Of a stretch of 64,000 bases of DNA, positions 1-64,000 are shown in pieces (positions within the stretch are counted from its first letter, which is position 1; each line of letters starts with the position of its first letter). The notes under the pieces were generated by a model, which saw only the letters and a list, made by a program, of their open reading frames with translations, was not told the origin of the DNA and did not search any database. Source of the DNA: a virus. Location of the stretch: the IMG/VR virus record IMGVR_UViG_3300014208_000033, positions 43,669-107,668 of that record. The stretch is one strand, 5' to 3'. The position numbers were made by a program, and so were the translations under genes.

Positions 1-185
1 GCGTGGACGGCTCGCGCGTGCTGCTGCGCGGCGCGGCGGCGGTGGCTATCACGGTGGACGAGGCGGGGAACATCCTCGTGCCGGGGGCGTCCATCACCAT
101 CGACAACACGGGAGATACGGCAGAGTTCATCTACTCGGGCGGGATTACCAAGTGGGTCATGATCAGCGCAGCGGATAACAACTAG
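1..185 (+). CDS. C-terminal end of a truncated virion/tail-fibre-like protein
   Basis: ORF runs off the left edge; beta-rich Gly/Thr/Ile sequence ending ...TAEFIYSGGITKWVMIS; lies upstream of lysis genes; visibly more GC-rich than the rest of the window. Confidence 0.4.
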   Translation, partial: VDGSRVLLRGAAAVAITVDEAGNILVPGASITIDNTGDTAEFIYSGGITKWVMISAADNN

Positions 186-306
186 CCCCCAACGAGGGGA
201 ACGCATCTGTAAGATCGTAACGGATGACCGTTGCTGAGATTACGAATTTTCGGAATGTGGTAAGAAATGGGAACACATTAAAAGCGTAACTGATAAGGAG
301 ATCAAA

Positions 307-411
307 ATGAGTGTTGTTGATCATGGCTCGCAGGGTATCGTGAAGTTCGTTGTGGTCGTGTTGGCTGTTATGGCTTGTCTCTATTTCTACTTCGGCTATC
401 TTCCTAAGTAG
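307..411 (+). CDS. 34-aa single-transmembrane peptide (not in ORF track)
   Basis: TAAGGAG RBS at 294-300, ATG at 307, MSVVDHGSQGIVKFVVVVLAVMACLYFYFGYLPK*, followed by a strong hairpin. Confidence 0.6.
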   Translation: MSVVDHGSQGIVKFVVVVLAVMACLYFYFGYLPK

Positions 412-429
412 TTAGTAGAACATTAAACA

Positions 430-459
430 TCTCCCGGTAGGACTAACACTACCGGGAGA
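430..459 (+). terminator. Stem-loop downstream of the small peptide gene
   Basis: TCTCCCGGTAG-gactaaca-CTACCGGGAGA, perfect 11-bp stem; no clear U-tract. Confidence 0.45.
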
Positions 460-478
460 AGTAGAAAGGTAAAAGGAG

Positions 479-847
479 ATGATAGACCAAGAAGTAATTA
501 GTCTAATAAACACTTTCATGAATAGATTAGAAAAAATGAATGATCGATTTGCAGAAGATGATAAAGTGATGGCTGAAAAAATAGCTGATATTAGTAAGAA
601 CTCAGCTTTAACTGCACAAGCTCTTGCTGTTATGCAGACAACTCATGTTAGTTGCATGGCGTTAAGAGAAAAAGAAGCTATCGCTAAAGCAGCGGCAGAA
701 AAAGATAAAGCTGAAGAAGATAAGAAGAATACTGACTTCAGAGAGAAACATGAATTGTATGGATCATTGAAAATGAAGTTTGTGAACATTGCTGGTTCAC
801 TTGTTCTTATGGTTATTGGTGCGCTACTTGGAAAGTATCTTGGATGA
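479..847 (+). CDS. Holin-like/XhlA-like membrane protein (coiled coil + C-terminal TM helix)
   Basis: AAGGAG RBS; C-terminal hydrophobic segment IAGSLVLMVIGALLG; upstream of endolysin. Confidence 0.5.
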   Translation: MIDQEVISLINTFMNRLEKMNDRFAEDDKVMAEKIADISKNSALTAQALAVMQTTHVSCMALREKEAIAKAAAEKDKAEEDKKNTDFREKHELYGSLKMKFVNIAGSLVLMVIGALLGKYLG

Positions 848-1707
848 TAGAAGAAAAAGCACCCTCACTTGACCAAATGATTGATGGTCTTGATAAGACA
901 AAAGAACTACATGAGTCCATCGAGAAACGACCTGTCCACTTTGAGATTTACGAAAAATCGGAACAGGCTATATGGATTTTCTTATCTGACTTACACCTTG
1001 GCGCAAGAGGGGTGGATTACAAATACTTCAAGTCGATAGTAACTCTCTTGCGGAAGAACCTTAATATTAAGGTAGCTATGGTTGGAGACTTGTATGATAA
1101 CTTCCTTCATTTCGTGTCTTTACGAGGAGCTAATGACTCTGTTGCCCCTCCTTCAGTTCAGATAGATATGATAATGTCTTTTCTTGAGGAACTTGATGCT
1201 AGAGATCAGCTTCGTATAGTTGGTCTTGGTAATCATGATTTGATCCGAGAAGAAAAAGCAGTTGGGTATTCAGTCATAAAGAAGATATCAGATTCATCGA
1301 TTAGATCGAAGATACTTGAGGGTAAAGGCAGAATAGCTCTTTCAGTTGGTAAAGATAAGAAGTCTGCTGAGTTGTATCAGATCATCATGACTCATCAAGC
1401 TGCTGGTCATTCGATTTATAACCCAGTTCATGGCGCGATGAGAATTGCTAGAATGGAAGGGCACCCTGACGTAGTAGTTACTGCCCATACTCATAATCCA
1501 GCTATGATGATCTACAAAGAAGCTGGTAAAGATATCATAGCCATTAAGTGCGGAACGTTCAAGACTAAAGACGCCTACTCTGAGTATTTCTATTGTAACG
1601 GTAAGATCGGCATACCGTGCATTGTGTTCTGTTCACATGAGCATAAGATGATACCGTTTGGAAACCCCGAAGACTTATTGGTTTATATGAGGGGAATGAA
1701 GAAATGA
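844..1707 (+). CDS. Calcineurin-like metallophosphoesterase
   Basis: Motifs SDLHLG, GDLYD, GNHD, AHTH. Confidence 0.85.
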   Translation: MIEEKAPSLDQMIDGLDKTKELHESIEKRPVHFEIYEKSEQAIWIFLSDLHLGARGVDYKYFKSIVTLLRKNLNIKVAMVGDLYDNFLHFVSLRGANDSVAPPSVQIDMIMSFLEELDARDQLRIVGLGNHDLIREEKAVGYSVIKKISDSSIRSKILEGKGRIALSVGKDKKSAELYQIIMTHQAAGHSIYNPVHGAMRIARMEGHPDVVVTAHTHNPAMMIYKEAGKDIIAIKCGTFKTKDAYSEYFYCNGKIGIPCIVFCSHEHKMIPFGNPEDLLVYMRGMKK

Positions 1708-2198
1708 AATTCATGGAGATCAAGGAGATTGAAGAAACTTACGGTAAAATCGAATATGATAATCTTGATGGTGGTTGGGTTAGAATAACTAACTCATTTG
1801 AGAAGCTTAACATCATCAGGAAAGACTTCCCGTTGGTTGGTAAGAAAGCAGTTCATAAACTGATAGTTCCTGCATTGAACAAAGCGTTGCATGTCATAGA
1901 GCGAAGTTCGATGTTCGATACTAACTTTGAGTACATCGTAGATTTCCAGACATTCGCTCCTAGACATGTGATGAATAACCCTAAAGCTAGATTATCCTGC
2001 CACTCATACGGTATAGCCTTTGATATCAACCCTAGCGAAAATATGCCGGGGGTGAAAGACTATAAGATACCTAAAGTCATCGTAGATACATTTGAGAATG
2101 TTGGGTTCATATGGGGTGGCAGAATGAAAATAAAAGACTGGATGCATTTTGAGGTGTCCAGAGAGTTCATTGATTTTGCTGAACGTTGGAAAGGCTGA
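1704..2198 (+). CDS. Endolysin, peptidase M15 family (L-Ala-D-Glu/D,D-peptidase-like)
   Basis: SCHSYGIAFDIN, GFIWGG and DWMHFE zinc-binding motifs. Confidence 0.85.
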   Translation: MKFMEIKEIEETYGKIEYDNLDGGWVRITNSFEKLNIIRKDFPLVGKKAVHKLIVPALNKALHVIERSSMFDTNFEYIVDFQTFAPRHVMNNPKARLSCHSYGIAFDINPSENMPGVKDYKIPKVIVDTFENVGFIWGGRMKIKDWMHFEVSREFIDFAERWKG

Positions 2199-2202
2199 TT
2201 TA

Positions 2203-2520
2203 ATGGGCTTCCGTGATATCTACGTTCAGTTCATGGAAGAGAAACGAAAAAAGACTGAGATAGCTAAGAAGAAGAATCAAGAGAACACATTAGAAAAGAT
2301 ACGCAATGAAAGTAATACCAAAAAGAAGGAGGATCAAAACAAGAGGTTAGAGAAAAGTAGAGGAACGGGTAAACAGAAAAAGAAGAAGCGAAAGATGATC
2401 GAGTGCTTTGAGTGTGGTGGCTCTGGTGTTGGTGACAACGAAGTGATCTGTCAAGAATGTGGCGGGTCTGGTCTGAACAAAGAAAGGGTTGAAGAAAATG
2501 GATTGGCAGAAAATCGCTGA
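2203..2520 (+). CDS. Basic protein with DnaJ-type zinc finger
   Basis: Two CxxCGGSG repeats (CFECGGSG, CQECGGSG); start moved to the MGFRD ATG. Confidence 0.5.
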   Translation: MGFRDIYVQFMEEKRKKTEIAKKKNQENTLEKIRNESNTKKKEDQNKRLEKSRGTGKQKKKKRKMIECFECGGSGVGDNEVICQECGGSGLNKERVEENGLAENR

Positions 2521-2968
2521 GTATTTTCTCCCGGCGCTTCTGGCACTTGTGTATACTCTTGCTGCCAAGTATGCTAGTGGTGCTGTTGGCAATTTACTTG
2601 AGAAGGTTGTTGAGCTTCTGATTAGCGCAAAGATGAAGGTTAATGAGAACAAAGTCCTTGCGTTCACGAAGTTCGATGATTATATCTTCGATAAGATTAG
2701 TTCAGTGGTGCTCGCGGTGAAAGACTCTTATGTTGACGATATCAAGGCGGCTTCGGCTGATGGGAAACTCACTGAGGTCGAGGCTAAGGCAATTACTGAG
2801 AAAGCCATTGAGATGTTCAAGGCGTCACTCACTAAGGACGAGTTGAAGAATCTCCAGAGTGTTGTCGGTGACGATATCAAGGCTTATCTCGCTAGCAAAA
2901 TTCCTCAGGTGTACTCACAGGTTAAGTCGGCTATGAAGGCTGATGTTCCTGTGGTCCCTCAGGCGTAG
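2498..2968 (+). CDS. Holin-like protein
   Basis: N-terminal TM helix, ADGKLTEVEAK segment, position downstream of endolysin. Confidence 0.55.
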   Translation: MDWQKIAEYFLPALLALVYTLAAKYASGAVGNLLEKVVELLISAKMKVNENKVLAFTKFDDYIFDKISSVVLAVKDSYVDDIKAASADGKLTEVEAKAITEKAIEMFKASLTKDELKNLQSVVGDDIKAYLASKIPQVYSQVKSAMKADVPVVPQA

Positions 2969-2994
2969 CAACGGTTGGGGGCGCCGCGTTACAA

Positions 2995-3303
2995 GTGGCG
3001 GCTGCTGTTGCTACTACAGCCCTTGAGGATAGAGACTTAGTAGGTGAGTTCAAAAATAGGTTATCTACTAAAACTGCTGAGTATAGGCAGAACATCAAAA
3101 CTGGAAAAGGTATGACCGGAGCTATCATTGATGCTGCAACTGGTATCCCTGCTTCGATAGGTAAAGTCAGGTCAGCCCCGAAGAAGCACAGACCCTTAGT
3201 TGCCTTACGCGAGGCTGGTAGACTTTACGGGAGAATTCAGTTAGGCCCTTTGTGGTTTTTAGGTGAAGCGATTACTAAAGCTCTCAGAAAAAAACGTCGG
3301 TAA
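2995..3303 (+). CDS. Hypothetical protein
   Basis: Last + strand ORF before the terminator; start uncertain. Confidence 0.35.
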   Translation: MAAAVATTALEDRDLVGEFKNRLSTKTAEYRQNIKTGKGMTGAIIDAATGIPASIGKVRSAPKKHRPLVALREAGRLYGRIQLGPLWFLGEAITKALRKKRR

Positions 3304-3346
3304 AAAATTAACCCCCCAGGCCATTCGGCTGCCTGGGGGGTTTTTC
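3302..3346. terminator. Bidirectional intrinsic terminator between convergent arms
   Basis: A-tract, CCCCCCAGGC-loop-GCCTGGGGGG, T-tract; convergent stop codons on both sides. Confidence 0.85.
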
Positions 3347-3604
3347 TTACGTCTTACGCTCTTTGTCATATTCTCTTATGACGAGCATCATTCTCTTACC
3401 GCACTTGGTACAGTCCTTACGCTCTATCTTCGTCATAAGAGTATCTAGGCTTTCCTTGAGGCTACGCACCTTACACTTACGGCACACATGAAAGTAGTCT
3501 ATGACGTAGCGCCGCTTGGTGATGTTTTTACGAATTTTCGGAGCGGCTGAAAGTGATGGAACAGTCTCAAACTTGGTGCGCTTCGTGAGTTTGTTCTTCT
3601 TCAA
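3347..3604 (-). CDS. Small zinc-ribbon protein
   Basis: CRKC...CTKC. Confidence 0.5.
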   Translation of the reverse strand: MKKNKLTKRTKFETVPSLSAAPKIRKNITKRRYVIDYFHVCRKCKVRSLKESLDTLMTKIERKDCTKCGKRMMLVIREYDKERKT

Positions 3605-4920
3605 GTAGTTGCCGCCTTAGCCATGAGCATTCCAGTTACAGCAGCAGAAACTATTGACCCCGAAAGTCCAGCACCGTCACCGATGAAGTAATACCCCTTA
3701 GCGATCTTCGATTCAAAGTTCTTATCAACGTCGAGCTTAAGAGCCTGGAATTTGATCTCAGGTCCGTAGAGTAAAGTGTTGTTACCATCGTTAATCCCAG
3801 GAGCAAGATGATCAAGACGAGAGAGGTAATCTTCGATAGCTGACGTGATGGGATGATGAAACCCTAAGTGAATATCTCCAGGTATGCAGTTCTTGAAAGT
3901 GCGCTTCACATTTGAGAGATTCAACCTGTAAGTGTTAGTCCTCTTACGGTTACGGAAATCCTCTAACCTCTGCACGATTGGAGAGCCACCACCAAGGATA
4001 TCAAACAGCTTCGCAATACCCTTTGCGTATTCGGTCGTGTTACTGCATGGCTTAGTAAGAGCCATCTTTACAAGAATAGCGAAATTACAGTTCTTGCTTT
4101 TCTTGTTAGCACAAGCATGACCGTTGACAAGATTGAATCCATCGTGACGTTCGTTAACAACAAAACCGAGAGGATTAACACAATAAGACCTGACGTTATA
4201 ATCACCGTACTGAGATGAAATCTTGAAGCAGTATTGGATATCAGTAAGTGGTTTGGTGATTTCATCAAGAGTCTCTAACCTGATTCCCATGTCAATAGGT
4301 CGATGAGTGCCAGTAACAAGATTATCGCATATTGCATAATCAATAGTCTTGAAACCGCACCGACCAACAGCATAGACTGTTTTCTTAGCGAATTCTCTAG
4401 TTTGAGTACACAATGAATTGTTGTTAAATAACATAGTAACACCAAGAGACTTCAACTCTTCTTCAGCGTTCTTCATGGTGTTGACCATCTTATCAGAACC
4501 AATGTGCATCTCATTGAACGTCGTGAGCTTCATCCCATACTTCAAGCAGTTATACGCAAGAGTTTCCTTGGCTTGGGATGACTCAACGATTGGAGTTACA
4601 CCAGACCATTCAATGAATTGGCGCTTCACTTCTGAGATACATTCGTTGATCGTTTTCTCATCAGCGTATTCGTAAAGGTCACAGCCACTCTGTGCTGAGA
4701 AGATAAGTTTACCGTCTGACTTACCACCAGCACCACCGAACCCGCTCAAGATGTTACAAGGGTTACACTTACATTCAGAATTTTCTGAACCCTTGTGGCA
4801 GATACGCTTATCGATTGGATTACCCTTGTCGATGATTATGACTGACTTACCGGCTCTTGCTAAGTGTAATGCAGCAAAGATACCAGCAGGACCAGCACCA
4901 ACGATACAATAGTCTTTCAT
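3601..4920 (-). CDS. FAD-dependent oxidoreductase (COG2509-like)
   Basis: N-terminal VGAGPAG Rossmann motif, GFGGAGGKSDGK, C-terminal IGDGAGLSGSIVSAA. Confidence 0.85.
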   Translation of the reverse strand: MKDYCIVGAGPAGIFAALHLARAGKSVIIIDKGNPIDKRICHKGSENSECKCNPCNILSGFGGAGGKSDGKLIFSAQSGCDLYEYADEKTINECISEVKRQFIEWSGVTPIVESSQAKETLAYNCLKYGMKLTTFNEMHIGSDKMVNTMKNAEEELKSLGVTMLFNNNSLCTQTREFAKKTVYAVGRCGFKTIDYAICDNLVTGTHRPIDMGIRLETLDEITKPLTDIQYCFKISSQYGDYNVRSYCVNPLGFVVNERHDGFNLVNGHACANKKSKNCNFAILVKMALTKPCSNTTEYAKGIAKLFDILGGGSPIVQRLEDFRNRKRTNTYRLNLSNVKRTFKNCIPGDIHLGFHHPITSAIEDYLSRLDHLAPGINDGNNTLLYGPEIKFQALKLDVDKNFESKIAKGYYFIGDGAGLSGSIVSAAVTGMLMAKAATT

Positions 4921-4923
4921 TGT

Positions 4924-5148
4924 TTAATCGCAATCTTCAGTAATTACTAATTGGTATTTGAAACCATGTTCTCTACAGATTTTTACTATCTGAGAGATTT
5001 TGTAATCCTTCGTTTGTATCTTCCTTAAGTTGAACTTGTTTATATCCTCACTGAAGTCTAACTTCATTTTCTCAATCCAATACTCATCGGTACTCTCGGC
5101 TTCCTCTTGTAATTTCTTGAATGACTTGTAATCGAATTTCTTTTTCAT
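4924..5148 (-). CDS. Hypothetical protein
   Basis: Tightly packed ORF in operon. Confidence 0.5.
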   Translation of the reverse strand: MKKKFDYKSFKKLQEEAESTDEYWIEKMKLDFSEDINKFNLRKIQTKDYKISQIVKICREHGFKYQLVITEDCD

Positions 5149-5323
5149 CAGTATTCATACCACCAGTCTTTACCTTTTAGGATGCCTTTAAGGAAAGCAA
5201 CTTGTTCTTCCAGTGTCTTAAAGTTTCCAATCAATTCACGAACTTGATTTCTGAACTCATCAACGAACGGGAAGTTTCTATTTGATGGAGAATTGGCTTC
5301 TGCAATCTGATCTATCAACTCTT

Positions 5324-6154
5324 TCATTTGCTTCCATCACATGTCTGTCTCGGGAACAACTCAGGGTATTTCTTCTTCATCTTTATGTTAGCGTTTCGCC
5401 AGTAATCCTCGGCGTTATTCGGCAAGTCATTAGCAGTAACATGCTTTGTGTGCCATATGAAATTACTCTGATCTATCCAGACACCATAACCCTTCTCACC
5501 AGCCCGATAACAATAGTCGATATCTTCACCTGAGAGTGGGAACTCTTTGTCATCGAGTAACCCAACCTCTTTCAGACAATCGTTGCTGATGAACATAGCA
5601 AATCCTGTAATCCATAACACCCTACGAGGGATTACTTTGTTCATTCCCCACGAATACCCAAAGCACTCCTGCATAGCCGTTCGTGTCTGCATCTTCGTGA
5701 GGTCTTTAGCGTCACAGATATGTGTCTGCTGCAAGCCAGCAGCCCGATTAGTCATCGGCCCAACTATCCCAACCTTTGCGTATCGCTTGATGATGTTATA
5801 CTGCTTGACGATCTTGGTTAAGAAGTGGTCATGAACAATTACGTCGTTGTTCAGTAACAACACATCTTCGTTAGTAACTTCTTTGAGAACTTTGTTATTA
5901 CCCTTAGCGAACATCAAGTTCTCTTCGCTACGGATAACCTCTACATTATACTGACGAGGTGGCATGTCAGTCAACTTAGTGTTGTAAGTGAACTTCTCTT
6001 TTGAACCGTTGTCAAGAATACTGAGTTGAACTTTGTTGTAGTACAAAGTGTTCTTGAGAAGTTCGTTGATAGCGAAGTGAAGTGAGTATAACATCTTGTC
6101 TGTATCTTCAAAGTGGTTGCAGACAAGAGTAATGATTTTGAGTCTGTTTGACAT
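5324..6154 (-). CDS. Glycosyltransferase family 2
   Basis: ILDNGS, NLMFAKGNN, LLLNND, EDIDYCYRA motifs. Confidence 0.9.
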   Translation of the reverse strand: MSNRLKIITLVCNHFEDTDKMLYSLHFAINELLKNTLYYNKVQLSILDNGSKEKFTYNTKLTDMPPRQYNVEVIRSEENLMFAKGNNKVLKEVTNEDVLLLNNDVIVHDHFLTKIVKQYNIIKRYAKVGIVGPMTNRAAGLQQTHICDAKDLTKMQTRTAMQECFGYSWGMNKVIPRRVLWITGFAMFISNDCLKEVGLLDDKEFPLSGEDIDYCYRAGEKGYGVWIDQSNFIWHTKHVTANDLPNNAEDYWRNANIKMKKKYPELFPRQTCDGSK

Positions 6155-6161
6155 GTTTTCC

Positions 6162-7055
6162 TTAGAGTAAAAAGTCGAATGAGAGTATAATGGACAGAAC
6201 TTTCTTTACTGTGTTGATTGTAATCTCTTCAATTGGAAGAAGGATATTCTTCTTTATGTTCTGCAACTGCTTAGGAAACCAAGCTTCAATTGGATTAGCG
6301 TTTTCCCATGTCTTATCGAATAGAAACACCGTAGGTGTCTTAGACAAGAAACCGATGTTCTTGAGTCCGTTATCGAAACAGAAGAAAATCTTAGCTTTGT
6401 CAATGATGGAGTTAACTTCAATTAGAGAAGTCTGACCACAAAGATTGATGAGTCTAAAACTCTTGAAGTTAAGTTTATCAAACTCTTCCTTCTTACCACC
6501 TAAGAAGAGTATTGGTAAGTCCGTTTCATGAAGAAGAATATTGATCAAGAGTTTGAACTTATCCTTTGACTTCTCATGTTGAAAACTCTTGTTAGAGTTA
6601 CCAGTGAGTGATACACAAATATACTCTTTGAATGGAAGATCAATTTCCTGAGTCTTAAGATGAATTGAAGTGTAGTCTATAGGATCATTGAGCTTAAGTA
6701 CATTATCAGCATCATGAATCTTTAACTCGTATTCGTCCTTGTAAACATGATTAAGTATCATGTCAGGTAAACGGTTAAAGAAATGGACACACTGTTCTTT
6801 CATCTTATCTGTGATGATGTTCTTGTTATTTGAAACGTCATCAAAGTCAATCTTGAGAATTCGTTGAACTTTGTGATTCAGACCAAGGATGAGATCAGTA
6901 AGTTCAAGAACCTTCTTAGGCTGTAACGGGCCTGAGTAGATTAAGTTCACCCCATCAAAAGTTGGGAACTCTTGATTGAGATATTGTTTCATTATCGGGA
7001 ACAGTATGAGGAGATCGCCTACTGCCCCTCGCATCCACACTATAGGATTATTCAT
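6162..7055 (-). CDS. Glycosyltransferase family 9 (heptosyltransferase-like)
   Basis: N-terminal GAVGDLL, LINLCGQTSL, DNGLKN, TPTVFLF motifs. Confidence 0.8.
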   Translation of the reverse strand: MNNPIVWMRGAVGDLLILFPIMKQYLNQEFPTFDGVNLIYSGPLQPKKVLELTDLILGLNHKVQRILKIDFDDVSNNKNIITDKMKEQCVHFFNRLPDMILNHVYKDEYELKIHDADNVLKLNDPIDYTSIHLKTQEIDLPFKEYICVSLTGNSNKSFQHEKSKDKFKLLINILLHETDLPILFLGGKKEEFDKLNFKSFRLINLCGQTSLIEVNSIIDKAKIFFCFDNGLKNIGFLSKTPTVFLFDKTWENANPIEAWFPKQLQNIKKNILLPIEEITINTVKKVLSIILSFDFLL

Positions 7056-7923
7056 GATCTAGAATATGTGTGTTATAAAACGACGATAAGAACATTTCAT
7101 CATCATGATATCTATCAGAAACTTCACAGAAAGAAGCAGAAGGTGTATCAATAATTCTAGGTGCTTCAGAAGGGTGATACTTCCAAGGTTCTTTTGAATT
7201 CGACATAACATAAGTCTTATACCACTGGAAATACCAATCAAGGTACTTAGAATAAGTCGGATGATCTTTTCGGATCTCACTGAAGAACAATGACTTCAAA
7301 AACACCTGATTATCATCAACGTAGCAGAAATGATCACAAAGAGGATGACCAATGATAGAAGCAGGACGTGAGTATTGCTCTTTCTCATTACCAATAGCGG
7401 GAGGTCGATGATCTAAGAAATTCCAATTCTCGTTAACCTTGAAAATCCTAGCAGGGTGATCTTCCCAAACCCCACCGTAAAGCCTCTTGTAATTAATCCA
7501 ATACTTATTCTGCTTGATTGGAGCGATGTTAGGCTGAACAGCCTTAACCATCTGCTTGATCTCTAACATCGCTTCATCGGTGTACCACTCGTCTGCATCA
7601 ATCTGCATGAGGTAATCCATGCCATCATAAGCAGCTTCAGCATATGCAGCTTGACACATCTCAAGCTTCTCTGAGAAGTACCCTTCGGTTAATTGCATAA
7701 TAGTGCATGTTCCACCTTCAAGATTTTTGTATGGCATAGTCTTAGGTTCAGTGTACTTAACCGGGACGACTATACCAAAATGATCATGAAGTGCTTTAAT
7801 CTGAGGCTCAACAAATCCATAGACGACATACCACTTATCAAAGTGTTTATGAAGGCGATTGTAATTTCTTGTGAACCACTCTATCGTAGCTGGATACACA
7901 AGTGAGAAAGCTGAGAACTTCAT
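7048..7923 (-). CDS. GT-A fold glycosyltransferase (GT2-like)
   Basis: DYLMQIDADEW DxD motif; RIFK segment. Confidence 0.7.
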   Translation of the reverse strand: MKFSAFSLVYPATIEWFTRNYNRLHKHFDKWYVVYGFVEPQIKALHDHFGIVVPVKYTEPKTMPYKNLEGGTCTIMQLTEGYFSEKLEMCQAAYAEAAYDGMDYLMQIDADEWYTDEAMLEIKQMVKAVQPNIAPIKQNKYWINYKRLYGGVWEDHPARIFKVNENWNFLDHRPPAIGNEKEQYSRPASIIGHPLCDHFCYVDDNQVFLKSLFFSEIRKDHPTYSKYLDWYFQWYKTYVMSNSKEPWKYHPSEAPRIIDTPSASFCEVSDRYHDDEMFLSSFYNTHILDHE

Positions 7924-8783
7924 ATCATATACCTTTCACAAGTACAACAGTGTTCGATGTGTTCTTGCTTAGTCATTCTATTTCGGATCTCATTCATTCT
8001 AACCCCATTGAAAGCTTCATAGATATTCCCATAGAAAGGAGCATCAAAGAAGTCTCCAAAGGTACACTTAGCATTCAAATCAGCACAGCACTTACCAACT
8101 TGCCAGTTAGAATACAGAACGAGTGTATTGAAAGGGAACGAACACTGTTTCGGGTACTGATAGTTACAATTATCAGTAGGTCCATTATCCCAATTATGAG
8201 TCTTACGAACATATGTTCGAGAATTGAGAAACATTATTTCATTATACGCTTGAATTAAATTCACATCTGGAACATCATACATTATTCCATTAGGAATGAT
8301 AGACTGAATAACGGTCTTAATGTTCTTAGACTCATACACTCTCTCGCAATGGTCCTTGATCCTAAGAGCTATATTTCCACGGTTCCTGATACCGCGCGTA
8401 AGCTCATAAGTATTCTCATCGTAACCGTCGAGAGAGAAGCTAATAGTGGTTACAGATTTGTCGTTAGGGAGCGACTTGAGGTGTTCCGAAAATTCGGAAC
8501 GCCACAGAGAGCCGTTAGTGTGAACTAAGCAGTTATAACCTAAGATGTTACAGATTGAAATGAACTTCAAGAAATCAGGATGGGTTGTAGGCTCACCAGA
8601 AAGAAACAGTCTAATCTCAGGAAGATTCTCAGGGTGCTCGATCTTATATCGCTCAAGCACCTCATGAAAAATCTCAGGGTCCATAAAATGAACTAGTCGC
8701 TTTTTCTCGTCACCACAGATACGGCAGTTGTAATTACAGCCGTTAGTGATCTCAAAGTTGACTACCTGTAACTGAGACTTCAC
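7920..8783 (-). CDS. Radical SAM protein with SPASM/twitch domain
   Basis: CNYNCRIC, SGEPT, HTNG, FSLDG; C-terminal C..PF...CC...CCTC. Confidence 0.9.
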   Translation of the reverse strand: MKSQLQVVNFEITNGCNYNCRICGDEKKRLVHFMDPEIFHEVLERYKIEHPENLPEIRLFLSGEPTTHPDFLKFISICNILGYNCLVHTNGSLWRSEFSEHLKSLPNDKSVTTISFSLDGYDENTYELTRGIRNRGNIALRIKDHCERVYESKNIKTVIQSIIPNGIMYDVPDVNLIQAYNEIMFLNSRTYVRKTHNWDNGPTDNCNYQYPKQCSFPFNTLVLYSNWQVGKCCADLNAKCTFGDFFDAPFYGNIYEAFNGVRMNEIRNRMTKQEHIEHCCTCERYMI

Positions 8784-9370
8784 AACTTCACCGCTTCAAT
8801 CCTGAAACAAGGCTCATCCTTTGCGTGATAGTCTGTTCCATCAGAGACGTTAGTGACCTTGAGATTAAGCTTTCCAAACATTTCGATGAGTTCCCACCGG
8901 CTGAATCCCCAGGTATGAACATCACCGATGTTACGGTCAAGTCCGTAGAAGTGCTTCTTCAAATTCCATGTAGCCTTAGTATCGTTGTAAGCGCATGCAT
9001 CATAATACTTATAGACCAACTTATCGAAATCAGGAACTTCGATAACAAGAGTTCCTCCTACCTTCAAGAACTTAATCCACTTGATCAGGATATCTTCAGT
9101 ACAGGTGTTGTACTGGCTCTGACAGTTGTTACGCGGGCGCCCAAGATGCTCAAGTGCATGATAAGACGAAATCTCATCAGCCACTTCATAGTCCCTCTGG
9201 AAGAACTTATAGAGGTTTTTGAGTGTAGTGATGTTGTCACAGAGGAAATAGTTAGGTGGCTTCATATCAGCCAACATAGGCTTAATGTCCACGTTCACAT
9301 AACCGTTCATGTAACAGGCACCAGAGCCGAAGTTAAACTTTCGCGGGACGGTTCGCAATAACTCGTTCAT
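8780..9370 (-). CDS. SAM-dependent methyltransferase (Methyltransf_11-like)
   Basis: NFGSG, YVNVD, HALEHL, LKVGG..IEVPD; start moved to MNELL. Confidence 0.8.
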   Translation of the reverse strand: MNELLRTVPRKFNFGSGACYMNGYVNVDIKPMLADMKPPNYFLCDNITTLKNLYKFFQRDYEVADEISSYHALEHLGRPRNNCQSQYNTCTEDILIKWIKFLKVGGTLVIEVPDFDKLVYKYYDACAYNDTKATWNLKKHFYGLDRNIGDVHTWGFSRWELIEMFGKLNLKVTNVSDGTDYHAKDEPCFRIEAVKL

Positions 9371-10151
9371 TTTTACCAAATCTCTCTTCAAACTCTTTTG
9401 ACCACTTATTGTAGAGTTTCTGCTTGTTACGCTCAAAGTCTTCCACTACTGTAATTCGGTTCTTCCTCTTGAAGTCATCGTAGAACGACAAGAAAATCGG
9501 AAACGACAAATAGTGAAAGTTCTTGTGGAAGTGAGTAAGGATATAATCCCAGTCAACCAATCGAGTGAACTGTTCATCAAATCTGATATCAGACTTAGAG
9601 AAGAAACACTGATTCAAGTCAATTCGATTACTCTGCAACTCAGCCTTAAAGTCCAGGTTAGGCTCAACCCTAAACCCAACGTGGAACAATCCTGGACTGT
9701 TGTGGTAATGCTTCTGCTGCCTGATAACAGCCTGCCCCACGCAAAGGAGGAGTCGTTGAGTAAGAGGCTCAAGCTGAGGATACTGCTTCATCAGCTTAAT
9801 GTGGTCAGTGACTTTCTTCAACGCCTCGATATGATACCAGTTATCACAGTCAAGGAACCCGACGTATGAGCCTGCAACATTCTCAAGGCCAACGTTCCTA
9901 CTGTAGCTCACACCTTTGCGTTTGTTGTTTACGATTATTCGGATTCTTGGATCAGCTAATGCTGCATGCATTTCATCTCTGAGACAACCCTGAGACTTTT
10001 TACCGTCAAAGATGATATTCCACATGAAGTTCGTGTGAGTCTGTGCAAGCATGTTCGTAACACAGACTTGAAAGAGTTCATGGTTTGGCTTGTATACAGG
10101 TGTGATGATAGTGATCTTATCATCTAAGTGTTGCTTAAGATCGACGATCAT
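9333..10151 (-). CDS. Glycosyltransferase family 2
   Basis: ITIITPVYKP, GVSYSRNVGL, FLDCD, DWDY motifs. Confidence 0.9.
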   Translation of the reverse strand: MIVDLKQHLDDKITIITPVYKPNHELFQVCVTNMLAQTHTNFMWNIIFDGKKSQGCLRDEMHAALADPRIRIIVNNKRKGVSYSRNVGLENVAGSYVGFLDCDNWYHIEALKKVTDHIKLMKQYPQLEPLTQRLLLCVGQAVIRQQKHYHNSPGLFHVGFRVEPNLDFKAELQSNRIDLNQCFFSKSDIRFDEQFTRLVDWDYILTHFHKNFHYLSFPIFLSFYDDFKRKNRITVVEDFERNKQKLYNKWSKEFEERFGKNERVIANRPAKV

Positions 10152-11367
10152 TTCGCTTCACAATTCCTTCCGCTGTGAAAAAGTATTTCTTGTCCTTGAG
10201 TGAGAGTTTGTGCTCTGAGATCATGTTAGTAAGTCTCTCAGCCTGGATAGAGTCTCTGATCTCACGCTCGTAGTCAGCCTTCTCATCCTCATCGATGTTA
10301 TAGCTGAACGTCTTACTTCGCTCACTGAGATGATTAAGCACACTCATCCACTTAGGAGCCATCTTGTTAATGTGATAATTTTCCATCACATATTTATAAG
10401 CAGCCTTGCCAACCTCAGTGATCTTTGAACGGTTTTCAATCAGCGACTCAAGAATACCAGGAAAATCCTCAATCTTATCAGCCAAGAAACCATTCTCACC
10501 ATTGACGATATCTTTGTTCCAAAGCTGACAATTAGAACCAACGAAACACCGCTTGAACATACCAGTCTCAAGGAACTTGATATTCGACTTGCACACCGAG
10601 AACTCATTTTCCACCAGCGGGGCAATGCAGATATCGAAGTCGAGACTGAACAGCATATCGTAGAAGTTGTTTGAGTTAACCCACGGGAACAACTGAACCA
10701 TTCCAGTTTTCATCAAATTCAGCGGAGCCCAACCAAGGAAACAGAAATCGACCTTATCGTAATACTTCTTAACTAGTGGAACAAGCAAGTCATCAAGGAC
10801 TTTCCAGTCCTCTTGATGGTGCATTCCACCCCACCAGCCGACAGAGATTTTTCGCTTAGAAATGAAAGAAGAACGCTGACTATCGATCTCAGATTCGCTA
10901 TGAGATTGATATATCGCGTTCGGTATAACAACTATGTTTTCAGTTCTACCAGTAGCCTTAGTCACAGCCTCTTTCAACTGAGGTGTCGTAGTGGTGATGA
11001 TCTCAATCTTAGACAGCGCGAGCTTATGAGTATCGATAGGGTCTTTCTTGGAAGTCCTCTTATACTCAAGCAGATCCCAATAGCAAGGGTTATGTGACGG
11101 CAGGGCGAAGAAGTTATCATCAATATCAACGTATGAAATTGACTTAAACCTATTCACTCTGTTCATCATCTCATCGCCCATTGGACGCTGGAACCCAATC
11201 ACATCAAATTTGTGGTTCTCCCTACCAAACCACTCATAGTCAAGAATAACATCAGAGCCACATGCATCAATCTGATCTAAGTCATTCAAGTGGGCGAGAG
11301 GAATATATCCACGGTAAAAATAACACCCACCGTTATCAGGAGCCAGAAACAGAGGTCTTGGTTTCAT
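10135..11367 (-). CDS. Glycosyltransferase family 4 (GT-B)
   Basis: GCYFYR, DIDD, VIPNAI, DICIAPL...KSNIKFLE, ENGFL; start moved to MKPRP. Confidence 0.85.
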   Translation of the reverse strand: MKPRPLFLAPDNGGCYFYRGYIPLAHLNDLDQIDACGSDVILDYEWFGRENHKFDVIGFQRPMGDEMMNRVNRFKSISYVDIDDNFFALPSHNPCYWDLLEYKRTSKKDPIDTHKLALSKIEIITTTTPQLKEAVTKATGRTENIVVIPNAIYQSHSESEIDSQRSSFISKRKISVGWWGGMHHQEDWKVLDDLLVPLVKKYYDKVDFCFLGWAPLNLMKTGMVQLFPWVNSNNFYDMLFSLDFDICIAPLVENEFSVCKSNIKFLETGMFKRCFVGSNCQLWNKDIVNGENGFLADKIEDFPGILESLIENRSKITEVGKAAYKYVMENYHINKMAPKWMSVLNHLSERSKTFSYNIDEDEKADYEREIRDSIQAERLTNMISEHKLSLKDKKYFFTAEGIVKRNDRRS

Positions 11368-11539
11368 TATTCTCCACCTTTGCGAAAAGCATTGCAGTAT
11401 TGAGGAAAGCAAGTGCAGTAAAGACACCACCAATTACGTTATACCAGAAGAACACATGGTTAAGCATGAATGCAGAGAAAGCAAGTTCAGCAGCAACTAC
11501 GATAGATTGTGCTGTAGCCTTACTAGATGAGTGAGTCAT
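11336..11539 (-). CDS. Small two-TM membrane protein
   Basis: Two hydrophobic segments; start at MTHSS downstream of the tRNA. Confidence 0.45.
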   Translation of the reverse strand: MTHSSSKATAQSIVVAAELAFSAFMLNHVFFWYNVIGGVFTALAFLNTAMLFAKVENNETKTSVSGS

Positions 11540-11552
11540 TGTTAATCCTTTT

Positions 11553-11629
11553 TGGTGGGCGTAGCAGGGTTCAAACCTGCAACTAAACGGGTAGAGGCCG
11601 TTTTCTCTATTCATTTGAGTTATACGCCC
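11553..11629 (-). tRNA. tRNA-Arg(UCU), non-canonical
   Basis: Cloverleaf: acceptor GGGCGTA/TACGCCC-A-CCA, anticodon arm AACGG-CCTCTAC-CCGTT, T-arm GCAGG-TTTGAAC-CCTGC; C33 and no D-loop GG. Confidence 0.75.
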
Positions 11630-11638
11630 AGTAAATTG

Positions 11639-12226
11639 TTACTTCTTCAACTTCAAGAAAATCTCAGTAGGGATGATTCGGCTCAACTGCTTGAAGTCAG
11701 CCTTATGAGTCTCAAAGGTCGGGAGTTCATTCAGAGGCTCGTACTTCTCACCACAGAGATTCTTGATAGCAGTAAGATAGCCGATGTGCTTATCATCAGC
11801 ATCATTTCGAGCCTGAAGAGCAAAAGCGTAACGCCAGTAATACTGCTCACCAATACTCATGAACTCAGCAGCAAGGCTAATTGCTCGACTATTGCTATTA
11901 ACGATCTTGTTGATCCTATCCTTCAGATTAGATAGCACTATTTCATTAAGCAGCCTCGACTTCTTCATCGCATCATATCCACGCTGAAGGTCAATGATGA
12001 AATGAATAGTGCTAGGAAGTCCAGCAATCCTACCGTAACGACGAGTCCTAGAAGTGAAGAGCCCAAAGTAGAAACGACTCTCTTGATTGCGATTATTCGT
12101 AGTACCGAACTCATCATCACTGTCAATGGGCTTGAAGTAGTCTCCACGAAGTTGAACCTTATAGAAGTCATCATCATTACTACGAAGCTTTTCAAGCTTA
12201 TTCATGATCCTACCACTGTACAGCAT
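11639..12226 (-). CDS. Hypothetical protein coupled to the PurA-like gene
   Basis: 195-aa ORF immediately downstream of the PurA-like gene; no motif recognised. Confidence 0.6.
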   Translation of the reverse strand: MLYSGRIMNKLEKLRSNDDDFYKVQLRGDYFKPIDSDDEFGTTNNRNQESRFYFGLFTSRTRRYGRIAGLPSTIHFIIDLQRGYDAMKKSRLLNEIVLSNLKDRINKIVNSNSRAISLAAEFMSIGEQYYWRYAFALQARNDADDKHIGYLTAIKNLCGEKYEPLNELPTFETHKADFKQLSRIIPTEIFLKLKK

Positions 12227-12239
12227 ATCTAACCTTTCT

Positions 12240-13388
12240 TTACATTGTTCTGATGGTTCCGTCAGTTGCTACACCAATGAGAGCACCTTTAGTAAGTTCA
12301 TAAGTTCCAGTACCCCAAGTAACAGGAACAAATCCAGATTCGATCATCTGGTGTCGTTCAGGACCACTACCAAACAAAACACAGGGGGTAGTTAGGTTGT
12401 TCTTCATAAAAGAAGAAAAAGCTTCAAAATTCTTAATTAAGTGCCCACCCCACTTGGAATAAACCCTAAATCCATCAATCTTTTCAATCATATCAGTTTT
12501 AGTGAAGCAAAGACCTGTGACTCCAGCCAACTCAATGACATACTTCAACTCTTCAATATCCAACCACCCAAGCACCATCGGTCGATTATTTGGATCACCG
12601 TATTCGTACTCCATTCCAATAGTACGAATAGTTTCAATTGTCTTACTAAATTCAACTGGTCGGCCCATTCGACCTGCACCAGTACGGGTGTTATATATCT
12701 TGCTAATTCCAAGAATCTCAAGATCACGAAGTTCTTGCCTCATACCAAATGAAGTAAGAACATTGGCAGGCATTGTTCGTTGACTAACAAAAGGATAATC
12801 ACCGTGAACAAGATCAAGCTGAACACTCTGAGAACCTTCAAAGAGAACTCGTTTACCGTTGGAAATGAGATCATTAACAAGATCGAAAGTATTTACAATG
12901 AACACACCTTCAATAGAACTAAGAGTTTCATTTCCAAGAACAGTCATAGCAGTTCGATTAGCTCGTCGTGCAGCGGCGGGGCCAATACCTTTACCAGTAG
13001 TTAAAAGGCCGTCGTTAGGATGATCAGCCTTGATATCTTCATCGGTAATTACGATACACTTCTTATCGATGTAGAGATCAAACTTCACATCAGGATTAGT
13101 CTTACGAACGTAATCAATCTCGATTTCGAGAGTCTTGGGATTTACATAGCACTCAGGTCCAATGATGCACATCTTACCAGAAGCACAACCAGAAGGAAGG
13201 TGATTAAGTTCAAGCCGAATCTTATCATTGATCTTGATTCCGTGTCCAGCATTAGGACCACCGGTAAATCGAACAACTGCATCGTAGTTCTTGTTAGAAG
13301 CAAGATAGTCAATAACTTTACCCTTGCCTTCGTCTCCATGTGTAATACCAACGACACAGAGGCATTGACGATCAAACATCTTCTTCAC
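12240..13388 (-). CDS. purA: Adenylosuccinate synthetase (PurA)-like ligase, divergent
   Basis: GDEGKGK P-loop, GGPNAGH, TTGKGIGP, FEGSQ...GDYPFV, GWLD, TKTD; aspartate-binding loop altered. Confidence 0.85.
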   Translation of the reverse strand: MKKMFDRQCLCVVGITHGDEGKGKVIDYLASNKNYDAVVRFTGGPNAGHGIKINDKIRLELNHLPSGCASGKMCIIGPECYVNPKTLEIEIDYVRKTNPDVKFDLYIDKKCIVITDEDIKADHPNDGLLTTGKGIGPAAARRANRTAMTVLGNETLSSIEGVFIVNTFDLVNDLISNGKRVLFEGSQSVQLDLVHGDYPFVSQRTMPANVLTSFGMRQELRDLEILGISKIYNTRTGAGRMGRPVEFSKTIETIRTIGMEYEYGDPNNRPMVLGWLDIEELKYVIELAGVTGLCFTKTDMIEKIDGFRVYSKWGGHLIKNFEAFSSFMKNNLTTPCVLFGSGPERHQMIESGFVPVTWGTGTYELTKGALIGVATDGTIRTM

Positions 13389-13620
13389 CTTTCACTGTAA
13401 TTGAGTTAGCAACGTTAGGAAGAACTGACATTCTAGTTGACATTGAAACGATCTCGATGCCTTTATTGTATTTATCAATCTTCAAATTGAAATTTCCAAA
13501 CTTAGTCTTTATGATGAAGTTATCAGATATGACAACATAACTTTCTTGTGGAAGTGATTTATAGTAACCAACCTTAGACTTCTTCAACTTACATCTTATT
13601 TCTTCAAAGTAAATCTTCAT
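13372..13620 (-). CDS. Hypothetical protein
   Basis: AGGAG RBS; overlaps the PurA-like start. Confidence 0.6.
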   Translation of the reverse strand: MKIYFEEIRCKLKKSKVGYYKSLPQESYVVISDNFIIKTKFGNFNLKIDKYNKGIEIVSMSTRMSVLPNVANSITVKGEEDV

Positions 13621-13640
13621 CGTTTCTCCTAAGATATAAA

Positions 13641-13831
13641 TGTTCTCACCGGCTAGAGTTTCTTACTCTAGTTCTTCCAAACTTTCATAGCTTAAAGATT
13701 ACTGTTGGGCTACCCATGCAATTTCGCGGTAATGGGTTAGTTGAGTGGAACGCCTAGTTCTCAACTATTACAGAATCTTTAACTGAAAGACTAATGGCTG
13801 TTTTAGACTCATGAAACTAACGGTGAGAACA
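13641..13831. ncRNA. Candidate ~190-nt multibranch structured RNA (copy 1)
   Basis: 11-bp closing stem TGTTCTCACCG/CGGTGAGAACA enclosing at least 5 nested helices; 13 nt 3' of tRNA-Ser. Confidence 0.7.
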
Positions 13832-13844
13832 AGAAAATTGACTA

Positions 13845-13932
13845 TGGCGGATGCTGTAGGATTTGAACCCACGAATGGTTTCCCATTGCCGCATTTCAAG
13901 TGCGGTGCCATCAGCCGCTCGGCCAAGCATCC
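13845..13932 (-). tRNA. tRNA-Ser(UGA)
   Basis: Anticodon arm CCGCA-CTTGAAA-TGCGG, long variable arm, G73-CCA. Confidence 0.95.
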
Positions 13933-13935
13933 AGT

Positions 13936-14010
13936 TGGAGCCGACGATTGGATTTGAACCAACAACTTACTGATTACAAATCAGTTACGCTACCGTTGCG
14001 TCACGCCGGC
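13936..14010 (-). tRNA. tRNA-Thr(UGU)
   Basis: Anticodon arm ACTGA-TTTGTAA-TCAGT, encoded CCA. Confidence 0.95.
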
Positions 14011-14032
14011 TCGTTCTACCTCTTACACATGT

Positions 14033-14061
14033 ATAATACTCTAATCTTCAACTGGAGCCAA
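14033..14061 (-). promoter_or_regulatory. Sigma70-like promoter for the tRNA/ncRNA/modification operon
   Basis: TTGGCT-17 nt-TATTAT on the - strand; same GTATTAT -10 recurs at 19256, 49713 and 49775. Confidence 0.55.
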
Positions 14062-14466
14062 CAATATCTTATGGTTGAATTTGATAGTCCCATCTTCATC
14101 TATTACTATAAGAAGTTTGTTCTTCTTCTTAGCCCAGTTTATCGAGTTGAGTGTTCCATGAGACTTCAAATCCCAAAAGGCTACACATATGTCACAGTCA
14201 TCTACTATCTTTTCGTTTCTGATGAAGCCGGCGGCCTTACCTAATGTCTTCCAATCTGGCTTGTAAATCTTAGTTGGAACAGAACACATACTAGCTATGT
14301 TCTCAGCACACTTATCAACACCGTTAGCACCACCCGAAACAACAATACAGTTCTCAGGAAGATGTTTAACGAAGTTCTCCACTAACTTGAGATTACCGTA
14401 ATCCCTAGACCCGACTATCGCTATTCGGAGTTTCTTTGGAGACTTGTTTTTCATAATGATACCCAC
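14041..14466 (-). CDS. SLOG-family (YspA/DUF2493-like) protein
   Basis: IAIVGSRDY, VVSGGANGVD, AAGFIRN, AFWD..SHGT. Confidence 0.85.
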   Translation of the reverse strand: MGIIMKNKSPKKLRIAIVGSRDYGNLKLVENFVKHLPENCIVVSGGANGVDKCAENIASMCSVPTKIYKPDWKTLGKAAGFIRNEKIVDDCDICVAFWDLKSHGTLNSINWAKKKNKLLIVIDEDGTIKFNHKILLAPVED

Positions 14467-14592
14467 ACTTACAATGTACTAGCACGGTTTCTGATTTCCA
14501 TGTTGGTAATTCTATTTCATCAACATGAAAAGCATCAAAGTTACCGCACCTTGAACAGTAATACTTTGTTCCATAACATTTGTGTTTAATAC

Positions 14593-14994
14593 TCATAGTT
14601 TCTTAAAATGACACCCGTTCTCATCTCTATGAATATTGAATATCCATTTACCTATATCACCTGCCCCGGTTGTAGCAAATGGGTCTGTTCCAAATTTTAC
14701 TTCTTCTGAAGTATCTGGATTACAACTAAAACCGTAAGGTTCTTCAGAACTGTTTGAAGGAAACACGATCAGTGTAGTTCGTGTTTTGTTTATCCACTCT
14801 GCTCGTATATCTCCATCAGGAGACGGTACAAGCCAGGGAACTTCTATATCGTAAAAAGCTAAAGCACCTTCTATGTAACAACTGACTCGATCTATGTGTT
14901 CTTTCGTAAAAGCTTTTCCGTCACCATCAAACCAACCGTCTTCCAAACCGGCTATCTTGTTTAACTCTTGCTGTAACTTTTCATTCATACACAT
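14593..14994 (-). CDS. Hypothetical protein
   Basis: Packed ORF with LEDGWFDGDG and PSPDGDIRAEW segments. Confidence 0.6.
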   Translation of the reverse strand: MCMNEKLQQELNKIAGLEDGWFDGDGKAFTKEHIDRVSCYIEGALAFYDIEVPWLVPSPDGDIRAEWINKTRTTLIVFPSNSSEEPYGFSCNPDTSEEVKFGTDPFATTGAGDIGKWIFNIHRDENGCHFKKL

Positions 14995-15886
14995 ACTCTC
15001 TTTTCAGACTCTTCCAGAGTTTGTAGGATTTGATATCACAAGGGTCACAGCCTTCGGGGAGGTAGATGCGGTTGAGGTCAACTAAACCTCTCAGTTGACT
15101 TGCTAGGAGTTTGGTGCCTGCTTCCCCGGCCTCGTCTGAGTCGAGACAGAGGTAGACTTTGGACCAGTGTTTGAGTATTAGGTTGATTTGTTCTGTAGAG
15201 GGCTTTGATCCAGATAATGATACTGATGGTTCTCCGTGTTGTAATACACGCCAGGTATCTCTCGGACCTTCACAAATGATGACATAAGGTTTTGATTTGG
15301 ATATATCGATTCCGTAAAGGTAATGCTTTTTGGGGAACTCATATTTGTACTTTCCATGAAGATATTTGAGAGCATAGCCAACACAGCGATCATTATGCAT
15401 GTATGGAAGGATAAGAGAATCAGAGTGCAGAAAGTTTCCCATAGGATCTTTTGCAAGATCGATACCGACACCAAGAGTATGAAGTACGTCAACATCGAAT
15501 TTGTTCTCCAAGACGTGAGGATGGTTGTACGGTATCAATTTGTAAGTCTTAGGAAGTTTAACTTCCTGTTCCACGAACTTAAAGTTCTCGACTGGATCAT
15601 CAGCAAACACATCAGTCGGATCATAGTGGAACTTATTGGTTAGAATATACTTAGCTCTGTCGTAAGTAACTTCAGCTATGAGCGTTACGAACTTAGTGAT
15701 TGTCCCTGATTGCCCACAGTCAGCAGAGTAGCAATGCCACTTACCAGTTCGCGCATTGATTGAAGAGTTATGCTTTTGATGGCCTGAGGATTGGTGAAAC
15801 GGGCAGAGGTACTTTAACTCGTCGTCACATCGATGCACAATTGGTACATCGTAGTAGTTAAAGACTTCTTCGACGGGAGGACGCAT
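14981..15886 (-). CDS. DNA primase (CHC2 zinc finger + TOPRIM)
   Basis: CPFH...WHCYSADC; IICEGPRD; LCLDSDEAG; start moved to MRPPV. Confidence 0.9.
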   Translation of the reverse strand: MRPPVEEVFNYYDVPIVHRCDDELKYLCPFHQSSGHQKHNSSINARTGKWHCYSADCGQSGTITKFVTLIAEVTYDRAKYILTNKFHYDPTDVFADDPVENFKFVEQEVKLPKTYKLIPYNHPHVLENKFDVDVLHTLGVGIDLAKDPMGNFLHSDSLILPYMHNDRCVGYALKYLHGKYKYEFPKKHYLYGIDISKSKPYVIICEGPRDTWRVLQHGEPSVSLSGSKPSTEQINLILKHWSKVYLCLDSDEAGEAGTKLLASQLRGLVDLNRIYLPEGCDPCDIKSYKLWKSLKREYVYE

Positions 15887-16108
15887 AATACTCTCGTATA
15901 TCCTCAGGAGTCCAGAGTTCACCTGTTTGAAAGTCCAAGATATTTTGGTCGTTCTTATCAAGAAAATACTCGCAAAGGAGGCTGTGAAATCTGACCTTTG
16001 ATAAGGACGAATAATCATCGGAAGTCAGTTCTACTCCATGAGGAAACACCCTCATTTTACTTCCACCTATGATTGGAACAAATTGAATGCAGAAGAACAC
16101 ACCACAAC

Positions 16109-16726
16109 TCATGGTAAGTACCTCATAAACAGTTTAGTCAAGTGACAAGAGGTTTCAATCTCGCTAAGAGTCCAGAAGTTCTTTCCCTTAACGTAGTCAA
16201 TGTACTGCTTTTTGATTAGATGCCTAATCACATTGTTGATCCTGGTAGTGGAGAAAACGAATTCCGAATATTCGGAAAGCAGCGCCGAGTCTTTGCAGGC
16301 GATGAGATTTTCTCCGACAAGTAAAACCGAAACATCTGACGGATTCTTAATCTGCTTGAAGAAGGAGCCAACCTTTGCGAAGAGTTGCTTTCGTGATTGC
16401 AGAAATCGGTCAACGTAAACAGAGAAAATCGAAGCATAGATCCCCCCTATGCTCAGAACAACATTCTTCACTTCATCGAGTCCTCTATCGTCAGTATCAA
16501 CTGAGTAGTTGATGTTATAGTCTCTGAACAGGTTGAACCAATACTGCTTACCAAGCTTCTTCTTCAAGATGTAGTTACGCTCTGGATTCTTGGAGTTCCA
16601 GTAGTTGAAGATCAACGGTAAGCACTTGATGGAGAATGTAGGATTGACGAGATTAAGATCCTTCACTCTCCAAGTTTCCAGGGTATCTCGTCTAACAAAT
16701 CGTCGGTCACTGAAGGATCGTGGCAT
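16109..16726 (-). CDS. Hypothetical protein
   Basis: 205-aa ORF in the replication operon. Confidence 0.6.
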   Translation of the reverse strand: MPRSFSDRRFVRRDTLETWRVKDLNLVNPTFSIKCLPLIFNYWNSKNPERNYILKKKLGKQYWFNLFRDYNINYSVDTDDRGLDEVKNVVLSIGGIYASIFSVYVDRFLQSRKQLFAKVGSFFKQIKNPSDVSVLLVGENLIACKDSALLSEYSEFVFSTTRINNVIRHLIKKQYIDYVKGKNFWTLSEIETSCHLTKLFMRYLP

Positions 16727-17070
16727 TTGATGACTCCGATGATCTTATGCAAATTATCATAAGTGCTTTCAAGGATATGACCTATATCTAAGTGAAGTCC
16801 ATCATCATCGGTCTTGAACGCAAAGGAGGGTTTGATGATGCCTAAGCCTGAGACGTTGAAGTTTTTCTTGTGAAGAAGTGTCTCAAAGAAACACTGTTGG
16901 AAAATCTCATAGAGTGAGTCAAGTGTCGGCTCGTCTAGGTTAGTGAAGCGGAGCAATTTCTTGAAGATGTTTTTGTTGAAGTTGAATGTCTCATGATCTT
17001 TAGTGTGCTCTTGTTTGAGCCATGAGTCAATTTTGTAGTTGCTGCCGTATTTCTTACGACTTGGGTTCAT
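16663..17070 (-). CDS. Possible HU/IHF-like DNA-binding protein
   Basis: Helix followed by FNVSGLGII, resembling the HU GFGxF turn. Confidence 0.35.
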   Translation of the reverse strand: MNPSRKKYGSNYKIDSWLKQEHTKDHETFNFNKNIFKKLLRFTNLDEPTLDSLYEIFQQCFFETLLHKKNFNVSGLGIIKPSFAFKTDDDGLHLDIGHILESTYDNLHKIIGVIKCHDPSVTDDLLDEIPWKLGE

Positions 17071-17683
17071 TGAATATCACATCAGATCGAGTCTTAACAA
17101 TGTCTAACATCTTCTGAAGCATCTCTTTGATTTCCCACTGAGCGCCGTCTTTCCAGAGACGAAGCTTCAGAACGTGAAGAAGAGTTCTAGCATTCCAGGT
17201 GACAAGAATTGAGGTCTTAGCTGCACCTGGAAGTAAGTAACGGGCGTCCTCAAGTGGAATACCCTTGTCAATCATCTCATTGTATACGTCATACAGATCA
17301 TTCACACAATCAAGATATTTCAAACCAAGTTCAGGATTATCGAAAATGGATTGAGGAACAATAGGATCGTTTTCTTGTTTGCAATACCTCATCGACAACT
17401 GATGGTATGAAGCTATTCGGTGCCTAACTAACTGATGAGAACAACACCGTGAGATACCTTCAACTAAGAAGGTGAACGAGTGATGCTCAAGCAAGCTTGA
17501 GTGATCCATGTCGATCACGAACTTCTTAATGAACCTGGAGACTTTTTCAAGTTCCGAATTTTCGGAACCGTCATGCTTATTATGACAAATCTTTGCAGCG
17601 TAGTAAGTAAGTTTCTCTAAGTCTGTATCACTATATTCATTGAGCTTGAGAAACTTCGTCTCAGCTATCAGTTCTACTTTCAC
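17054..17683 (-). CDS. thyX: Flavin-dependent thymidylate synthase
   Basis: HSSLLEH, SHQLVRHR..SYHQLSMRY (RHRx7S), EDARYLLP, AQWEI. Confidence 0.95.
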   Translation of the reverse strand: MKVELIAETKFLKLNEYSDTDLEKLTYYAAKICHNKHDGSENSELEKVSRFIKKFVIDMDHSSLLEHHSFTFLVEGISRCCSHQLVRHRIASYHQLSMRYCKQENDPIVPQSIFDNPELGLKYLDCVNDLYDVYNEMIDKGIPLEDARYLLPGAAKTSILVTWNARTLLHVLKLRLWKDGAQWEIKEMLQKMLDIVKTRSDVIFNEPKS

Positions 17684-18350
17684 TCTTCACCTTTGTTTTT
17701 CCATCTTCTATGTAAAATTGGTGTATCTGTTCGATTTCATCGATGTACTCAGGCTCATGCGAGATCATGATGATCTGAATATTGAACTGCTCACACAAGT
17801 TCTTGAAGAACAGGAAGAAACGAGTTCGTAAATCCCTTGAGAGGTTCTTGAGAGGTTCATCCAAGAACAAGATACGTTGGTTCTTAGGACACCTCTGAAG
17901 TATCAGGACTCTCATGATAAGGTCAACAACATCTTTGAGCCCACCAGCAGTATTCTGAATGGGTATCAGATAATCTTGACCTTCACGATTTTCAATCTTG
18001 TAGATGTAAATCTCTTGCTGATTACGATTGATCTTTCGGAAGAAGGTGAAGTTCAGATTATCATCTTCAAAGAGCCCCTTCATAATCTCTGAAAGGACCA
18101 CTTCAATCTTCTTACGAATGCTGAACTGTTCATACACAGCAGAGATATCATTGAGAACATTCAATGCTCTACGCTGTAAGTTCTCATTCTTCTCTAAGTC
18201 AACTATCTTAGACTTCTTCTTCTCTAATTCATCTTGCTTACTCTTCAAGCTCCACTTGCTTGAGTTGTAAATCTCTCGTTTCTTGTTTAACTCCTGCTTC
18301 AGAGTTCCGATTGCATCCTGCAACCGTTGGCTTTCTTCAGAAAATAACAT
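17661..18350 (-). CDS. SbcC/Rad50-like ATPase, C-terminal half
   Basis: Coiled coil, signature-like TAGG, Walker B LFLDEP, H-loop ISH; no Walker A. Confidence 0.8.
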   Translation of the reverse strand: MLFSEESQRLQDAIGTLKQELNKKREIYNSSKWSLKSKQDELEKKKSKIVDLEKNENLQRRALNVLNDISAVYEQFSIRKKIEVVLSEIMKGLFEDDNLNFTFFRKINRNQQEIYIYKIENREGQDYLIPIQNTAGGLKDVVDLIMRVLILQRCPKNQRILFLDEPLKNLSRDLRTRFFLFFKNLCEQFNIQIIMISHEPEYIDEIEQIHQFYIEDGKTKVKSESRTDS

Positions 18351-18795
18351 CTTTTGAAAGCTCCATTTCCATGATGTACTTCTGAATCTTTTCAAGCTCC
18401 TTCTGGAACATCGTAAGAAGGACTAGATTTTTCGAGTACCTATCACCGTTAATCTTGAACCAATGCATGAAGAAACTAAATCGAGTAAGTGCGATCCTAG
18501 CATCATCAGCCTTCTTCAACGCTTCACCAAAGAAAACCATAGCTTGAAGGAAGTCGTTGTTATTAGTACGTCGATGCTGAACTTTCAGTTCAGTGTTCAG
18601 ATTAACGCCGCACCAACAGCACTTAATAGTGTCATCTTCACCAATGAAACAAAGGTGACGAGGATCATAGATCAGATTAACGTTCTTGAACCACTCTTCC
18701 TGAGGATTAGAAACAAATCGAACACCCTCTTTCTTACATCGAGGGCACTCGATATAGTACACGCTAAGGTCAGAGCACTTGTAATCAATACCCAT
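18337..18795 (-). CDS. Zinc-ribbon hypothetical protein
   Basis: CPRC...CCWC. Confidence 0.55.
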   Translation of the reverse strand: MGIDYKCSDLSVYYIECPRCKKEGVRFVSNPQEEWFKNVNLIYDPRHLCFIGEDDTIKCCWCGVNLNTELKVQHRRTNNNDFLQAMVFFGEALKKADDARIALTRFSFFMHWFKINGDRYSKNLVLLTMFQKELEKIQKYIMEMELSKDVIF

Positions 18796-18993
18796 CAGTC
18801 ACGTCTCCATCCGAAAACATAGCGAAAAGGAAACAGAGAACCGTGATAGGCCATGCAATCGTAAAGAAAAGATGCTCCTCGTTGGTCATCTTCTCAAGTT
18901 CTTCCATCTTAGTATCAACATAATTGAGATACATATGAGTAACGATGATCATAGTAGCGTACATGAAACAGAAGTAGAACATGTTCTCACTCA

Positions 18994-19242
18994 TTAGATA
19001 TCTTCACTCTCTTCCTCTAACTCAATGTTAAGTAAACTCTTCAACTCATTCTCAACGGTTTCAATTGTGTTCTTCAATTCTTCAGTTGAACCGATCTGAT
19101 ACTCGTTATTCAACTCATCAAGAATCTCCTTCTTATTCTTCTCAAGAGACTTGATCTCCCAAGTAAGCTTTTGCTTCTTCTCACTGAGATCCTTCTGCAT
19201 CTTGATAATCGACTTAGCCTTATCGATGACGAGAGTATTCAC
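18994..19242 (-). CDS. Small coiled-coil protein
   Basis: AAGGAGG RBS; heptad-rich; lies between SbcD and the SbcC C-half. Confidence 0.6.
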   Translation of the reverse strand: MNTLVIDKAKSIIKMQKDLSEKKQKLTWEIKSLEKNKKEILDELNNEYQIGSTEELKNTIETVENELKSLLNIELEEESEDI

Positions 19243-19255
19243 CCTTCCTCCTTAT

Positions 19256-19284
19256 ATAATACGTATTTACTCTTCAGTTAGCAA
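19256..19284 (-). promoter_or_regulatory. Sigma70-like promoter
   Basis: TTGCTA-17 nt-TATTAT. Confidence 0.5.
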
Positions 19285-20151
19285 AGGTTTTTCTGTGTAA
19301 AGTTTCTCTAAGTAGTTGAACACATCTTCTTCGATCTTGTCATCTGACTTAAGTGAGGTTAAGAGCTTATCGAAGTCAAACACCTTGATCTCAAAGTCTT
19401 TCAGATTTTTCTTAACGTAGTCAACTAGCGCATTCGTTCTCTCTTCCATGTTCATAGGAGACGACTTCTCTTTGAACGGAGAGTCTTGAATGTTCTTAAG
19501 CTCGATCATCTCGCAAGAGAGTTTTTCGTCTACTGTGATCAGAGCGAAGCATGGCTTACGGTCGATATTCCGCTCAGACCCAATACCCCTTGCGAGAGAT
19601 CCAGGACTGATGAAGTGTACTCCAGGCTTATAGGACTTGAAACCCTGAGGCTGATGATAGTGAGATATCAGGTACACATCATTTTTCTCTGAGTGATCAA
19701 CTAACTCACTATAGAGTTTGTGATCCCATGGAACAGATTTCTCTACGACTGTCTCATGCATCAGGATAAAGTTGTAACCACCGATTTTGAGATTAGCTGG
19801 ATCTTTATAGACTTTCATCAAGCCCATTTTTTGAAGTGTGAGTAGTCCAGACTTCTCGATAGCTGTATCGTAGTTACCCTTGATAGTATGATTACCTGAG
19901 ATACAACGGATGATCTTCTGAGTTCCCTTGAGTGGTTCTAAGACTTTGGCTACTTTGTTTATCAGGTCACAGTTCTGAGTAGGTGAGTCAAAGAAATCAC
20001 CACCAGAGATCCAGTAGTCGATATCATTCGCTAAGACGTAATCAACAACTTCCTTGAGCTTAGTGAGCATTGACTCAAGATAGTCATCAGTCCTAATTCG
20101 TGGCTGACGATTTGTGATATGCTCGTCAGTGGTGTAGAGGATTTTTTTCAT
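19267..20151 (-). CDS. SbcD/Mre11-like nuclease
   Basis: DEH, GGDFFD, GNH, SHYH, PGSL motifs. Confidence 0.9.
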   Translation of the reverse strand: MKKILYTTDEHITNRQPRIRTDDYLESMLTKLKEVVDYVLANDIDYWISGGDFFDSPTQNCDLINKVAKVLEPLKGTQKIIRCISGNHTIKGNYDTAIEKSGLLTLQKMGLMKVYKDPANLKIGGYNFILMHETVVEKSVPWDHKLYSELVDHSEKNDVYLISHYHQPQGFKSYKPGVHFISPGSLARGIGSERNIDRKPCFALITVDEKLSCEMIELKNIQDSPFKEKSSPMNMEERTNALVDYVKKNLKDFEIKVFDFDKLLTSLKSDDKIEEDVFNYLEKLYTEKPLLTEE

Positions 20152-20654
20152 TACCTTTTAAGCCATTCGTTAAACTTACTAAATCTTTCATGATTATGAT
20201 TTACGAAATTAAATTTGAAATAGTCAATTACGTCAAAACGTTGTTTATCATACACACACAACCAAAAGGAACTTTCGTCTACAAGATCCGCTTCACACTT
20301 AACACCTTCATCGAAAATCTTAGCGATTCTATCTCCATCACAACAAAGGTAAACCCCCTTGAGTTTACCCTCATCAAACTTGTAAACAGAGATCATCACC
20401 AAGCATCCAGCATTCATCAGGTCAATCATCTTGGCCTTCTGACCGATAGTGTACTGGTCAGACTTCAAGAACCATGATTGAGTCTTATGAGCAACCTTAC
20501 CCTCGATATCGAACTTCATCCCAAAGAATGAACCTGTGATATCAGGCTCACTCTTCGTGAACATATTACCATGAGTCTTATGACAAATGATCTTATTCTT
20601 GAAAGCGTCATTGATACTCTTGACTAAGATAGCATTACAAGCAGCCTCATTCAT
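20151..20654 (-). CDS. PD-(D/E)xK nuclease (VRR-NUC/Holliday junction resolvase-like)
   Basis: MNE..., EPDITG...DIEGK, downstream Q. Confidence 0.7.
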   Translation of the reverse strand: MNEAACNAILVKSINDAFKNKIICHKTHGNMFTKSEPDITGSFFGMKFDIEGKVAHKTQSWFLKSDQYTIGQKAKMIDLMNAGCLVMISVYKFDEGKLKGVYLCCDGDRIAKIFDEGVKCEADLVDESSFWLCVYDKQRFDVIDYFKFNFVNHNHERFSKFNEWLKR

Positions 20655-20842
20655 TGTTACTCCTATAAATGACGTATACTGATAAGATAGATATCAACAC
20701 TGATAAAACTACAAGAATAACGTAAGGAGAAACTGGATCAGATCCAGAGTGAGAGTTCATTAGCATGTATGATATCAATCCTAATCCTCCAACTAATACA
20801 CCAAGTAGAAAAGCAATAACAAAAATAAATAGATAAACCCAC

Positions 20843-21064
20843 TTAGGAGTTGTCATCTTTCTTCCCTTCTTCCTTACTGGCAAGCATCTGCTTCTTCCTA
20901 GTTGAAACAGCTTTCATAATGAGGTCAACACACTCAATACAGATTTCAATCTTTGAATAACCGACTTTTCGCTCGACACTAGCAACTATCTCCTCAGGCT
21001 CAACAACCTCTTCACAAAAAGTACACTGTCTGATTTTGTTTCTCTTAACGCTGATCATTGTCAT
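20843..21064 (-). CDS. ClpX-type C4 zinc-finger protein
   Basis: CTFC...ICIECV. Confidence 0.55.
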   Translation of the reverse strand: MTMISVKRNKIRQCTFCEEVVEPEEIVASVERKVGYSKIEICIECVDLIMKAVSTRKKQMLASKEEGKKDDNS

Positions 21065-22539
21065 ACGAAATCCAACCCTTCACTATCATCTTCCTTAGAG
21101 TTTCTAGGAACCTCGATGAGTCTCATGATATCAAGTCTGTTCTCAAGATTTATGAAGTCACCTTCAAAGCTTCGTCCTTTAACGAGGATAAGCCTCTTTC
21201 TCTTTTTGCTAAGAGTTGTAATAGCGAAGCAGGCGTCCATGTGATCGGGAATCTTGTCTGAATCTCTGAAGTGCCGTGGGGATATGTTTCGTAATTCACC
21301 ATCAGCATCTCTATTAAGTTGGCAGAGTAAGAAGCCGGGTATGTTATACTCTTTGACGATTTCATGAAACTCCTTACTGATGTTAGACGCTGCATCTTCC
21401 TTCTTCAGCATAGCAGGATATTTCATGATGTTGAGATTATCTACCACCAGAAGAAAGTTGTTTCCCCACCTACGGTAGAACTGCCTAACGTAATACCTCA
21501 ACTCAGAAAGATTAAGTGACGGCTTATCGATGATCTTAAACTCGTTCTTCCGCTTCTTTCGTGATACCTTAACGAGCTTAGATACGAATTCGTCTTTCTC
21601 TTCCTGTGAAGCCCAGTTACCTTTAAGAACTTTCCCGAAGCTAGTTTCAGTTCGTGCAGCGTCAAGTCTAGCTTCAAGTTCCTTATTGGGCATCTCAAGG
21701 TTGAAATGAAGTATGTTCATCTCAGAGTTATCAAAAGCGTAAACTTCTTCCTGCAACGCAAAAGCCGTTTTCCCTTGCGCTGTTCGTCCTGCAAGACAAT
21801 AAGCTCTGCCTCTGGTCCATCCATCGGTCCAAGCATTGAGAGTAGGAAGAGTGAACGGAACCCCCATGACTTTTTCCGAATTTTCGGACTTGAGATCATA
21901 GACTTGGTTATAATACTCAACACGCTCTTTGGTGTTAGACTCATAGCCAACTATGATGATCTTCTGGTCGTCCCTGAGGAGACTTCTAAGAACTTCTTCC
22001 TCTTCCTCGCGCCATATCATTATGAACTCGACCATATCTTTGCCGAGTTTTCTAGCTTTAAGACATTCTCTCCTGACCATACACTCTTCACAGTCAGCCG
22101 TCTTAGTCTCAACCGTGAAGCATTTGTTCTTTGCCATCAAGTATTCTTTCTTCGACATTTTCATTCTAGCTCGAAGAATGTAATCATTGACGGCACACTT
22201 CAGTTCAGTCTTCCAGGTATCGAAATACTCATCGTCTGAGTTCTCATCGTAAAGCTTCTTAGCCTTGTCGTAGACCTGGAAGTATATCTGAACCTTTGGG
22301 TTATCGTAGACGGTATCAGGATCTAGGTTATGGAGATGCGATATCATCTCCTTATAGCGAATGAAAGTGATGACTCTGTTCTCAAGCTCATAGACTTTCT
22401 TCAGTATGTAAACGATGTTCATTAGAGCTTTATTGTTAGAAAGTAAACTAAGTGGAAAATCTGTTCTCGTCATGAAATAATTGAGAGCGTTGACGTTGAA
22501 GAACAGACCACCTAGAATAAAGTACAGTCTGTCTTGCAT
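21061..22539 (-). CDS. dnaB: Replicative DNA helicase (DnaB family)
   Basis: Walker A GRTAQGKT, FNLEM, VVDNL, LCQLNR, RDSDKI, KGR. Confidence 0.9.
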   Translation of the reverse strand: MQDRLYFILGGLFFNVNALNYFMTRTDFPLSLLSNNKALMNIVYILKKVYELENRVITFIRYKEMISHLHNLDPDTVYDNPKVQIYFQVYDKAKKLYDENSDDEYFDTWKTELKCAVNDYILRARMKMSKKEYLMAKNKCFTVETKTADCEECMVRRECLKARKLGKDMVEFIMIWREEEEEVLRSLLRDDQKIIIVGYESNTKERVEYYNQVYDLKSENSEKVMGVPFTLPTLNAWTDGWTRGRAYCLAGRTAQGKTAFALQEEVYAFDNSEMNILHFNLEMPNKELEARLDAARTETSFGKVLKGNWASQEEKDEFVSKLVKVSRKKRKNEFKIIDKPSLNLSELRYYVRQFYRRWGNNFLLVVDNLNIMKYPAMLKKEDAASNISKEFHEIVKEYNIPGFLLCQLNRDADGELRNISPRHFRDSDKIPDHMDACFAITTLSKKRKRLILVKGRSFEGDFINLENRLDIMRLIEVPRNSKEDDSEGLDFV

Positions 22540-22542
22540 CCT

Positions 22543-23649
22543 TTATCCATTCATACTGTTCACGTTTACCTTTATGCAAACCTTACCGTAATACTTCGGT
22601 TCCCCTTCAGCTATGAATATATCGAACTCACTAAGCCACACACCTAACAGCACTTTGTCTTTCTTGTCCTTATCCTGACAAATCCATCTGGACACAATTC
22701 GGTTAGGAGTAACCCCAGGCTTATCAGACTTTCGAGGTATCCACCCTATCTGTATCCACTTATCTTTCTTCGGAAGATGCAACTCAATCGCAACAGCATT
22801 CGGATCTTCATCACCCTCAGACTTAAACGGCTTATGAGTGAGTCTGATCTTCGCCTCACTCACCTTTGCGTAGTTGTTCTTCAGATGCTTGTGGATCTTA
22901 CCAGTGAGTTCACTCATGTTGATCCCAGCAATGCGAAACTCAAATATCGCTTCACCGTCTACATCTTCATGAAGTCCCATGATTTGTGTTCCCTTAGGTC
23001 TGAGTGTCAACTCTTTCAGACCTGCATTAGCAGAGAACAAACTCTGATTCTCTGCTCTATTGTATAATACGGATCTACCATAGCTATTAGTAAACGATTT
23101 CTTTGACTTGGTAAGGTAGATGTGAAGCATCTGATCTGAACACTCAGACTCAAATGTTAGTGCCTTCTCAAGTGTAAGACCAAATCTCTCAGCGTAAGTC
23201 CAATAGAGAAGCGGATAGTCAAACGAGTAAGCATTAACTGGCCTGATAGGTGTGATGACTATCAAATGATCTCTGCACACTCTAACACTTTGCTCGAATA
23301 GATCACTGATGATTTTGTAATGAGCGAGCAAGTCTTTGTTAGGAACATCAGCAATATCAACTATCATATTCTGCATTGCTTTGTTAGCGTAGTCTTTGAT
23401 AGCTTCAACTTGATCTTCTGCATAAGAGATCACTTGAAGCTTAGTCTCATTTTGCTTACACTCTATCTTGTAAGCTTTCAATGGTGAGCTATCAAGTGAA
23501 CTGATACCAACAATAGGAAGCCCCATGTTGGTAAACTCTCTGAGGATAGAACCTTTGTTAGTGAATGGGTTTAAGTTGTTCTCACTTCCATGAACAAACC
23601 CCTTGATCACTTCAAATATCGTCACTACTCGTGTCATGGTTAGCCTCAA
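22543..23649 (-). CDS. Protein with C-terminal HIRAN-like domain
   Basis: FRIAGI...DPNAVAI...IGWIPR. Confidence 0.6.
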   Translation of the reverse strand: MRLTMTRVVTIFEVIKGFVHGSENNLNPFTNKGSILREFTNMGLPIVGISSLDSSPLKAYKIECKQNETKLQVISYAEDQVEAIKDYANKAMQNMIVDIADVPNKDLLAHYKIISDLFEQSVRVCRDHLIVITPIRPVNAYSFDYPLLYWTYAERFGLTLEKALTFESECSDQMLHIYLTKSKKSFTNSYGRSVLYNRAENQSLFSANAGLKELTLRPKGTQIMGLHEDVDGEAIFEFRIAGINMSELTGKIHKHLKNNYAKVSEAKIRLTHKPFKSEGDEDPNAVAIELHLPKKDKWIQIGWIPRKSDKPGVTPNRIVSRWICQDKDKKDKVLLGVWLSEFDIFIAEGEPKYYGKVCIKVNVNSMNG

Positions 23650-24841
23650 AGAATTTCTTGCAGCCTTCTGCTATTGGTTCACCAGAGTAAGGACAAAGTT
23701 CCATCTTGGACTTAGAGATAATCTCTTTGCAGTTCTCTTCTTCTTTGGTGATATCAGTAAGTGAAATCCTAAGTGAACTAATCTTAGAGTCAAGTGAAAG
23801 CACTTTCTTGTATGACAACATCATCTTAGTGTGCTTCTCAAGTAACTCTTGTGCTGCTGGAATATCCTGGCACTTAGGTAACTCAGAAAGCTGAACTTTG
23901 AAGTCCTTGAGAGGCTTAATGACTTTCTTGAGTCTAATCACATAACCATTAAGCTTCTCAAACTTCTCAATCAGTGGAAGTATCTCATCGACTGATACTT
24001 CCTTCTTTTCAATTGAGTCAACCTCAAGTTTCTTTGCTTTGATTTCCTTCTCGTCTTTGTCTAAGACGACACACTTCTTAACCATTGCAAGATACTTGAT
24101 CATCAACTCATCAGCATGCTTGAAAGTATCTTCAGTCTGAACATAGTCTTTCTCTATACCAGCGAAAGACTTCTCCTGATTATCAACTTCACTTGCAAGC
24201 AACTTACATTCATCAACATGAATGTTCAGTGTTCTCTTAGTCTTGAGGATATCTTTCCTGATGAACCTATTCAGTTCATCAACTATATCATTACCTTCAA
24301 GGATAGAAAACACTTGATTGAGTTCAGCGGGAGACAACTGCTCAAAGATGAAATCTTCATGCTGGCCTCGGAAGCCTGGGATAACCAACTTACCATCTTG
24401 AAGTTCCAATAAGAAGAGAGGAAAAAGTTTCTTGATATCATCTGGAAGAGATGAATAACCCTTACCTAACTTCTCATTAGGAACACCGTCGATGATGTAC
24501 TGGTCATTAGACTTCTTACGCTTGATCTCAATCTTCTTAGACTGGCACTTAGGGCAATGAGCAAACTGCTGCTTATCCTCATACTGACAGAGTAAGCAGT
24601 AATACTTAACCTCATCTGAACGCTTACGTTCGATTACATTCTCAGAAGTCTCGATCTTGATAGACGAATCTTCCTCATTGTAACGTGTACCAATTGGCTT
24701 GAAGAAAAAGAAAGACTGAAGTGCTCTGAATAAGGCACTCTTACCAGTGTCAGAAGAACCAACGATAGCATTAGTATTTTGGAGATTGATCTTAGTAAGT
24801 TGATGAGACTCTATATTCTTGAGAACTAACTTCTTAATCAT
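23612..24841 (-). CDS. SbcC/Rad50-like ATPase, N-terminal half
   Basis: IKKLVLKNIESH, Walker A GSSDTGKS, Q-loop GQH, coiled coil ending in hook-like CPYSG. Confidence 0.85.
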   Translation of the reverse strand: MIKKLVLKNIESHQLTKINLQNTNAIVGSSDTGKSALFRALQSFFFFKPIGTRYNEEDSSIKIETSENVIERKRSDEVKYYCLLCQYEDKQQFAHCPKCQSKKIEIKRKKSNDQYIIDGVPNEKLGKGYSSLPDDIKKLFPLFLLELQDGKLVIPGFRGQHEDFIFEQLSPAELNQVFSILEGNDIVDELNRFIRKDILKTKRTLNIHVDECKLLASEVDNQEKSFAGIEKDYVQTEDTFKHADELMIKYLAMVKKCVVLDKDEKEIKAKKLEVDSIEKKEVSVDEILPLIEKFEKLNGYVIRLKKVIKPLKDFKVQLSELPKCQDIPAAQELLEKHTKMMLSYKKVLSLDSKISSLRISLTDITKEEENCKEIISKSKMELCPYSGEPIAEGCKKFFEANHDTSSDDI

Positions 24842-25947
24842 TCATCAAACTCCGAGTTAAAGATTTCAGGGTCAGCGTTGAGCTTATCGATGAAACTCTG
24901 CTTCTCTTTATCGATGATCAACGTCGTGAGCTTTGACCAGATTTTACTACCTGCACCTGTAATCCAAGCGATAAGTTCCTTCTTATTCTTCGCAACAGTT
25001 CGGGACTTCTCACCCTTACCGACTCGATAAGATTTCTGAGTACCATTCTTATCAACATGAAGTAACCCGAATTCTCTAGCCTTAATGAGATACCACTTGT
25101 AAGGGGAAATACCTCGACGGAAGTAGAATGAAAGACCTTCGATAGAAGCCATAGATGAAACAGTTGACTTAGGTATCTTGATCAAAAGGATACGACCAAG
25201 ATCCTTTGTAATACCGTTCTCAGTCTTAGTGATCTTCTTACGGGGATAGATGAACCACCTAGTTGAAGCGAAGAACCTAATCGTCTCACCTGAGGTAGTT
25301 TCATAGATAGGGTATTTGTTCATGACTTTACCCTTTTCCTTCAGATGATCGATGCAAATGATTGACTTCTTATTCTCAGCAACACGATTAACAATGCTCC
25401 TGAGAATACGATCAATCAAACCAGCCTGGGCGCGTTGACGCTCATTCTGGTCTATATTCTGCTCAATAGTAGCCTTAGGTATGATGGCCTTGAGACTATC
25501 AATTACCGTGATGATAACATCAGGATCGTCAACATAGTTAGAGATAGTTGTCCCACCATCTTCACCGTTGGTAGGACGAGCATAGAGTATCCTTGAAGGA
25601 TTCACATTATAGAGCTTACAGAAATATCTAATCATCCTAAGCTGAACACGACCCTCAAAGTCAGAGAAATATGCTTTGAAGTTCTCGGCTAACTTAGAAA
25701 GAGCAAACACTACCATTTGACTAACAAGAGTTGTCTTACCAACACCGGAAGGACCGGCGATATGCATTATGGCGCCAAGAGGAATACCACCAACAGAAGA
25801 ATCTATCTCACCGATACCAGTAGGAAGAAACTCTTGATCTTCATCGATCTGATCTAATGACTGAACCTTAGTCTCTCCTCTGGATTTCTTTCCAGTTTTC
25901 TCTAAGAGTTCTTCAGTGGAATCTTCATCCTCAAGAATCTCTGACAT
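24838..25947 (-). CDS. RecA/UvsX-like recombinase
   Basis: LPTG..ID...GGIP.G, GPSGVGKT, VIDSL, SGETIRF; start moved to MSEIL. Confidence 0.9.
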   Translation of the reverse strand: MSEILEDEDSTEELLEKTGKKSRGETKVQSLDQIDEDQEFLPTGIGEIDSSVGGIPLGAIMHIAGPSGVGKTTLVSQMVVFALSKLAENFKAYFSDFEGRVQLRMIRYFCKLYNVNPSRILYARPTNGEDGGTTISNYVDDPDVIITVIDSLKAIIPKATIEQNIDQNERQRAQAGLIDRILRSIVNRVAENKKSIICIDHLKEKGKVMNKYPIYETTSGETIRFFASTRWFIYPRKKITKTENGITKDLGRILLIKIPKSTVSSMASIEGLSFYFRRGISPYKWYLIKAREFGLLHVDKNGTQKSYRVGKGEKSRTVAKNKKELIAWITGAGSKIWSKLTTLIIDKEKQSFIDKLNADPEIFNSEFDE

Positions 25948-26010
25948 GAAAAAACCCCTTAATGGAAAGCCCCCCATGGTAGGTTTTTGATTTCCCACCA
26001 TGAGGGGCTG
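25948..26010 (-). terminator. Stem-loop between the 61-aa gene and the recombinase
   Basis: AGCCCC(T)CATGGT...ACCATGGGGGCT stem followed by T-rich sequence on the - strand. Confidence 0.45.
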
Positions 26011-26016
26011 ATTAGA

Positions 26017-26202
26017 TTAAACTAACGTCCTAACAGCACAGTCCTTAGCCTCAAGCAACTTACGCAAAGCGGCAGTTCGCTCAGGTCCATCGGGAAGAGT
26101 GTTGACAATGAAATTAGCTAAGTCACAGAAAGGCTTAGAGACAGCCTGGAGATGAACAGGAAGATGCTCGTACTTGAAATACTTGATGATATCAGAACCC
26201 AT
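26017..26202 (-). CDS. Small helical-hairpin protein, Acb2/Tad1-like candidate
   Basis: YFKYEHLP...LPDGPERTAALRKLLEAKDCAVR; AGGAG RBS. Confidence 0.45.
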   Translation of the reverse strand: MGSDIIKYFKYEHLPVHLQAVSKPFCDLANFIVNTLPDGPERTAALRKLLEAKDCAVRTLV

Positions 26203-26249
26203 TTGTTACTCCTTAGAGATCATCTGTTTGATTCAGATAACTCATTTCC

Positions 26250-27662
26250 TCAAAACGGAATGTCATCATCACCACTATCATCGTCATCAGACTCAGAATT
26301 AAGCTCCTCGTCCAAGTCATCGCTCTTAGCCTTCTTCTTAGGTTTGTCAGTCTTCGATTTCTTGGGAGCCTCATCCTCGTCGTCATCAGACTCTTCTGCC
26401 TTAGCAGGCTTCTTAGAAGGCTTCGGCTTCTCCTCTTCATCATCACTGGTCAACTCATCATCGTCATCCTTCTGAGCAGCCTTCTTCTCGGACTTCTTAG
26501 CAGGCTTCTTCTCATCCTCATCATCATCGAGGTCAAGGTCGTCATCATCAGACGACTTAACTTCCTTCACGTCCTCATCGTCAGTATCACTATCTTCCTT
26601 GGCGGGCTTCTTCGGCTTCTTAGGAGGGCTTTTCTCTTCCGAATTTTCGGAATCAACTACCTCGCCGTCGTCATCCCCAGGAGCCTCTTCCTTATCGACG
26701 CCAAGAACACGATACTGATCCTCAACAGTGATAGGACCATAGAAGTAATTCAGATCAGGAATGAGATTATTCTTCTGACACTCAAGCAGGAAAGCATGAT
26801 TAGCCTTAGCCTGCTTGAGAAGCTTCTCCATCTTCAGCTTCTTCTCATCAGAAAGCTCCTCAGGGATCTTGAACGGGAGAATCGGGAAGTCCTTATCCTT
26901 AGTCACAGCCCAATTCTGGTTAATCCCCTTACCCGACTTCTGAACATTAACCACAAATCCCTTGCGAGGATGCCAGAACAAAGGATACTTAGCAGGACAC
27001 TCCTTCAGCCACTTCTCCTTAATTGCATCCTCGCTCAAACCAGCAAACTCAGGCTCGTCTGCATGCTCCTCACAATACTCCGCAAAGGGAGTCGCGCGCT
27101 CCTGCATGAAGTTAGCGAAACTCTTCTGCCAGAAGAAATCAGAAATCTGGAACATCTCAAGCACTCGCTCGAATCCAGTCTCTTCCTTCTTCTTATAAAG
27201 AGCAACACCAATAAACCCAACCACCTTGCGAGCCTTAGCGGCCAGCGCATTCTTTGAAATCTTATTGGCAAGCTCCTCGTTACCATCAGCCTTAGCCTCA
27301 TTGAACTTATCCCACCAAGGCTTGAGACGCTTGCAAACAAGACACTTATCATCACCAGTACACTGAATAGAATACTGACGAGTATGAGGGAACAGACCAC
27401 CAGTCTTAGAACCCTTCATAGGACCGATAAAACTATGGATCTTCTGAATCTTCGGAGGAGGAATATAAAGACCGTTGAATGAACCGGAGTTATCCTTAGG
27501 AATGCAAGCGATATAAACTAAGTGAGAAGTGCTCTCACCGTCACGACCCCAAGCATGCCTAACAGCCTTAACGTAATCCATCTTCTTACCCTGACCGCTG
27601 CTCTTGCTAGCGTCGAGAAACTCTTCCTCTTCCTTGGTCAGAGTGTAGTCGCCCTTACCCAT
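26250..27662 (-). CDS. Single-stranded DNA-binding protein (gp32-like) with long acidic tail
   Basis: Zn-like C..C..C core, very long Asp/Lys-rich tail ending DDDIPF; between PolB and RecA. Confidence 0.7.
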   Translation of the reverse strand: MGKGDYTLTKEEEEFLDASKSSGQGKKMDYVKAVRHAWGRDGESTSHLVYIACIPKDNSGSFNGLYIPPPKIQKIHSFIGPMKGSKTGGLFPHTRQYSIQCTGDDKCLVCKRLKPWWDKFNEAKADGNEELANKISKNALAAKARKVVGFIGVALYKKKEETGFERVLEMFQISDFFWQKSFANFMQERATPFAEYCEEHADEPEFAGLSEDAIKEKWLKECPAKYPLFWHPRKGFVVNVQKSGKGINQNWAVTKDKDFPILPFKIPEELSDEKKLKMEKLLKQAKANHAFLLECQKNNLIPDLNYFYGPITVEDQYRVLGVDKEEAPGDDDGEVVDSENSEEKSPPKKPKKPAKEDSDTDDEDVKEVKSSDDDDLDLDDDEDEKKPAKKSEKKAAQKDDDDELTSDDEEEKPKPSKKPAKAEESDDDEDEAPKKSKTDKPKKKAKSDDLDEELNSESDDDDSGDDDIPF

Positions 27663-27676
27663 TGATCATTTCCTTT

Positions 27677-28180
27677 CTACATCTTGACGTGAGTACGGTT
27701 GATGATGTTCTCATAGGACTTCAATACGTCTGGCATCTTCGTGATCGGCCAGAAAATCGTGTTCTCTACAAGCTTATAATAGTAATCCCACCTTGCTATT
27801 ATCAACTTTATCTTCTTATGATCATTATTAGCGTATAACTCTGCTTTTACATCAGACTCCTTTAATTCATCAACTATTGTTGGCTGCTTCTCTTTCCTAA
27901 GCTTCATCTGAGTCTTGATAGTATCCTTAAGTCTAGCCTTTATCTGAATCTGTTCATTAGCCTTCCAGCTATCGAATTCTATCTCGAAGTTGTTCTTCAT
28001 CTTGTAGATGTAAGCTAAGACCTTACCCCAATCAGAAGACTTCTTTACGATAGTCGATAGCTGTTTCATGATGTTGGTCGGATCAACATTAAGGATGAGA
28101 GAGTCTTTATCTAACTCTTTCAGCTTCTCATTAAGCTTCTTCCTTAATGCTGGTTCCTTAGTGAAAATCTCAGGTATCAT
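27677..28180 (-). CDS. UvsY-like recombination mediator (putative)
   Basis: Helical protein between PolB and SSB; ESDVKAEL segment. Confidence 0.4.
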   Translation of the reverse strand: MIPEIFTKEPALRKKLNEKLKELDKDSLILNVDPTNIMKQLSTIVKKSSDWGKVLAYIYKMKNNFEIEFDSWKANEQIQIKARLKDTIKTQMKLRKEKQPTIVDELKESDVKAELYANNDHKKIKLIIARWDYYYKLVENTIFWPITKMPDVLKSYENIINRTHVKM

Positions 28181-30992
28181 TCTCTTTGTCCAAATCGTAA
28201 TTAGACTTGAGTTTTAGAACAATTTTGTCCACGGTCTTAATCAACTTACTATCAGGATGATCCTTCTGTTCACATGACTTAAACTTATCAAGTAGGATCA
28301 TCCTACGATCAAAGTCAAAGTTAGTGTACTCGTAGATCATCCTGAGAGTCTTTTCCCTGTCATTCTTCTTATTGATCCTGGTCATTAGCTGCATGAATCT
28401 CTTATTCGCCTTAGCAGCTATATCGGTATCGAGACTGAGCCAAGGAAGTTCTGGAAACAAGAACTTGAAGATACTCATAACCTTTGAGTATATCTCAACA
28501 TTCCAATACTCATCGAAGGCTAAAGGTTTGGTCGTAATCTTGTCCTTTGTTTCCAGGTAGTAAGATACTTCCTCGCCTTCCTTCCTGGTTCCACTTCGTT
28601 TGAGTAGAACATATTCAAGTATAGAACCGAGTTCAAAATTTTGTCCTCTAGCTCCCATTCTTTCAACGATGATAGATTGAAGTGGTTGGGACTTATATTC
28701 CCGTGCATACTTAGACACCACAACACGCTTTGTGATATCTCTGATATTATCTTTAGTCCACTTGGTATTGAAAAAGTCATCCTTAACCTTACTTATCCAC
28801 TTAAAGCAATCTTCTCCTGTTGGGATTTTCGGAGACGTTAGTAACATCTCCATCATCTTCTTCTGAGTCTGAGCAGCGAGGTTAATCGTTTCACGACGAA
28901 CGAACTCAAGACCCTTGATATCGATCTTGTTTTTCGTTTCACCTGATTTCCAAACAAGATTACCAGCATAACGCTTCTTAGAGACTAGAACAATTCGAGA
29001 ATAGACTTTCTCGAAATCTAGCTTAACTGAAATCTTCTTTGGGTCACAATGAAACGCTTCCTGGATCTTCTGATGAATGAACGGATGATACTCAGTCTTT
29101 AACCTAGTAGTAAGCTTATCTTCTGGATCAACAGAAGGAGCTATTACATAATTTGAGTCCGTGTCGTTATAAATGACTTCATATCCCCCGTCTTTGAACC
29201 ATTCGGAGGTCCAATGAGTGATTGTTTGACCTCCGAGACAAATGGAAGGTGGAATACAATAGTGGTAAATTCTTGCTCTGAAGTAACCCATCTGTCCGTA
29301 GACAATGTTCCCGAGAAGTTTGAATACATTGATCATTATCTCCGTTGAAACGTACTCAGGATCTTTCTCTGATACCTTCTTCTTAATCAACTCTTCCATG
29401 TACTTCTTATACTTATTTCTCTCGTTAACGTATGTTTCGAGAGCTTTCACAACTATCGATTGCTGATCCTTCCTGAAGAAAATAACCTCAGGAATAGTGA
29501 CCTTATATGTGTGCATTACGTTGTTCTTCCTATTCTCCTTGAAGAAATAGGTTAAGAACGTTTCGTAATGCAAAGTGAAATACTTAGATGCATGCTTATG
29601 AACTTTGACCTTGCATGCTTCAACTGCTTCTGTCTGGTCCTTATTGAAAGTGAAAACAGGAACTTTGATGTAGTCTATCTCTTTGGTATCAATACGGAAC
29701 TTGATACCAGCAGCGATCAATGCATTGTAGAACAACCGCATGATCTTCAAGTTGAGATAGGTGTAAGGACTCAGAATTTTCGGAACGGACTTATCGATCA
29801 GAGTAGCGTAGTCCTTCATCGTCAAGATGGTGTCAGGCCCCATGTTGAAGGTACGCATGATCGAGTTATAGTACCCTGAGAAGTCGAAAGTCTTTATAGG
29901 TCCGTAAATCCCAGGTTTCTTTATGAACACTCTTCCGCCTGGAGGCTTGACGAGGCGCGGTTGAATGTCTTTCTTGCTTGGTAGCCTTATGTGGTTATCC
30001 CTGGATAGACGCAAGAGGAAGGAGTCTGTGAGCTTAGAGTGAGAAGCCTTTGCGATGAAGCATCCACAGATTACAGACTGTTTGATAATCTGATCGGTGA
30101 TGTGAAGCTTATCGTCAAGCTCCTTCATGAGCATACAGTCAGTGAGGTTATACTCTACGAGCTTCTTACGGTCAGTCTGGAATAACTTCCAGATAGCGCC
30201 ATGACCTCTACCTACACCTTCAGTCTTACCCTTACCGATGAACTGATTAGAGCATCTATCGAGAGAGAAAGACTCAACTTTGTCTTTGATACCACCAGTT
30301 GATACGGCTTCCTTGAACCACTCCATCATATCAACATGGTTAATGTGCCAAAGAGGAAATTTGATATCATGAACCTTGCAGCGTTCCTTGATGTAATCCC
30401 AGTCGAATGACTTTGAGTACCATCCAACTAACATCGTGAACTCAGCAAGTTTCTCTACAGCAGAGCGAAGCATTCGCTTTTCGTCGTCAGAGCAGAAGAA
30501 ATAGCGATTACCGGAATGGTCGATAACTGAAATAGAAAGGATTGGTTCCTTACCGATAGTGATCTCGGGATTAGTGTCCTTAGTCTCGATATCGTAGTAG
30601 CCGATGTAGTGCTTGTCAGTTATCTTGATATCATGATCGATAACGTATCGATCACAAGAATTCAAATCTGCTTCGTAGGTCTGAATTCCCTTAGCGTTAA
30701 ACTCCTCAAGTATCTGAGTCTTAGCGTCAAGATCATCGTCATCAGGCCAAAGGTTCTTGTTCTCACAGTAGATACGAACGTAGTTACCCTCGTCCTTGAG
30801 AGACTGAATCAAATGCCCATCTTTGAAATCGTTGATGAGATCCTTGTGAGCGGTGTAATCATCCTTGGAGATACAGAAATACCAAGGGAATTGATCGGAT
30901 GAGATTCGATCTTCGATTATTCGGTTTCCTTGGAGTCTATAGAGGATGATTGTGTCTTTATAGACTTTTCCGTTGAAGTATTCCCGGTCCAT
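28170..30992 (-). CDS. DNA polymerase, family B
   Basis: ExoI YDIET, ExoII SFDWDYI, ExoIII YNLTD, motif A DFSGYYNSI, motif B KLLGNIVYG, motif C YNDTDS, KKRY. Confidence 0.95.
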   Translation of the reverse strand: MDREYFNGKVYKDTIILYRLQGNRIIEDRISSDQFPWYFCISKDDYTAHKDLINDFKDGHLIQSLKDEGNYVRIYCENKNLWPDDDDLDAKTQILEEFNAKGIQTYEADLNSCDRYVIDHDIKITDKHYIGYYDIETKDTNPEITIGKEPILSISVIDHSGNRYFFCSDDEKRMLRSAVEKLAEFTMLVGWYSKSFDWDYIKERCKVHDIKFPLWHINHVDMMEWFKEAVSTGGIKDKVESFSLDRCSNQFIGKGKTEGVGRGHGAIWKLFQTDRKKLVEYNLTDCMLMKELDDKLHITDQIIKQSVICGCFIAKASHSKLTDSFLLRLSRDNHIRLPSKKDIQPRLVKPPGGRVFIKKPGIYGPIKTFDFSGYYNSIMRTFNMGPDTILTMKDYATLIDKSVPKILSPYTYLNLKIMRLFYNALIAAGIKFRIDTKEIDYIKVPVFTFNKDQTEAVEACKVKVHKHASKYFTLHYETFLTYFFKENRKNNVMHTYKVTIPEVIFFRKDQQSIVVKALETYVNERNKYKKYMEELIKKKVSEKDPEYVSTEIMINVFKLLGNIVYGQMGYFRARIYHYCIPPSICLGGQTITHWTSEWFKDGGYEVIYNDTDSNYVIAPSVDPEDKLTTRLKTEYHPFIHQKIQEAFHCDPKKISVKLDFEKVYSRIVLVSKKRYAGNLVWKSGETKNKIDIKGLEFVRRETINLAAQTQKKMMEMLLTSPKIPTGEDCFKWISKVKDDFFNTKWTKDNIRDITKRVVVSKYAREYKSQPLQSIIVERMGARGQNFELGSILEYVLLKRSGTRKEGEEVSYYLETKDKITTKPLAFDEYWNVEIYSKVMSIFKFLFPELPWLSLDTDIAAKANKRFMQLMTRINKKNDREKTLRMIYEYTNFDFDRRMILLDKFKSCEQKDHPDSKLIKTVDKIVLKLKSNYDLDKENDT

Positions 30993-31155
30993 TTGATTCC
31001 CTCTTCGTTAATTACTGAAAGAGATCCAGCGATTATAGTGAAAGAACACTCACCAGCTAAAGACAATGGACAAAGATGTGCTGTATTTTCTGGATGCTTT
31101 GCAGGACAACGAACGTCTTTCTTTTGAAAGGGACAGAGGAAGAATTTGGTAGCCA

Positions 31156-31449
31156 TTACTTCACGTCACAACTCTTCTTAGCAATTTCGATAGCGTATTT
31201 GACATGTCTATAATAAGAACCAATACCGTCTAATTTACCTTGTACAAAACACATTTCAGTTTCATCCATTGACTTATTGGTATCTACAAAATGATGATCA
31301 TACTTATTATTGGTAACAGACCTAACCTTAAAATTTCTCTTGAGATATCCGATTGTATCGGAACAAAAGAAATCGATTATCTTGTTAACATCAGACTTCT
31401 TAATGTCACGATAAAAAGAAGTAACGGTTGACCACTTTCTCTTCTTCAT
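31156..31449 (-). CDS. Hypothetical protein
   Basis: Packed ORF. Confidence 0.5.
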   Translation of the reverse strand: MKKRKWSTVTSFYRDIKKSDVNKIIDFFCSDTIGYLKRNFKVRSVTNNKYDHHFVDTNKSMDETEMCFVQGKLDGIGSYYRHVKYAIEIAKKSCDVK

Positions 31450-31468
31450 TTGATGCCCCTTTTCAACA

Positions 31469-31521
31469 GAAAATAAAAGAGGGGAGGAAACCCATTTCGT
31501 TTATAGGGCTTCCTCCCCTCT
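31469..31521 (-). terminator. Intrinsic terminator
   Basis: AGAGGGGAGGA...TCCTCCCCTCT stem followed by TTTTATTTTCT on the - strand. Confidence 0.7.
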
Positions 31522-31530
31522 ATTTACCTA

Positions 31531-31842
31531 TCAGTCCTCATCGTCGATAGAGACTTCCTTGCGGGGGCGCCCACGCTTCTTAGGAGCCTCAGGCGCGGCT
31601 TCCTCCACGACCTTCTTCGGGCGACCGGGCTTGCGCTTCACGGGCTCATCCGTATCAGCAACAATCTTCGCCGCTTTCTTAGTAACAGTCTCCTCAACAA
31701 CGGGGTCACAATCAGCAAGCATCTCCTTAACCGCAATAGCCTGCTTGCGAAGCTTGCCAGTGAACTTAACCATCTTCTGAGCGACAGTACCCCACTCCTT
31801 AGCGGTGTGACCATGGAACGTGAGATTGGGCGAACGAGACAT
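31531..31842 (-). CDS. AT-hook-like basic DNA-binding protein
   Basis: KRKPGRPKK and KKRGRPRK motifs; AAGGAG RBS. Confidence 0.65.
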   Translation of the reverse strand: MSRSPNLTFHGHTAKEWGTVAQKMVKFTGKLRKQAIAVKEMLADCDPVVEETVTKKAAKIVADTDEPVKRKPGRPKKVVEEAAPEAPKKRGRPRKEVSIDDED

Positions 31843-31872
31843 TTTCTGTTTCTCCTTTTTGATAAGTGTTAA

Positions 31873-33036
31873 TTACTCAGCGTCGTCATCAGCGGCAGCA
31901 GCTTCAGCCTTCTTAGCAGTAAGCTTGTACTTCAGCTTAAGCTTCTGCACACACTGATACGCTTCCTCAAACCTAGTAACGAATGCAGCAACAGTCTCAA
32001 CCTCAGTCTCGGTGAGTTCCTTCTTAGCGATAAGCTCCTTCCCGGAATAATCCCTAAACTCATCCCAACTCTTATTCACAAAACCAAGGGTCCGAGAGAC
32101 ATAGCGGAGGAACTTAGTCTTAGGAGACTTATCCTCCTTCTTCTTCATTCCCTTAGCATTCTTGAACTTATCAACGCACTCAGTCAACTGGTCAGCACTA
32201 AGCTCTGCAAGCTCAAACTCATTCTTTCGGATCTTGTACTTCTCCTGGTCAAGAAACTCCTCGATAAGCGCGGGCTTCTTCAGAGTAACAAGAACCTTCG
32301 CGTGACCGCTACCGAAATTCGGACACTCCAGCAACTTGGGAAGATGCTCACCGAGAGTCTTGGAAACCTGGATATAGAAACGAGCCGACCCGTAACTCAT
32401 ACCAGTGTACTCAGTAACCCAACTGGTGAACTCCTCGCGGTCCTTCTTGAAATGCCTAGCAGCCTTCTTAAAGATCGAACCCATCTTAACCGAAGTCTTG
32501 AGCCACGACTTATTCAGTTCCGAACTAAGGGCGGCGATTTCCTTAGCAGCCTTGTCGGGTTGGAACTTGCCGTCACTACCGTCATCGTCCTTGTCCGTAA
32601 TCAGAGTAGCCTTGGTTTTCTTACCGTTGATCTTAGCGTCAACCTTCTTCGACTTCTTAGCAGGCTTCTCCTCTACAACGTCCTCATCATCGTCATCATC
32701 AGAGTCGAGGATATCAGCGGAACCCTCATCAGAATCCTCAGTCTCCTCGTCCTCAGACTCATCATCAGAATCCTCGTCATCGGATTCCGAATCTTCGGAA
32801 AGATCGTCGTCCTCGTCAACCTTAGCGGGCTTTGCAGGCTTCTTCTCAGCCTTGATAACAACCTTCTCAGCCTTAGCCTTCTTAGCAGGCTTCTCCTCAG
32901 GCTCATCCTCATCGCTATCATCGTCATCATCAGCAGCGGGAGCAGCCTTCTTCTCGGACTTAGCAGGCTTCTCCTCGTCAAGATCCTCAACGTCAAAATC
33001 CTCAAGCTCGTCAACATCAACAGTCTTAGTAGCCAT
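31873..33036 (-). CDS. Acidic/Lys-rich disordered protein with DUF3102-like helical domain
   Basis: ~150-aa D/E and KPAKK-rich N-terminus, then MGSIFKKA...EFTSWV...MSYGSARFYI. Confidence 0.6.
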   Translation of the reverse strand: MATKTVDVDELEDFDVEDLDEEKPAKSEKKAAPAADDDDDSDEDEPEEKPAKKAKAEKVVIKAEKKPAKPAKVDEDDDLSEDSESDDEDSDDESEDEETEDSDEGSADILDSDDDDDEDVVEEKPAKKSKKVDAKINGKKTKATLITDKDDDGSDGKFQPDKAAKEIAALSSELNKSWLKTSVKMGSIFKKAARHFKKDREEFTSWVTEYTGMSYGSARFYIQVSKTLGEHLPKLLECPNFGSGHAKVLVTLKKPALIEEFLDQEKYKIRKNEFELAELSADQLTECVDKFKNAKGMKKKEDKSPKTKFLRYVSRTLGFVNKSWDEFRDYSGKELIAKKELTETEVETVAAFVTRFEEAYQCVQKLKLKYKLTAKKAEAAAADDDAE

Positions 33037-33072
33037 TCTTGCGTTTACCTTTCTGTGTAACGGTTACTGTCG

Positions 33073-33795
33073 TCACGATATAATACTGCTGTACCCCAAA
33101 TAATTAAAAGAAATCTTTCGCAATCGCCCTAAAAAACTTCGGAAGAACGTACCTGTCTCTCCGAACCTCGAAACCAACTCATCGATAGAGCCGAGGATCT
33201 CAAGATCCCCAGTCCTCACGATATACTTCACGACCTTCTGCTGAGACTTAGTAAGACCAGATGAAATCTTCTGAAGGTGTTTAATGAAATCCTTCAGTAA
33301 GATGTTAGTCTGGATCTTCACATCGGCCCCATTGTCAGGAACGTTCTTCAGATACTCTTCCTTAGAATTACCAATCCCTTCATTTCCAAGAATGTAACTG
33401 TTACCGAGATTATAGTTGTTAAGGCAGTTCATTTCCCTTTGCGCCATCTTAGTGTTCTCAGTCCTGATAGCGCGAATCTTCATCCTAAGACCATTGAAGA
33501 TCCACGCTTGAAGATTCTTAGCGCAATGGAAGTTCTGCTTCTCCTCGTCATAGCGAGGAAGGATATACATGAAAAGATGCTCACCGAGAATGGAACGGAG
33601 GTCATCACGGGTAAGCCCAAGTGAAAGAAACAAATCAGAGCCGAGAGTGTAACGATGGATGAGATAGTTGATCATTGTGTTACAGTGCTTCAGAAGGAAG
33701 CTCTCAGCTTCTTCTTTTTCAGCGGGAGTCTTAACGCTGTAGTAGTATTCGTAAAGATGTAAAAGTCTAGCACGATAGGCTTTATGATCTTTCAC
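33073..33795 (-). CDS. Phage sigma-factor-like protein
   Basis: Region 2-like RDDL...ILPRYDEEK...AWI; region 4-like LTKSQQKVV. Confidence 0.55.
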   Translation of the reverse strand: MKDHKAYRARLLHLYEYYYSVKTPAEKEEAESFLLKHCNTMINYLIHRYTLGSDLFLSLGLTRDDLRSILGEHLFMYILPRYDEEKQNFHCAKNLQAWIFNGLRMKIRAIRTENTKMAQREMNCLNNYNLGNSYILGNEGIGNSKEEYLKNVPDNGADVKIQTNILLKDFIKHLQKISSGLTKSQQKVVKYIVRTGDLEILGSIDELVSRFGETGTFFRSFLGRLRKISFNYLGYSSIIS

Positions 33796-35615
33796 TACTT
33801 CCCCTTCTTCAAGAACTTTCTCAGTTTCTCACACGTCACGACTCTGTTCAAATCTGATTTCTTCTGAACTGCTTCCATCATGATTTCATCCACCGAGTTA
33901 TTGGCTACAAGATGGATATAAACTATCTTCCCGTGTTTCTTGGAATTGGGAGTATAATTCCTCCTGGAACTTTGTTCGTAAAGATCAAACCTGTAAGTTC
34001 CATCGTAGTAGATAGCATAACTAGCTTCGCTCATGTCAATGCCTTCTCCACCAATCGCAGGGGAGGATAGCATGATCATGGTCTTAGTGTCAAGGGCAAA
34101 TTTGTCAACGGCTCTGGTGCGCTCCTGGATTGAATCTTCGCTAGACAGTGAGGCGAAATTCAGATTTTTCTGAACGAGGAGAGCCTTGATCATCTTGAGC
34201 GACGGCAAGTAGTAAGTCCATATGATGACTTTCCTACCTTCCTTAGAAATCTGATCAAGTATGTCGCTCAGAGCCTCAAGCTTAGGATTAGGTTTGATCT
34301 CGATGGCTTCCTTGTCACCATTGTAGAGATAACCGCCAGTAACCTGAGCCATTTTCTGAAACTTAGTAAGTGCTTGAGTAGTAATTACATTACCCTCAAG
34401 CTCAGTGATAAGTTGTTCCATCAACTCGTCATGGTGACGACGCTGCTCAGGAACCATATCAACTGACTCAATTGTAATTACTTTCTCAGGCATGTCGTGA
34501 CAATCTTCAATCATCACGCGATGAGAACGAGCTTGATACCTCTTCTTAAGATCCTCAAAGTTCTTTACTCCAACGGTCTTAGTGATGAACCCGCATCCAG
34601 TAGGTGCTACTTCACAATACTTTCTTTTGTACTCACTGAACGTGAAATTGAACACGTTCTTATCAACTATCTTCATCTGTGAGTACAAATCTTCTACCGT
34701 CTTAGTTATCGGAGTGCCGGTCATGCAGATTACCAAGCCACCACGCTTATGCACGTCATCAGAAATTATCAGAGCAGCTTTAGTTCTCTGTGACTCTGGA
34801 TTTTTGAATCGGTGAGACTCATCGATGATTAGAGCATCGGGTTTCATCTCATCGATGATGTAATCAATCATGTCGTTAGTAACGAGTTTCCCGTCAACAG
34901 ACTTAACCCGAATACTATCGTGATTAATCACATAGAACTGAGGCTTACCTCGCTGAGTAACAACATCACCCTCGTTATTTATAACGGAAATATTGTTACG
35001 AGCTAAACAAGCAATTCGATGCTTTATAGCGTTATCAGTAGCGGCTAGGCCAGTCAGGTTAGTGTGCTTATACACGTCCTTAATCCACACTGTTTCCATA
35101 ATGGACTTAGGACAGATTATCAGCGGCTTCTTAACCCTACCACTGGCTATCGCATCCTGGAGACAGTTCGCAACAGTGAAGGTCTTTCCAGTCCTCATAT
35201 CCCAGCAGAGCAGAAGCGAGTCCACTTTGCGAAGAATGCTGAAACCGATCTTCTGGTGATGCCAAGGTGGAGTCTTGAACTTATAATCAGTTATCTCAAT
35301 TTCATCAGTCATCTTGAACTGATTGATGATTTTACTTTGCTCACGAAAGTTCTTTTCTTCCTTGAACCTAGCTGTTACATAATCACGGTACTTTTCTGTA
35401 ACTTCCCACTTCCAGTTACCGAAGAGTTCTTTGAGCATGTAAGCGTTGTCAAGGCTAGCCCCAACGTAATACTTACCATCTTTGAATGGAGGAATCTCAA
35501 AAGGGTTTACGAGCTTCAATCTACGAAGCTCATTGTAGAGTACCTTTCCCCCTGTACTCTCATCAGAAAAGAACTCAACTTCAAAGCGAGTTCTCTTCAA
35601 GTCGATTTTAGGCAT
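33795..35615 (-). CDS. SNF2-family helicase
   Basis: DMRTGKT, IICPKS, DESH, MTGTP, GGEGID, QSSRR; start moved to MPKID. Confidence 0.9.
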   Translation of the reverse strand: MPKIDLKRTRFEVEFFSDESTGGKVLYNELRRLKLVNPFEIPPFKDGKYYVGASLDNAYMLKELFGNWKWEVTEKYRDYVTARFKEEKNFREQSKIINQFKMTDEIEITDYKFKTPPWHHQKIGFSILRKVDSLLLCWDMRTGKTFTVANCLQDAIASGRVKKPLIICPKSIMETVWIKDVYKHTNLTGLAATDNAIKHRIACLARNNISVINNEGDVVTQRGKPQFYVINHDSIRVKSVDGKLVTNDMIDYIIDEMKPDALIIDESHRFKNPESQRTKAALIISDDVHKRGGLVICMTGTPITKTVEDLYSQMKIVDKNVFNFTFSEYKRKYCEVAPTGCGFITKTVGVKNFEDLKKRYQARSHRVMIEDCHDMPEKVITIESVDMVPEQRRHHDELMEQLITELEGNVITTQALTKFQKMAQVTGGYLYNGDKEAIEIKPNPKLEALSDILDQISKEGRKVIIWTYYLPSLKMIKALLVQKNLNFASLSSEDSIQERTRAVDKFALDTKTMIMLSSPAIGGEGIDMSEASYAIYYDGTYRFDLYEQSSRRNYTPNSKKHGKIVYIHLVANNSVDEIMMEAVQKKSDLNRVVTCEKLRKFLKKGK

Positions 35616-36241
35616 ATGAGAAACCAATCGTGTAGATTTCTTTATTGAGTGTGATGTTACCAAAACCAGGAATGTTCATTCCCTTGATCGGGATTATCAA
35701 CTTATAGTATTCCTTGTTCCTATCACCGATCAATATGATAAGGTTTCTTCCATCTGCATAGCATTCATTGAACATACCACTTACAGAAGAAATCTCTTCA
35801 AACTTCTTATCGAACAACTTGAAACAGATCATTCCGTTCTGGTAGAACTTGAAGATGAATGAAAGGAAATCTATAGTCTGTTGAGTGTAGAACTCTGGTA
35901 AGTTCTCTCGAATGTAGTCCTTAACTTCGTCTAAGTTCACTTAATTACCTTTCTTACAACCTTCTCATTATCTGTTATCTCAAAGACCCAACAGTTATTT
36001 TCATTCCACTTGACGAACTTGAAGTAGATTATCTTGTTAGCGAGTATCGCTTTCCTGATCCACTTACATTCCGAGTTGCACATGTAGTTGTAGTTATCTA
36101 TATGTGTCTTTCTACCACTGGCCTTGAATATGAACACAGTAGCTAGCTTAGTCAGAGGGAGCAGCCATTCATTTTGATAAACGGCTTTCTTCAGTTCAGA
36201 TCCACAGATCCTAATCTGACACTGTTTCATTTACCTCCCAA

Positions 36242-36309
36242 CCCTAGCTGGTGATAAAGTGTAGTTTTCTACACCATTAACAAATTAATGTTAACGTCAC
36301 CAGCTAGGG
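36242..36309. other. Three-way-junction structure immediately upstream of an RBS
   Basis: CCCTAGCTGGTGA/TCACCAGCTAGGG closing GTGTAG/CTACAC and CATTAA/TTAATG. Confidence 0.55.
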
Positions 36310-36340
36310 GTTTACTTCTCCACGCCGCGCCCGGCGGAAG

Positions 36341-37402
36341 TTACTTCTTCTTACAAATTAATTCAGACACTATAATATCTAAACTATCAATTTCATACAT
36401 ATCAACAAAAGTTTGATATATGTCATCTATAGTCTTGAAAATAGTTCTTGCAAAGGTTTTAGCAGGAGTCATGCTAATGAAGATGTATTCAAGAACCCTC
36501 TTATCTGGAATGTCAGTAGTTAAAGTTCCGTCCTTTCTACAAAAGAAAATACTACCTGAAATATTATGCTTTTGAGCACTAACAACGTAGAACTTCATTT
36601 TTACTTACCCTTCTTCTTATATGCACAATCATATTCTGAAACTTCAAATACTTCGTAAGTTTTCACCCAAACGGTACGAATACTTTTATCTTTCTCTCCA
36701 AGATACTTAGCAAATTTCTTAAGTTCAGTCTTATTAGTAAAGATATATTCATCAATATATTTATTATTTATATTCTTTGTAAACTCATCACACATTATAT
36801 TGAAATGTTTAGTAACAACTCTATTTTTCTTAGTAACAAATTCAGCACTAACAACGTAGAACTTCATTTTTACTTACCCTTCTTCTTAAGGATACTCTCA
36901 CTGTCCCACAAATCAGCCCAGTAAGTATCAATAAACGTTTCAGTAATATCGTTATCACACTTGCAAATGAGCCTAGCACAACTCTTAGCATCTTTCAGAT
37001 TAGTGTAAACATAATCGAGAAGGTTCTTATCAGGAATGTTCTTAGTAAGCTTACCAGAAACCTTATTGTAGAACTTTAGATCCTGATTAGTGTTTTCAGC
37101 AGCAACAGTATAAAACCTCATTTTTACTTACCCTTCTTCTTACGATAAGTAATGCTGCAATCCTTAGGATCAAGAAACGGAACAGTGATCACATAACTAT
37201 CAACGTACTCATCGAAATGCCTATTTGCACGATCAATATCGTCAACAATCCTCTTTGCTTGATCCTTATTGAAGATAATATATTCGCTCAAGTCTTTAAT
37301 AGACGTAGAAAATTCACCAGCCCCATAACTGAAGAAATACTCAGTGATCTTACCCTTAGTATTCTTGTCCCGATAACCAACCAAATAAAACTGCTTCTTC
37401 AT
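36341..37402 (-). repeat. Tandem array of four paralogous 83-92 aa genes
   Basis: Starts MKFYVVSA, MKFYVVSA, MRFYTVAA, MKKQFYLV; ends KKK(GK); shared junction AAGAAGAAGGGTAAGTAAAAATG. Confidence 0.8.
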
Positions 37403-37411
37403 TTTCTTACC

Positions 37412-37768
37412 TCACTTCACAATCAAACTGTGGGTAGGACTCTTACCCTTCTTAGACTCTTCTGCCAGCTTCTCAGCCTCAGACTTGCTATCCCGGCCAA
37501 GCTTATCGATTTCCTTAGTCCATTCATCCTTCCAAGCAACACTAGCGCGAGGCTGAGAAGTCTTCAACTCAGCGAACCTCTTACCCTGCTCAATCTCTTC
37601 AGAATTAAGGAGAGCAGTAAGAACTTCCTTCTTCTTAGCGTCAAGGTTAGCCTGGAGAGTAGCAAGCCTATCATTCATCGGCTTGCACAGTTCCGCGATA
37701 TCAGCGTTAATCTTAGAAATCTCAGACTCAGCATTGAGGATCTGAACGAGCGTCTTCTGTGCGATCAT
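37412..37768 (-). CDS. Coiled-coil hypothetical protein
   Basis: 118-aa ORF with RBS. Confidence 0.6.
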   Translation of the reverse strand: MIAQKTLVQILNAESEISKINADIAELCKPMNDRLATLQANLDAKKKEVLTALLNSEEIEQGKRFAELKTSQPRASVAWKDEWTKEIDKLGRDSKSEAEKLAEESKKGKSPTHSLIVK

Positions 37769-37816
37769 TTTCTTCCTGTCCTTTCAGTAAGAGTTTATGA
37801 CCAGAAAAGAACTGTT

Positions 37817-38119
37817 TGGTCCCGGCTCCCGAATTCGAATCGGGACGGTTGTTTAGACCGAGGGATTTTCTTACCACTATGATTTTCATCACCGCAAGAC
37901 TCTTGCGTTTGTGGTCTGGACTATACCTTCACCCTAATATTAGGGGCGAGCCGTCTAGTCTCTACACATTCCCATTACTTTACAGTAATGGTTAGCTCGG
38001 TGTTACCTCGAATTTTATCAGGGGGTTCACCGAATTTGACTCGATTCACTCTTAGAATTACTTCTAAGGTGCTCAAAATAAATCAAGTCCCCTGCGTCTA
38101 CCAATTTCGCCAAGCCGGG
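37817..38119 (-). tRNA. tRNA-Leu(UAA) split by a group I intron
   Basis: 5' exon 38119-38085 ends GGGGACTT; 3' exon 37869-37817 starts AAAATCCCT and ends AGCCGGG-A-CCA; splicing rebuilds the GGGGA-CTTAAAA-TCCCT anticodon arm. Confidence 0.92.
37870..38084 (-). ncRNA. Group I self-splicing intron (IC3-like), 215 nt, no internal ORF
   Basis: Inserted after U34, ends in G; P AAATTCGGTGAA, Q AACACCGAGC, R GTAGAGACTAGACG, S AAGGTATAGTCC; IGS-like TTGAG. Confidence 0.92.
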
Positions 38120-38124
38120 ATAAA

Positions 38125-38595
38125 TCACTTAATTAGCTTACCATTTCTACGATAAACTCTCTTCTCTTTAGGGTAAGAAGGTTGAACTGGTAATCTTTTG
38201 GTTTTTCCATACTGAACAGAAGAAGAGTATTTTCCAGAACAAGAATGAGAACAAAAAGGACCAGCTTTTCCCATCTTAGAATTATGTGTTAAAGAACCTG
38301 CTTTTTTGTATGCTTTCTTTTTACACCAAGCACAGATTATTTCAATCTTATCTACAGTAACAGCATCTAAAGTAGCATGCTTCTTTCTAGTCATTAACTT
38401 TAGATTACTAGATTTGTTATTCTTAAAGTTTTCATCATCATGATGAACAGTTATATTGAAATCTCTTAGTTCTCTCTTCAATTTCTGTTCCATTAAATAC
38501 TTAGGATATGAAACAGTTCTTCGTGTTTTATCATCATAGATGATAATTACATGTTTTCTTCCGTCTTTTCTAAGATATGGCCCGTATACTTTCAT
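38125..38595 (-). CDS. Free-standing HNH homing endonuclease
   Basis: VHHDDENFKNNKSSNL...H; C-terminal CAWC...FCSHSC. Confidence 0.85.
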   Translation of the reverse strand: MKVYGPYLRKDGRKHVIIIYDDKTRRTVSYPKYLMEQKLKRELRDFNITVHHDDENFKNNKSSNLKLMTRKKHATLDAVTVDKIEIICAWCKKKAYKKAGSLTHNSKMGKAGPFCSHSCSGKYSSSVQYGKTKRLPVQPSYPKEKRVYRRNGKLIK

Positions 38596-38633
38596 CTTGA
38601 TCTTCCTGTGTCTACCAATTCCACCAATTCGCC
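38594..38633 (-). pseudogene. Orphan 5' half of a tRNA-Leu abutting the HNH start codon
   Basis: GGCGAAT-TG-GTGGAATTGGTAGACAC-A-GGAAG-ATCAAGA runs into ATG; D-arm nearly identical to that of the adjacent tRNA-Leu. Confidence 0.65.
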
Positions 38634-38648
38634 ACGTTTAGAACTAAG

Positions 38649-38833
38649 TTGTTTGCACTAGCTAGAATTTTCATCTAGCGAAGTAGGTTTCCTTTGAATA
38701 ATCTACTGTAGTTTAATAGCCAATAACGGCTCCCTTTAATGTAAATAATTAAAGGGTTACAAATCATTCAAGAGCTAGTTCACATCTAGCCTACTTCTTA
38801 ACTAGCCTCCCCGTAACCGGATAGTGCAAACAA
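38649..38833. ncRNA. Candidate ~185-nt multibranch structured RNA (copy 2)
   Basis: 12-bp closing stem TTGTTTGCACTA/TAGTGCAAACAA with the same helix order as 13641-13831; 15 nt 3' of tRNA-Lys. Confidence 0.7.
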
Positions 38834-38848
38834 GAATTGAATTAGGTA

Positions 38849-38919
38849 TGGGTCCGGCGGAAATCGAATCCGCATCAAAAGATTAAAAATCTTCTCGTCT
38901 ACCATTGACATACGGACCC
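38849..38919 (-). tRNA. tRNA-Lys(UUU), CCA not encoded
   Basis: GGGTCCG/CGGACCC acceptor, GAAGA-TTTTTAA-TCTTT anticodon arm, TTCGATT T-loop. Confidence 0.9.
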
Positions 38920-39018
38920 ACGATAACTAACTAGATTTCTTTAATCCCCCTTTAATCTCATTTACCCTTCCTCCTGGTAGCAGAGCTACCAGGAGGCATC
39001 TCCGATCCTTACATGTAT

Positions 39019-39047
39019 ATTATACCATGCGCGTCAATTGTAGTCAA
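39019..39047 (-). promoter_or_regulatory. Strong sigma70-like promoter for the tRNA cluster
   Basis: TTGACT-17 nt-TATAAT with extended TG. Confidence 0.75.
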
Positions 39048-39313
39048 GAACTATCTTCTACTTTCTTTTTCCGAACTCTACGATGAAATTCCAAAAAATC
39101 TCTTTCTGTGTCCAGTGTGGTTGGAGATTGAAATTGTTCCCACACTCACTACAGAAACACGCATTTCCTATTACATTCATCTCATTATCACAATCAGGAC
39201 AAATAAAGCTACTGAAAGTATAGTCAACCCATGCTGGATCTTTTGTCCCAGGTACTTCTCTTCTATCGTGGATATCTTTTCCAAACTGTTGACGAGCGCA
39301 CCTTTCATACTTC

Positions 39314-42300
39314 TTAACCACACTTACTCCAACCACATTTGGTACATTTCATACAACCTTCGGTTACTGTAGCATCAGCTTTACACTCAGGGCACTTAGG
39401 CTTGTCTGCATTGACAACATACTGAGAGAGACAGTTAGCTATGTTCACAGGAACCGAAAGCAATGACTGATTACGAACTGAAGTAAGCTGCTTGACGATC
39501 AACTCAGGTGAAACATTATGCCTTAACGCAAGAGAGGAGAGGCGACAGAGAGCTTCAGTTAGAACAAGTATTTCGCCTGTTGCTGTAGATGGAACTGAGA
39601 AAACTTCAACGGGTTTATCGTTATGCTTGTTCACGGTGATATAGAGTTTACCTTCGGTGGTTCTGACTTTGTAAGTGTCACCCGAAAGAACATGTGGGCG
39701 CTCGTTCAGATTTTTCGGAATCTCGGTAGCGCCGGTCGAGAGCACTTGACCCTTGCGAGAGCCGTCACGATAAACAGTTGTGCCCTTACAGTGAAGATCG
39801 TTGGCTAACATGAATGCTTTAGCTACGTCATCTTCGGTTGCAGAGTTCAATAAATTTGTGGTTTTACTCACCCCAAGATTAGTGAATTCTTGGAAGGCTG
39901 CTTGCATTTTAACATGCTGCTCCCAGGGTACTTGATTAGCTGTGACGAAGAGTTCAGCTTCATTAGAAAGTAGATACTTTGTGTCTACACCGTTCTTGAA
40001 TGTATAGTCATAGATTTCATCTTTAGTGGCCGAAGTCTGCATCTCTTCAACTAACTTCTGGAACAACGGATGAATTTCATTCATCTCTTGATCTGCTTGA
40101 CGACGCTTCATCACATACGCAAAGTTAGGCTCGATACCGGAACTGCAACCGGCGATGATAGAGAGTGTGCCAGTCGGTGCTATTGCGGTAACGGTTTGGT
40201 TCTGGTAATTCCTCAATACCCCGTAGTTAGTAGCTTCAGTGTTGATGAAGCTCATAAGGTCTTTAGCTACAGAGAGAGCGTGAGGGCTATTGTAGTTAAT
40301 GCCAAGCTTGATGAGAGCATCAGCCCAGCCCATTATACCAAGGCCGACCTTACGGTTTTTCTTGCAGATAGTTTCAATTTTCTTGAGAGGATATTTGTTC
40401 TTGTCAATCATGCGGTTGAGGAAATCAATTGCCGTATGAATGACTTTCTCCAGTTTGTCTTTATTGAAAGGTCTGTCTTTAAGTATTCGGCCTTCTACAT
40501 CAACGAAATTAGATACATTAATTGAGCCCAAGCAACAGGCTTCATAAGGCAGTAGAGGAGACTCGCCGCAGTTGCCAGTAACAAAACCATCCAGGACCAA
40601 CGTGTTAAACTCAATTCCTGTTGCACAGTACACGTCCTCATACTTACCTGTATCTGTGATCGATTCGATAGTGTCTTTGTAACCGCTCTTATCTTGGGTT
40701 TTTTCAGTGAGAGTCTTAGCAAAGACCGAGCGCATTAAGTTAAGGTCTTTTTGGAAGAAACTGATATTCTTGAGCCATGTATGAATAGGTCGTCCAGGTC
40801 CAATGAATAAGTCATGTGAATCTGAAGCTATGGTAACTCCAGAGATTTGTTTCTTGTTATAGCAGGCGGGTTTAATCTCGCCAAAGACTCCCATGCAAAG
40901 GAGTCTCTTCTGAATGTCTTTCAATAAACTGAGTGACTTGAAGTTAGTGAGCCAGAAGCAGTTCTTCCGCTTAAAGACATTTCCATTTACCTTGAAGAGC
41001 ATCTGGAAAAATCCGCGAAGAACGCTTATCTCACAGTTCCAAAGTATCTCAGGTAACTTCGTATCAGTGATAGGATTTACCTTGAGAACACTGAACAAGA
41101 AATCAGTTATCTCAGCAGAGTAGAAACCGTTCTTGTATGGATGAGTCCTAGGACGATAGATATTAGCGTACAGTAACTCATCAAATGCCGAGTCTTTCTT
41201 AGCGAGATTAGAGTCACAGAACTTAGAATGAACATACTGTAACCCTTTGAGTAATGATCGATAGGTTGAAGCAAACTCTGACTTACGAATCTTCTTAACG
41301 TCAACAGTGAATGTCAACTCACCAGCATCATTCTTTCTGAACCACAAATTAGGCTGAGTGTAGAGTGAAGCTAAGAAATGACCGAACTTGAGATTGTTCT
41401 TAGAATCTTCATTATCAAGTCGATGAGGCTTAACCCCCATCGGAGTATCAGTAGTGTAGATCATAAGCATCTCACCAACTGATAACTCTTCTAACTTCTT
41501 CTCAGAGTATGAGAATGTTCTTCTATCGCTTTTAGTTGTCTCATTAGTCTGCTTCACAGTGAAGAACTTATGATACTCAGTAGCCTCAATCTCAAGACCT
41601 GACTTCATCGTGATCTTATATATCGGAGCATTCTCCGCTGTCCGTCTAACCTTAGTGATGTTATGATGGTGATTATTATCAGTGACTCTCTTATCCATTA
41701 TAGCTGAGTAAATACTGTACGGATAGCTAGGTCCAGCAGCATCCTTCATAGTAGGACAGTGACCTGGGAACATTATCCTCGTAGACCCAACAACGCAAGG
41801 ATTGGTGCTCTCGATTTTACCTTGCTCTGGTGTCGGGTTATGACGGTTGATCTCATCTAAGAATATAAGGCCGGGCTCACCGTTGAGCCAAGCGTTCTTT
41901 ACGATTTTTCTGAATATCTCCTTTGCGGGAAGAGTCTGAACGACTTCACCGTTCTTCGGATTGATAAGCTCCCATGGGAGATCATTCTTAACAGCGTTCA
42001 TGAACTTATCTGAAACACCAACTGATATGTTAAAGTTGTTTAATGACTTCTCATTAGTCTTACAATCAATGAATTCCAAAACGTCAGGGTGACTCACTTC
42101 GAGGATGCCCATTAAAGCCCCCCGGCGCACCCCCCCTTGCTTGCAAACGTCCGTTATGGTGTTGAACACCTGCATGAACGTGACTGGCCCTGAACTTATT
42201 CCATTTGTCGAGTGGACCTTATCATTTCTCGGTCGTAACTTACTGAAGTTAATACCAACTCCACCACCTGATTTGAATATCAAAGCACATTCTTTAGCTG

Positions 42301-42574
42301 TATCAAATATGCTAGCCATCGAATCTTCAATTGGCATAACATAACATGCGAATAGGTTTCCTAACTTAGTCCCTGCTCCGGTGAAGGTGACTGAATTTGG
42401 CAAGAAATCTAATTCATTCATGATAGTAAAGAACTTCTGCTTCTCTTCGTCAGTGTCACCTAAGAAGTTGGCAACTCGCTTAAAAAGCATCTCAGGTGTT
42501 TCAATGATATTTCCGTTACCATCACGAAGAAGGTAACGCTTCTCAAGCACTTTTATAGCATTATCGGAAAGCAT
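39314..42574 (-). CDS. nrdJ: Class II (B12-dependent) ribonucleotide reductase with intein
   Basis: VLEKRYL, FLPNS, GGGVG, QGGVRRGA, GEPG, TNP^CGE, CCLGSIN, IAPTGT, C-terminal TSCPD-like domain and Zn ribbon. Confidence 0.92.
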   Translation of the reverse strand: MLSDNAIKVLEKRYLLRDGNGNIIETPEMLFKRVANFLGDTDEEKQKFFTIMNELDFLPNSVTFTGAGTKLGNLFACYVMPIEDSMASIFDTAKECALIFKSGGGVGINFSKLRPRNDKVHSTNGISSGPVTFMQVFNTITDVCKQGGVRRGALMGILEVSHPDVLEFIDCKTNEKSLNNFNISVGVSDKFMNAVKNDLPWELINPKNGEVVQTLPAKEIFRKIVKNAWLNGEPGLIFLDEINRHNPTPEQGKIESTNPCVVGSTRIMFPGHCPTMKDAAGPSYPYSIYSAIMDKRVTDNNHHHNITKVRRTAENAPIYKITMKSGLEIEATEYHKFFTVKQTNETTKSDRRTFSYSEKKLEELSVGEMLMIYTTDTPMGVKPHRLDNEDSKNNLKFGHFLASLYTQPNLWFRKNDAGELTFTVDVKKIRKSEFASTYRSLLKGLQYVHSKFCDSNLAKKDSAFDELLYANIYRPRTHPYKNGFYSAEITDFLFSVLKVNPITDTKLPEILWNCEISVLRGFFQMLFKVNGNVFKRKNCFWLTNFKSLSLLKDIQKRLLCMGVFGEIKPACYNKKQISGVTIASDSHDLFIGPGRPIHTWLKNISFFQKDLNLMRSVFAKTLTEKTQDKSGYKDTIESITDTGKYEDVYCATGIEFNTLVLDGFVTGNCGESPLLPYEACCLGSINVSNFVDVEGRILKDRPFNKDKLEKVIHTAIDFLNRMIDKNKYPLKKIETICKKNRKVGLGIMGWADALIKLGINYNSPHALSVAKDLMSFINTEATNYGVLRNYQNQTVTAIAPTGTLSIIAGCSSGIEPNFAYVMKRRQADQEMNEIHPLFQKLVEEMQTSATKDEIYDYTFKNGVDTKYLLSNEAELFVTANQVPWEQHVKMQAAFQEFTNLGVSKTTNLLNSATEDDVAKAFMLANDLHCKGTTVYRDGSRKGQVLSTGATEIPKNLNERPHVLSGDTYKVRTTEGKLYITVNKHNDKPVEVFSVPSTATGEILVLTEALCRLSSLALRHNVSPELIVKQLTSVRNQSLLSVPVNIANCLSQYVVNADKPKCPECKADATVTEGCMKCTKCGWSKCG
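40571..41797 (-). mobile_element. Intein (409 aa) at the RNR NP/CGE active site
   Basis: Starts CVVGSTRI, block B ATEYHKF, block F/G EDVYC...GFVTGN followed by extein Cys; degenerate LAGLIDADG LRGFFQMLFKVNG. Confidence 0.9.
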
Positions 42575-45500
42575 TTAATCCCCTAAAGTGTCGATGAACT
42601 CAGTAAGATACTTGATCGCGTGTTCCTTAGCTTCCTTGAAGTTAGTAAAATTGACCTTACCGTAACACTGTGCAGAACTCTTATAATTCCAAATTTCAAT
42701 ATCATCACTATAAAGACTGAAAGGTACTCCAACACCTGGGTTCACATTCTGAAAAATCGTAACAGAGTAGTTACCCTTATCACTGATAGCGTCAACAGTC
42801 CACTTGACATGCTTAAGAATCTTGATAGTCATTCAGTAACCCCTATGGTGTTCTAACGTCTTTGACAGAGATTCAGATATATCATCCAATTTTTCATTTG
42901 TTTTGCAAAGTTCGTTAGCACTCTCCAAATACTTAGTTATACAAGCAAAAATCTCACATTCTGCATCGTTTTCATTCCAAGCATAACATTTATAGTTTTT
43001 ACAAAGGTCTTTGATTAGTGGACAGAAATAGTTATCCATGTCATTTCACCTTCTTAAGTGCTTCAGCAAACATAGAAAGTGTCTCAGTCCAAATCTTCTG
43101 TTGAGATTCAATCTGCTTTGAGTGAAGATCGCTCTGTTCAAGTATAGACTTGAAGATCATCTTATGACTTTCTTCAACAGTCTTCCACAAGATGACTTGA
43201 GTACAAACAAGAATAACAAGCAAAGTGATAATGATAGCTTCCATCTTACTCTTCATCCTCCTTAAACATTTCATCCTGACACTCTTGACACAAACAACTA
43301 ATGTAGAACTCTTTCCTACTAATTTCATCCTTGAACTTATCAGCTAACTTACCACACTTGATACAGTGTTTCCAATCTGCTTCCTTACCGAAGAACATCT
43401 TCTGAACATTTCCACGAAGAGTCATTGAGTTACCTTCACATCTATAGTAACCTCGACCAGATCATAGATGAAGTTTGGCCTGAGTTCCTTCTCAATCCTA
43501 AGACACTCTCTAGCCTTCTTCTTATCCTCAAAGAAACAATTACTCATATCATTATGAAAATCATGATTAGCATCCCAGGTATGAAAGCTATCATCAATCC
43601 TACTGTAGAAAGCATTAGGGAACTTGAAGTTACTAAGCTGAACAGTGTAGAACGTCTTAGTCGTCATTGAGCCTCCAGTACATATATAATACAGCGTCAC
43701 TTAGAAGAAGTATACGATTTCTTCAACATATCAAAACTATTTGCATCCAACTTCATGAAAGTCTCGTTCATAACTTGAATAGTAACGATGATAGTCCTTA
43801 CAGAAACTTCAAGTTCTCCAAGTTCAGAACACCTAGTAAGATAATTCACATCATAGTTAAGAATTAAACACTTGCTACCAAAAAGTTCACCCTTAGTTAT
43901 CTTGAAGTGTTTCTTATCAAGAAAGAGAACTTTAGAGAAAATAGTAATAAGACCATTACAATGCTTCTCAGTGAAGCAACTATCAAAACTGTAAATAGGA
44001 ACCCAATTAGGTTTCATTGTCACTCCTTAGACATAATAGATTGGGTTTGTACATTCGTAATAATCACCATTACGACCATCAAAAACATAGTAAAACTTCC
44101 TAGTCTCCTCCTTCACAATAGTAATCGTCAAATTCTCCGCCACTACTATATGTGAATTCATTATCAGCAATGTCCCTTGCTTCCTTCAAAGACATATGAA
44201 ACTTCTTCATCAGATAGATCATTCTCTCACGAATCCAGTTATGCTCATACCTCTTCCAATCTCTATCATTTCGTGCGTAGACTTTCATAGTGTAGTTACT
44301 GAAACAACACTCCTTAGGATTAATTCCATGTCTCTCACACAACTCAGAAAGAGAGTAATCTTTTCGCTCAGGAAGAGTAAGAACAGTCCTTTCAGAATTT
44401 TCGGAAGGAGGAAGAGAAGTACCTTTAGTGTTTTGCCTATCTATAATTATAGCCAGATTTTCACTTATCTTAGTTAGTGTGTATTGAGATAGTGGAGTCA
44501 TTTCGTCTATTACTACAGAATGAAGTTTAGCTCCTAAGATTTCTCTGAAAGGAATCTCACTCATCACTTATACTCCGTACTAAACACAAATACGTTGTTC
44601 AGATCATCATTGGCCTTGTAACATCGCATGGAAATATCAATTCCACGAAAAACTAAATTCCACCTATCAGGGAAACTCATACCAGAATAAGCGTCATCGA
44701 ACGTATTGCAATCAAGCATTACATGATACCTACGATAATGCTTATCGTAGTAAGCCTTAAGATCCTGTTCATACCTACCATTGATAGGATCACTACAGAA
44801 AATCTCAATACATCTTTTAACATACCTGATATTTACAAGCTTACCAGTGGTATCAGTGAACGTATACAGTGGCTTCCAAAGATGATTAGTCTTCATGTTT
44901 TATCCTTCAATTCATAGGCTTCAGAACAACACAGTTGTTCTCTTTAGTCTCATCTTCATCTACGATTTCCCAGTAACACGAATCTATAGGTTCGCCTTCA
45001 GCTATGAAATATCCCCGACAAGGACTGTAAGAATTACCTTCTGAATCCTTACTCATGATAACTTCATAGTTACCACAACCACTGTCCCTAACCTTGATAA
45101 GTTGTCTAATCAATTCATTAACTTTCATCGTTCATCCTATAGGCCAGTTTGGCCTTGCTCCATGACCCATACATATTTCGAAACATGTTCAGTAACTCTT
45201 GCTTCAAGTTATGTGCCTTACGCTTACGTCTCCGAACAAGTTGTTCATACTTAGTGTAATGATATGCCGTAGTTGACACAGCGTTATGACCTAGATGAAT
45301 TCTTGGTTTGATCACTCCTAATGGTTTCACGTACCATACTCGCAAAGATATCCCATGCCTTTTCTCGTCGTATCCTGTGAGTGTAGAGGTTACGAAATTT
45401 CGTAATGAAAGTCTGACGACACTTATGATCCTTCTTACGCTGCTTAACAAAATCCCTTTGCGCTATCTTATCGTAGTAAGCTGTGCTATGCGGATGCGCG

Positions 45501-48109
45501 TGTTTCATCTCATATCATCCTCTACGTCATTACCACCAAAATCTTTGTCATACTTACTAAAATCACAATTGATGTTATCTCTAAGGGCTCGAAGCATTCC
45601 AGTCACACTTTGAATAGTATACTGAAAAGCGAAGTTACCGTATTTCTTCTCCTTAACGCAAGAGGTAATGCTCTCACACTCACGATAGATACGGTCGATA
45701 GCGTTGTAAATGTTATAGGGAATCTTCATAGTCAGTCTGCTCCTGTTCGTATCCGTAGTTGTAATCCAGTCTTACAGCATGAAACAAATCTCTGATCATC
45801 TTAACATGAATATTCAACTCAATCTCTTTTGGGTGCTCCTTCTTAATATCTTCACAAAGGACTTGCAGCTTGTTGTCTATTTCATTAAAAAAATCATTGA
45901 TAGTGTAGTCGTGTTTCATAATCACTCATCCTCATCTGGAATAGCATTGTCACTATTGTAGTGCTCGTTTTCTATCTTAGAAGTATTGGCAATCTTGGTT
46001 AAAATTCCAACGACATTCTTAAGAGAAGAAGCAACCTCACCTTCATTATTGATATATGCAACACCAGACAGGATATTAGTCTCCCTACAGATTCTTAGAA
46101 GATCACGCTTGAATTCATGCTCATAAACCATATCAATCGTCCTCCCCGTCTTTAGCATAGTGCATACTCTTCATCGTTTCCTTGAGTCTCGTATTCCTAT
46201 TCAGTTCCTCGTACAACTCATCCTCTAGCTGAAATATCTTCTTAATCAACTCCTCTTTCGAGCGTTTCATAAGGTCTATTACAACTTGATCTTTCATATC
46301 AAGTTCAATCCTACTCATCGCTAACATTCCTTCCTTCTATCAACACGTCGCAAGAGGCTATGATCATCTTCAGAGCAGTAATGAATTCTCCATCACACTT
46401 GGGATCATTCTCAGTATGAACAAGAACACCCCTGAGTTCATTCACAGCTACACAGAACTCGTAGTTAATACGTCTCGATATGTTCATTCAGTTTCACACA
46501 ACCATTCAATATGCTTAAGCAACACATGCTCAACTTCAGTAGGAATTCTCTTCTCAGTCGTTCCATCTTCATAGAATATCTTAATCAGGTCAGGTTCTCC
46601 AACGTCAACTATAAGAGTAGCATGAGCAATCTTACTCATCTTCTGGATCTCCTGAATTTACACCATTACTAATGTCTTGAAAAAAGTTTCCGATATTTCG
46701 TAAAGTGGAGTTAAGTACATAGTTATCAGGATGCTCATCTTCTGCAATACGAATTAGAGAGAAAATAACACCACAAAGAGCATCGAGTTTCTTTTCAAAT
46801 CTCTTAGAGCACTTAAAGTAACTCACTTCTCACTCTCCAAGCAATCAAACAATCCTTGAATCAGTTCAGATATCGTTCTTACAATAAGTCGAAGAGGAAG
46901 ATTGTTTGGTTGTTCACGGTCAACGGTATTAAGCAAGTTTACTGCCATCATACACATGATATCTACTTCTTTTGCAAATCCCTCAGAACACTTCATTCGT
47001 ACCCTCCCACTCATCACAAAACCTATCACAAGTCATATCTCTTACAGCTTCATCGTAGTGATCCTTAGCACATTCCAACTTCCTAGAAAGTCTCCTGGCT
47101 ACATCTATGCTGATCTTAATGTCGGTGTTCCTGTTGTCCAAAGGGTGATCCAGAATAGCTAACATGAGTATCTCAATGTCAGTTTTCTTAGTCATCGTCA
47201 CTCCTCTTACAATCTTCCTTGTGGTGCATAGTTCTCATCATCTCTTTGAGCCTAGTAACTTCATTCAGTTCGTTGTACAACTCATCTTCCAGGTCAAGTA
47301 TCTTCTGAATGAGTTCACCCCTATCAGCATTCCGAAATCTATCAAGGTCAGATAGACTTATATCACTCATCCTCAGTCTCCCTGATATCACAATCATCAT
47401 GCATACCTTGAAGAGTGTACTCCATCGTTTTCAGAATATTCGTAAACTCAACCAACCCTTGCGAACGAGCCGAAGCCGCAAGGGATCTGGCATTTCTCAT
47501 CATGTTCCAAAGCTCAGACTTAAAGAGGTCGTCACACATGCTCATATGTCACCACATCTTCTCAGGTCCGAGTATCTTTTCTATCTCTTTGATCTTCCTA
47601 GAAAGATCCATTAACTCTCTGCAAAGAAGTCTATTCTCAGTTTTAAGCTGTGAATTTTCTTCTTTGAGTTCGCTCTTAGTAAGCTCTTTCTTAGTCATAA
47701 TCTATATCACTTTCTTCTGAAACTTTTACATATACCAACAATTCTTCTGCTTCATCAATTGTGAACTCGACATAAGGAGTAGAAATACTGTGTTTATAAT
47801 CATCGATAGCTTTTTCAATGACTTTACTCAGCAAACGTCTAGTCATTTCGAGTTCTCCCTATCACAAGTTTCCCTAGCTTCCTGTTCATCAGCGAAGCAC
47901 TCACTATCACACCGAATGAACACTTCTTCAACACCAGTCATATTGTACTTAATACCAAGAGAGTCAATAGTTATCCTCGTAACTCTCCCACTCTTAACCT
48001 TCATCTTAGTAACAACACTCACATGCCCGCAAAGCTTGCAAGTTTCCTCGACATTATGACTAGGAGTAAGAACCCAAAGAGTATCACCGATATTAACCAT
48101 TTTTCTCAC
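42575..48109 (-). other. Dense run of small hypothetical genes, several paralogous
   Basis: More than 20 tightly packed 60-155 aa ORFs; paralog pairs 46133-46327/47188-47400 and 46632-46826/46823-47029. Confidence 0.7.
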
Positions 48110-48573
48110 TTCCCCTTTATCGTCATGCTCTTATCAAGAGAAACAGCTATCCCCATGATATCACCGCAAAGGTATTGGTTGGCTATATACCTAGCAAACC
48201 TCATCCCCATTATCTTGAATCGCTGTTTGAATTTCTTACCATGTCCCACATACGGATGAACCAACACATGGCACAACTCATGGATATAAGACTCACACAC
48301 TTCCATGAAAGTAGTGTCACCAATATCAAGACCTATATGAAAAATACTATCCTTCTCATTATAAACACAGTAACCAGCAGCATCGACACTCTTGTTTCCT
48401 CTTCTTATTGGTATCGTCGATCTATGAAATCCAACCACTATCTTGCTCTGATGCTTCCTTCTCTTATACACGTCGTTGAACTGCTTTTCAATAACCTCAA
48501 GCGGTCCCATTGTGTTCCTCCAGTTTTCCGAAAATTCGTAAAAAGACACCCCGAAAATAAGCATCTGGATCAT
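48106..48573 (-). CDS. SprT-like zinc metalloprotease
   Basis: AAGYC, HELCH...GHGKKF. Confidence 0.75.
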   Translation of the reverse strand: MIQMLIFGVSFYEFSENWRNTMGPLEVIEKQFNDVYKRRKHQSKIVVGFHRSTIPIRRGNKSVDAAGYCVYNEKDSIFHIGLDIGDTTFMEVCESYIHELCHVLVHPYVGHGKKFKQRFKIMGMRFARYIANQYLCGDIMGIAVSLDKSMTIKGK

Positions 48574-48599
48574 GAGTTAGACACTTAGAGCATCTACTA

Positions 48600-49706
48600 G
48601 CATCTTGACCCTTAAGAAGTACTCCACGCTATCAATTCATAACTTGCCTTCCGGCTCTAAACCGTGTTGCCTTGCGGTACTTCTCATTTACCTTCGGAAT
48701 CCAGCCTCTTTTCTTTTCTTCGTCTTACCGAACGGAGAGAGGAAAATACGCTTCGCGGCGCCAGCCGCGATGGGGAGAGTGTGAGAGGGGAGGCGTTAAG
48801 CCTCCTCTTTCACTAGCAGCTATTCAGAATTTTCGGAACCGTCATAGATTGTCGCCTCACAATCTCTTGCGGTTCTTCCTATTCTATAGAAGCTGCTTTG
48901 CTCTAAGGAGATGAGTCATCTCGCTTAATTCAGTGAACTTTCCACCTGATTGATCTCAATCATCAGAAAGTCAGATAGACGCACTTCAAGATCCTGCATC
49001 TTAGGATAGGGATCTCGCTATCGATTTCCATACCCTAAACTTGATCCAGTTGCAACCTCCTCCGAATTACGAATATTCGGAAGTATGCAGACTCCACCAC
49101 GATAAGGCTCTGCTGTTCCTTATCGACCGCGCTTATCTAGTTTCGCGCGCCCATGCAACGAGTAACGAGTTCGTGTTGAAGGGGGCTTCATCTTCGACCA
49201 ATAAAGTTGTGGTAATCCACCCGCAGAGATGCTATGTTTAGATCGTAAGTAACAAAGCATCTCCGCACTCAAGGACGAGGCTAATCTACGCCTTACGGCA
49301 GGACATTATACCAGAGAAGTCTTAAACCCTACGTCTAACTGGACTATCGTTAGATTTCGAATATACGACTATTCAGTGAAGGCTTCGCTTAGTGACCTCA
49401 ACGCTGAAGATTACTTACTAGGTATTTTGGCGGGAGCTACCCACTCTCCAGCTAAACCACTTTACTAAGCCTCCGAATGAACGTGTCCTAATGTCCTCTT
49501 AGCACCCCATCACAGTGAAAACCTTATCTAGCCACAGGTCTATTTACCTCTAGCTTGATCTTCCGGCCTCGAATCAGTAGGCTAGGTTCACTCTCTTGCG
49601 ATTAGCTACTCCCGCAAGATCATTACCCTTTTGCAATGCAGCTACCTATCTACACCGTATTCATCAACAACGGGCTTGATCCATTTCTGGACGTGGCTTG
49701 CCCGTC
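48600..49706 (-). ncRNA. Candidate ~1.1-kb highly structured non-coding RNA (or origin region)
   Basis: No credible ORF; more than 12 helices, GNRA loops on the - strand, promoter just upstream of the first helix. Confidence 0.6.
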
Positions 49707-49712
49707 AAGGAG

Positions 49713-49780
49713 ATAATACATTAGAGGAGTAATGTTAGCAACAAGTTTCTTTTGTCTTTATTTTACTAACATTGTATTAT
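49713..49780. promoter_or_regulatory. Back-to-back sigma70-like promoters
   Basis: - strand TTGCTA(49741-36)-17-TATTAT(49718-13); + strand TTGTCT(49752-57)-17-TATTAT(49775-80) followed by AGGAGG. Confidence 0.7.
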
Positions 49781-49802
49781 ACATGTAGGAGGTTCTTGTT
49801 AT

Positions 49803-50996
49803 ATGATTGAAAAAGTATCTGAGTTAAAACATAAGTTAGGGAACTACTTTAGCACTAGACGTAAGATTGGTAAAATCTTATATGCTGGGCGTTACTATAA
49901 TATGAAATCTTGGAATGATAATGGTTTCATTAAGCTTCAAGTTCATCTAGGATTAAAGAGTCTCATTTTAACTATCTTAACTGAGCACAGCGAAGAAGTA
50001 TTAGAAGAAACAATGACTCGTTTCTCTAAGAACTCTAACCCTACTCCCTTTATACAAAGCCTTAGTTCAAGGATACTAACAGGTAAGAAGCCTAAAACTT
50101 GGAGGTCTAGTGCAAATTTCCAACCTGTTATTAGGATAGTCAATACACCGAAAGTTCAAAAGAACTACGTTGGAAACAAACCAAACATAGAATTCTTGAA
50201 CAAGTTTGATGAACACTTTGGAGTCTCTACTCATAGGCTTATCAGAAGCCTAATTATGTTCTATTCAAGTTTGTCTTTGAAGAATCGTTTCAATGATGGT
50301 ATCGTAACAACCTTCTTAGATGATAAGAAGGTTGACTTGAAAGACAACGATACTCAATACGAAATCTACAAGAAAATCTATGATGAGTTCAACGATCCAT
50401 TTGTACTTAGGTTAGCTCTAACCCCTCAGTATCATTTCAGATATCAGGGAGTGAACTTCAACGGCTTCTTTGAACTACTTAGGTCTATCTACACTAGGAT
50501 CTATTCACCTAAACCTAGAGGTCAGCAGTACGGTATAGTTGATAGAGCTACTTACAAGCAACTTGTAGAGCGTCTTAACAACATCAAGGGTGATGTTAAT
50601 AAGATGATGCACTTCATGAAGTTATCTGCTGCTTACTCTATCTGGTTATCTAAGTCCAAGGGTATTGAACTCATCGTAGATAAGTCTCAGTTCCTCATTG
50701 ACGATAAGTTCAATCTAGGTGTATGCTTCTTAGAGCAACGCCGAATGTTCGATCCGTTCCCAATCGAAGACCTCAAGGAAATGCTCTCTTGCGGTTACTT
50801 CTATAACCCTTGGGAGTATCTACATAATATACTCTTGGGCTCATCACCTAAGAGTATTGCTTATCTTGGTAATTTTAGGAAGATCAAGTACCAGTTACAG
50901 TTGGATAGATTGGATGCTAAGAGTGAAAAAGAAAGAGTGCAAAGCGATAGTTCCGTCAAAGAAGGATCTAGCAGTATTCAAACCGTCTCTGTTTGA
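49803..50996 (+). CDS. Orphan 397-aa basic protein
   Basis: AGGAGG RBS and own promoter; no motif recognised. Confidence 0.75.
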   Translation: MIEKVSELKHKLGNYFSTRRKIGKILYAGRYYNMKSWNDNGFIKLQVHLGLKSLILTILTEHSEEVLEETMTRFSKNSNPTPFIQSLSSRILTGKKPKTWRSSANFQPVIRIVNTPKVQKNYVGNKPNIEFLNKFDEHFGVSTHRLIRSLIMFYSSLSLKNRFNDGIVTTFLDDKKVDLKDNDTQYEIYKKIYDEFNDPFVLRLALTPQYHFRYQGVNFNGFFELLRSIYTRIYSPKPRGQQYGIVDRATYKQLVERLNNIKGDVNKMMHFMKLSAAYSIWLSKSKGIELIVDKSQFLIDDKFNLGVCFLEQRRMFDPFPIEDLKEMLSCGYFYNPWEYLHNILLGSSPKSIAYLGNFRKIKYQLQLDRLDAKSEKERVQSDSSVKEGSSSIQTVSV

Positions 50997-51564
50997 CAAG
51001 ATCGATGAGAAGAAAATCTCTAACTACATAGCGATCATCAAGCAAATGGAAACTAACAACTTAGAAGATAAGCGCATCTGCACCGTGTTAGGTTTAACTC
51101 AAGCCCACCTCGACCTTTTGCGGTCTAGTCCTGATTACGATAGTACCTTTATGACGAACGTAGACGACCCGGCAGAGGCTATCAGACAATCAATGCAGAA
51201 CACCGCTATAAAGGCTTCTGAGCAATTGGAGAGGCTTGTAGCGCAAGGGGATATGGATGCTATCAAGGTGGCACTGAAATCAGTTGGTGCTGACAAACCT
51301 GCTGAAACTCAAATGGCAGACACCACTAAGTTTTTCCTGGATTTGCTTGGTAAGATCGGGATCAAATCGCACGATAGAAAAGCGAGCGATCAGATTGAAC
51401 AGTTGAAGTCAAAGAAGAAAGATGCGAAGTCTGAAGATCAGTTAGCCGACGAAAAGATCATGGATGCGGAGTATGAGATTTTAGGTGACGACGATGTTGA
51501 TGAGGGTCTAAAGGAAGAGGTTCCCGTAAAGAAGCAGAGCGACATGGAAGACACCGAAGACTAG
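50914..51564 (+). CDS. HTH protein, terminase small subunit-like
   Basis: HTH-like DKRICTVLGLTQAHL, ASEQLERLVAQGDMDAIKVALKSVG, acidic tail with IMDAEYE. Confidence 0.5.
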   Translation: MLRVKKKECKAIVPSKKDLAVFKPSLFDKIDEKKISNYIAIIKQMETNNLEDKRICTVLGLTQAHLDLLRSSPDYDSTFMTNVDDPAEAIRQSMQNTAIKASEQLERLVAQGDMDAIKVALKSVGADKPAETQMADTTKFFLDLLGKIGIKSHDRKASDQIEQLKSKKKDAKSEDQLADEKIMDAEYEILGDDDVDEGLKEEVPVKKQSDMEDTED

Positions 51565-51616
51565 GATCGGTACGAGGAACGTACCTGAGATTCAGAAAAT
51601 TCGGAAGAGTGAGATA

Positions 51617-51649
51617 AGGCCCCCGGATTTCCGGGGGCCTTTTTGTTTC
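51617..51649 (+). terminator. Intrinsic terminator between convergent genes
   Basis: AAGGCCCCCGG-att-TCCGGGGGCC-TTTTTGTTT. Confidence 0.85.
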
Positions 51650-52522
51650 CTTTGGATTTTAGAGCGATTTTGTTTTAGCGCAATTTCAGAATCTTAGGCA
51701 TCTCTTTAGTCTCTTTTGCTTCGATGAAGGCGTTTGTGAAATCCCAAATCCAGTGGTTGCTTTGGTTAGCCCAATCTTCGTGATTAAGCTCCAAGCAAAC
51801 CTCGTCAACCATGGTATCGTAGTCTCTTATGTTCTTAGTCCAGATGTTCTCAAGGATATGCAGGACTTTCTTCTTAAATCCAAGATGCATTGTCATTATG
51901 AAGTCTTCGTTTTTGAACGATTTCATATACCCCTCTCAGTGAATGTAAGTTGCGAATTGATACATCTTACCACGCTCATCATCAATACGCAATTGGTTCA
52001 TCATCCTAGCGTAGATATCGCCTTCCTCTTTGAGCTTCTTCTCAAACTTCTTAATGAACTTCTCGAACTTAGTCAGAAAATAAGTCACGTTGTTTTCATC
52101 GTCAAACTTATGAGGATTTTCCTTCACAAAGTTATCGAAGTAGATGATTAGGTTGTTTGCTCGAATATCGTACTGGATGATTTTGTTGTACCCACGAATT
52201 ACAATCCCGATGATTTTACTTAGCCTTAGCATCTGCTTATCTCTTATTATGTCTGATTCAGTCATGTAGTTAGGACTGAAACTAGGAAATGCTTCGTAAT
52301 TGTAGTTGATCCTATCGAAGTACCCCTGCCTGATGATGATATCACATATTCTTGTGATATATTCAGTTTCCCATTGGTTCTTAGATTTCTTTAGTTCGTT
52401 TACAACTTCACCGAAATAGTACAGATGCTCTTCTTTCAAGCACTAATCCCCCAATACATACTTAAGCCAACAAATTACCAACACGGTAGTTCCTAGACCA
52501 ACGTAAAGGATTATATCTTCGT

Positions 52523-53032
52523 TCATATCTTCCTAGCTACAATCTCAAAACTGTATTCGATTTTACCACGATTTTCGTAATCGTAGATACCGTTAGGTGG
52601 GCCGTAACAAACACAGTATTCGAGTTCAGTGTTACCCATATTGATTAGAACGTCTAGCACATCTTCTGGATTGAAATCATGTTTGTGACCCTTGTTAGCC
52701 AAAGGATGACCGATATTTGGATACCACCTACGATGAGGCAAGTAAAGGATAAGATATCCGCCTGGTCTAATCAGATCAACCCATTGGTCGAGAGTAGTTT
52801 CAGTGTCAGTGAAATCTTCCAAGGTATGAGAAGAGAAAACGTAATCAAACTCACCTGGCTTGAACCAATCAGAAATTTGGTTGATATTGATAACCATATT
52901 CACTCCAGGTTGAATACGACTATCTATACCAATTGCTTCTGGACTAATCTTGTCGTCACCGCACCCGATATCAATTCCATGACCTTGACAATACTTGAGT
53001 ACCCTTTCACGGCACTTAGAAGTCTCACCCAT
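52523..53032 (-). CDS. SAM-dependent methyltransferase
   Basis: IDIGCG, IGID, FDYVFSSHTLED, IRPGGYL. Confidence 0.85.
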   Translation of the reverse strand: MGETSKCRERVLKYCQGHGIDIGCGDDKISPEAIGIDSRIQPGVNMVININQISDWFKPGEFDYVFSSHTLEDFTDTETTLDQWVDLIRPGGYLILYLPHRRWYPNIGHPLANKGHKHDFNPEDVLDVLINMGNTELEYCVCYGPPNGIYDYENRGKIEYSFEIVARKI

Positions 53033-53243
53033 TATTCCTCATATCCAATCCTAAACTTTCCGACCCGTCGTTTTTGATCCAGTTCATTATCATACACACA
53101 TTCAGAACAGATATACTTAGTCTTACCGTACTGAGTAAATGAAACGAGTTCATCTATCTCAAACAAAGAGTTACAACCCGAACACTGTCCTTGACTAAGA
53201 GGATTATCGAATACAGTTTGGTCTTTGTTAATCCAGGAATGTA

Positions 53244-54356
53244 TCACTGTTCAACTTCATCCTTCTTATAGAACCTACAGCGTTTCAACACAGTATTACC
53301 TTTGTCGTCATGTTCTACGTTACCGACAATGTTATAGATATTTCCAGTCTCTATCTCTTCCTTCCCGGTGTACTTAATCAGAACTTTACCGATTTGGTTA
53401 CTCGCGTAAATGTAATACTTCATACCGTATTGCGTTTCGTAACCCTTGCATGAGTCGATCTGAAATGTATCGTCAATCCTAGTGCCATCCTGGGCGTTGT
53501 AGTGGCCGATTTTGGCTACCTTTGTGGCCCCCTCTTCCTTAAGTATAATATAAGGAATACTAGCTAAAATCCCACAATATTTCCACTTCGGTTTTTCCAA
53601 CGCTACCTTACAGTTAGATATGTACTCACTGAATGGCTTAGTGTCAAGCCACAACTTAATCCTCTCAAACCAAGGCTCAGTAACTACCGTCTTGCAATCT
53701 TCCAGTTCTGTTTTAGCGTGCTTCTCAGCCCAACCCTTGTCAGTGAGCATCATCATAAGGAAATTGCTTGTAGCAAGTACAGGCGGATTGCTATCACGGG
53801 CCATGCTCGCAGTAGTAAACTCACCTTTGCGGGAGTAGTGAGCGCAAAGGGTAAAGAACCTATCAAGATCCTGGATATACGGGTAACTTCGCTTGAAACA
53901 ACGTTCCGAAAAATCGTAATCGTCCTCGTTCAGAGTCTCTACACCTTCAAAGACGACTTCAAACTCTTTGAGAAGTGAGCTAACAGTAATCTCAAGGTTC
54001 ATATTCTTAGCGCAAGAGCCACCGACTTGCATAGTCTTACCTTTGAGACTAACAACAAAGACCTTAGTACGATTTCGGTATTCGTTGCAGCAGTTACAGA
54101 TGTTTGGGTTGAAAGTCTTAACGTAAATCTCATTCCAAACGTAAGTCGGGTCGAGACTCATGATCATTCCGTCTTTCCAGATACCAAGGATATTCGGAAG
54201 ATCATCTTGCTTCTTAAGTCGAGGCTGAACAAGTAACCAAGTAATCGGTTTGACTTCATTCTTGTCGATGATTACGAAATCAAACTTAGGCCACTTATCG
54301 CATATCTCCTGATACTTATCTTCGTAGATCCATTTAGCATATCCTCGACTAATCAT
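53244..54356 (-). CDS. Conserved-looking phage protein (Zn motif + OB-fold-like C-terminus)
   Basis: CNCC...QVGGSC; C-terminal ETQYG...VEH...TVLKR. Confidence 0.55.
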   Translation of the reverse strand: MISRGYAKWIYEDKYQEICDKWPKFDFVIIDKNEVKPITWLLVQPRLKKQDDLPNILGIWKDGMIMSLDPTYVWNEIYVKTFNPNICNCCNEYRNRTKVFVVSLKGKTMQVGGSCAKNMNLEITVSSLLKEFEVVFEGVETLNEDDYDFSERCFKRSYPYIQDLDRFFTLCAHYSRKGEFTTASMARDSNPPVLATSNFLMMMLTDKGWAEKHAKTELEDCKTVVTEPWFERIKLWLDTKPFSEYISNCKVALEKPKWKYCGILASIPYIILKEEGATKVAKIGHYNAQDGTRIDDTFQIDSCKGYETQYGMKYYIYASNQIGKVLIKYTGKEEIETGNIYNIVGNVEHDDKGNTVLKRCRFYKKDEVEQ

Positions 54357-55524
54357 TTCGTGTACCTCCTACTAGATGCAAAAAGCCACCTGGATTAATC
54401 CAGGTGGCTTGATGTTAGATCGTATCACTAAGACAATTCTTATTCTTGTCAGTGATAATGTAATGAATTCCTCTATCGTCGGGAGTAACAATTAGGGAAA
54501 GGATTTTCTTAGATTTACCGTCGATCTTAGTATATACAGTAATGAAAGTTGTATCATTACTGTAGTACATCTTAGCAGCAGGACGACCACTTGAATTCTC
54601 ACACTTAACTGTAAAATTCTTCATATCTAATTTCCCTTCTTAATCCTGGTATAATACCTGCCGTTTACGCGCACGGCGGTACGTTCAAGCCCGTCGTAAT
54701 CCAACCATGCCCTTGCAGTACCTTGCATTAAAGCCTTACCAATTGGATTAGGCAATCTACGGGCATGCTTGCTTGTTCCGCATGTGATGCTAACCTCTTG
54801 AATTGTACCATCATTATGATGGACAATCAACCAACGATTAAATACTATCATGGTTTTCCTTATCTTCCTCCAGGAAAATCATTTCAATGTTAGTAAGTTG
54901 ATTACGATACTCGGCTATCTTGTTCTTGGTTGACTCTCTACTGCAATCACACTCGCAATTCTTTAGAAGTTCAGTGTAGAAATCAACCTTCCCTCGAAAA
55001 TAACTCTTGGTAACGTTAAGACGCTCACGTTGATTGTTGCTAATCACTTCTCCTCCAATACAGCATTAAGATGCTTAATCAGATTTTGATAGTTCTCCAT
55101 TTGATTGAAGTGAACCACACACTCATTATCAGGAAGATTCTTAGCACATATCTTATGACAATCAATCCATGCCTCCAGACGTTCCTTGACAAGTATCAGG
55201 TTTTGCTTCTGAGTTTCACTAAGCATTTGACTTCTCCATCTTTTCGAGAGTCATTCTAATACCAGTTATCAGCCCCATCATTTCACCTAGCATGTGAATA
55301 TTGTGATCTTCAAATATCATCTTGATCTTATAGCAGTAACCCCTTTTGTAACAACTATCGTTGTACTTTTCCCAATCGTATGTAGCACGATAATACTTTG
55401 GTAGAAGTTCCATTACGAACTTCAAATGTCTCTTATTCAAAACTCTCCCGATATCACTTACCATGTCACATCTTCTTTCTTACGAATGCCCTAAGTATCA
55501 GCATGAAAATCAGTATGATTTCCA

Positions 55525-56469
55525 TCATGCTTCATCCACGAACACTTCATTGAACTCAGAACTAACAATGCTAATCAGTTCCTTATCATCCCCACCACAA
55601 GGCTCAGTATTCACAGGATCATAGTCATTGTACTTACCAAAGAAAAGACTCTTAGGATCAATCTCGTAATCACAAACACCGTTATCTCGATCTTCAAAGT
55701 AGACATTCAGAGCGGCATATTCATTACTATCGTATTTGATTCCCTTGATTACGAAATCAGTATAGTGCTCATGCTCGATCTGGTACTTGTAGTATTCCAT
55801 GTCAAGGTAATCGGAAACAAACTTCGGAAGATCCTTTACCTTGCTGGACAAAACAGAAAACTTCAGATCAACAGTGAAGTCATTGTTATCGTAGTTAATC
55901 AGGACGGACTTATCATTGTCGCATCCGATTCCTTCCATGATGCAATTCTGGAGAAGCCAAACGACCTTATCCCACTTGGTCTTAAAGAATTCGTTGAATT
56001 CCTTAACAGTGTGATAGTTATTCCGAATGAAATCCTTGAACTTCCTACGATCAATGGTAGAACCCCACTTATTATCAGCCGTCAACGCAACCGTAATCCA
56101 GCAAGATCCTTCGGTAGCGTAGACCATATCAGATTCAAACTCTTCGATCTTAATGTATGAGCAACTAAGCTCATAGGTGTCCTTATAGAAATCCAAAGTC
56201 GGTCGGTCGATCTTAATCCAAAGTCCACTATCAGGAAGATCCTTATAGCATTCCATCCACTTATCCCACTTAGCACCATCATCCAACCGCTTATCGTAAA
56301 GCCTATCACGGATCTTCTCGCGGAGATTCTTGTAAGACTCTGCATAGTTCCGAATTTTCTGAACCATGAAATCAAACATGTCGTCGTCACTCATGAGACT
56401 GAAAGAATGATCCATTTCAGGCTCGATATCACAAAACAGATCATGAAGCTCATTAGGCTTGCTGGTCAT
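55525..56469 (-). CDS. Acidic hypothetical protein
   Basis: 314-aa ORF with GGAG RBS. Confidence 0.65.
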   Translation of the reverse strand: MTSKPNELHDLFCDIEPEMDHSFSLMSDDDMFDFMVQKIRNYAESYKNLREKIRDRLYDKRLDDGAKWDKWMECYKDLPDSGLWIKIDRPTLDFYKDTYELSCSYIKIEEFESDMVYATEGSCWITVALTADNKWGSTIDRRKFKDFIRNNYHTVKEFNEFFKTKWDKVVWLLQNCIMEGIGCDNDKSVLINYDNNDFTVDLKFSVLSSKVKDLPKFVSDYLDMEYYKYQIEHEHYTDFVIKGIKYDSNEYAALNVYFEDRDNGVCDYEIDPKSLFFGKYNDYDPVNTEPCGGDDKELISIVSSEFNEVFVDEA

Positions 56470-57603
56470 GACAAATCTCCATTCAAGTAATCCGCAAAGG
56501 CATCCAGCTCCTTTGCGGAAAGTAGAAGCATGCTTTCAATAGGGTAAGGATACCAGTCAAAGTCACTCATCATTTTCCTCTGTAGCGTTAAAGTGCCGAT
56601 CAATCAAAGCTTGGAAATACTTGTCAACACAACGACCAATGAATTCCTTCCTGTAAGTCTCCTTGAAATAACCAGTATAGAGGTTTGAAATAATGGACTC
56701 TTTGAGCCATTCCTTATCCCAAAGGTTAGAGATATCACTTGTGATGTCTGCTATCGCATTGTAAACGTCTTTAGTTTGATTGTCTAGATTCGTGAAACTA
56801 AACAGGTAATCATGAAATGCTTCAATGAACTCAGCATGATTGACTATAGTTTTCATGTCAGCAAACCTCCATGAAATTCATTGGGGTAATCTTACCGTTA
56901 TTGTTATCGACCAGATACTTCCTCATGTAGTTGTCCATGATATAATACAGATTTCCCTTCCCGTAATAAACCTTGTTGACCTTAGCATCCTTCTCAAGCC
57001 CATGGATCTTAGTGTCAACCTTAGGCATTTCTAATCCTTTCCTTCGGGCTTTGCATCGTAGTAATAGAACTCATACTCCGGGTTATTTGCAGGAGCAGAG
57101 TAAAATCCAGCTTCCCCATAACCAATCGGGAAGCTGAAAATCTTACCATCCAAATCGTAAATCTGAACCGAATTCCTACTAAGTACCTGGAACATCATTA
57201 CCTTACCAGCGATTCTCATGTGCATGCACACTTCGGAATAAGGCATGATCTTTACTCCGAAATCACCGATATTAACCAAATGACTTCGCTTGTGATTTTC
57301 AGTGATACCCATTACTTCACCATCTTTCGCTTCATCGGACCATAAGGATTACACTTCAGAAAATCCCAACCCGTAGCGCCAAACCCATTCAACTGACGGT
57401 CCATTACGAAACCAATCGTAGCAGGCATTCCGTTTTGCTTCATACACTTAGCGTAAACATGAACCATCATATTGCTCCATTAAGCGTAGTTACTGATTTG
57501 TTTTCGTTCTCCATACTTACGACACTGATACGTTATCACACTAACATTATCCTCGGCTTCGATGTTTACAAGTACCCAATCATGCTTGCAATCTTCCATC
57601 GTT

Positions 57604-57954
57604 TTACTCCTTTATCGGCCAAAGAACCGTTATCAACTCACCAATGTTATACTGTTCCAGAATCTTCTTAGAAAATTCCATTCCCATTTTCTTGAAATAC
57701 TTCTTGAACTTCTTACCATGCCCATTGGTAGGATATGCAAGAATATGGGCGAATTCATGTATAAGAGTCTCACAGACTACTTCAAACGGAGTGTCACCTA
57801 AGACTATCATTACTTGATAGTTGTTTTTGCTTTCATTATAGAATGTGTAACCAGAATACTTATCGTGAGACTTGACGAAATTTACCATAACAGGAAGAGG
57901 GTTCTTTCGTCGCTTGTAGATTTTCATGAAAATCTTGTAGGGGAGATCAAACAT
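57604..57954 (-). CDS. SprT-like zinc metalloprotease (paralog of 48106-48573)
   Basis: GDT...VCETLIHEFAH...GHGKKFK...MGMEF. Confidence 0.75.
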   Translation of the reverse strand: MFDLPYKIFMKIYKRRKNPLPVMVNFVKSHDKYSGYTFYNESKNNYQVMIVLGDTPFEVVCETLIHEFAHILAYPTNGHGKKFKKYFKKMGMEFSKKILEQYNIGELITVLWPIKE

Positions 57955-58244
57955 TACTTTGCCTTTCTTAGTCGTGATTCTGAAAAAGTATTACTACGGC
58001 ATCTACCGTTTCCATTTGTGAATATTTCTACCCAACATACCTTATACTCTCTATATCCTTTTCTACTACGTCGAACAAATAAAACTTTTCCTTGATATTC
58101 TTTTTTTCTTATGATGTATGAAGGAGCAGAGTCAGAATATGTTATCATGAACTTGACAAGATCACCATTCTTAAACATTTTTACCTCACTTTCACATGAT
58201 GCAAAAAACCCCATTACGAATATTCGTAATGGGGCTTGATGCTG

Positions 58245-58628
58245 CTACCATCGTGAGGGATAATCGTCCAACTTCTCAGCAATCGATCCTAAGTCAACGT
58301 AGCGATTGCCAAGGTACAAATATTCGGTATCCATGGGGCGCATCTCGATCAGCGTGTTACCATCGTTCCAAACGATAGCAACAATCCAGTAAGTTCCATT
58401 ACCTTGATTTATGAAAACCTCCACGTAATTCTCACCCATTGTATTTCCCCAACGGCTATCATCAATCTCGTAATACTCTCCGATTTCCATACACTGATCA
58501 AGTACAATCTGTCTAACTTGAATGAATTCATCCGTTCGATCATTTGGGAGAGTAGTTCCAGATCCCCCGCCGCCGCAACCCGTAAGCATAACACTAAGAA
58601 CAACAGGAACTATGATCTTAGGCCACAT
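58245..58628 (-). CDS. Lipoprotein
   Basis: AGGAGG RBS, signal MWPKIIVPVVLSVM-LTGC lipobox, poly-Gly linker. Confidence 0.75.
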   Translation of the reverse strand: MWPKIIVPVVLSVMLTGCGGGGSGTTLPNDRTDEFIQVRQIVLDQCMEIGEYYEIDDSRWGNTMGENYVEVFINQGNGTYWIVAIVWNDGNTLIEMRPMDTEYLYLGNRYVDLGSIAEKLDDYPSRW

Positions 58629-59001
58629 TTTCGTCCTCCTTATTGATATAGTTAGCAAGAATACCAATCTTCTGTTCAGTACCAAGCTTGCAAGTGTTCC
58701 AATCTAACACTTCCGTATCACTCCACTTTGCGGGGAGATTTGCTTCAACGAAGAACGCAAAGTCTATCTCATCCTTGTTTTCATCGTCAAAGTAAACGAC
58801 GATTTCGTGATACGTTCCGAAGTCATGTGGAAAAGACTTCCTGGAAAAGTAAGATCCCTCAGGAGGATTAATGAACCTCTTATTAAGAAGTTCGATATAC
58901 CTCTTGCTTTCTGCCTTCATTCGTTCAGGGTAATCAGGACTTCCAACTTGAGCACAATCTTCGTCAGCCGGGACAGAACTAAGACTCACGTAATCACGCA
59001 T
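58618..59001 (-). CDS. Hypothetical phage protein
   Basis: VPADEDCAQVGSPDY...FPHDFGTYHEIV; first gene after a cassette element. Confidence 0.65.
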   Translation of the reverse strand: MRDYVSLSSVPADEDCAQVGSPDYPERMKAESKRYIELLNKRFINPPEGSYFSRKSFPHDFGTYHEIVVYFDDENKDEIDFAFFVEANLPAKWSDTEVLDWNTCKLGTEQKIGILANYINKEDENVA

Positions 59002-60735
59002 TTTAGTACCATTTCCTTCCTGTTAGAAAATCAGCCAAATTACTATTTGGCGATCCTAGTCACTAGATGCAAAAACCCCACCTAAATTAATAGGTGGGGT
59101 TAATATTAAGCGTAGATTTTGCTTTCAATTCGCTCATGATCTTGATGCGTACTAGCAATTGGTTCGCGCGCACCAATCCACAAATTATACCAAGTCCATG
59201 CCCAAACCCAACCGTAATAATGATCCCCAGTTGACTTATTCACTTCAACTCGGAATACTTGCTTACCGTTTTGATCATGACAACAAACCGAAGTCGCTTT
59301 AGTGTGATTGATCTTCCATTGTGCTTGATTGATAGCACAACCAATACCAACACAAATCATTGGTCTAGTTCCACGAACGTTAGACTTAATGGTGTAATCC
59401 ATTAGATTTCAACTCCATCCTTCTGAGCCATAATGTAAAGCGGCTCGTAATTCATAACGAAATCTTCTCGCTCCTCATCATTTATCTTAGTTCTAATACC
59501 GTTTACCATTTGATAGTAAGCGGTAATAGTGTCTCTGTTTTTCTTAACCCACTCTTCAATAGTCATTTCAGATTTCCTTTCGGTTAGAAATTACTACTCA
59601 TTAGATGCAAAAAACCTCCGCTATTTCTAGCGGAGGTTTAGTATTACTTGATTTCTTCGATGGATATCAGAACCGTTGGATGCTCTCTTCCAAAGTAAAA
59701 ATTAACTATTCGACTCGCATTACACTTTCGTTTGAATTTCTTTGCTTCATTCTTATCTTCAGTGTACATGCCAAATACATTGTCGGAATAGTACAGAACC
59801 TTATTCTTGTAACTTCCTTCCAACGGCTCAAGCTTGATTCTGAATAGCATTTTACATCCTCCAGAAGTTAAACTTAGCGCGAGTGAATTCGTGAACTTCC
59901 CAAAAGTTAGCAAAATGAAAATCTTCCACTGGATTTTGACTGAACAACTCATTAATCCAGTAAATCTTATCCTCAGTCGGATGCTTGGATTCCTTTTCCA
60001 AATTCGCAAGTTGCTTTTTGTTGTAAGTCATGTACGCTTGCCAGCTAGCGTAGCCGTAAGGCTCATTCTCAGCGTAAACAAATAGCCAACTACCGCGCTT
60101 CCAAACGTAAACATCGTCATTGATACTGAAATTCACCTTGATGAATTTCTTGTTGTAATAGAAACGAGTCTCATTATCCTCTTCAACTACCTTGAAATTG
60201 TAGATTTTCCTTGCATTTGAAATACCAATCTTCATAAATTCCTCCATTCAGTAAGTTTAGACTCTTCACATGATGCAAAAAAGCTAGCTCCTTTTGGAGC
60301 TAGCTTTAATGTTATGGCTTCTGAAACATCTTACGCTGTTCCAGGAGAATACTCACGTCGAATATCGGAATATCGACGTAGTAAGTATTTCCATAGTTGT
60401 CCTTCTGTTCGACCTTAGTGGTTCCGATAGGCTTTATCGGAACGTCAGCACCACAAGGGTAATCATCGTCTCCCCATTCAAGACACATTAACTCTACCGT
60501 ATCACCACAAATCGGACACGGTTCCTTTACCACCGGCTTACTATCGACCATATAAGAGTAATCCTCATCACGCTTACCACAACAACCATGAGGATTATCT
60601 TCCAGCAAATGACCGTTAGCGCAGAAATAAGCGGTAGCAGGCTTTCCCATTTTAGATTTCCCTTTCGGTAACAATTAGTGTTCTCACATGATGCAAAAAA
60701 CCACTATACCGATTAAGGTATAGTGGTTAAATGCG

Positions 60736-61284
60736 TTAACTGATCTTCTTTACGAGAATTACTTTACCAGCACGAAACTTACCATCGGTATGAAACGGAA
60801 CTATGATTCCGGCTGCTTCTGACCAAGGTATCATGCACTCCCACAATTCAGCATCTTTGTATTGACTATCGCACCATTCCTTAGTTCCGACATTTACACC
60901 ACATGCACATTCAGTTCCACGATCAGGATTAACTACTTCTTCAAGAATTGCATTCTCTTCGGCTTTCGGCCAGTAAGAAGGCCATTCTTTTGTGGTCTTA
61001 CCAATTCGTTTGTAACAAATGATCCCAAGATCATTCGCTGGGAGGTTATTCTTAATCCATTCACAAGGATTAAGGATTCCCTTTGCGTTACTCAGATTAG
61101 CGCCATACAGATTAGCGCCACTCAGATCAGCGCTACGCAGATCAGCGCCACTCAGATTAGCGCCACTCAGATTAGCGCCATACAGATTAGCGCCACTCAG
61201 ATTAGCGCCATACAGATTAGCGTTTTGAAGTGAACCACCAAAAGAGACGATTTCGAGAACGATAGAACGAAGTTCGGAATTCAT
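60736..61284 (-). CDS. Pentapeptide-repeat protein
   Basis: A(N/D)L(S/Y/R)(G/S) repeats encoded by 15-bp tandem repeats at ~61093-61222. Confidence 0.9.
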
Positions 61285-63555
61285 TAGATTTCCTTCCTGT
61301 TACGTTTGTGTTCTCACATGATGCAAAAAACCTCACTCATTTAAGAGTGAGGCTTAATTGCTAGTAACAAGTCTCGTTCAAAGCTCGCAGTACCTCTACT
61401 GCCGTCCCCAAATCCCAAACCTCAGTCAACTTCAGTTCCTTTCCATCGGGATCAATCGCAAAGATTGCATATCCCGAATCGATCTTCCTCGACTCGAACT
61501 TGCACTTGTAATGAGAGTCGTCCATTTCATTTCTCCTTTCAGTGAACATTGTAGAGATAAGTCTCGAACTTGTTAGGATAAAGTTCAGACTTGAAGTAGA
61601 CCTTAGCGTAGTAGTTGTTCTGAAACTTTCCTCCATTCGTCAGAACATTTATTCTGGATGAAACAAGATCCAGAATCTCACTTTCATCCCTTACGTTTAT
61701 GGTTTCGACAGCACCTTCATTTGAAATCGAGGTTCCGAAAGTTGAAACCTTTCGTGAATCAATGATCTTGACGATGAGCATGTGAAACTTCCTTCCTGTT
61801 ACGTTAGTGTTCTCACTAGATGCAAAAAACCCATTCCGAATATTCGGAATGGGTAATTTGTGTTCTAACCAAGCAAGTTCCAAATGTAGATAAACAACTT
61901 CACACTAAGAGCAATTCCAGCGATGAGAACAGGAATACCAACAACACAAATGATCAGTTCGATAAGAGTGTACCCATTACGATTCATTTCATCCTCCATT
62001 TTCTAAACCGATTTTAGACCGATTTTCCTACAGAAGATCCCGAACCATCTTACTGATTTCGCTCCGAATGTACTTCGGAACGTTACCGTAGAAAATCTCC
62101 ACGGCGTCAAGGTTAGCTCGAAACTTACTAACAAAACCCGTACCCTTGCGAATCTTTCCGCAAAGGATTGGATTACCGTTCCGGTCAGTATCGATAGAAC
62201 TAACTGCCACATTCCACGACGTGTCATTGTAATTCATTCTAGCTACTCCTTTAGGAATGACTCGACCAAGTGTTAGTAGACTCATCGAAGATCAAGCCGA
62301 TGGTAATGAAGCGTTTCATAAGAGTAGCAACACCAACGTCTTTTTGAACTTGATTTACTTCTAGGATGAAACTCTTCTTACAGAAATCAGGAAAGATGTT
62401 GACTACGGTAGCAATACCGTTTTGCATGTATCGTCGAATGAAAAGCGAAAGATAACGACCAAGCCCGTTTTTCTTGAACCAACAATGATTCTTCTTCGCC
62501 CATTGAACAACGTTATTCAGCCGATGTTCCTTATTCGGGTGTTCTTTGGTGAAATCCACAAAACCACCAGGAATTCTCATCTTAATACCTCCAAAATCAC
62601 GCTAACATTAGTCACATGATGCAAAAACCCCACCTAAATTAATAGGTGGGGTTAGATGTTTAGATCAAGAGTCCGGCATCGTTCAGTACATAGTACAGAT
62701 TAGCAAATAGCACCGAAAGATTAGCAGGTTGACTGTAATTTCCGAACATATCCTTTTGATATGCGCGGAAATGTGCATTGTCCTTATCAATCCAACTCTT
62801 TATGGTAAGAGTTTCGTCGTATTGCATTATCATTTCCAGCTTCAAAATCGGAGCACTGTCCTTTTCACCGCGATAACCATCGATGAAATCCCACGAAATT
62901 GGCGGGTCGTTTTCTATTGCCCAATCGATGATAGGAATCAGCATCAGTTTAATTCGATCCTTGAATTCTTCCGTTATCATCGCGTTTCCATTTTTTCCTC
63001 CAGTTTTAGTCCGATTTCGTTTTTAGTCCGATTTTCATGCCGATTTCCGCATGGTCACAAGTCTAAGCGAATAGGCTATCGTCACATAACTAAAGCTAAG
63101 TCATGTGACGATGTTAGCTAACTCTGGAGCCGCGCCACCATATCAGGTTAGGCACGACTACCATTAACATTGTCACATGATGCAAAAAACCCCTGCAAGC
63201 AATTAAGCTCGCAAGGGTTAAATGCTATGGTCGGTCGTGATAGTGAAACATTGCTTGTTCTGGAGAGTACCAATCAAACGGAGAATCGTATTGACTTTCG
63301 TTGACGAAGAAGAATTCAATCTTACCGTTGGAATTGTCGTGACGAACATATCCGAAAGTCTCAGTGTAGAAATAGATCGTCCAACCGTTTCCCAATTCAA
63401 CGTAGAATGCAGGAAGTGAAGGATAAGGACGATCAGGATCAATGTGAAGCTGATGGAAATGTAGCACAACACTCCAATCTTCCGAATTTTCGGAATTTGT
63501 GGCCGTCACCAAAATCAGCCGAAACCAATCGGCTGAAATTTCACAAGTCACGTCG

Positions 63556-63666
63556 AAATTTTCCAGGATTTTCCACAAAGTTACCGCCAGATTTACCCTA
63601 GAAATTACCCTCAGAATTACCTGGAGGCATTTACCAGGGTAATAGCACTCTAGCAGCATTACCCTT
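63556..63666 (+). repeat. Phased TTWCC/ATTACC repeats
   Basis: TTWCC at 63560, 63570, 63581, 63593, 63605, 63617, 63631, 63659. Confidence 0.55.
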
Positions 63667-63907
63667 TGCGTGTTTCAGAAGTCTAACGCAAAAGGTTTCA
63701 GCCTAGCGCCGTTCAACTAACCTGGAGCCGATTGAACTAGCACCAATTGGATTTAGACTGAATCCGTATTAAGTCTATCGGCATGGTGCTATTTCATGAC
63801 ATGAAAAAACCCCATAGATCAAATTTGATCTATGGGGTCGATTGACTATCAGTATCACGACCGATGATGCCGATGGTAGTAGTGTCCTGGAGCCGCAAGA
63901 GTCTAGC

Positions 63908-63970
63908 AGCCGAGCCGAGCCGAGCCGAGCCGTGCCGGGACGAGCCGAGCCGAGCCGAACCGAGCCGAAC
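63908..63970 (+). repeat. GC-rich 5-bp tandem repeat (GCCGA)n
   Basis: About 12 units of GCCGA with few variants. Confidence 0.9.
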
Positions 63971-64000
63971 TCCACTGAGGTGAGCTGAGCCCGTCTGACG

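Follow-up and report, generated by a model that had tools for sequence, protein, structure and literature searches.

The window analysed here, a stretch of 64,000 nucleotides, belongs to the A+T-rich (60%) genome of a large uncultured phage, of which 107.7 kb are covered in a record that is about 71% complete. DNA-level comparison with known phages gave no match for this genome, and a search of it for VWA_2 was likewise negative. The interval 11639-13388 holds two ORFs, both on the minus strand: one of the PurA family (adenylosuccinate synthetase, AdSS) and an orphan of 195 aa (table 1). The PurA-like ORF can also be read from a GTG at 13388 (382 aa, ORF 12240-13388), and ATG 13379, with a putative ribosome-binding site (AAGGTG) ahead of it, is the likely start. 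The overlap of this start with the stop of an 82-aa ORF suggests that the two genes may be translationally coupled. The defence and anti-defence models of PADLOC matched neither the PurA-like protein nor the orphan.

Table 1. Features of the PurA-like locus and its surroundings (window positions, except for PurB)
Feature	Position	Strand	Remark
82-aa ORF	13372..13620	(-)	stop overlaps PurA-like start (ATGTTTGA)
PurA-family gene	12240-13379	(-)	379 aa from ATG 13379
P-loop GDEGKGK	13317..13337	(-)	catalytic Asp present; Ser here in PurZ
Aspartate-loop codons G264-D277 (GDPNNRPMVLGWLD)	12558..12599	(-)	aligned to E. coli PurA
Orphan 195-aa gene	11639-12226	(-)	13 nt 3' of PurA-like stop; own ribosome-binding site
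GLFTSRTRRYG, orphan residues 55-65	12032..12064	(-)	fits signature G..T.R.R[RK].G
tRNA-Arg(TCT)	11553..11629	(-)	between orphan and glycosyltransferases; then ~185 non-coding bases
Glycan-type cluster	5324..11367	(-)	adjoins PurA-like pair
GT1-like	10135-11367	(-)	cluster member
GT2	9333-10151	(-)	cluster member
Methyltransferase-like protein	8780-9436	(-)	cluster member
Radical SAM/SPASM	7920-8783	(-)	cluster member
GT2-like lead	7048-7923	(-)	language-model lead only
GT9	6162-7055	(-)	cluster member
GT2	5324-6154	(-)	cluster member
PurB	G000:C1:20235-21524, outside window		~36 kb from PurA-like gene

The PurA-like protein matched PF00709 (E 1e-63), and its matches to AdSS structures in the PDB (E 4e-39) were far stronger than those to PurZ structures (E 5e-9). 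It scored 200.5 bits with the NCBIfam purA model NF002223 and 189 bits with TIGR00184, below their equivalog cut-offs of 402 and 395.6 bits, and 90.5 bits with the PurZ model NF038379, below the cut-off of 300 bits. The AF2 model (pLDDT 87.8) retrieved only AdSS among its top Foldseek matches (E 1e-26), and resembled the short archaeal PurA of Pyrococcus horikoshii (5K7X) with a TM-score of 0.86-0.87, normalised to the length of 5K7X. Identity to canonical PurA was 30-45%. The motifs GDEGKGK, NAGH, TTGKGIGP, EGSQS, TKTD and GSGP are all present, in agreement with the initial annotation, which had listed the P-loop Asp, the NAGH His, TTGKGIGP and TKTD as retained; all lie on the minus strand. 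Like PurA (EC 6.3.4.4; PF00709; E. coli 1ADE/1CG0), the protein has the P-loop Asp13, His41, the IMP contacts N38/T129/R143/Q224/R303, the guanine motif TKxD and SxGP, and in an alignment of 270 sequences D13, K16, N38, H41, T129, R143, Q224, R303, K331 and D333 were identical to PurA.

In the aspartate loop, alignment to E. coli PurA gave T300P, T301N, G302N, R304P, R305M and R306V, with R303 kept, and the protein reads PNNRPMV where the family has x-T-G-R-x-R. This confirms the replacement of T300/T301 by P/N and of R305 by M that had been proposed from the sequence alone. A further change, T42G, lies beside the catalytic His. Together with the equivalog scores below cut-off and a lineage-specific C-terminal tail of 30 aa, the changes T300P, T301N, G302N, R305M, R306V and T42G set the protein apart from PurA. 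The loss of a GPFPTE motif, which had also been considered distinctive, is not so, as that loop varies widely among viral PurAs.

Among the other sequences of the alignment, the 268 nearest family representatives, R305 was present in every case (268/268) and T301 and R303 in 266/268 each. TTGRxR was also present in 80 viral PurAs from IMG/VR, wherever the loop was readable, and T-x-R-x-R was found in 63 loops from JGI metagenomes. Among all PurA and PurZ loops read, several hundred in number, PNNRPMV occurred only in the PurA-like protein and in a 94%-identical relative (P0001); no more loop variants came to light when IMG/VR was scanned with a single protein and the JGI metagenomes with a profile, the best matches in the latter being 39-42% identical. 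Six near-invariant family columns were changed, three of them within the aspartate loop, and 41/47 were retained, although the stem branch measures 1.63 substitutions per site. The two phages share about 96% identity in the core of the protein, compared with 81% in the neighbouring gene. A double frameshift was rejected as the origin of the loop, since no alternative frame encodes TTGRxR. Judged from these sequences, the loop change lies far outside the range of chance variation.

R305 is annotated in UniProt/HAMAP MF_00011 as a contact for both GTP and aspartate. R303 touches both the 2'-O of IMP and aspartate (PMC8342488), and a crystal of the E. coli R303L protein contained no hadacidin, judging from PDB titles. 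The neighbouring GAGRMGRP loop has two new arginines, R240 and R243, which could in principle substitute for R305/R306.

According to the phylogenetic tree, the protein arose inside a canonical viral PurA clade. Its sister group (SH-aLRT 99%) is a set of viral PurAs termed here the SQRC clade (P0002, P0003, P0004, P0121, P0122, P0124), with which it shares YP.V-SQR(C/T), S/T at 273, A at 137, E at 71 and an N-terminal FD.QC; the change of V273 to S is thus shared with these relatives. Unlike the PurA-like protein, all six members have a loop of the TTGRPRR type. In at least one member PurA is translationally coupled to PurB, namely on contig L086, which encodes a DNA methyltransferase, PurA and PurB, whereas in the present phage the orphan follows PurA, and 36 kb separate the latter from PurB. 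PurZ and PurZ0 of the 2-aminoadenine pathway (6FM1, 7ODX, 7VF6) are also phage-borne PurA paralogues of altered specificity. In PurZ the P-loop Asp is replaced by Ser, which makes room for the 2-amino group of dGMP, the guanine motif is lost, and dGMP is used with ATP (PMC8342488). The PurZ-type protein of phage BUCT555 retains T-x-R-x-R in its aspartate loop (VTGRVRR) and has an altered P-loop (GSTGKG versus GDEGKGK), the reverse of what is found in the PurA-like protein.

The absence of PurB noted in the initial annotation is true within the window and false for the genome, which encodes a canonical PurB. This protein scored 378.9 bits with TIGR00928 (equivalog cut-off 326.2) and matched T. 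maritima ASL with E 3e-98, with HDV, TSSD, THG and GSSCMSHKKNP..E aligned; His68, His141 and the SS.M.HK.NP...E signature are present. It deviates at 14/85 near-invariant columns (among them P269S and W301C), as phage copies typically do. Co-adaptation of PurB to a new substrate was considered and rejected, since these 14 changes are fewer than the 26 in another phage PurB and thus give no specific signal of it. Nor did PurB provide a clue to the host, as its best bacterial matches (37-46% identical) are scattered over many phyla.

With the catalytic, IMP and GTP residues kept and the aspartate loop rewritten, the protein is neither a canonical PurA nor a PurZ, as the initial annotation had concluded. 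It looks like a working ligase for GTP and IMP in which the nucleophile site has been refashioned, and its third substrate is probably used in a new way. The explanation proposed here, to which an even chance is given as a whole, is that of a functional phage enzyme of the AdSS family that acts in nucleotide metabolism with a changed aspartate pocket. It would descend from a viral PurA clade working with PurB. The protein has retained the AdSS fold and the machinery of the first half-reaction, the GTP-dependent phosphorylation of IMP at O6 that yields 6-phosphoryl-IMP. Around a remaining R303, the L-aspartate pocket has been selectively replaced (T301N, G302N, R305M, R306V, T300P, T42G). Canonical binding of free L-aspartate would then be lost, implying either a different amine or amino acid, or a new way of delivering the substrate. 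In the former case the second half-reaction would lead to an N6-substituted AMP instead of adenylosuccinate; in the latter, delivery may be aided by the co-inherited 195-aa partner. The site of action would be the ribonucleotide pool, where the gene would serve nucleotide metabolism as part of the replication module, and no DNA-base pathway would be tied to the glycosyltransferases. The more specific proposal of a GTP-dependent IMP:amine ligase in which another nucleophile has taken the place of L-aspartate, or of a two-protein variant using a T-x-R-x-R-R loop of the partner, is tentative and given somewhat less than an even chance; a non-aspartate nucleophile is plausible. Counting against the proposed explanation are R240/R243, the fact that the variant is known from two sequences only, and the canonical PurB of the genome together with the PurA-PurB coupling in the sister clade, both of which fit ordinary IMP-to-AMP conversion via adenylosuccinate.

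Such an ordinary role, in which a rewired pocket (R269, N267, R240/R243) still binds L-aspartate and the enzyme, together with PurB, boosts the flux from IMP to AMP for an A+T-rich genome, is considered rather unlikely. It would agree with the PurB of the same genome, with the start-to-stop overlap of PurA and PurB in contig L086, with the high frequency of PurA as a phage auxiliary gene (at least 558 IMG/VR matches) and with the presence of R303 and all catalytic, IMP and GTP residues. However, T301 and R305 are retained in all other PurA and PurZ proteins examined, even in very divergent short viral forms, and their replacements cannot do the same job. Moreover, PurB was found in 0/29 other PurA-bearing viral records; it is thus no routine partner of PurA, and its presence is no proof of pairing. 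Loss of the invariant R305 could also have abolished turnover, leaving a protein that binds GTP and IMP as a regulator or sink, or a gene that has begun to decay. This is scarcely probable, as the changes cluster in one pocket, the other near-invariant positions survived a long branch, and the core is well conserved between the two phages. The orphan, described in the initial annotation as a gene of no known family directly after the PurA-like gene, indeed matched no family. Its sole known homologue (81% identity) lies on a sister contig of 31 kb (31,247 bp; carrying P0001 and P0270), where the pair is conserved. A split aspartate site, with the orphan as a diverged C-terminal PurA fragment or as the supplier of a T-x-R-x-R-R loop, helping to bind aspartate or another acidic substrate in a heteromeric enzyme, is given only a slim chance. 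The two genes are adjacent and co-inherited, and GLFTSRTRRYG is the only match to the family-invariant aspartate-loop signature when all 107.7 kb of the genome are translated in six frames, is invariant between both orphan homologues and arises in 7/200,000 shuffles of the orphan protein, but this segment was noticed post hoc. The weak matches that ranked highest for the orphan in BLASTP, hhalign and HMM comparisons are all colinear with the aspartate-loop, TKxD and SxGP region of PurA, making a C-terminal PurA duplicate a lead and no result; none of these alignments reached significance, with an hhalign probability below 1% and HMM scores that ranked 19th and 73rd of 5,002 against shuffles. 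In addition, the PurA-like protein's own loop is of normal length and would fill the same space, and the orphan's low-confidence AF2 model, which at pLDDT 40 is unusable, predicts mostly helices; beside this model, a protein-atlas feature search gave a score of 0.75, an uninformative level. Decay from PurB was rejected as the origin of the orphan: BLASTP gave E 0.008 against the PurB of L086, but hhalign found nothing, and BLASTP against the phage's own PurB was also empty.

The reading put forward in the initial annotation, an N6-substituted purine nucleotide that is incorporated into phage DNA, where the downstream transferases glycosylate it, is very improbable. The rewritten aspartate loop and five probable glycosyltransferases downstream on the same strand speak for it. 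Four of these have HMM support, and the fifth (7048-7923) depends on a language-model lead. The supposition that the PurA-like gene heads a glycosyltransferase operon is not supported: the tRNA-Arg gene and a spacer of about 185 nt part the two units, and the 31-kb sister contig, on which both the PurA-like gene and the orphan occur, lacks a homologue of the first glycosyltransferase. A third copy of a tRNA-linked RNA after tRNA-Arg was also considered and is unsupported. GT9, GT2, radical SAM and FAD enzymes are the usual content of glycan clusters, and the present cluster (GT1-like, GT2, GT9, radical SAM and an FAD enzyme) looks like one for glycan synthesis. Furthermore, the 2'-OH contact R303 and the guanine (GTP) motif are retained, unlike in PurZ. 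Of the PurZ companions DatZ (HD), MazZ (MazG) and DpoZ (PolA), the pool-cleaning HD dATPase and MazG enzymes were not found in the 107.7 kb of this approximately 71% complete record, and the phage polymerase belongs to family B and is not a specialised one. The finding lends no present support to a new hypermodified DNA base.

As a natural and constrained variant in which, within the active site, precisely the aspartate loop is rewritten, the PurA-like protein provides a ready-made experiment on how the PurA scaffold picks its nucleophile. If a new nucleophile or a split site is used, nature would have switched the specificity of the PurA scaffold for its third substrate, a counterpart to the nucleotide switch of PurZ. 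Should aspartate still be used, the protein would bind it in an unexpected alternative manner and would be part of a rare complete phage-encoded branch from IMP to AMP (PurA and PurB). If instead a new N6-substituted AMP is formed, the enzyme would add a reaction to phage nucleotide metabolism, and might serve as a biocatalyst in making N6-modified purine nucleotides.

The PurA-like protein is clearly a member of the adenylosuccinate synthetase family. It matched Pfam PF00709 (E 1e-63) and, among solved structures, PurA (E 4e-39) and PurZ (E 5e-9). The best structural matches of its AlphaFold model (mean pLDDT 87.8) were all adenylosuccinate synthetases, with the short Pyrococcus type ranking highest (TM-score normalised to target length). 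The scores for the NCBIfam purA equivalog (200 bits, cut-off 402) and the PurZ model (90 bits, cut-off 300) were both below threshold. The protein also carries a lineage-specific C-terminal tail, for which short beta-strands were predicted with low confidence.

In an alignment with E. coli PurA and the 268 nearest representatives, found by searching sets of 5.8 billion and 1.84 billion proteins, the residues D13, K16, N38, H41, T129, R143, Q224, R303, K331 and D333 (E. coli numbering) were the same as in the family. The loop preceding GWLD reads DPNNRPMV, corresponding to T300P, T301N, G302N, R305M and R306V, and the motif and loop assignments of the initial annotation were thus confirmed. Among the 268 other sequences R305 is kept in all, T301 and R303 in 266 each, and G302 in 256. 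The pattern T-x-R-x-R was present in all readable loops from 80 viral and 63 metagenome contigs, and a PurZ-type enzyme whose P-loop carries Ser keeps it as well (VTGRVRR). In the study of S-2L PurZ, the tip of the aspartate loop was described as touching aspartate and as strictly conserved, and R303 as contacting both the IMP 2'-oxygen and aspartate (PMC8342488). Only one other protein shares the rewritten loop, namely P0001, a 94% identical relative encoded on a 31,247-bp contig. A double frameshift does not account for the rewritten loop, since no alternative reading frame contains a canonical one. The earlier view that the protein is neither canonical PurA nor PurZ and that its third-substrate site is altered is supported. 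Loss of GPFPTE is not a special trait, this loop being highly variable among viral PurAs, nor is the change at V273, where the sister clade already has Ser.

A maximum-likelihood tree placed the PurA-like protein and P0001 inside an eight-member clade (99% SH-aLRT) with YP.V-SQR among its markers, and the other six members keep TTGRPRR-type loops. Despite the long stem leading to the pair (1.63 substitutions per site), the family residue is still present at 41 of 47 near-invariant columns; of the six that have changed, three belong to the aspartate loop. T42, adjoining the catalytic His41, is also altered. When the two phages are compared, divergence is much faster in the last 26 residues of the protein and in the adjacent gene (81% identity) than in the core (~96%); identity over the whole tail is ~62%. 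Because most columns are kept, the changes centre on the aspartate loop and the core is so similar, the pattern is that of an enzyme under constraint whose pocket has been re-tooled, and not that of decay, and loss of ligase function is accordingly given little credence. That the nucleophile site has been re-tooled is our preferred reading, with about an even chance of being correct.

The window covers the right-hand end (64 kb) of a virus record of 107,668 bp, estimated 71% complete, and every gene of this finding is on the minus strand. The interval 11639-13388 contains two ORFs, and the called start of the PurA-like gene overlaps the stop of an upstream 82-aa ORF. Further upstream are tRNA-Ser and tRNA-Thr, a small SLOG/DprA-like protein, and a replication/nucleotide module (primase, ThyX, DnaB, RecA-like protein, family B polymerase, SNF2 helicase, and class II ribonucleotide reductase with an intein). 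PADLOC reported a weak likeness of the SLOG/DprA-like protein to the defence-system proteins ShosA and PsyrA.

Coordinates of the features discussed (window positions unless marked G000:C1, the whole virus record)
Feature	Position	Strand	Remarks
PurA-family ORF	12240-13388	-	public gene call starts at ATG 13379, AAGGTG before start
C-terminal tail of PurA-like protein	12240-12341	-	~30 residues (349-382)
195-aa orphan ORF	11639-12226	-	starts 13 nt past PurA-like stop; own ribosome-binding site
GLFTSRTRRYG in orphan	12032-12064	-	
tRNA-Arg(TCT)	11553-11629		downstream of PurA-like/orphan pair
SLOG/YAcAr, DprA-like protein	14041-14466	-	141 aa; directly upstream of tRNA pair
Class II-type ribonucleotide reductase	39314-42574	-	1086 aa; intein-interrupted; TSCPD domain at end
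Pentapeptide-repeat protein	60736-61284	-	182 aa; PF00805 E 6e-27; among small early genes
FAD-dependent protein	3601-4920	-	closes glycosyltransferase cluster; HI0933-like Rossmann domain and FAD-depend_C
PurB	G000:C1:20235-21524	+	outside window, ~23.4 kb before window position 1, ~36 kb from PurA-like gene

About 185 non-coding bases follow tRNA-Arg(TCT), and then a cluster encoding, in order, GT1-like, GT2, methyltransferase-like, radical SAM/SPASM, probable GT2-like, GT9, second GT2 and FAD-dependent proteins, with the gene content expected of a locus for glycan synthesis. The first enzyme had no homologue on the 31,247-bp sister contig, and its best relative anywhere (44% identical) was on a different contig. 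Given this and the intervening tRNA gene and spacer, the proposal that the PurA-like gene heads a glycosyltransferase operon is not supported. The accompanying proposal of a modified, glycosylated DNA base found nothing in its positive support. PurA uses IMP and GTP, whereas PurZ uses a deoxynucleotide and ATP; retention of R303 and the guanine-specific TKTD points to the former pair of substrates and away from PurZ-type use. Moreover, neither an HD-type dATPase nor MazG turned up in the 107.7-kb record (~71% of the genome), and the phage polymerase belongs to family B. DNA hypermodification is therefore considered very improbable.

The orphan protein had no match in Pfam, PHROG, NCBIfam or PADLOC, and the single homologue found (P0270, 81% identity) is probably encoded on the same 31,247-bp contig as P0001. 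No vWA partner gene was detected in the genome either. The N-terminal stretch of the orphan that is best conserved includes GLFTSRTRRYG, which fits the invariant aspartate-loop positions G298..T301.R303.R305.R/K306..G308. Translated in all six frames, the 107.7-kb genome gave no other match to the signature, which occurred in 7 of 200,000 shuffles of the orphan protein. The best orphan-PurA alignments (BLASTP, hhalign, HMM) were weak; they were colinear on the part of PurA that holds the aspartate loop, TKxD and SxGP, but none was significant (hhalign probability <1%; in comparison with shuffles the HMM score came 19th and 73rd among 5,002). An aspartate site split between the two proteins, with the loop supplied in trans, is taken as a lead of low probability, because the motif was noticed after the fact and the normal-length loop of the PurA-like protein would fill the same space. 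A second weak look-alike, EFGTTNNR (orphan residues 39-46), resembles EYGDPNNR of the PurA-like protein.

The reported absence of PurB holds for the window but not for the genome, where the gene lies within the virion module, between a large ORF, possibly encoding the portal, and further virion-module ORFs. Judged by its sequence, the encoded enzyme appears canonical. Its score for the purB equivalog (379 bits) exceeds the cut-off of 326, it can be aligned from end to end with the adenylosuccinate lyase of Thermotoga maritima (E 3e-98), and the motifs HDV, TSSD, THG and SS.M.HK.NP...E are all present. Of 85 columns that are near-invariant in 80 bacterial PurBs, 14 are changed in it (P269S and W301C among them), which represents ordinary phage divergence since a second phage PurB has 26 such changes. 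Viral PurA is seldom accompanied by PurB (none in 29 other PurA-bearing viral records examined). On the small JGI contig L086 (Ga0190359_1022733, positions 1-2771), a DNA methyltransferase gene is followed by P0121, a PurA of the sister clade whose loop is canonical, and by a short PurB (354 aa) whose start overlaps the PurA stop, forming a compact viral PurA-PurB unit. Given this overlap and the PurB in the phage genome, the ancestral role of the clade was very probably to make adenylosuccinate for a lyase. Here lies the chief reason to think that the PurA-like enzyme might still be an aspartate-using synthetase paired with PurB, a reading that we consider unlikely, though the most probable alternative to a re-tooled nucleophile site.

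Follow-up and report, generated by a model that had tools for sequence, protein, structure and literature searches.

The gene-free stretch at 48574-49802 on balance probably encodes a structured non-coding RNA of about 960 nt outside all described families. Transcription would run leftward from a promoter-like site at 49741-49713 and end at paired G+C-rich hairpins near 48813-48753. A new large RNA is suggested by the combination of a long gene-free G+C-rich stretch, better-than-chance folding and conservation in relatives. The product could be a stable RNA that accumulates early in infection and works in trans, either as a folded scaffold or by binding protein. All positions refer to the window, i.e., the whole 64,000-nt stretch of phage DNA that was analysed. 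The features discussed below are as follows:

48106-48573, minus strand: SprT-like gene downstream of the candidate RNA (weak SprT-like match, phrog_6361)
48574-48752, minus strand: 3′ tail or spacer ahead of the SprT-like gene, lacking a minus-strand promoter-like site
48745-49706, minus strand: candidate structured RNA of about 960 nt with predicted ends, marked by its folding, its ensemble and the absence of ORFs and Rfam matches
48753-48770, minus strand: G+C-rich hairpin followed by a displaced U-run, weakly resembling an intrinsic terminator in sequence, possible 3′ end
48775-49150, minus strand: 3′ array of about eight local hairpins in the predicted fold, the most conserved part
48823-48838: copy of the genome-wide palindrome TTCNGAANNTTCNGAA
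49067-49082: copy of TTCNGAANNTTCNGAA with one mismatch
49153-49635, minus strand: 5′ multi-branched domain with long-range closing helices in the predicted fold, the more variable half
49670-49705, minus strand: 5′ hairpin ACGGGC...GCCCGT around UCCA-GAAA-UGGA, found in the minimum free energy (MFE) and centroid folds, one of the four minus-strand GNRA hairpins
49713-49741, minus strand: promoter-like site TTGCTA-17-TATTAT, predicted start near 49706
49752-49780, plus strand: divergent promoter-like site TTGTCT-17-TATTAT for gene A, with an AGGAGG ribosome-binding site at 49789-49794
49803-50996, plus strand: protein A, 397 aa, pI 9.6, mostly helical, of a small family with no known domain
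50995-51564, plus strand: protein B, about 172-190 aa, pI 4.5, HTH-like N-terminus, start codon uncertain

Coding Capacity of the Gap

The gap extends from the start of a minus-strand gene (48573) to the ATG at 49803 and contains 14-34 stop codons per frame. Reassigning any single stop codon opens about 156 codons at most. An alternative genetic code hiding a gene in this region was rejected, as no plausible ORF appears under any stop-codon reading. Codon-usage scores of the short ORFs inside the gap are near 0 versus 0.32-0.44 in the neighbouring genes. The G+C content is 0.44-0.49 in the gap versus 0.32-0.41 in the flanks, and it is above the genome mean. The gene-free stretch reported in the first-pass annotation, which was made from the sequence only, is therefore real. 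Its description as the only kilobase-scale one is correct within the window but not for the phage, since the 107.7-kb contig has another ORF-free stretch, at least 1.1 kb long, beyond the window.

Secondary Structure and Strand

The comparison of folding energy with shuffled sequence, proposed in the same annotation, was made for 48740-49712 (973 nt). Against dinucleotide shuffles, z was -7.1 on the minus strand (MFE -348.9) and -6.2 on the plus strand, well below chance. In sliding 150-nt windows, z was -2 to -7 inside the gap and about 0 in the flanking genes. The minus-strand ensemble is well defined, with a diversity of 0.105 per nt and 67% of positions at p>0.9. The plus strand showed a diversity of 0.226 per nt and 35% of positions at p>0.9, and four coding controls 0.185-0.289 per nt and 20-44%, respectively.

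GNRA tetraloops favour the minus strand as had been claimed, with 4/21 there versus 1/15 on the plus strand and a window background of about 4%. The G-U pairs, also put forward as a strand argument, number 32 on the minus and 25 on the plus strand, which is weak and does not discriminate. The helices listed from the sequence were recovered in both the MFE and centroid folds of the minus strand, but two of them are copies of the 16-bp palindrome TTCNGAANNTTCNGAA, which occurs 21 times in the window with 0.55 copies expected. One is the helix CTTCCGAAT/ATTCGGAGG; a palindrome copy also lies inside the long hairpin closed by GCAGCT/AGCTGC. The 7-nt complement suggested as a pseudoknot is at chance level by our own estimate.

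The minus strand is thus favoured by its better-defined ensemble, its GNRA loops and its promoter-like and terminator-like sites. The plus strand also folds well and half of the base pairs are common to both strands, which leaves room for DNA-level and plus-strand readings.

Relatives and Conservation

Rfam 15 (4227 families) gave no match in the gap, either with the whole window at the gathering score or with 48400-49900 at E ≤ 10. The models named for checking in the first-pass annotation (GOLLD, ROOL, OLE, group I and II introns) are included here, as are the HEARO, riboswitch, leader and antiterminator families. The window's only group I intron is found at 37900-38094, outside the gap. No match was obtained among 50,697 GenBank phage records by blastn of the gap region or tblastn of protein A. 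A decayed known element had been considered, and neither Rfam nor these records contained one that matches.

Searches of IMG/VR viral contigs with protein A, the SprT-like protein, the A-family alignment, the DNA polymerase and a conserved-core 20-mer found no relatives. The same was true for GTDB genome contigs searched with the A alignment or a 22-mer. JGI metagenome contigs contained one distant locus, L003. The diverged relatives carrying the stretch come from wastewater and freshwater metagenomes. The DNA polymerase of the phage shares no more than about 25% identity with its counterparts in GenBank phages, and the lineage has no cultured relative. The phage codes for its own helicase, a UvsX-like recombinase and a family-B-like polymerase.

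In the diverged relatives X7 and X10, identity is 97% across the 3′ half of the candidate (about 48700-49200) versus 77-96% in the flanking genes. The identity is 97.0% over 48795-49200 in X7 and over 48699-48967 in X10. The 5′ half is 87.7% identical with 8 gaps over 49238-49710 in X10 and 87.3% identical over 49541-49721 in X7. In X7, positions 48639-48794 have diverged beyond alignment. Among the 40 of 757 differences that were listed, those of contigs X3 and X4 (11 of the 26-28 reported there) are concentrated at 48472-48652, as are the listed indels. Among related phages, the gap is preserved no less well than the genes on either side. The functional core of the RNA may be the conserved array of 3′ hairpins, with the more variable 5′ branched domain serving as a structural platform.

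No sequencing run on record as RNA contains the stretch. Four wastewater runs labelled RNA-Seq contain it; X3 and X4 are flagged as probably DNA, with the flanking genes covered too, and they are uninformative on expression.

Start and End of the Putative Transcript

The promoter-like sites of the candidate RNA and of gene A lie 10 bp apart and point in opposite directions. Sites of this kind are present on both strands as the first-pass annotation stated, but sigma-70-like matches occur here at chance frequency (9 found in the gap region, 7.4 expected from shuffles; no excess). The pattern TTGNNN-17-TATTAT has 6 copies in the 107.7-kb contig, where 2.3 are expected. Two of these copies are arranged divergently around the gap, and another immediately precedes the tRNA cluster at 14061. 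On the minus strand, the promoter-like and terminator-like sites follow each other in the right order. The U-run begins 6 nt beyond the stem, so termination may be leaky. The terminator-like site is non-canonical, which counts against the candidate RNA.

This leakiness would suit a long structured 5′ leader acting in cis on the leftward operon, a reading that is unlikely, though not negligible. The SprT-like gene heads a run of small minus-strand genes, and the operon would comprise this gene and about 15 small ones. Such a leader would start from 49741-49713 and, with its weak terminator-like hairpin, would determine read-through into the downstream mRNA, or the stability or processing of that mRNA. 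The genes downstream share the strand of the candidate RNA, and from the hairpin at 48753 to the ATG at 48573 no promoter-like site occurs. However, a leader of nearly 1 kb would be far longer than any antitermination or attenuation leader known to us, and no riboswitch, leader or antiterminator family matched it in the Rfam search. In X7, the operon side at 48639-48794 is unalignable, while the core is 97% identical. A core that functions on its own would explain this pattern better than would a leader adjusted to the gene behind it.

Comparison with Known Large RNAs

Large structured RNAs are rare, and few are phage-borne, namely GOLLD, ROOL and the long non-coding RNAs of ICP1 and phage K. 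To our knowledge, none of these four has a known function. In phages and prophages, GOLLD and ROOL often neighbour tRNA genes. The candidate shares with them a large (0.6-1 kb), hairpin-rich, G+C-enriched, phage-borne non-coding stretch. Unlike them, it matches neither covariance model at E ≤ 10 and is longer. It is also not beside tRNA genes: none occur in 48000-50200, and the nearest is at 38849-38919, about 10 kb away. The candidate is credible as a new large phage non-coding RNA that is neither GOLLD nor ROOL.

An abundant non-coding RNA of about 800 nt is produced by ICP1 from an ORF-less gap of about 1 kb that is not tRNA-linked (PMC7567579). Abundant long non-coding RNAs also arise from ORF-less gaps of the lytic phage K (PMC9241854). 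The kilobase-scale ORF-less gap in a large phage is common to these cases and the present one. The candidate, by contrast, resembles none of the GenBank phage records in sequence. Expression was shown for ICP1 and phage K, whereas structure and conservation are computational here.

Proteins A and B

Protein A had been annotated as a basic orphan. It is basic but not an orphan, since six other homologue clusters exist. The family is small and basic, with homologues P0002, P0004, P0005, P0007 and P0011 on Logan/ENA contigs of 5.3-24 kb. Protein A has no family match in Pfam, PHROG, NCBIfam or PADLOC. A PADLOC match to Csm2 (E 7e-4 over 54 aa) was found for one family member only and was disregarded. 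Structure prediction and Foldseek, suggested earlier for the 397-aa protein, yielded no fold match: the modest AF2 model (pLDDT 63.6) found nothing in PDB and BFVD at E ≤ 0.001. The best VIA-align score (Z 6.7, residues 1-97; Zuotin four-helix bundle, VP35 and similar) is at noise level for helical bundles, and DnaD-like matches (Z 4.1-4.2) are within the same noise. ESM Atlas contained nothing above 0.9 for protein A. Neither A nor B has a paralogue in the genome.

In protein B, conserved residues are located upstream of the ATG at 51046. Its model is poor (pLDDT 55.5) and gives weak HTH-like fold matches (Z ≤ 6.5). A homologue is encoded at L003:2616-3104 (28% identity, E 3e-16). The terminase-small-subunit profile phrog_7067 matched 25 residues of this homologue at E 0.097, and protein B of the window had no match.

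Locus L003 has the same layout, i.e., a G+C-rich ORF-free region, then A (25% identical), then B. Its ORF-free region is at least 1.6 kb long, occupies the same position and has a G+C content of 47-54% versus 37-40%. The gap of the window has no similarity to L003:1-1700 by blastn or nhmmer. The part beside gene A in L003 has a z of -1.7 and a poorly defined ensemble, and it is not notably structured. The only Rfam match in L003 is a bidirectional terminator at about 3070-3160. Close relatives and one distant relative retain the order non-coding region-A-B, and the wider gene order along with it.

The first-pass annotation had proposed a new giant non-coding RNA with a cognate protein partner. 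The candidate RNA is the best-supported reading, but the partnership is circumstantial. Protein A as the cognate partner is speculative; the basic A, and perhaps the acidic HTH-like B, might be partners of the RNA. In a wider proposal, the candidate would be the first member of a new class of structured phage RNAs of about 1 kb. It would form a phage-specific ribonucleoprotein with A and possibly B, and a deep lineage of uncultured large phages would have conserved this module. This proposal is tentative and rather unlikely. If true, it would give a new class of RNA of about 1 kb from a phage lineage without a cultured relative. It would then bring a new RNA architecture together with a tractable hypothesis, the conserved pair of uncharacterised proteins being candidate partners. 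Because the lineage is rare and lacks a host, this value is limited at present.

Structured non-coding RNAs adjacent to the gene for a protein of about 330-400 aa are also known from IscB with the HEARO omega RNA, TnpB and IS110 with its bridge RNA. Protein A, in contrast, has no RuvC, HNH, DEDD or transposase domain (Pfam, NCBIfam, PADLOC). The candidate RNA is on the strand opposite to gene A and has no HEARO match.

The Gap as a Possible DNA Element

It is improbable that the gap acts at the DNA level, as an origin, a packaging site or another protein-binding site served by A and B, with the hairpins being incidental or DNA structures. Good folding of both strands with half of the pairs symmetric would agree with such an element, but RNA is indicated by the GNRA loops and by an ensemble that is well defined on the minus strand only. 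The gap is located at a divergent promoter pair and strand switch, and two palindrome copies are found inside it and two more within 2 kb. Yet it contains no iterons or direct repeats beyond chance (short two-copy repeats only) and is G+C-rich, not A+T-rich. Protein B has a weak HTH-like N-terminus and the very weak terminase-small-subunit match described above, while A has no match to an initiator, Rep or DnaA-like family in the profile libraries searched. The uniform 97% conservation over about 500 bp exceeds what scattered binding sites would need. Iteron-like repeats are clear in another non-coding region of the same genome, G000:1170-2990, which makes the better origin or packaging candidate.

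A folded primer RNA or origin with its initiator, the other proposal of the first-pass annotation, found no support, as iterons and an A+T-rich unwinding element are lacking and A matched no initiator family among the profiles searched. A promoter followed by a long folded transcript is reminiscent of ColE1-type RNA II primers and R-loop origins. The candidate differs in having no antisense partner, origin features or iterons, and the phage has the helicase, UvsX-like recombinase and family-B-like polymerase mentioned above.

A non-functional spacer or decayed acquired element with incidental folding is very improbable, even though the rarity of the lineage makes selection hard to measure, because the gap is no less conserved than the genes beside it in two diverged relatives, a z of about -7 with a well-defined ensemble is unexpected for decayed sequence, a syntenic ORF-free G+C-rich region persists in L003 where the proteins are only about 25% identical, and no known element matches. 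A search for antisense targets of the candidate RNA elsewhere in the genome matched only the palindrome copies and one 20-nt promoter/RBS segment.

Gene content and predicted signals of the stretch

The stretch 48574-49802 had been described as gene-free, and this was confirmed, all six frames being closed by 14-34 stops each. When any single stop codon is read as sense, no frame opens for more than about 156 codons, and the few ORFs of 50-80 codons score -0.13 to 0.09 for codon usage, compared with 0.32-0.44 for neighbouring genes. The G+C content is 0.44-0.49, against 0.32-0.41 on both sides. No tRNA or tmRNA was found in the stretch by ARAGORN, and Rfam 15 gave no match there, either at gathering score or at E<=10.

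Boundaries and predicted signals
48573, minus strand: ATG of the SprT-like gene (left boundary)
49803, plus strand: ATG of gene A, encoding the 397-aa protein (right boundary)
49741-49713, minus strand: promoter-like site TTGCTA-17-TATTAT (sequence match)
48770-48753, minus strand: terminator-like G+C hairpin whose U-run is displaced; another very stable hairpin comes before it

The proposed promoter exists as a site, but generic sigma-70-like matches occur at chance (9 found, 7.4 expected). The narrower form TTGNNN-17-TATTAT has only six copies in 107 kb (2.3 expected); two of these are a divergent pair in this region, and one lies directly before the tRNA cluster at 14061. The latter, followed by AC, occupies 14033-14061 on the minus strand, directly upstream of the cluster at 13848-14010. 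A 20-nt segment at 49774-49793, which takes in gene A's -10 region and RBS, recurs unchanged at positions 11351-11370 of the whole phage contig (G000) on the other strand and may be a shared expression signal.

Folding and strand

Every helix named in the first-pass annotation was recovered in the minus-strand MFE and centroid structures. One of these hairpins, CTTCCGAAT/ATTCGGAGG, represents the palindrome TTCNGAANNTTCNGAA, which recurs across the genome. Folding also stood well apart from shuffled sequence: the minus strand of 48740-49712 reaches -348.9 kcal/mol and its shuffles -296.6 +/- 7.4 (z -7.1), while the plus strand reaches -299.8 kcal/mol (z -6.2). In 150-nt windows of the minus strand, z lies between -2 and -7 for most of the region (two windows give about 0 and -0.9), whereas in the flanking genes it scatters around 0. 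The structure signal is therefore real and local. The suggested 7-nt pseudoknot is what we estimate chance to provide in 1 kb.

G-U pairs, previously used as a strand test, are undecisive (32 minus, 25 plus), and 156 of about 300 base pairs are common to both strands. The minus strand is favoured by ensemble definition, by GNRA tetraloops and by the order of the predicted signals. Its ensemble diversity is 0.105 per nt and 67% of its positions exceed p 0.9, compared with 0.226 and 35% for the plus strand and 0.185-0.289 and 20-44% for four coding controls. The claimed GNRA preference held: such loops close 4 of 21 minus-strand hairpins with a four-nt loop, against 1 of 15 for the plus strand and about 4% window-wide. 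The promoter-like and terminator-like sites follow each other in the correct order on the minus strand.

Conservation in close relatives

Near-identical DNA was found in sequencing runs from groundwater, wastewater and freshwater, four of which were aligned to window positions 45000-54000 for the identity figures. In run X7, 48795-49200 is 97.0% identical (12 of 406 positions differ), compared with 77-90% for the SprT-like gene, 93% for the C-terminal half of A together with B (the next ORF), and 78-96% for other genes. In run X10, 48699-48967 is likewise 97.0% identical and the genes 85-96%. Of the 9 kb aligned, the 3' hairpin array is thus the segment best conserved in each of the two diverged relatives. 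Indels are tolerated in the 5' branched domain, which changes at about the pace of coding sequence; 49238-49710 is 87.7% identical in X10, with 8 gaps.

The non-coding region is joined to A and B on single contigs. Record 18 of run X4 covers 48976-51543, and record 24 of X7 joins 49541-49721 to 50364-51422 through 576 unalignable letters, which stand for 49722-50363, that is, the promoters and the N-terminal half of A. Protein A has a mosaic character: over residues 200-330 it nearly matches its close homologue P0002, and in the N-terminal half the two are strongly diverged. Together, this divergence pattern and the X7 replacement suggest that the N-terminal domain and the promoters have recombined or evolve fast.

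Proteins A and B and a distant relative

Protein A (pI 9.6) has no family in Pfam, PHROG, NCBIfam or PADLOC. It had been called an orphan, but when 1.84 billion representatives were searched exhaustively with HMMER, six homologue clusters emerged, one 76% identical and five 27-33% identical over matched stretches (20-25% in full alignment). All homologues have 332-378 aa and a pI of 9.4-9.7, and the family shares 16 invariant positions, among them H138, Q185, D198-P199, R203 and Y230. The AF2 model, the subject of a check proposed earlier, is mostly helical (pLDDT 63.6), and fold searches with it, Foldseek having been named for this step, returned no convincing structural neighbour.

Protein B has a pI of 4.5 and a predicted, weakly HTH-like N-terminus (fold match Z<=6.5). 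The conserved residues of this N-terminus (DKIDEKK..YI..IK) begin exactly at the stop codon of A (50994-50996), upstream of the ATG that gene callers use (51046), so that the true start probably abuts or overlaps this stop. It may be the ATG at 50914 (83-nt overlap with A; span 50914-51564) or a non-canonical codon.

The distant relative L003, a JGI contig of 5,208 bp, carries an A homologue at 1643-2644 (25% identity) with a B homologue (28% identity, E 3e-16) after it; past a terminator lie minus-strand genes, including a small methyltransferase resembling that at window 52523-53032. Upstream of its A homologue, L003:1-1642 contains no ORF above 80 aa and has 47-54% G+C, against 36-41% downstream. 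A long G+C-rich ORF-free region is thus kept in place in a phage whose proteins are about 25% identical. No sequence similarity was detected between the two non-coding regions. Evidence for structure in L003 is mixed: the 700 nt adjoining the A homologue have z -1.7 (minus) and +0.75 (plus) and a diffuse ensemble; the minus-strand fold of L003:1-860 is well defined (0.108 per nt, 68%) and contains strong hairpins. These observations support a conserved non-coding role for the position upstream of A but do not establish that the RNAs are homologous. Several strong G+C hairpins and terminator-like sites were seen at L003:300-600, and two direct repeats of about 100 nt were read directly at 650-860.

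Nature of the stretch

On balance, the minus strand of the stretch most likely specifies a new large structured RNA, about 960 nt long. Next in rank, but distinctly less probable, is that the same transcript serves the leftward operon as a long structured leader. There is no promoter-like site between the RNA and the SprT-like gene, and the terminator-like site is non-canonical, both of which suit a leader; a free-standing RNA is nevertheless preferred.

A DNA-level element is unlikely. The proposed primer RNA or origin with its initiator was not borne out: the stretch is G+C-rich and without iterons, having short two-copy repeats only, and A has no replication-initiator match in the profile libraries searched. 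A better candidate for such a site is the other ORF-free stretch, G000:1170-2990 (L004:270-2090), outside the window near the left end of the contig. It has iteron-like repeats (GTAACGTTCCGTTAC-like units at least 6 times, CCTGGAGCG-like units 5 times, TTGATCCTATCA 3 times) and folding z values of -4.8 and -3.9, and may represent an origin, a packaging site or a regulatory region. That the structured stretch is non-functional sequence is highly improbable. Since the RNA shows no extended complementarity elsewhere in the genome, it is unlikely to act as an antisense regulator of phage genes.

As a candidate large phage-borne structured RNA, the stretch is alike in kind to GOLLD and ROOL and to the long ncRNAs described, but uncharacterised, in ICP1 and phage K (PMC7567579, PMC9241854). 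With neither a model match nor tRNA linkage, it falls outside both GOLLD and ROOL and is provisionally assigned to a new family within this class. Binding of the RNA by A is an attractive but speculative idea, prompted by the basic charge of A, the shared divergent promoter region and the conserved adjacency within a generally syntenic neighbourhood.

Genome context

The palindrome TTCNGAANNTTCNGAA (16 bp) has 21 copies in the window at <=1 mismatch (0.55 expected), mostly within genes. Four of them, between 48526 and 51606, surround the non-coding region and the A/B unit.

Copies of TTCNGAANNTTCNGAA
48823 (48823-48838): inside the stretch, in the long hairpin closed by GCAGCT/AGCTGC
49067: inside the stretch
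48526 and 51591: nearby
16262-16277, 26637-26652, 61834-61849: further examples

The IMG/VR record is 107,668 bp long and classed as linear and about 71% complete, the window being its bases 43669-107668. The window carries a replication and nucleotide-metabolism module with a DNA polymerase, two DNA helicases (one of them DnaB-like), a UvsX-like recombinase, RNR, tRNAs and a group I intron. Identity between the polymerase and that of any GenBank phage is only about 25%, which marks a deep, uncultured lineage. The large subunit of ribonucleotide reductase (39314-42574, minus strand) carries an intein inside its barrel domain (Pfam Intein_splicing).
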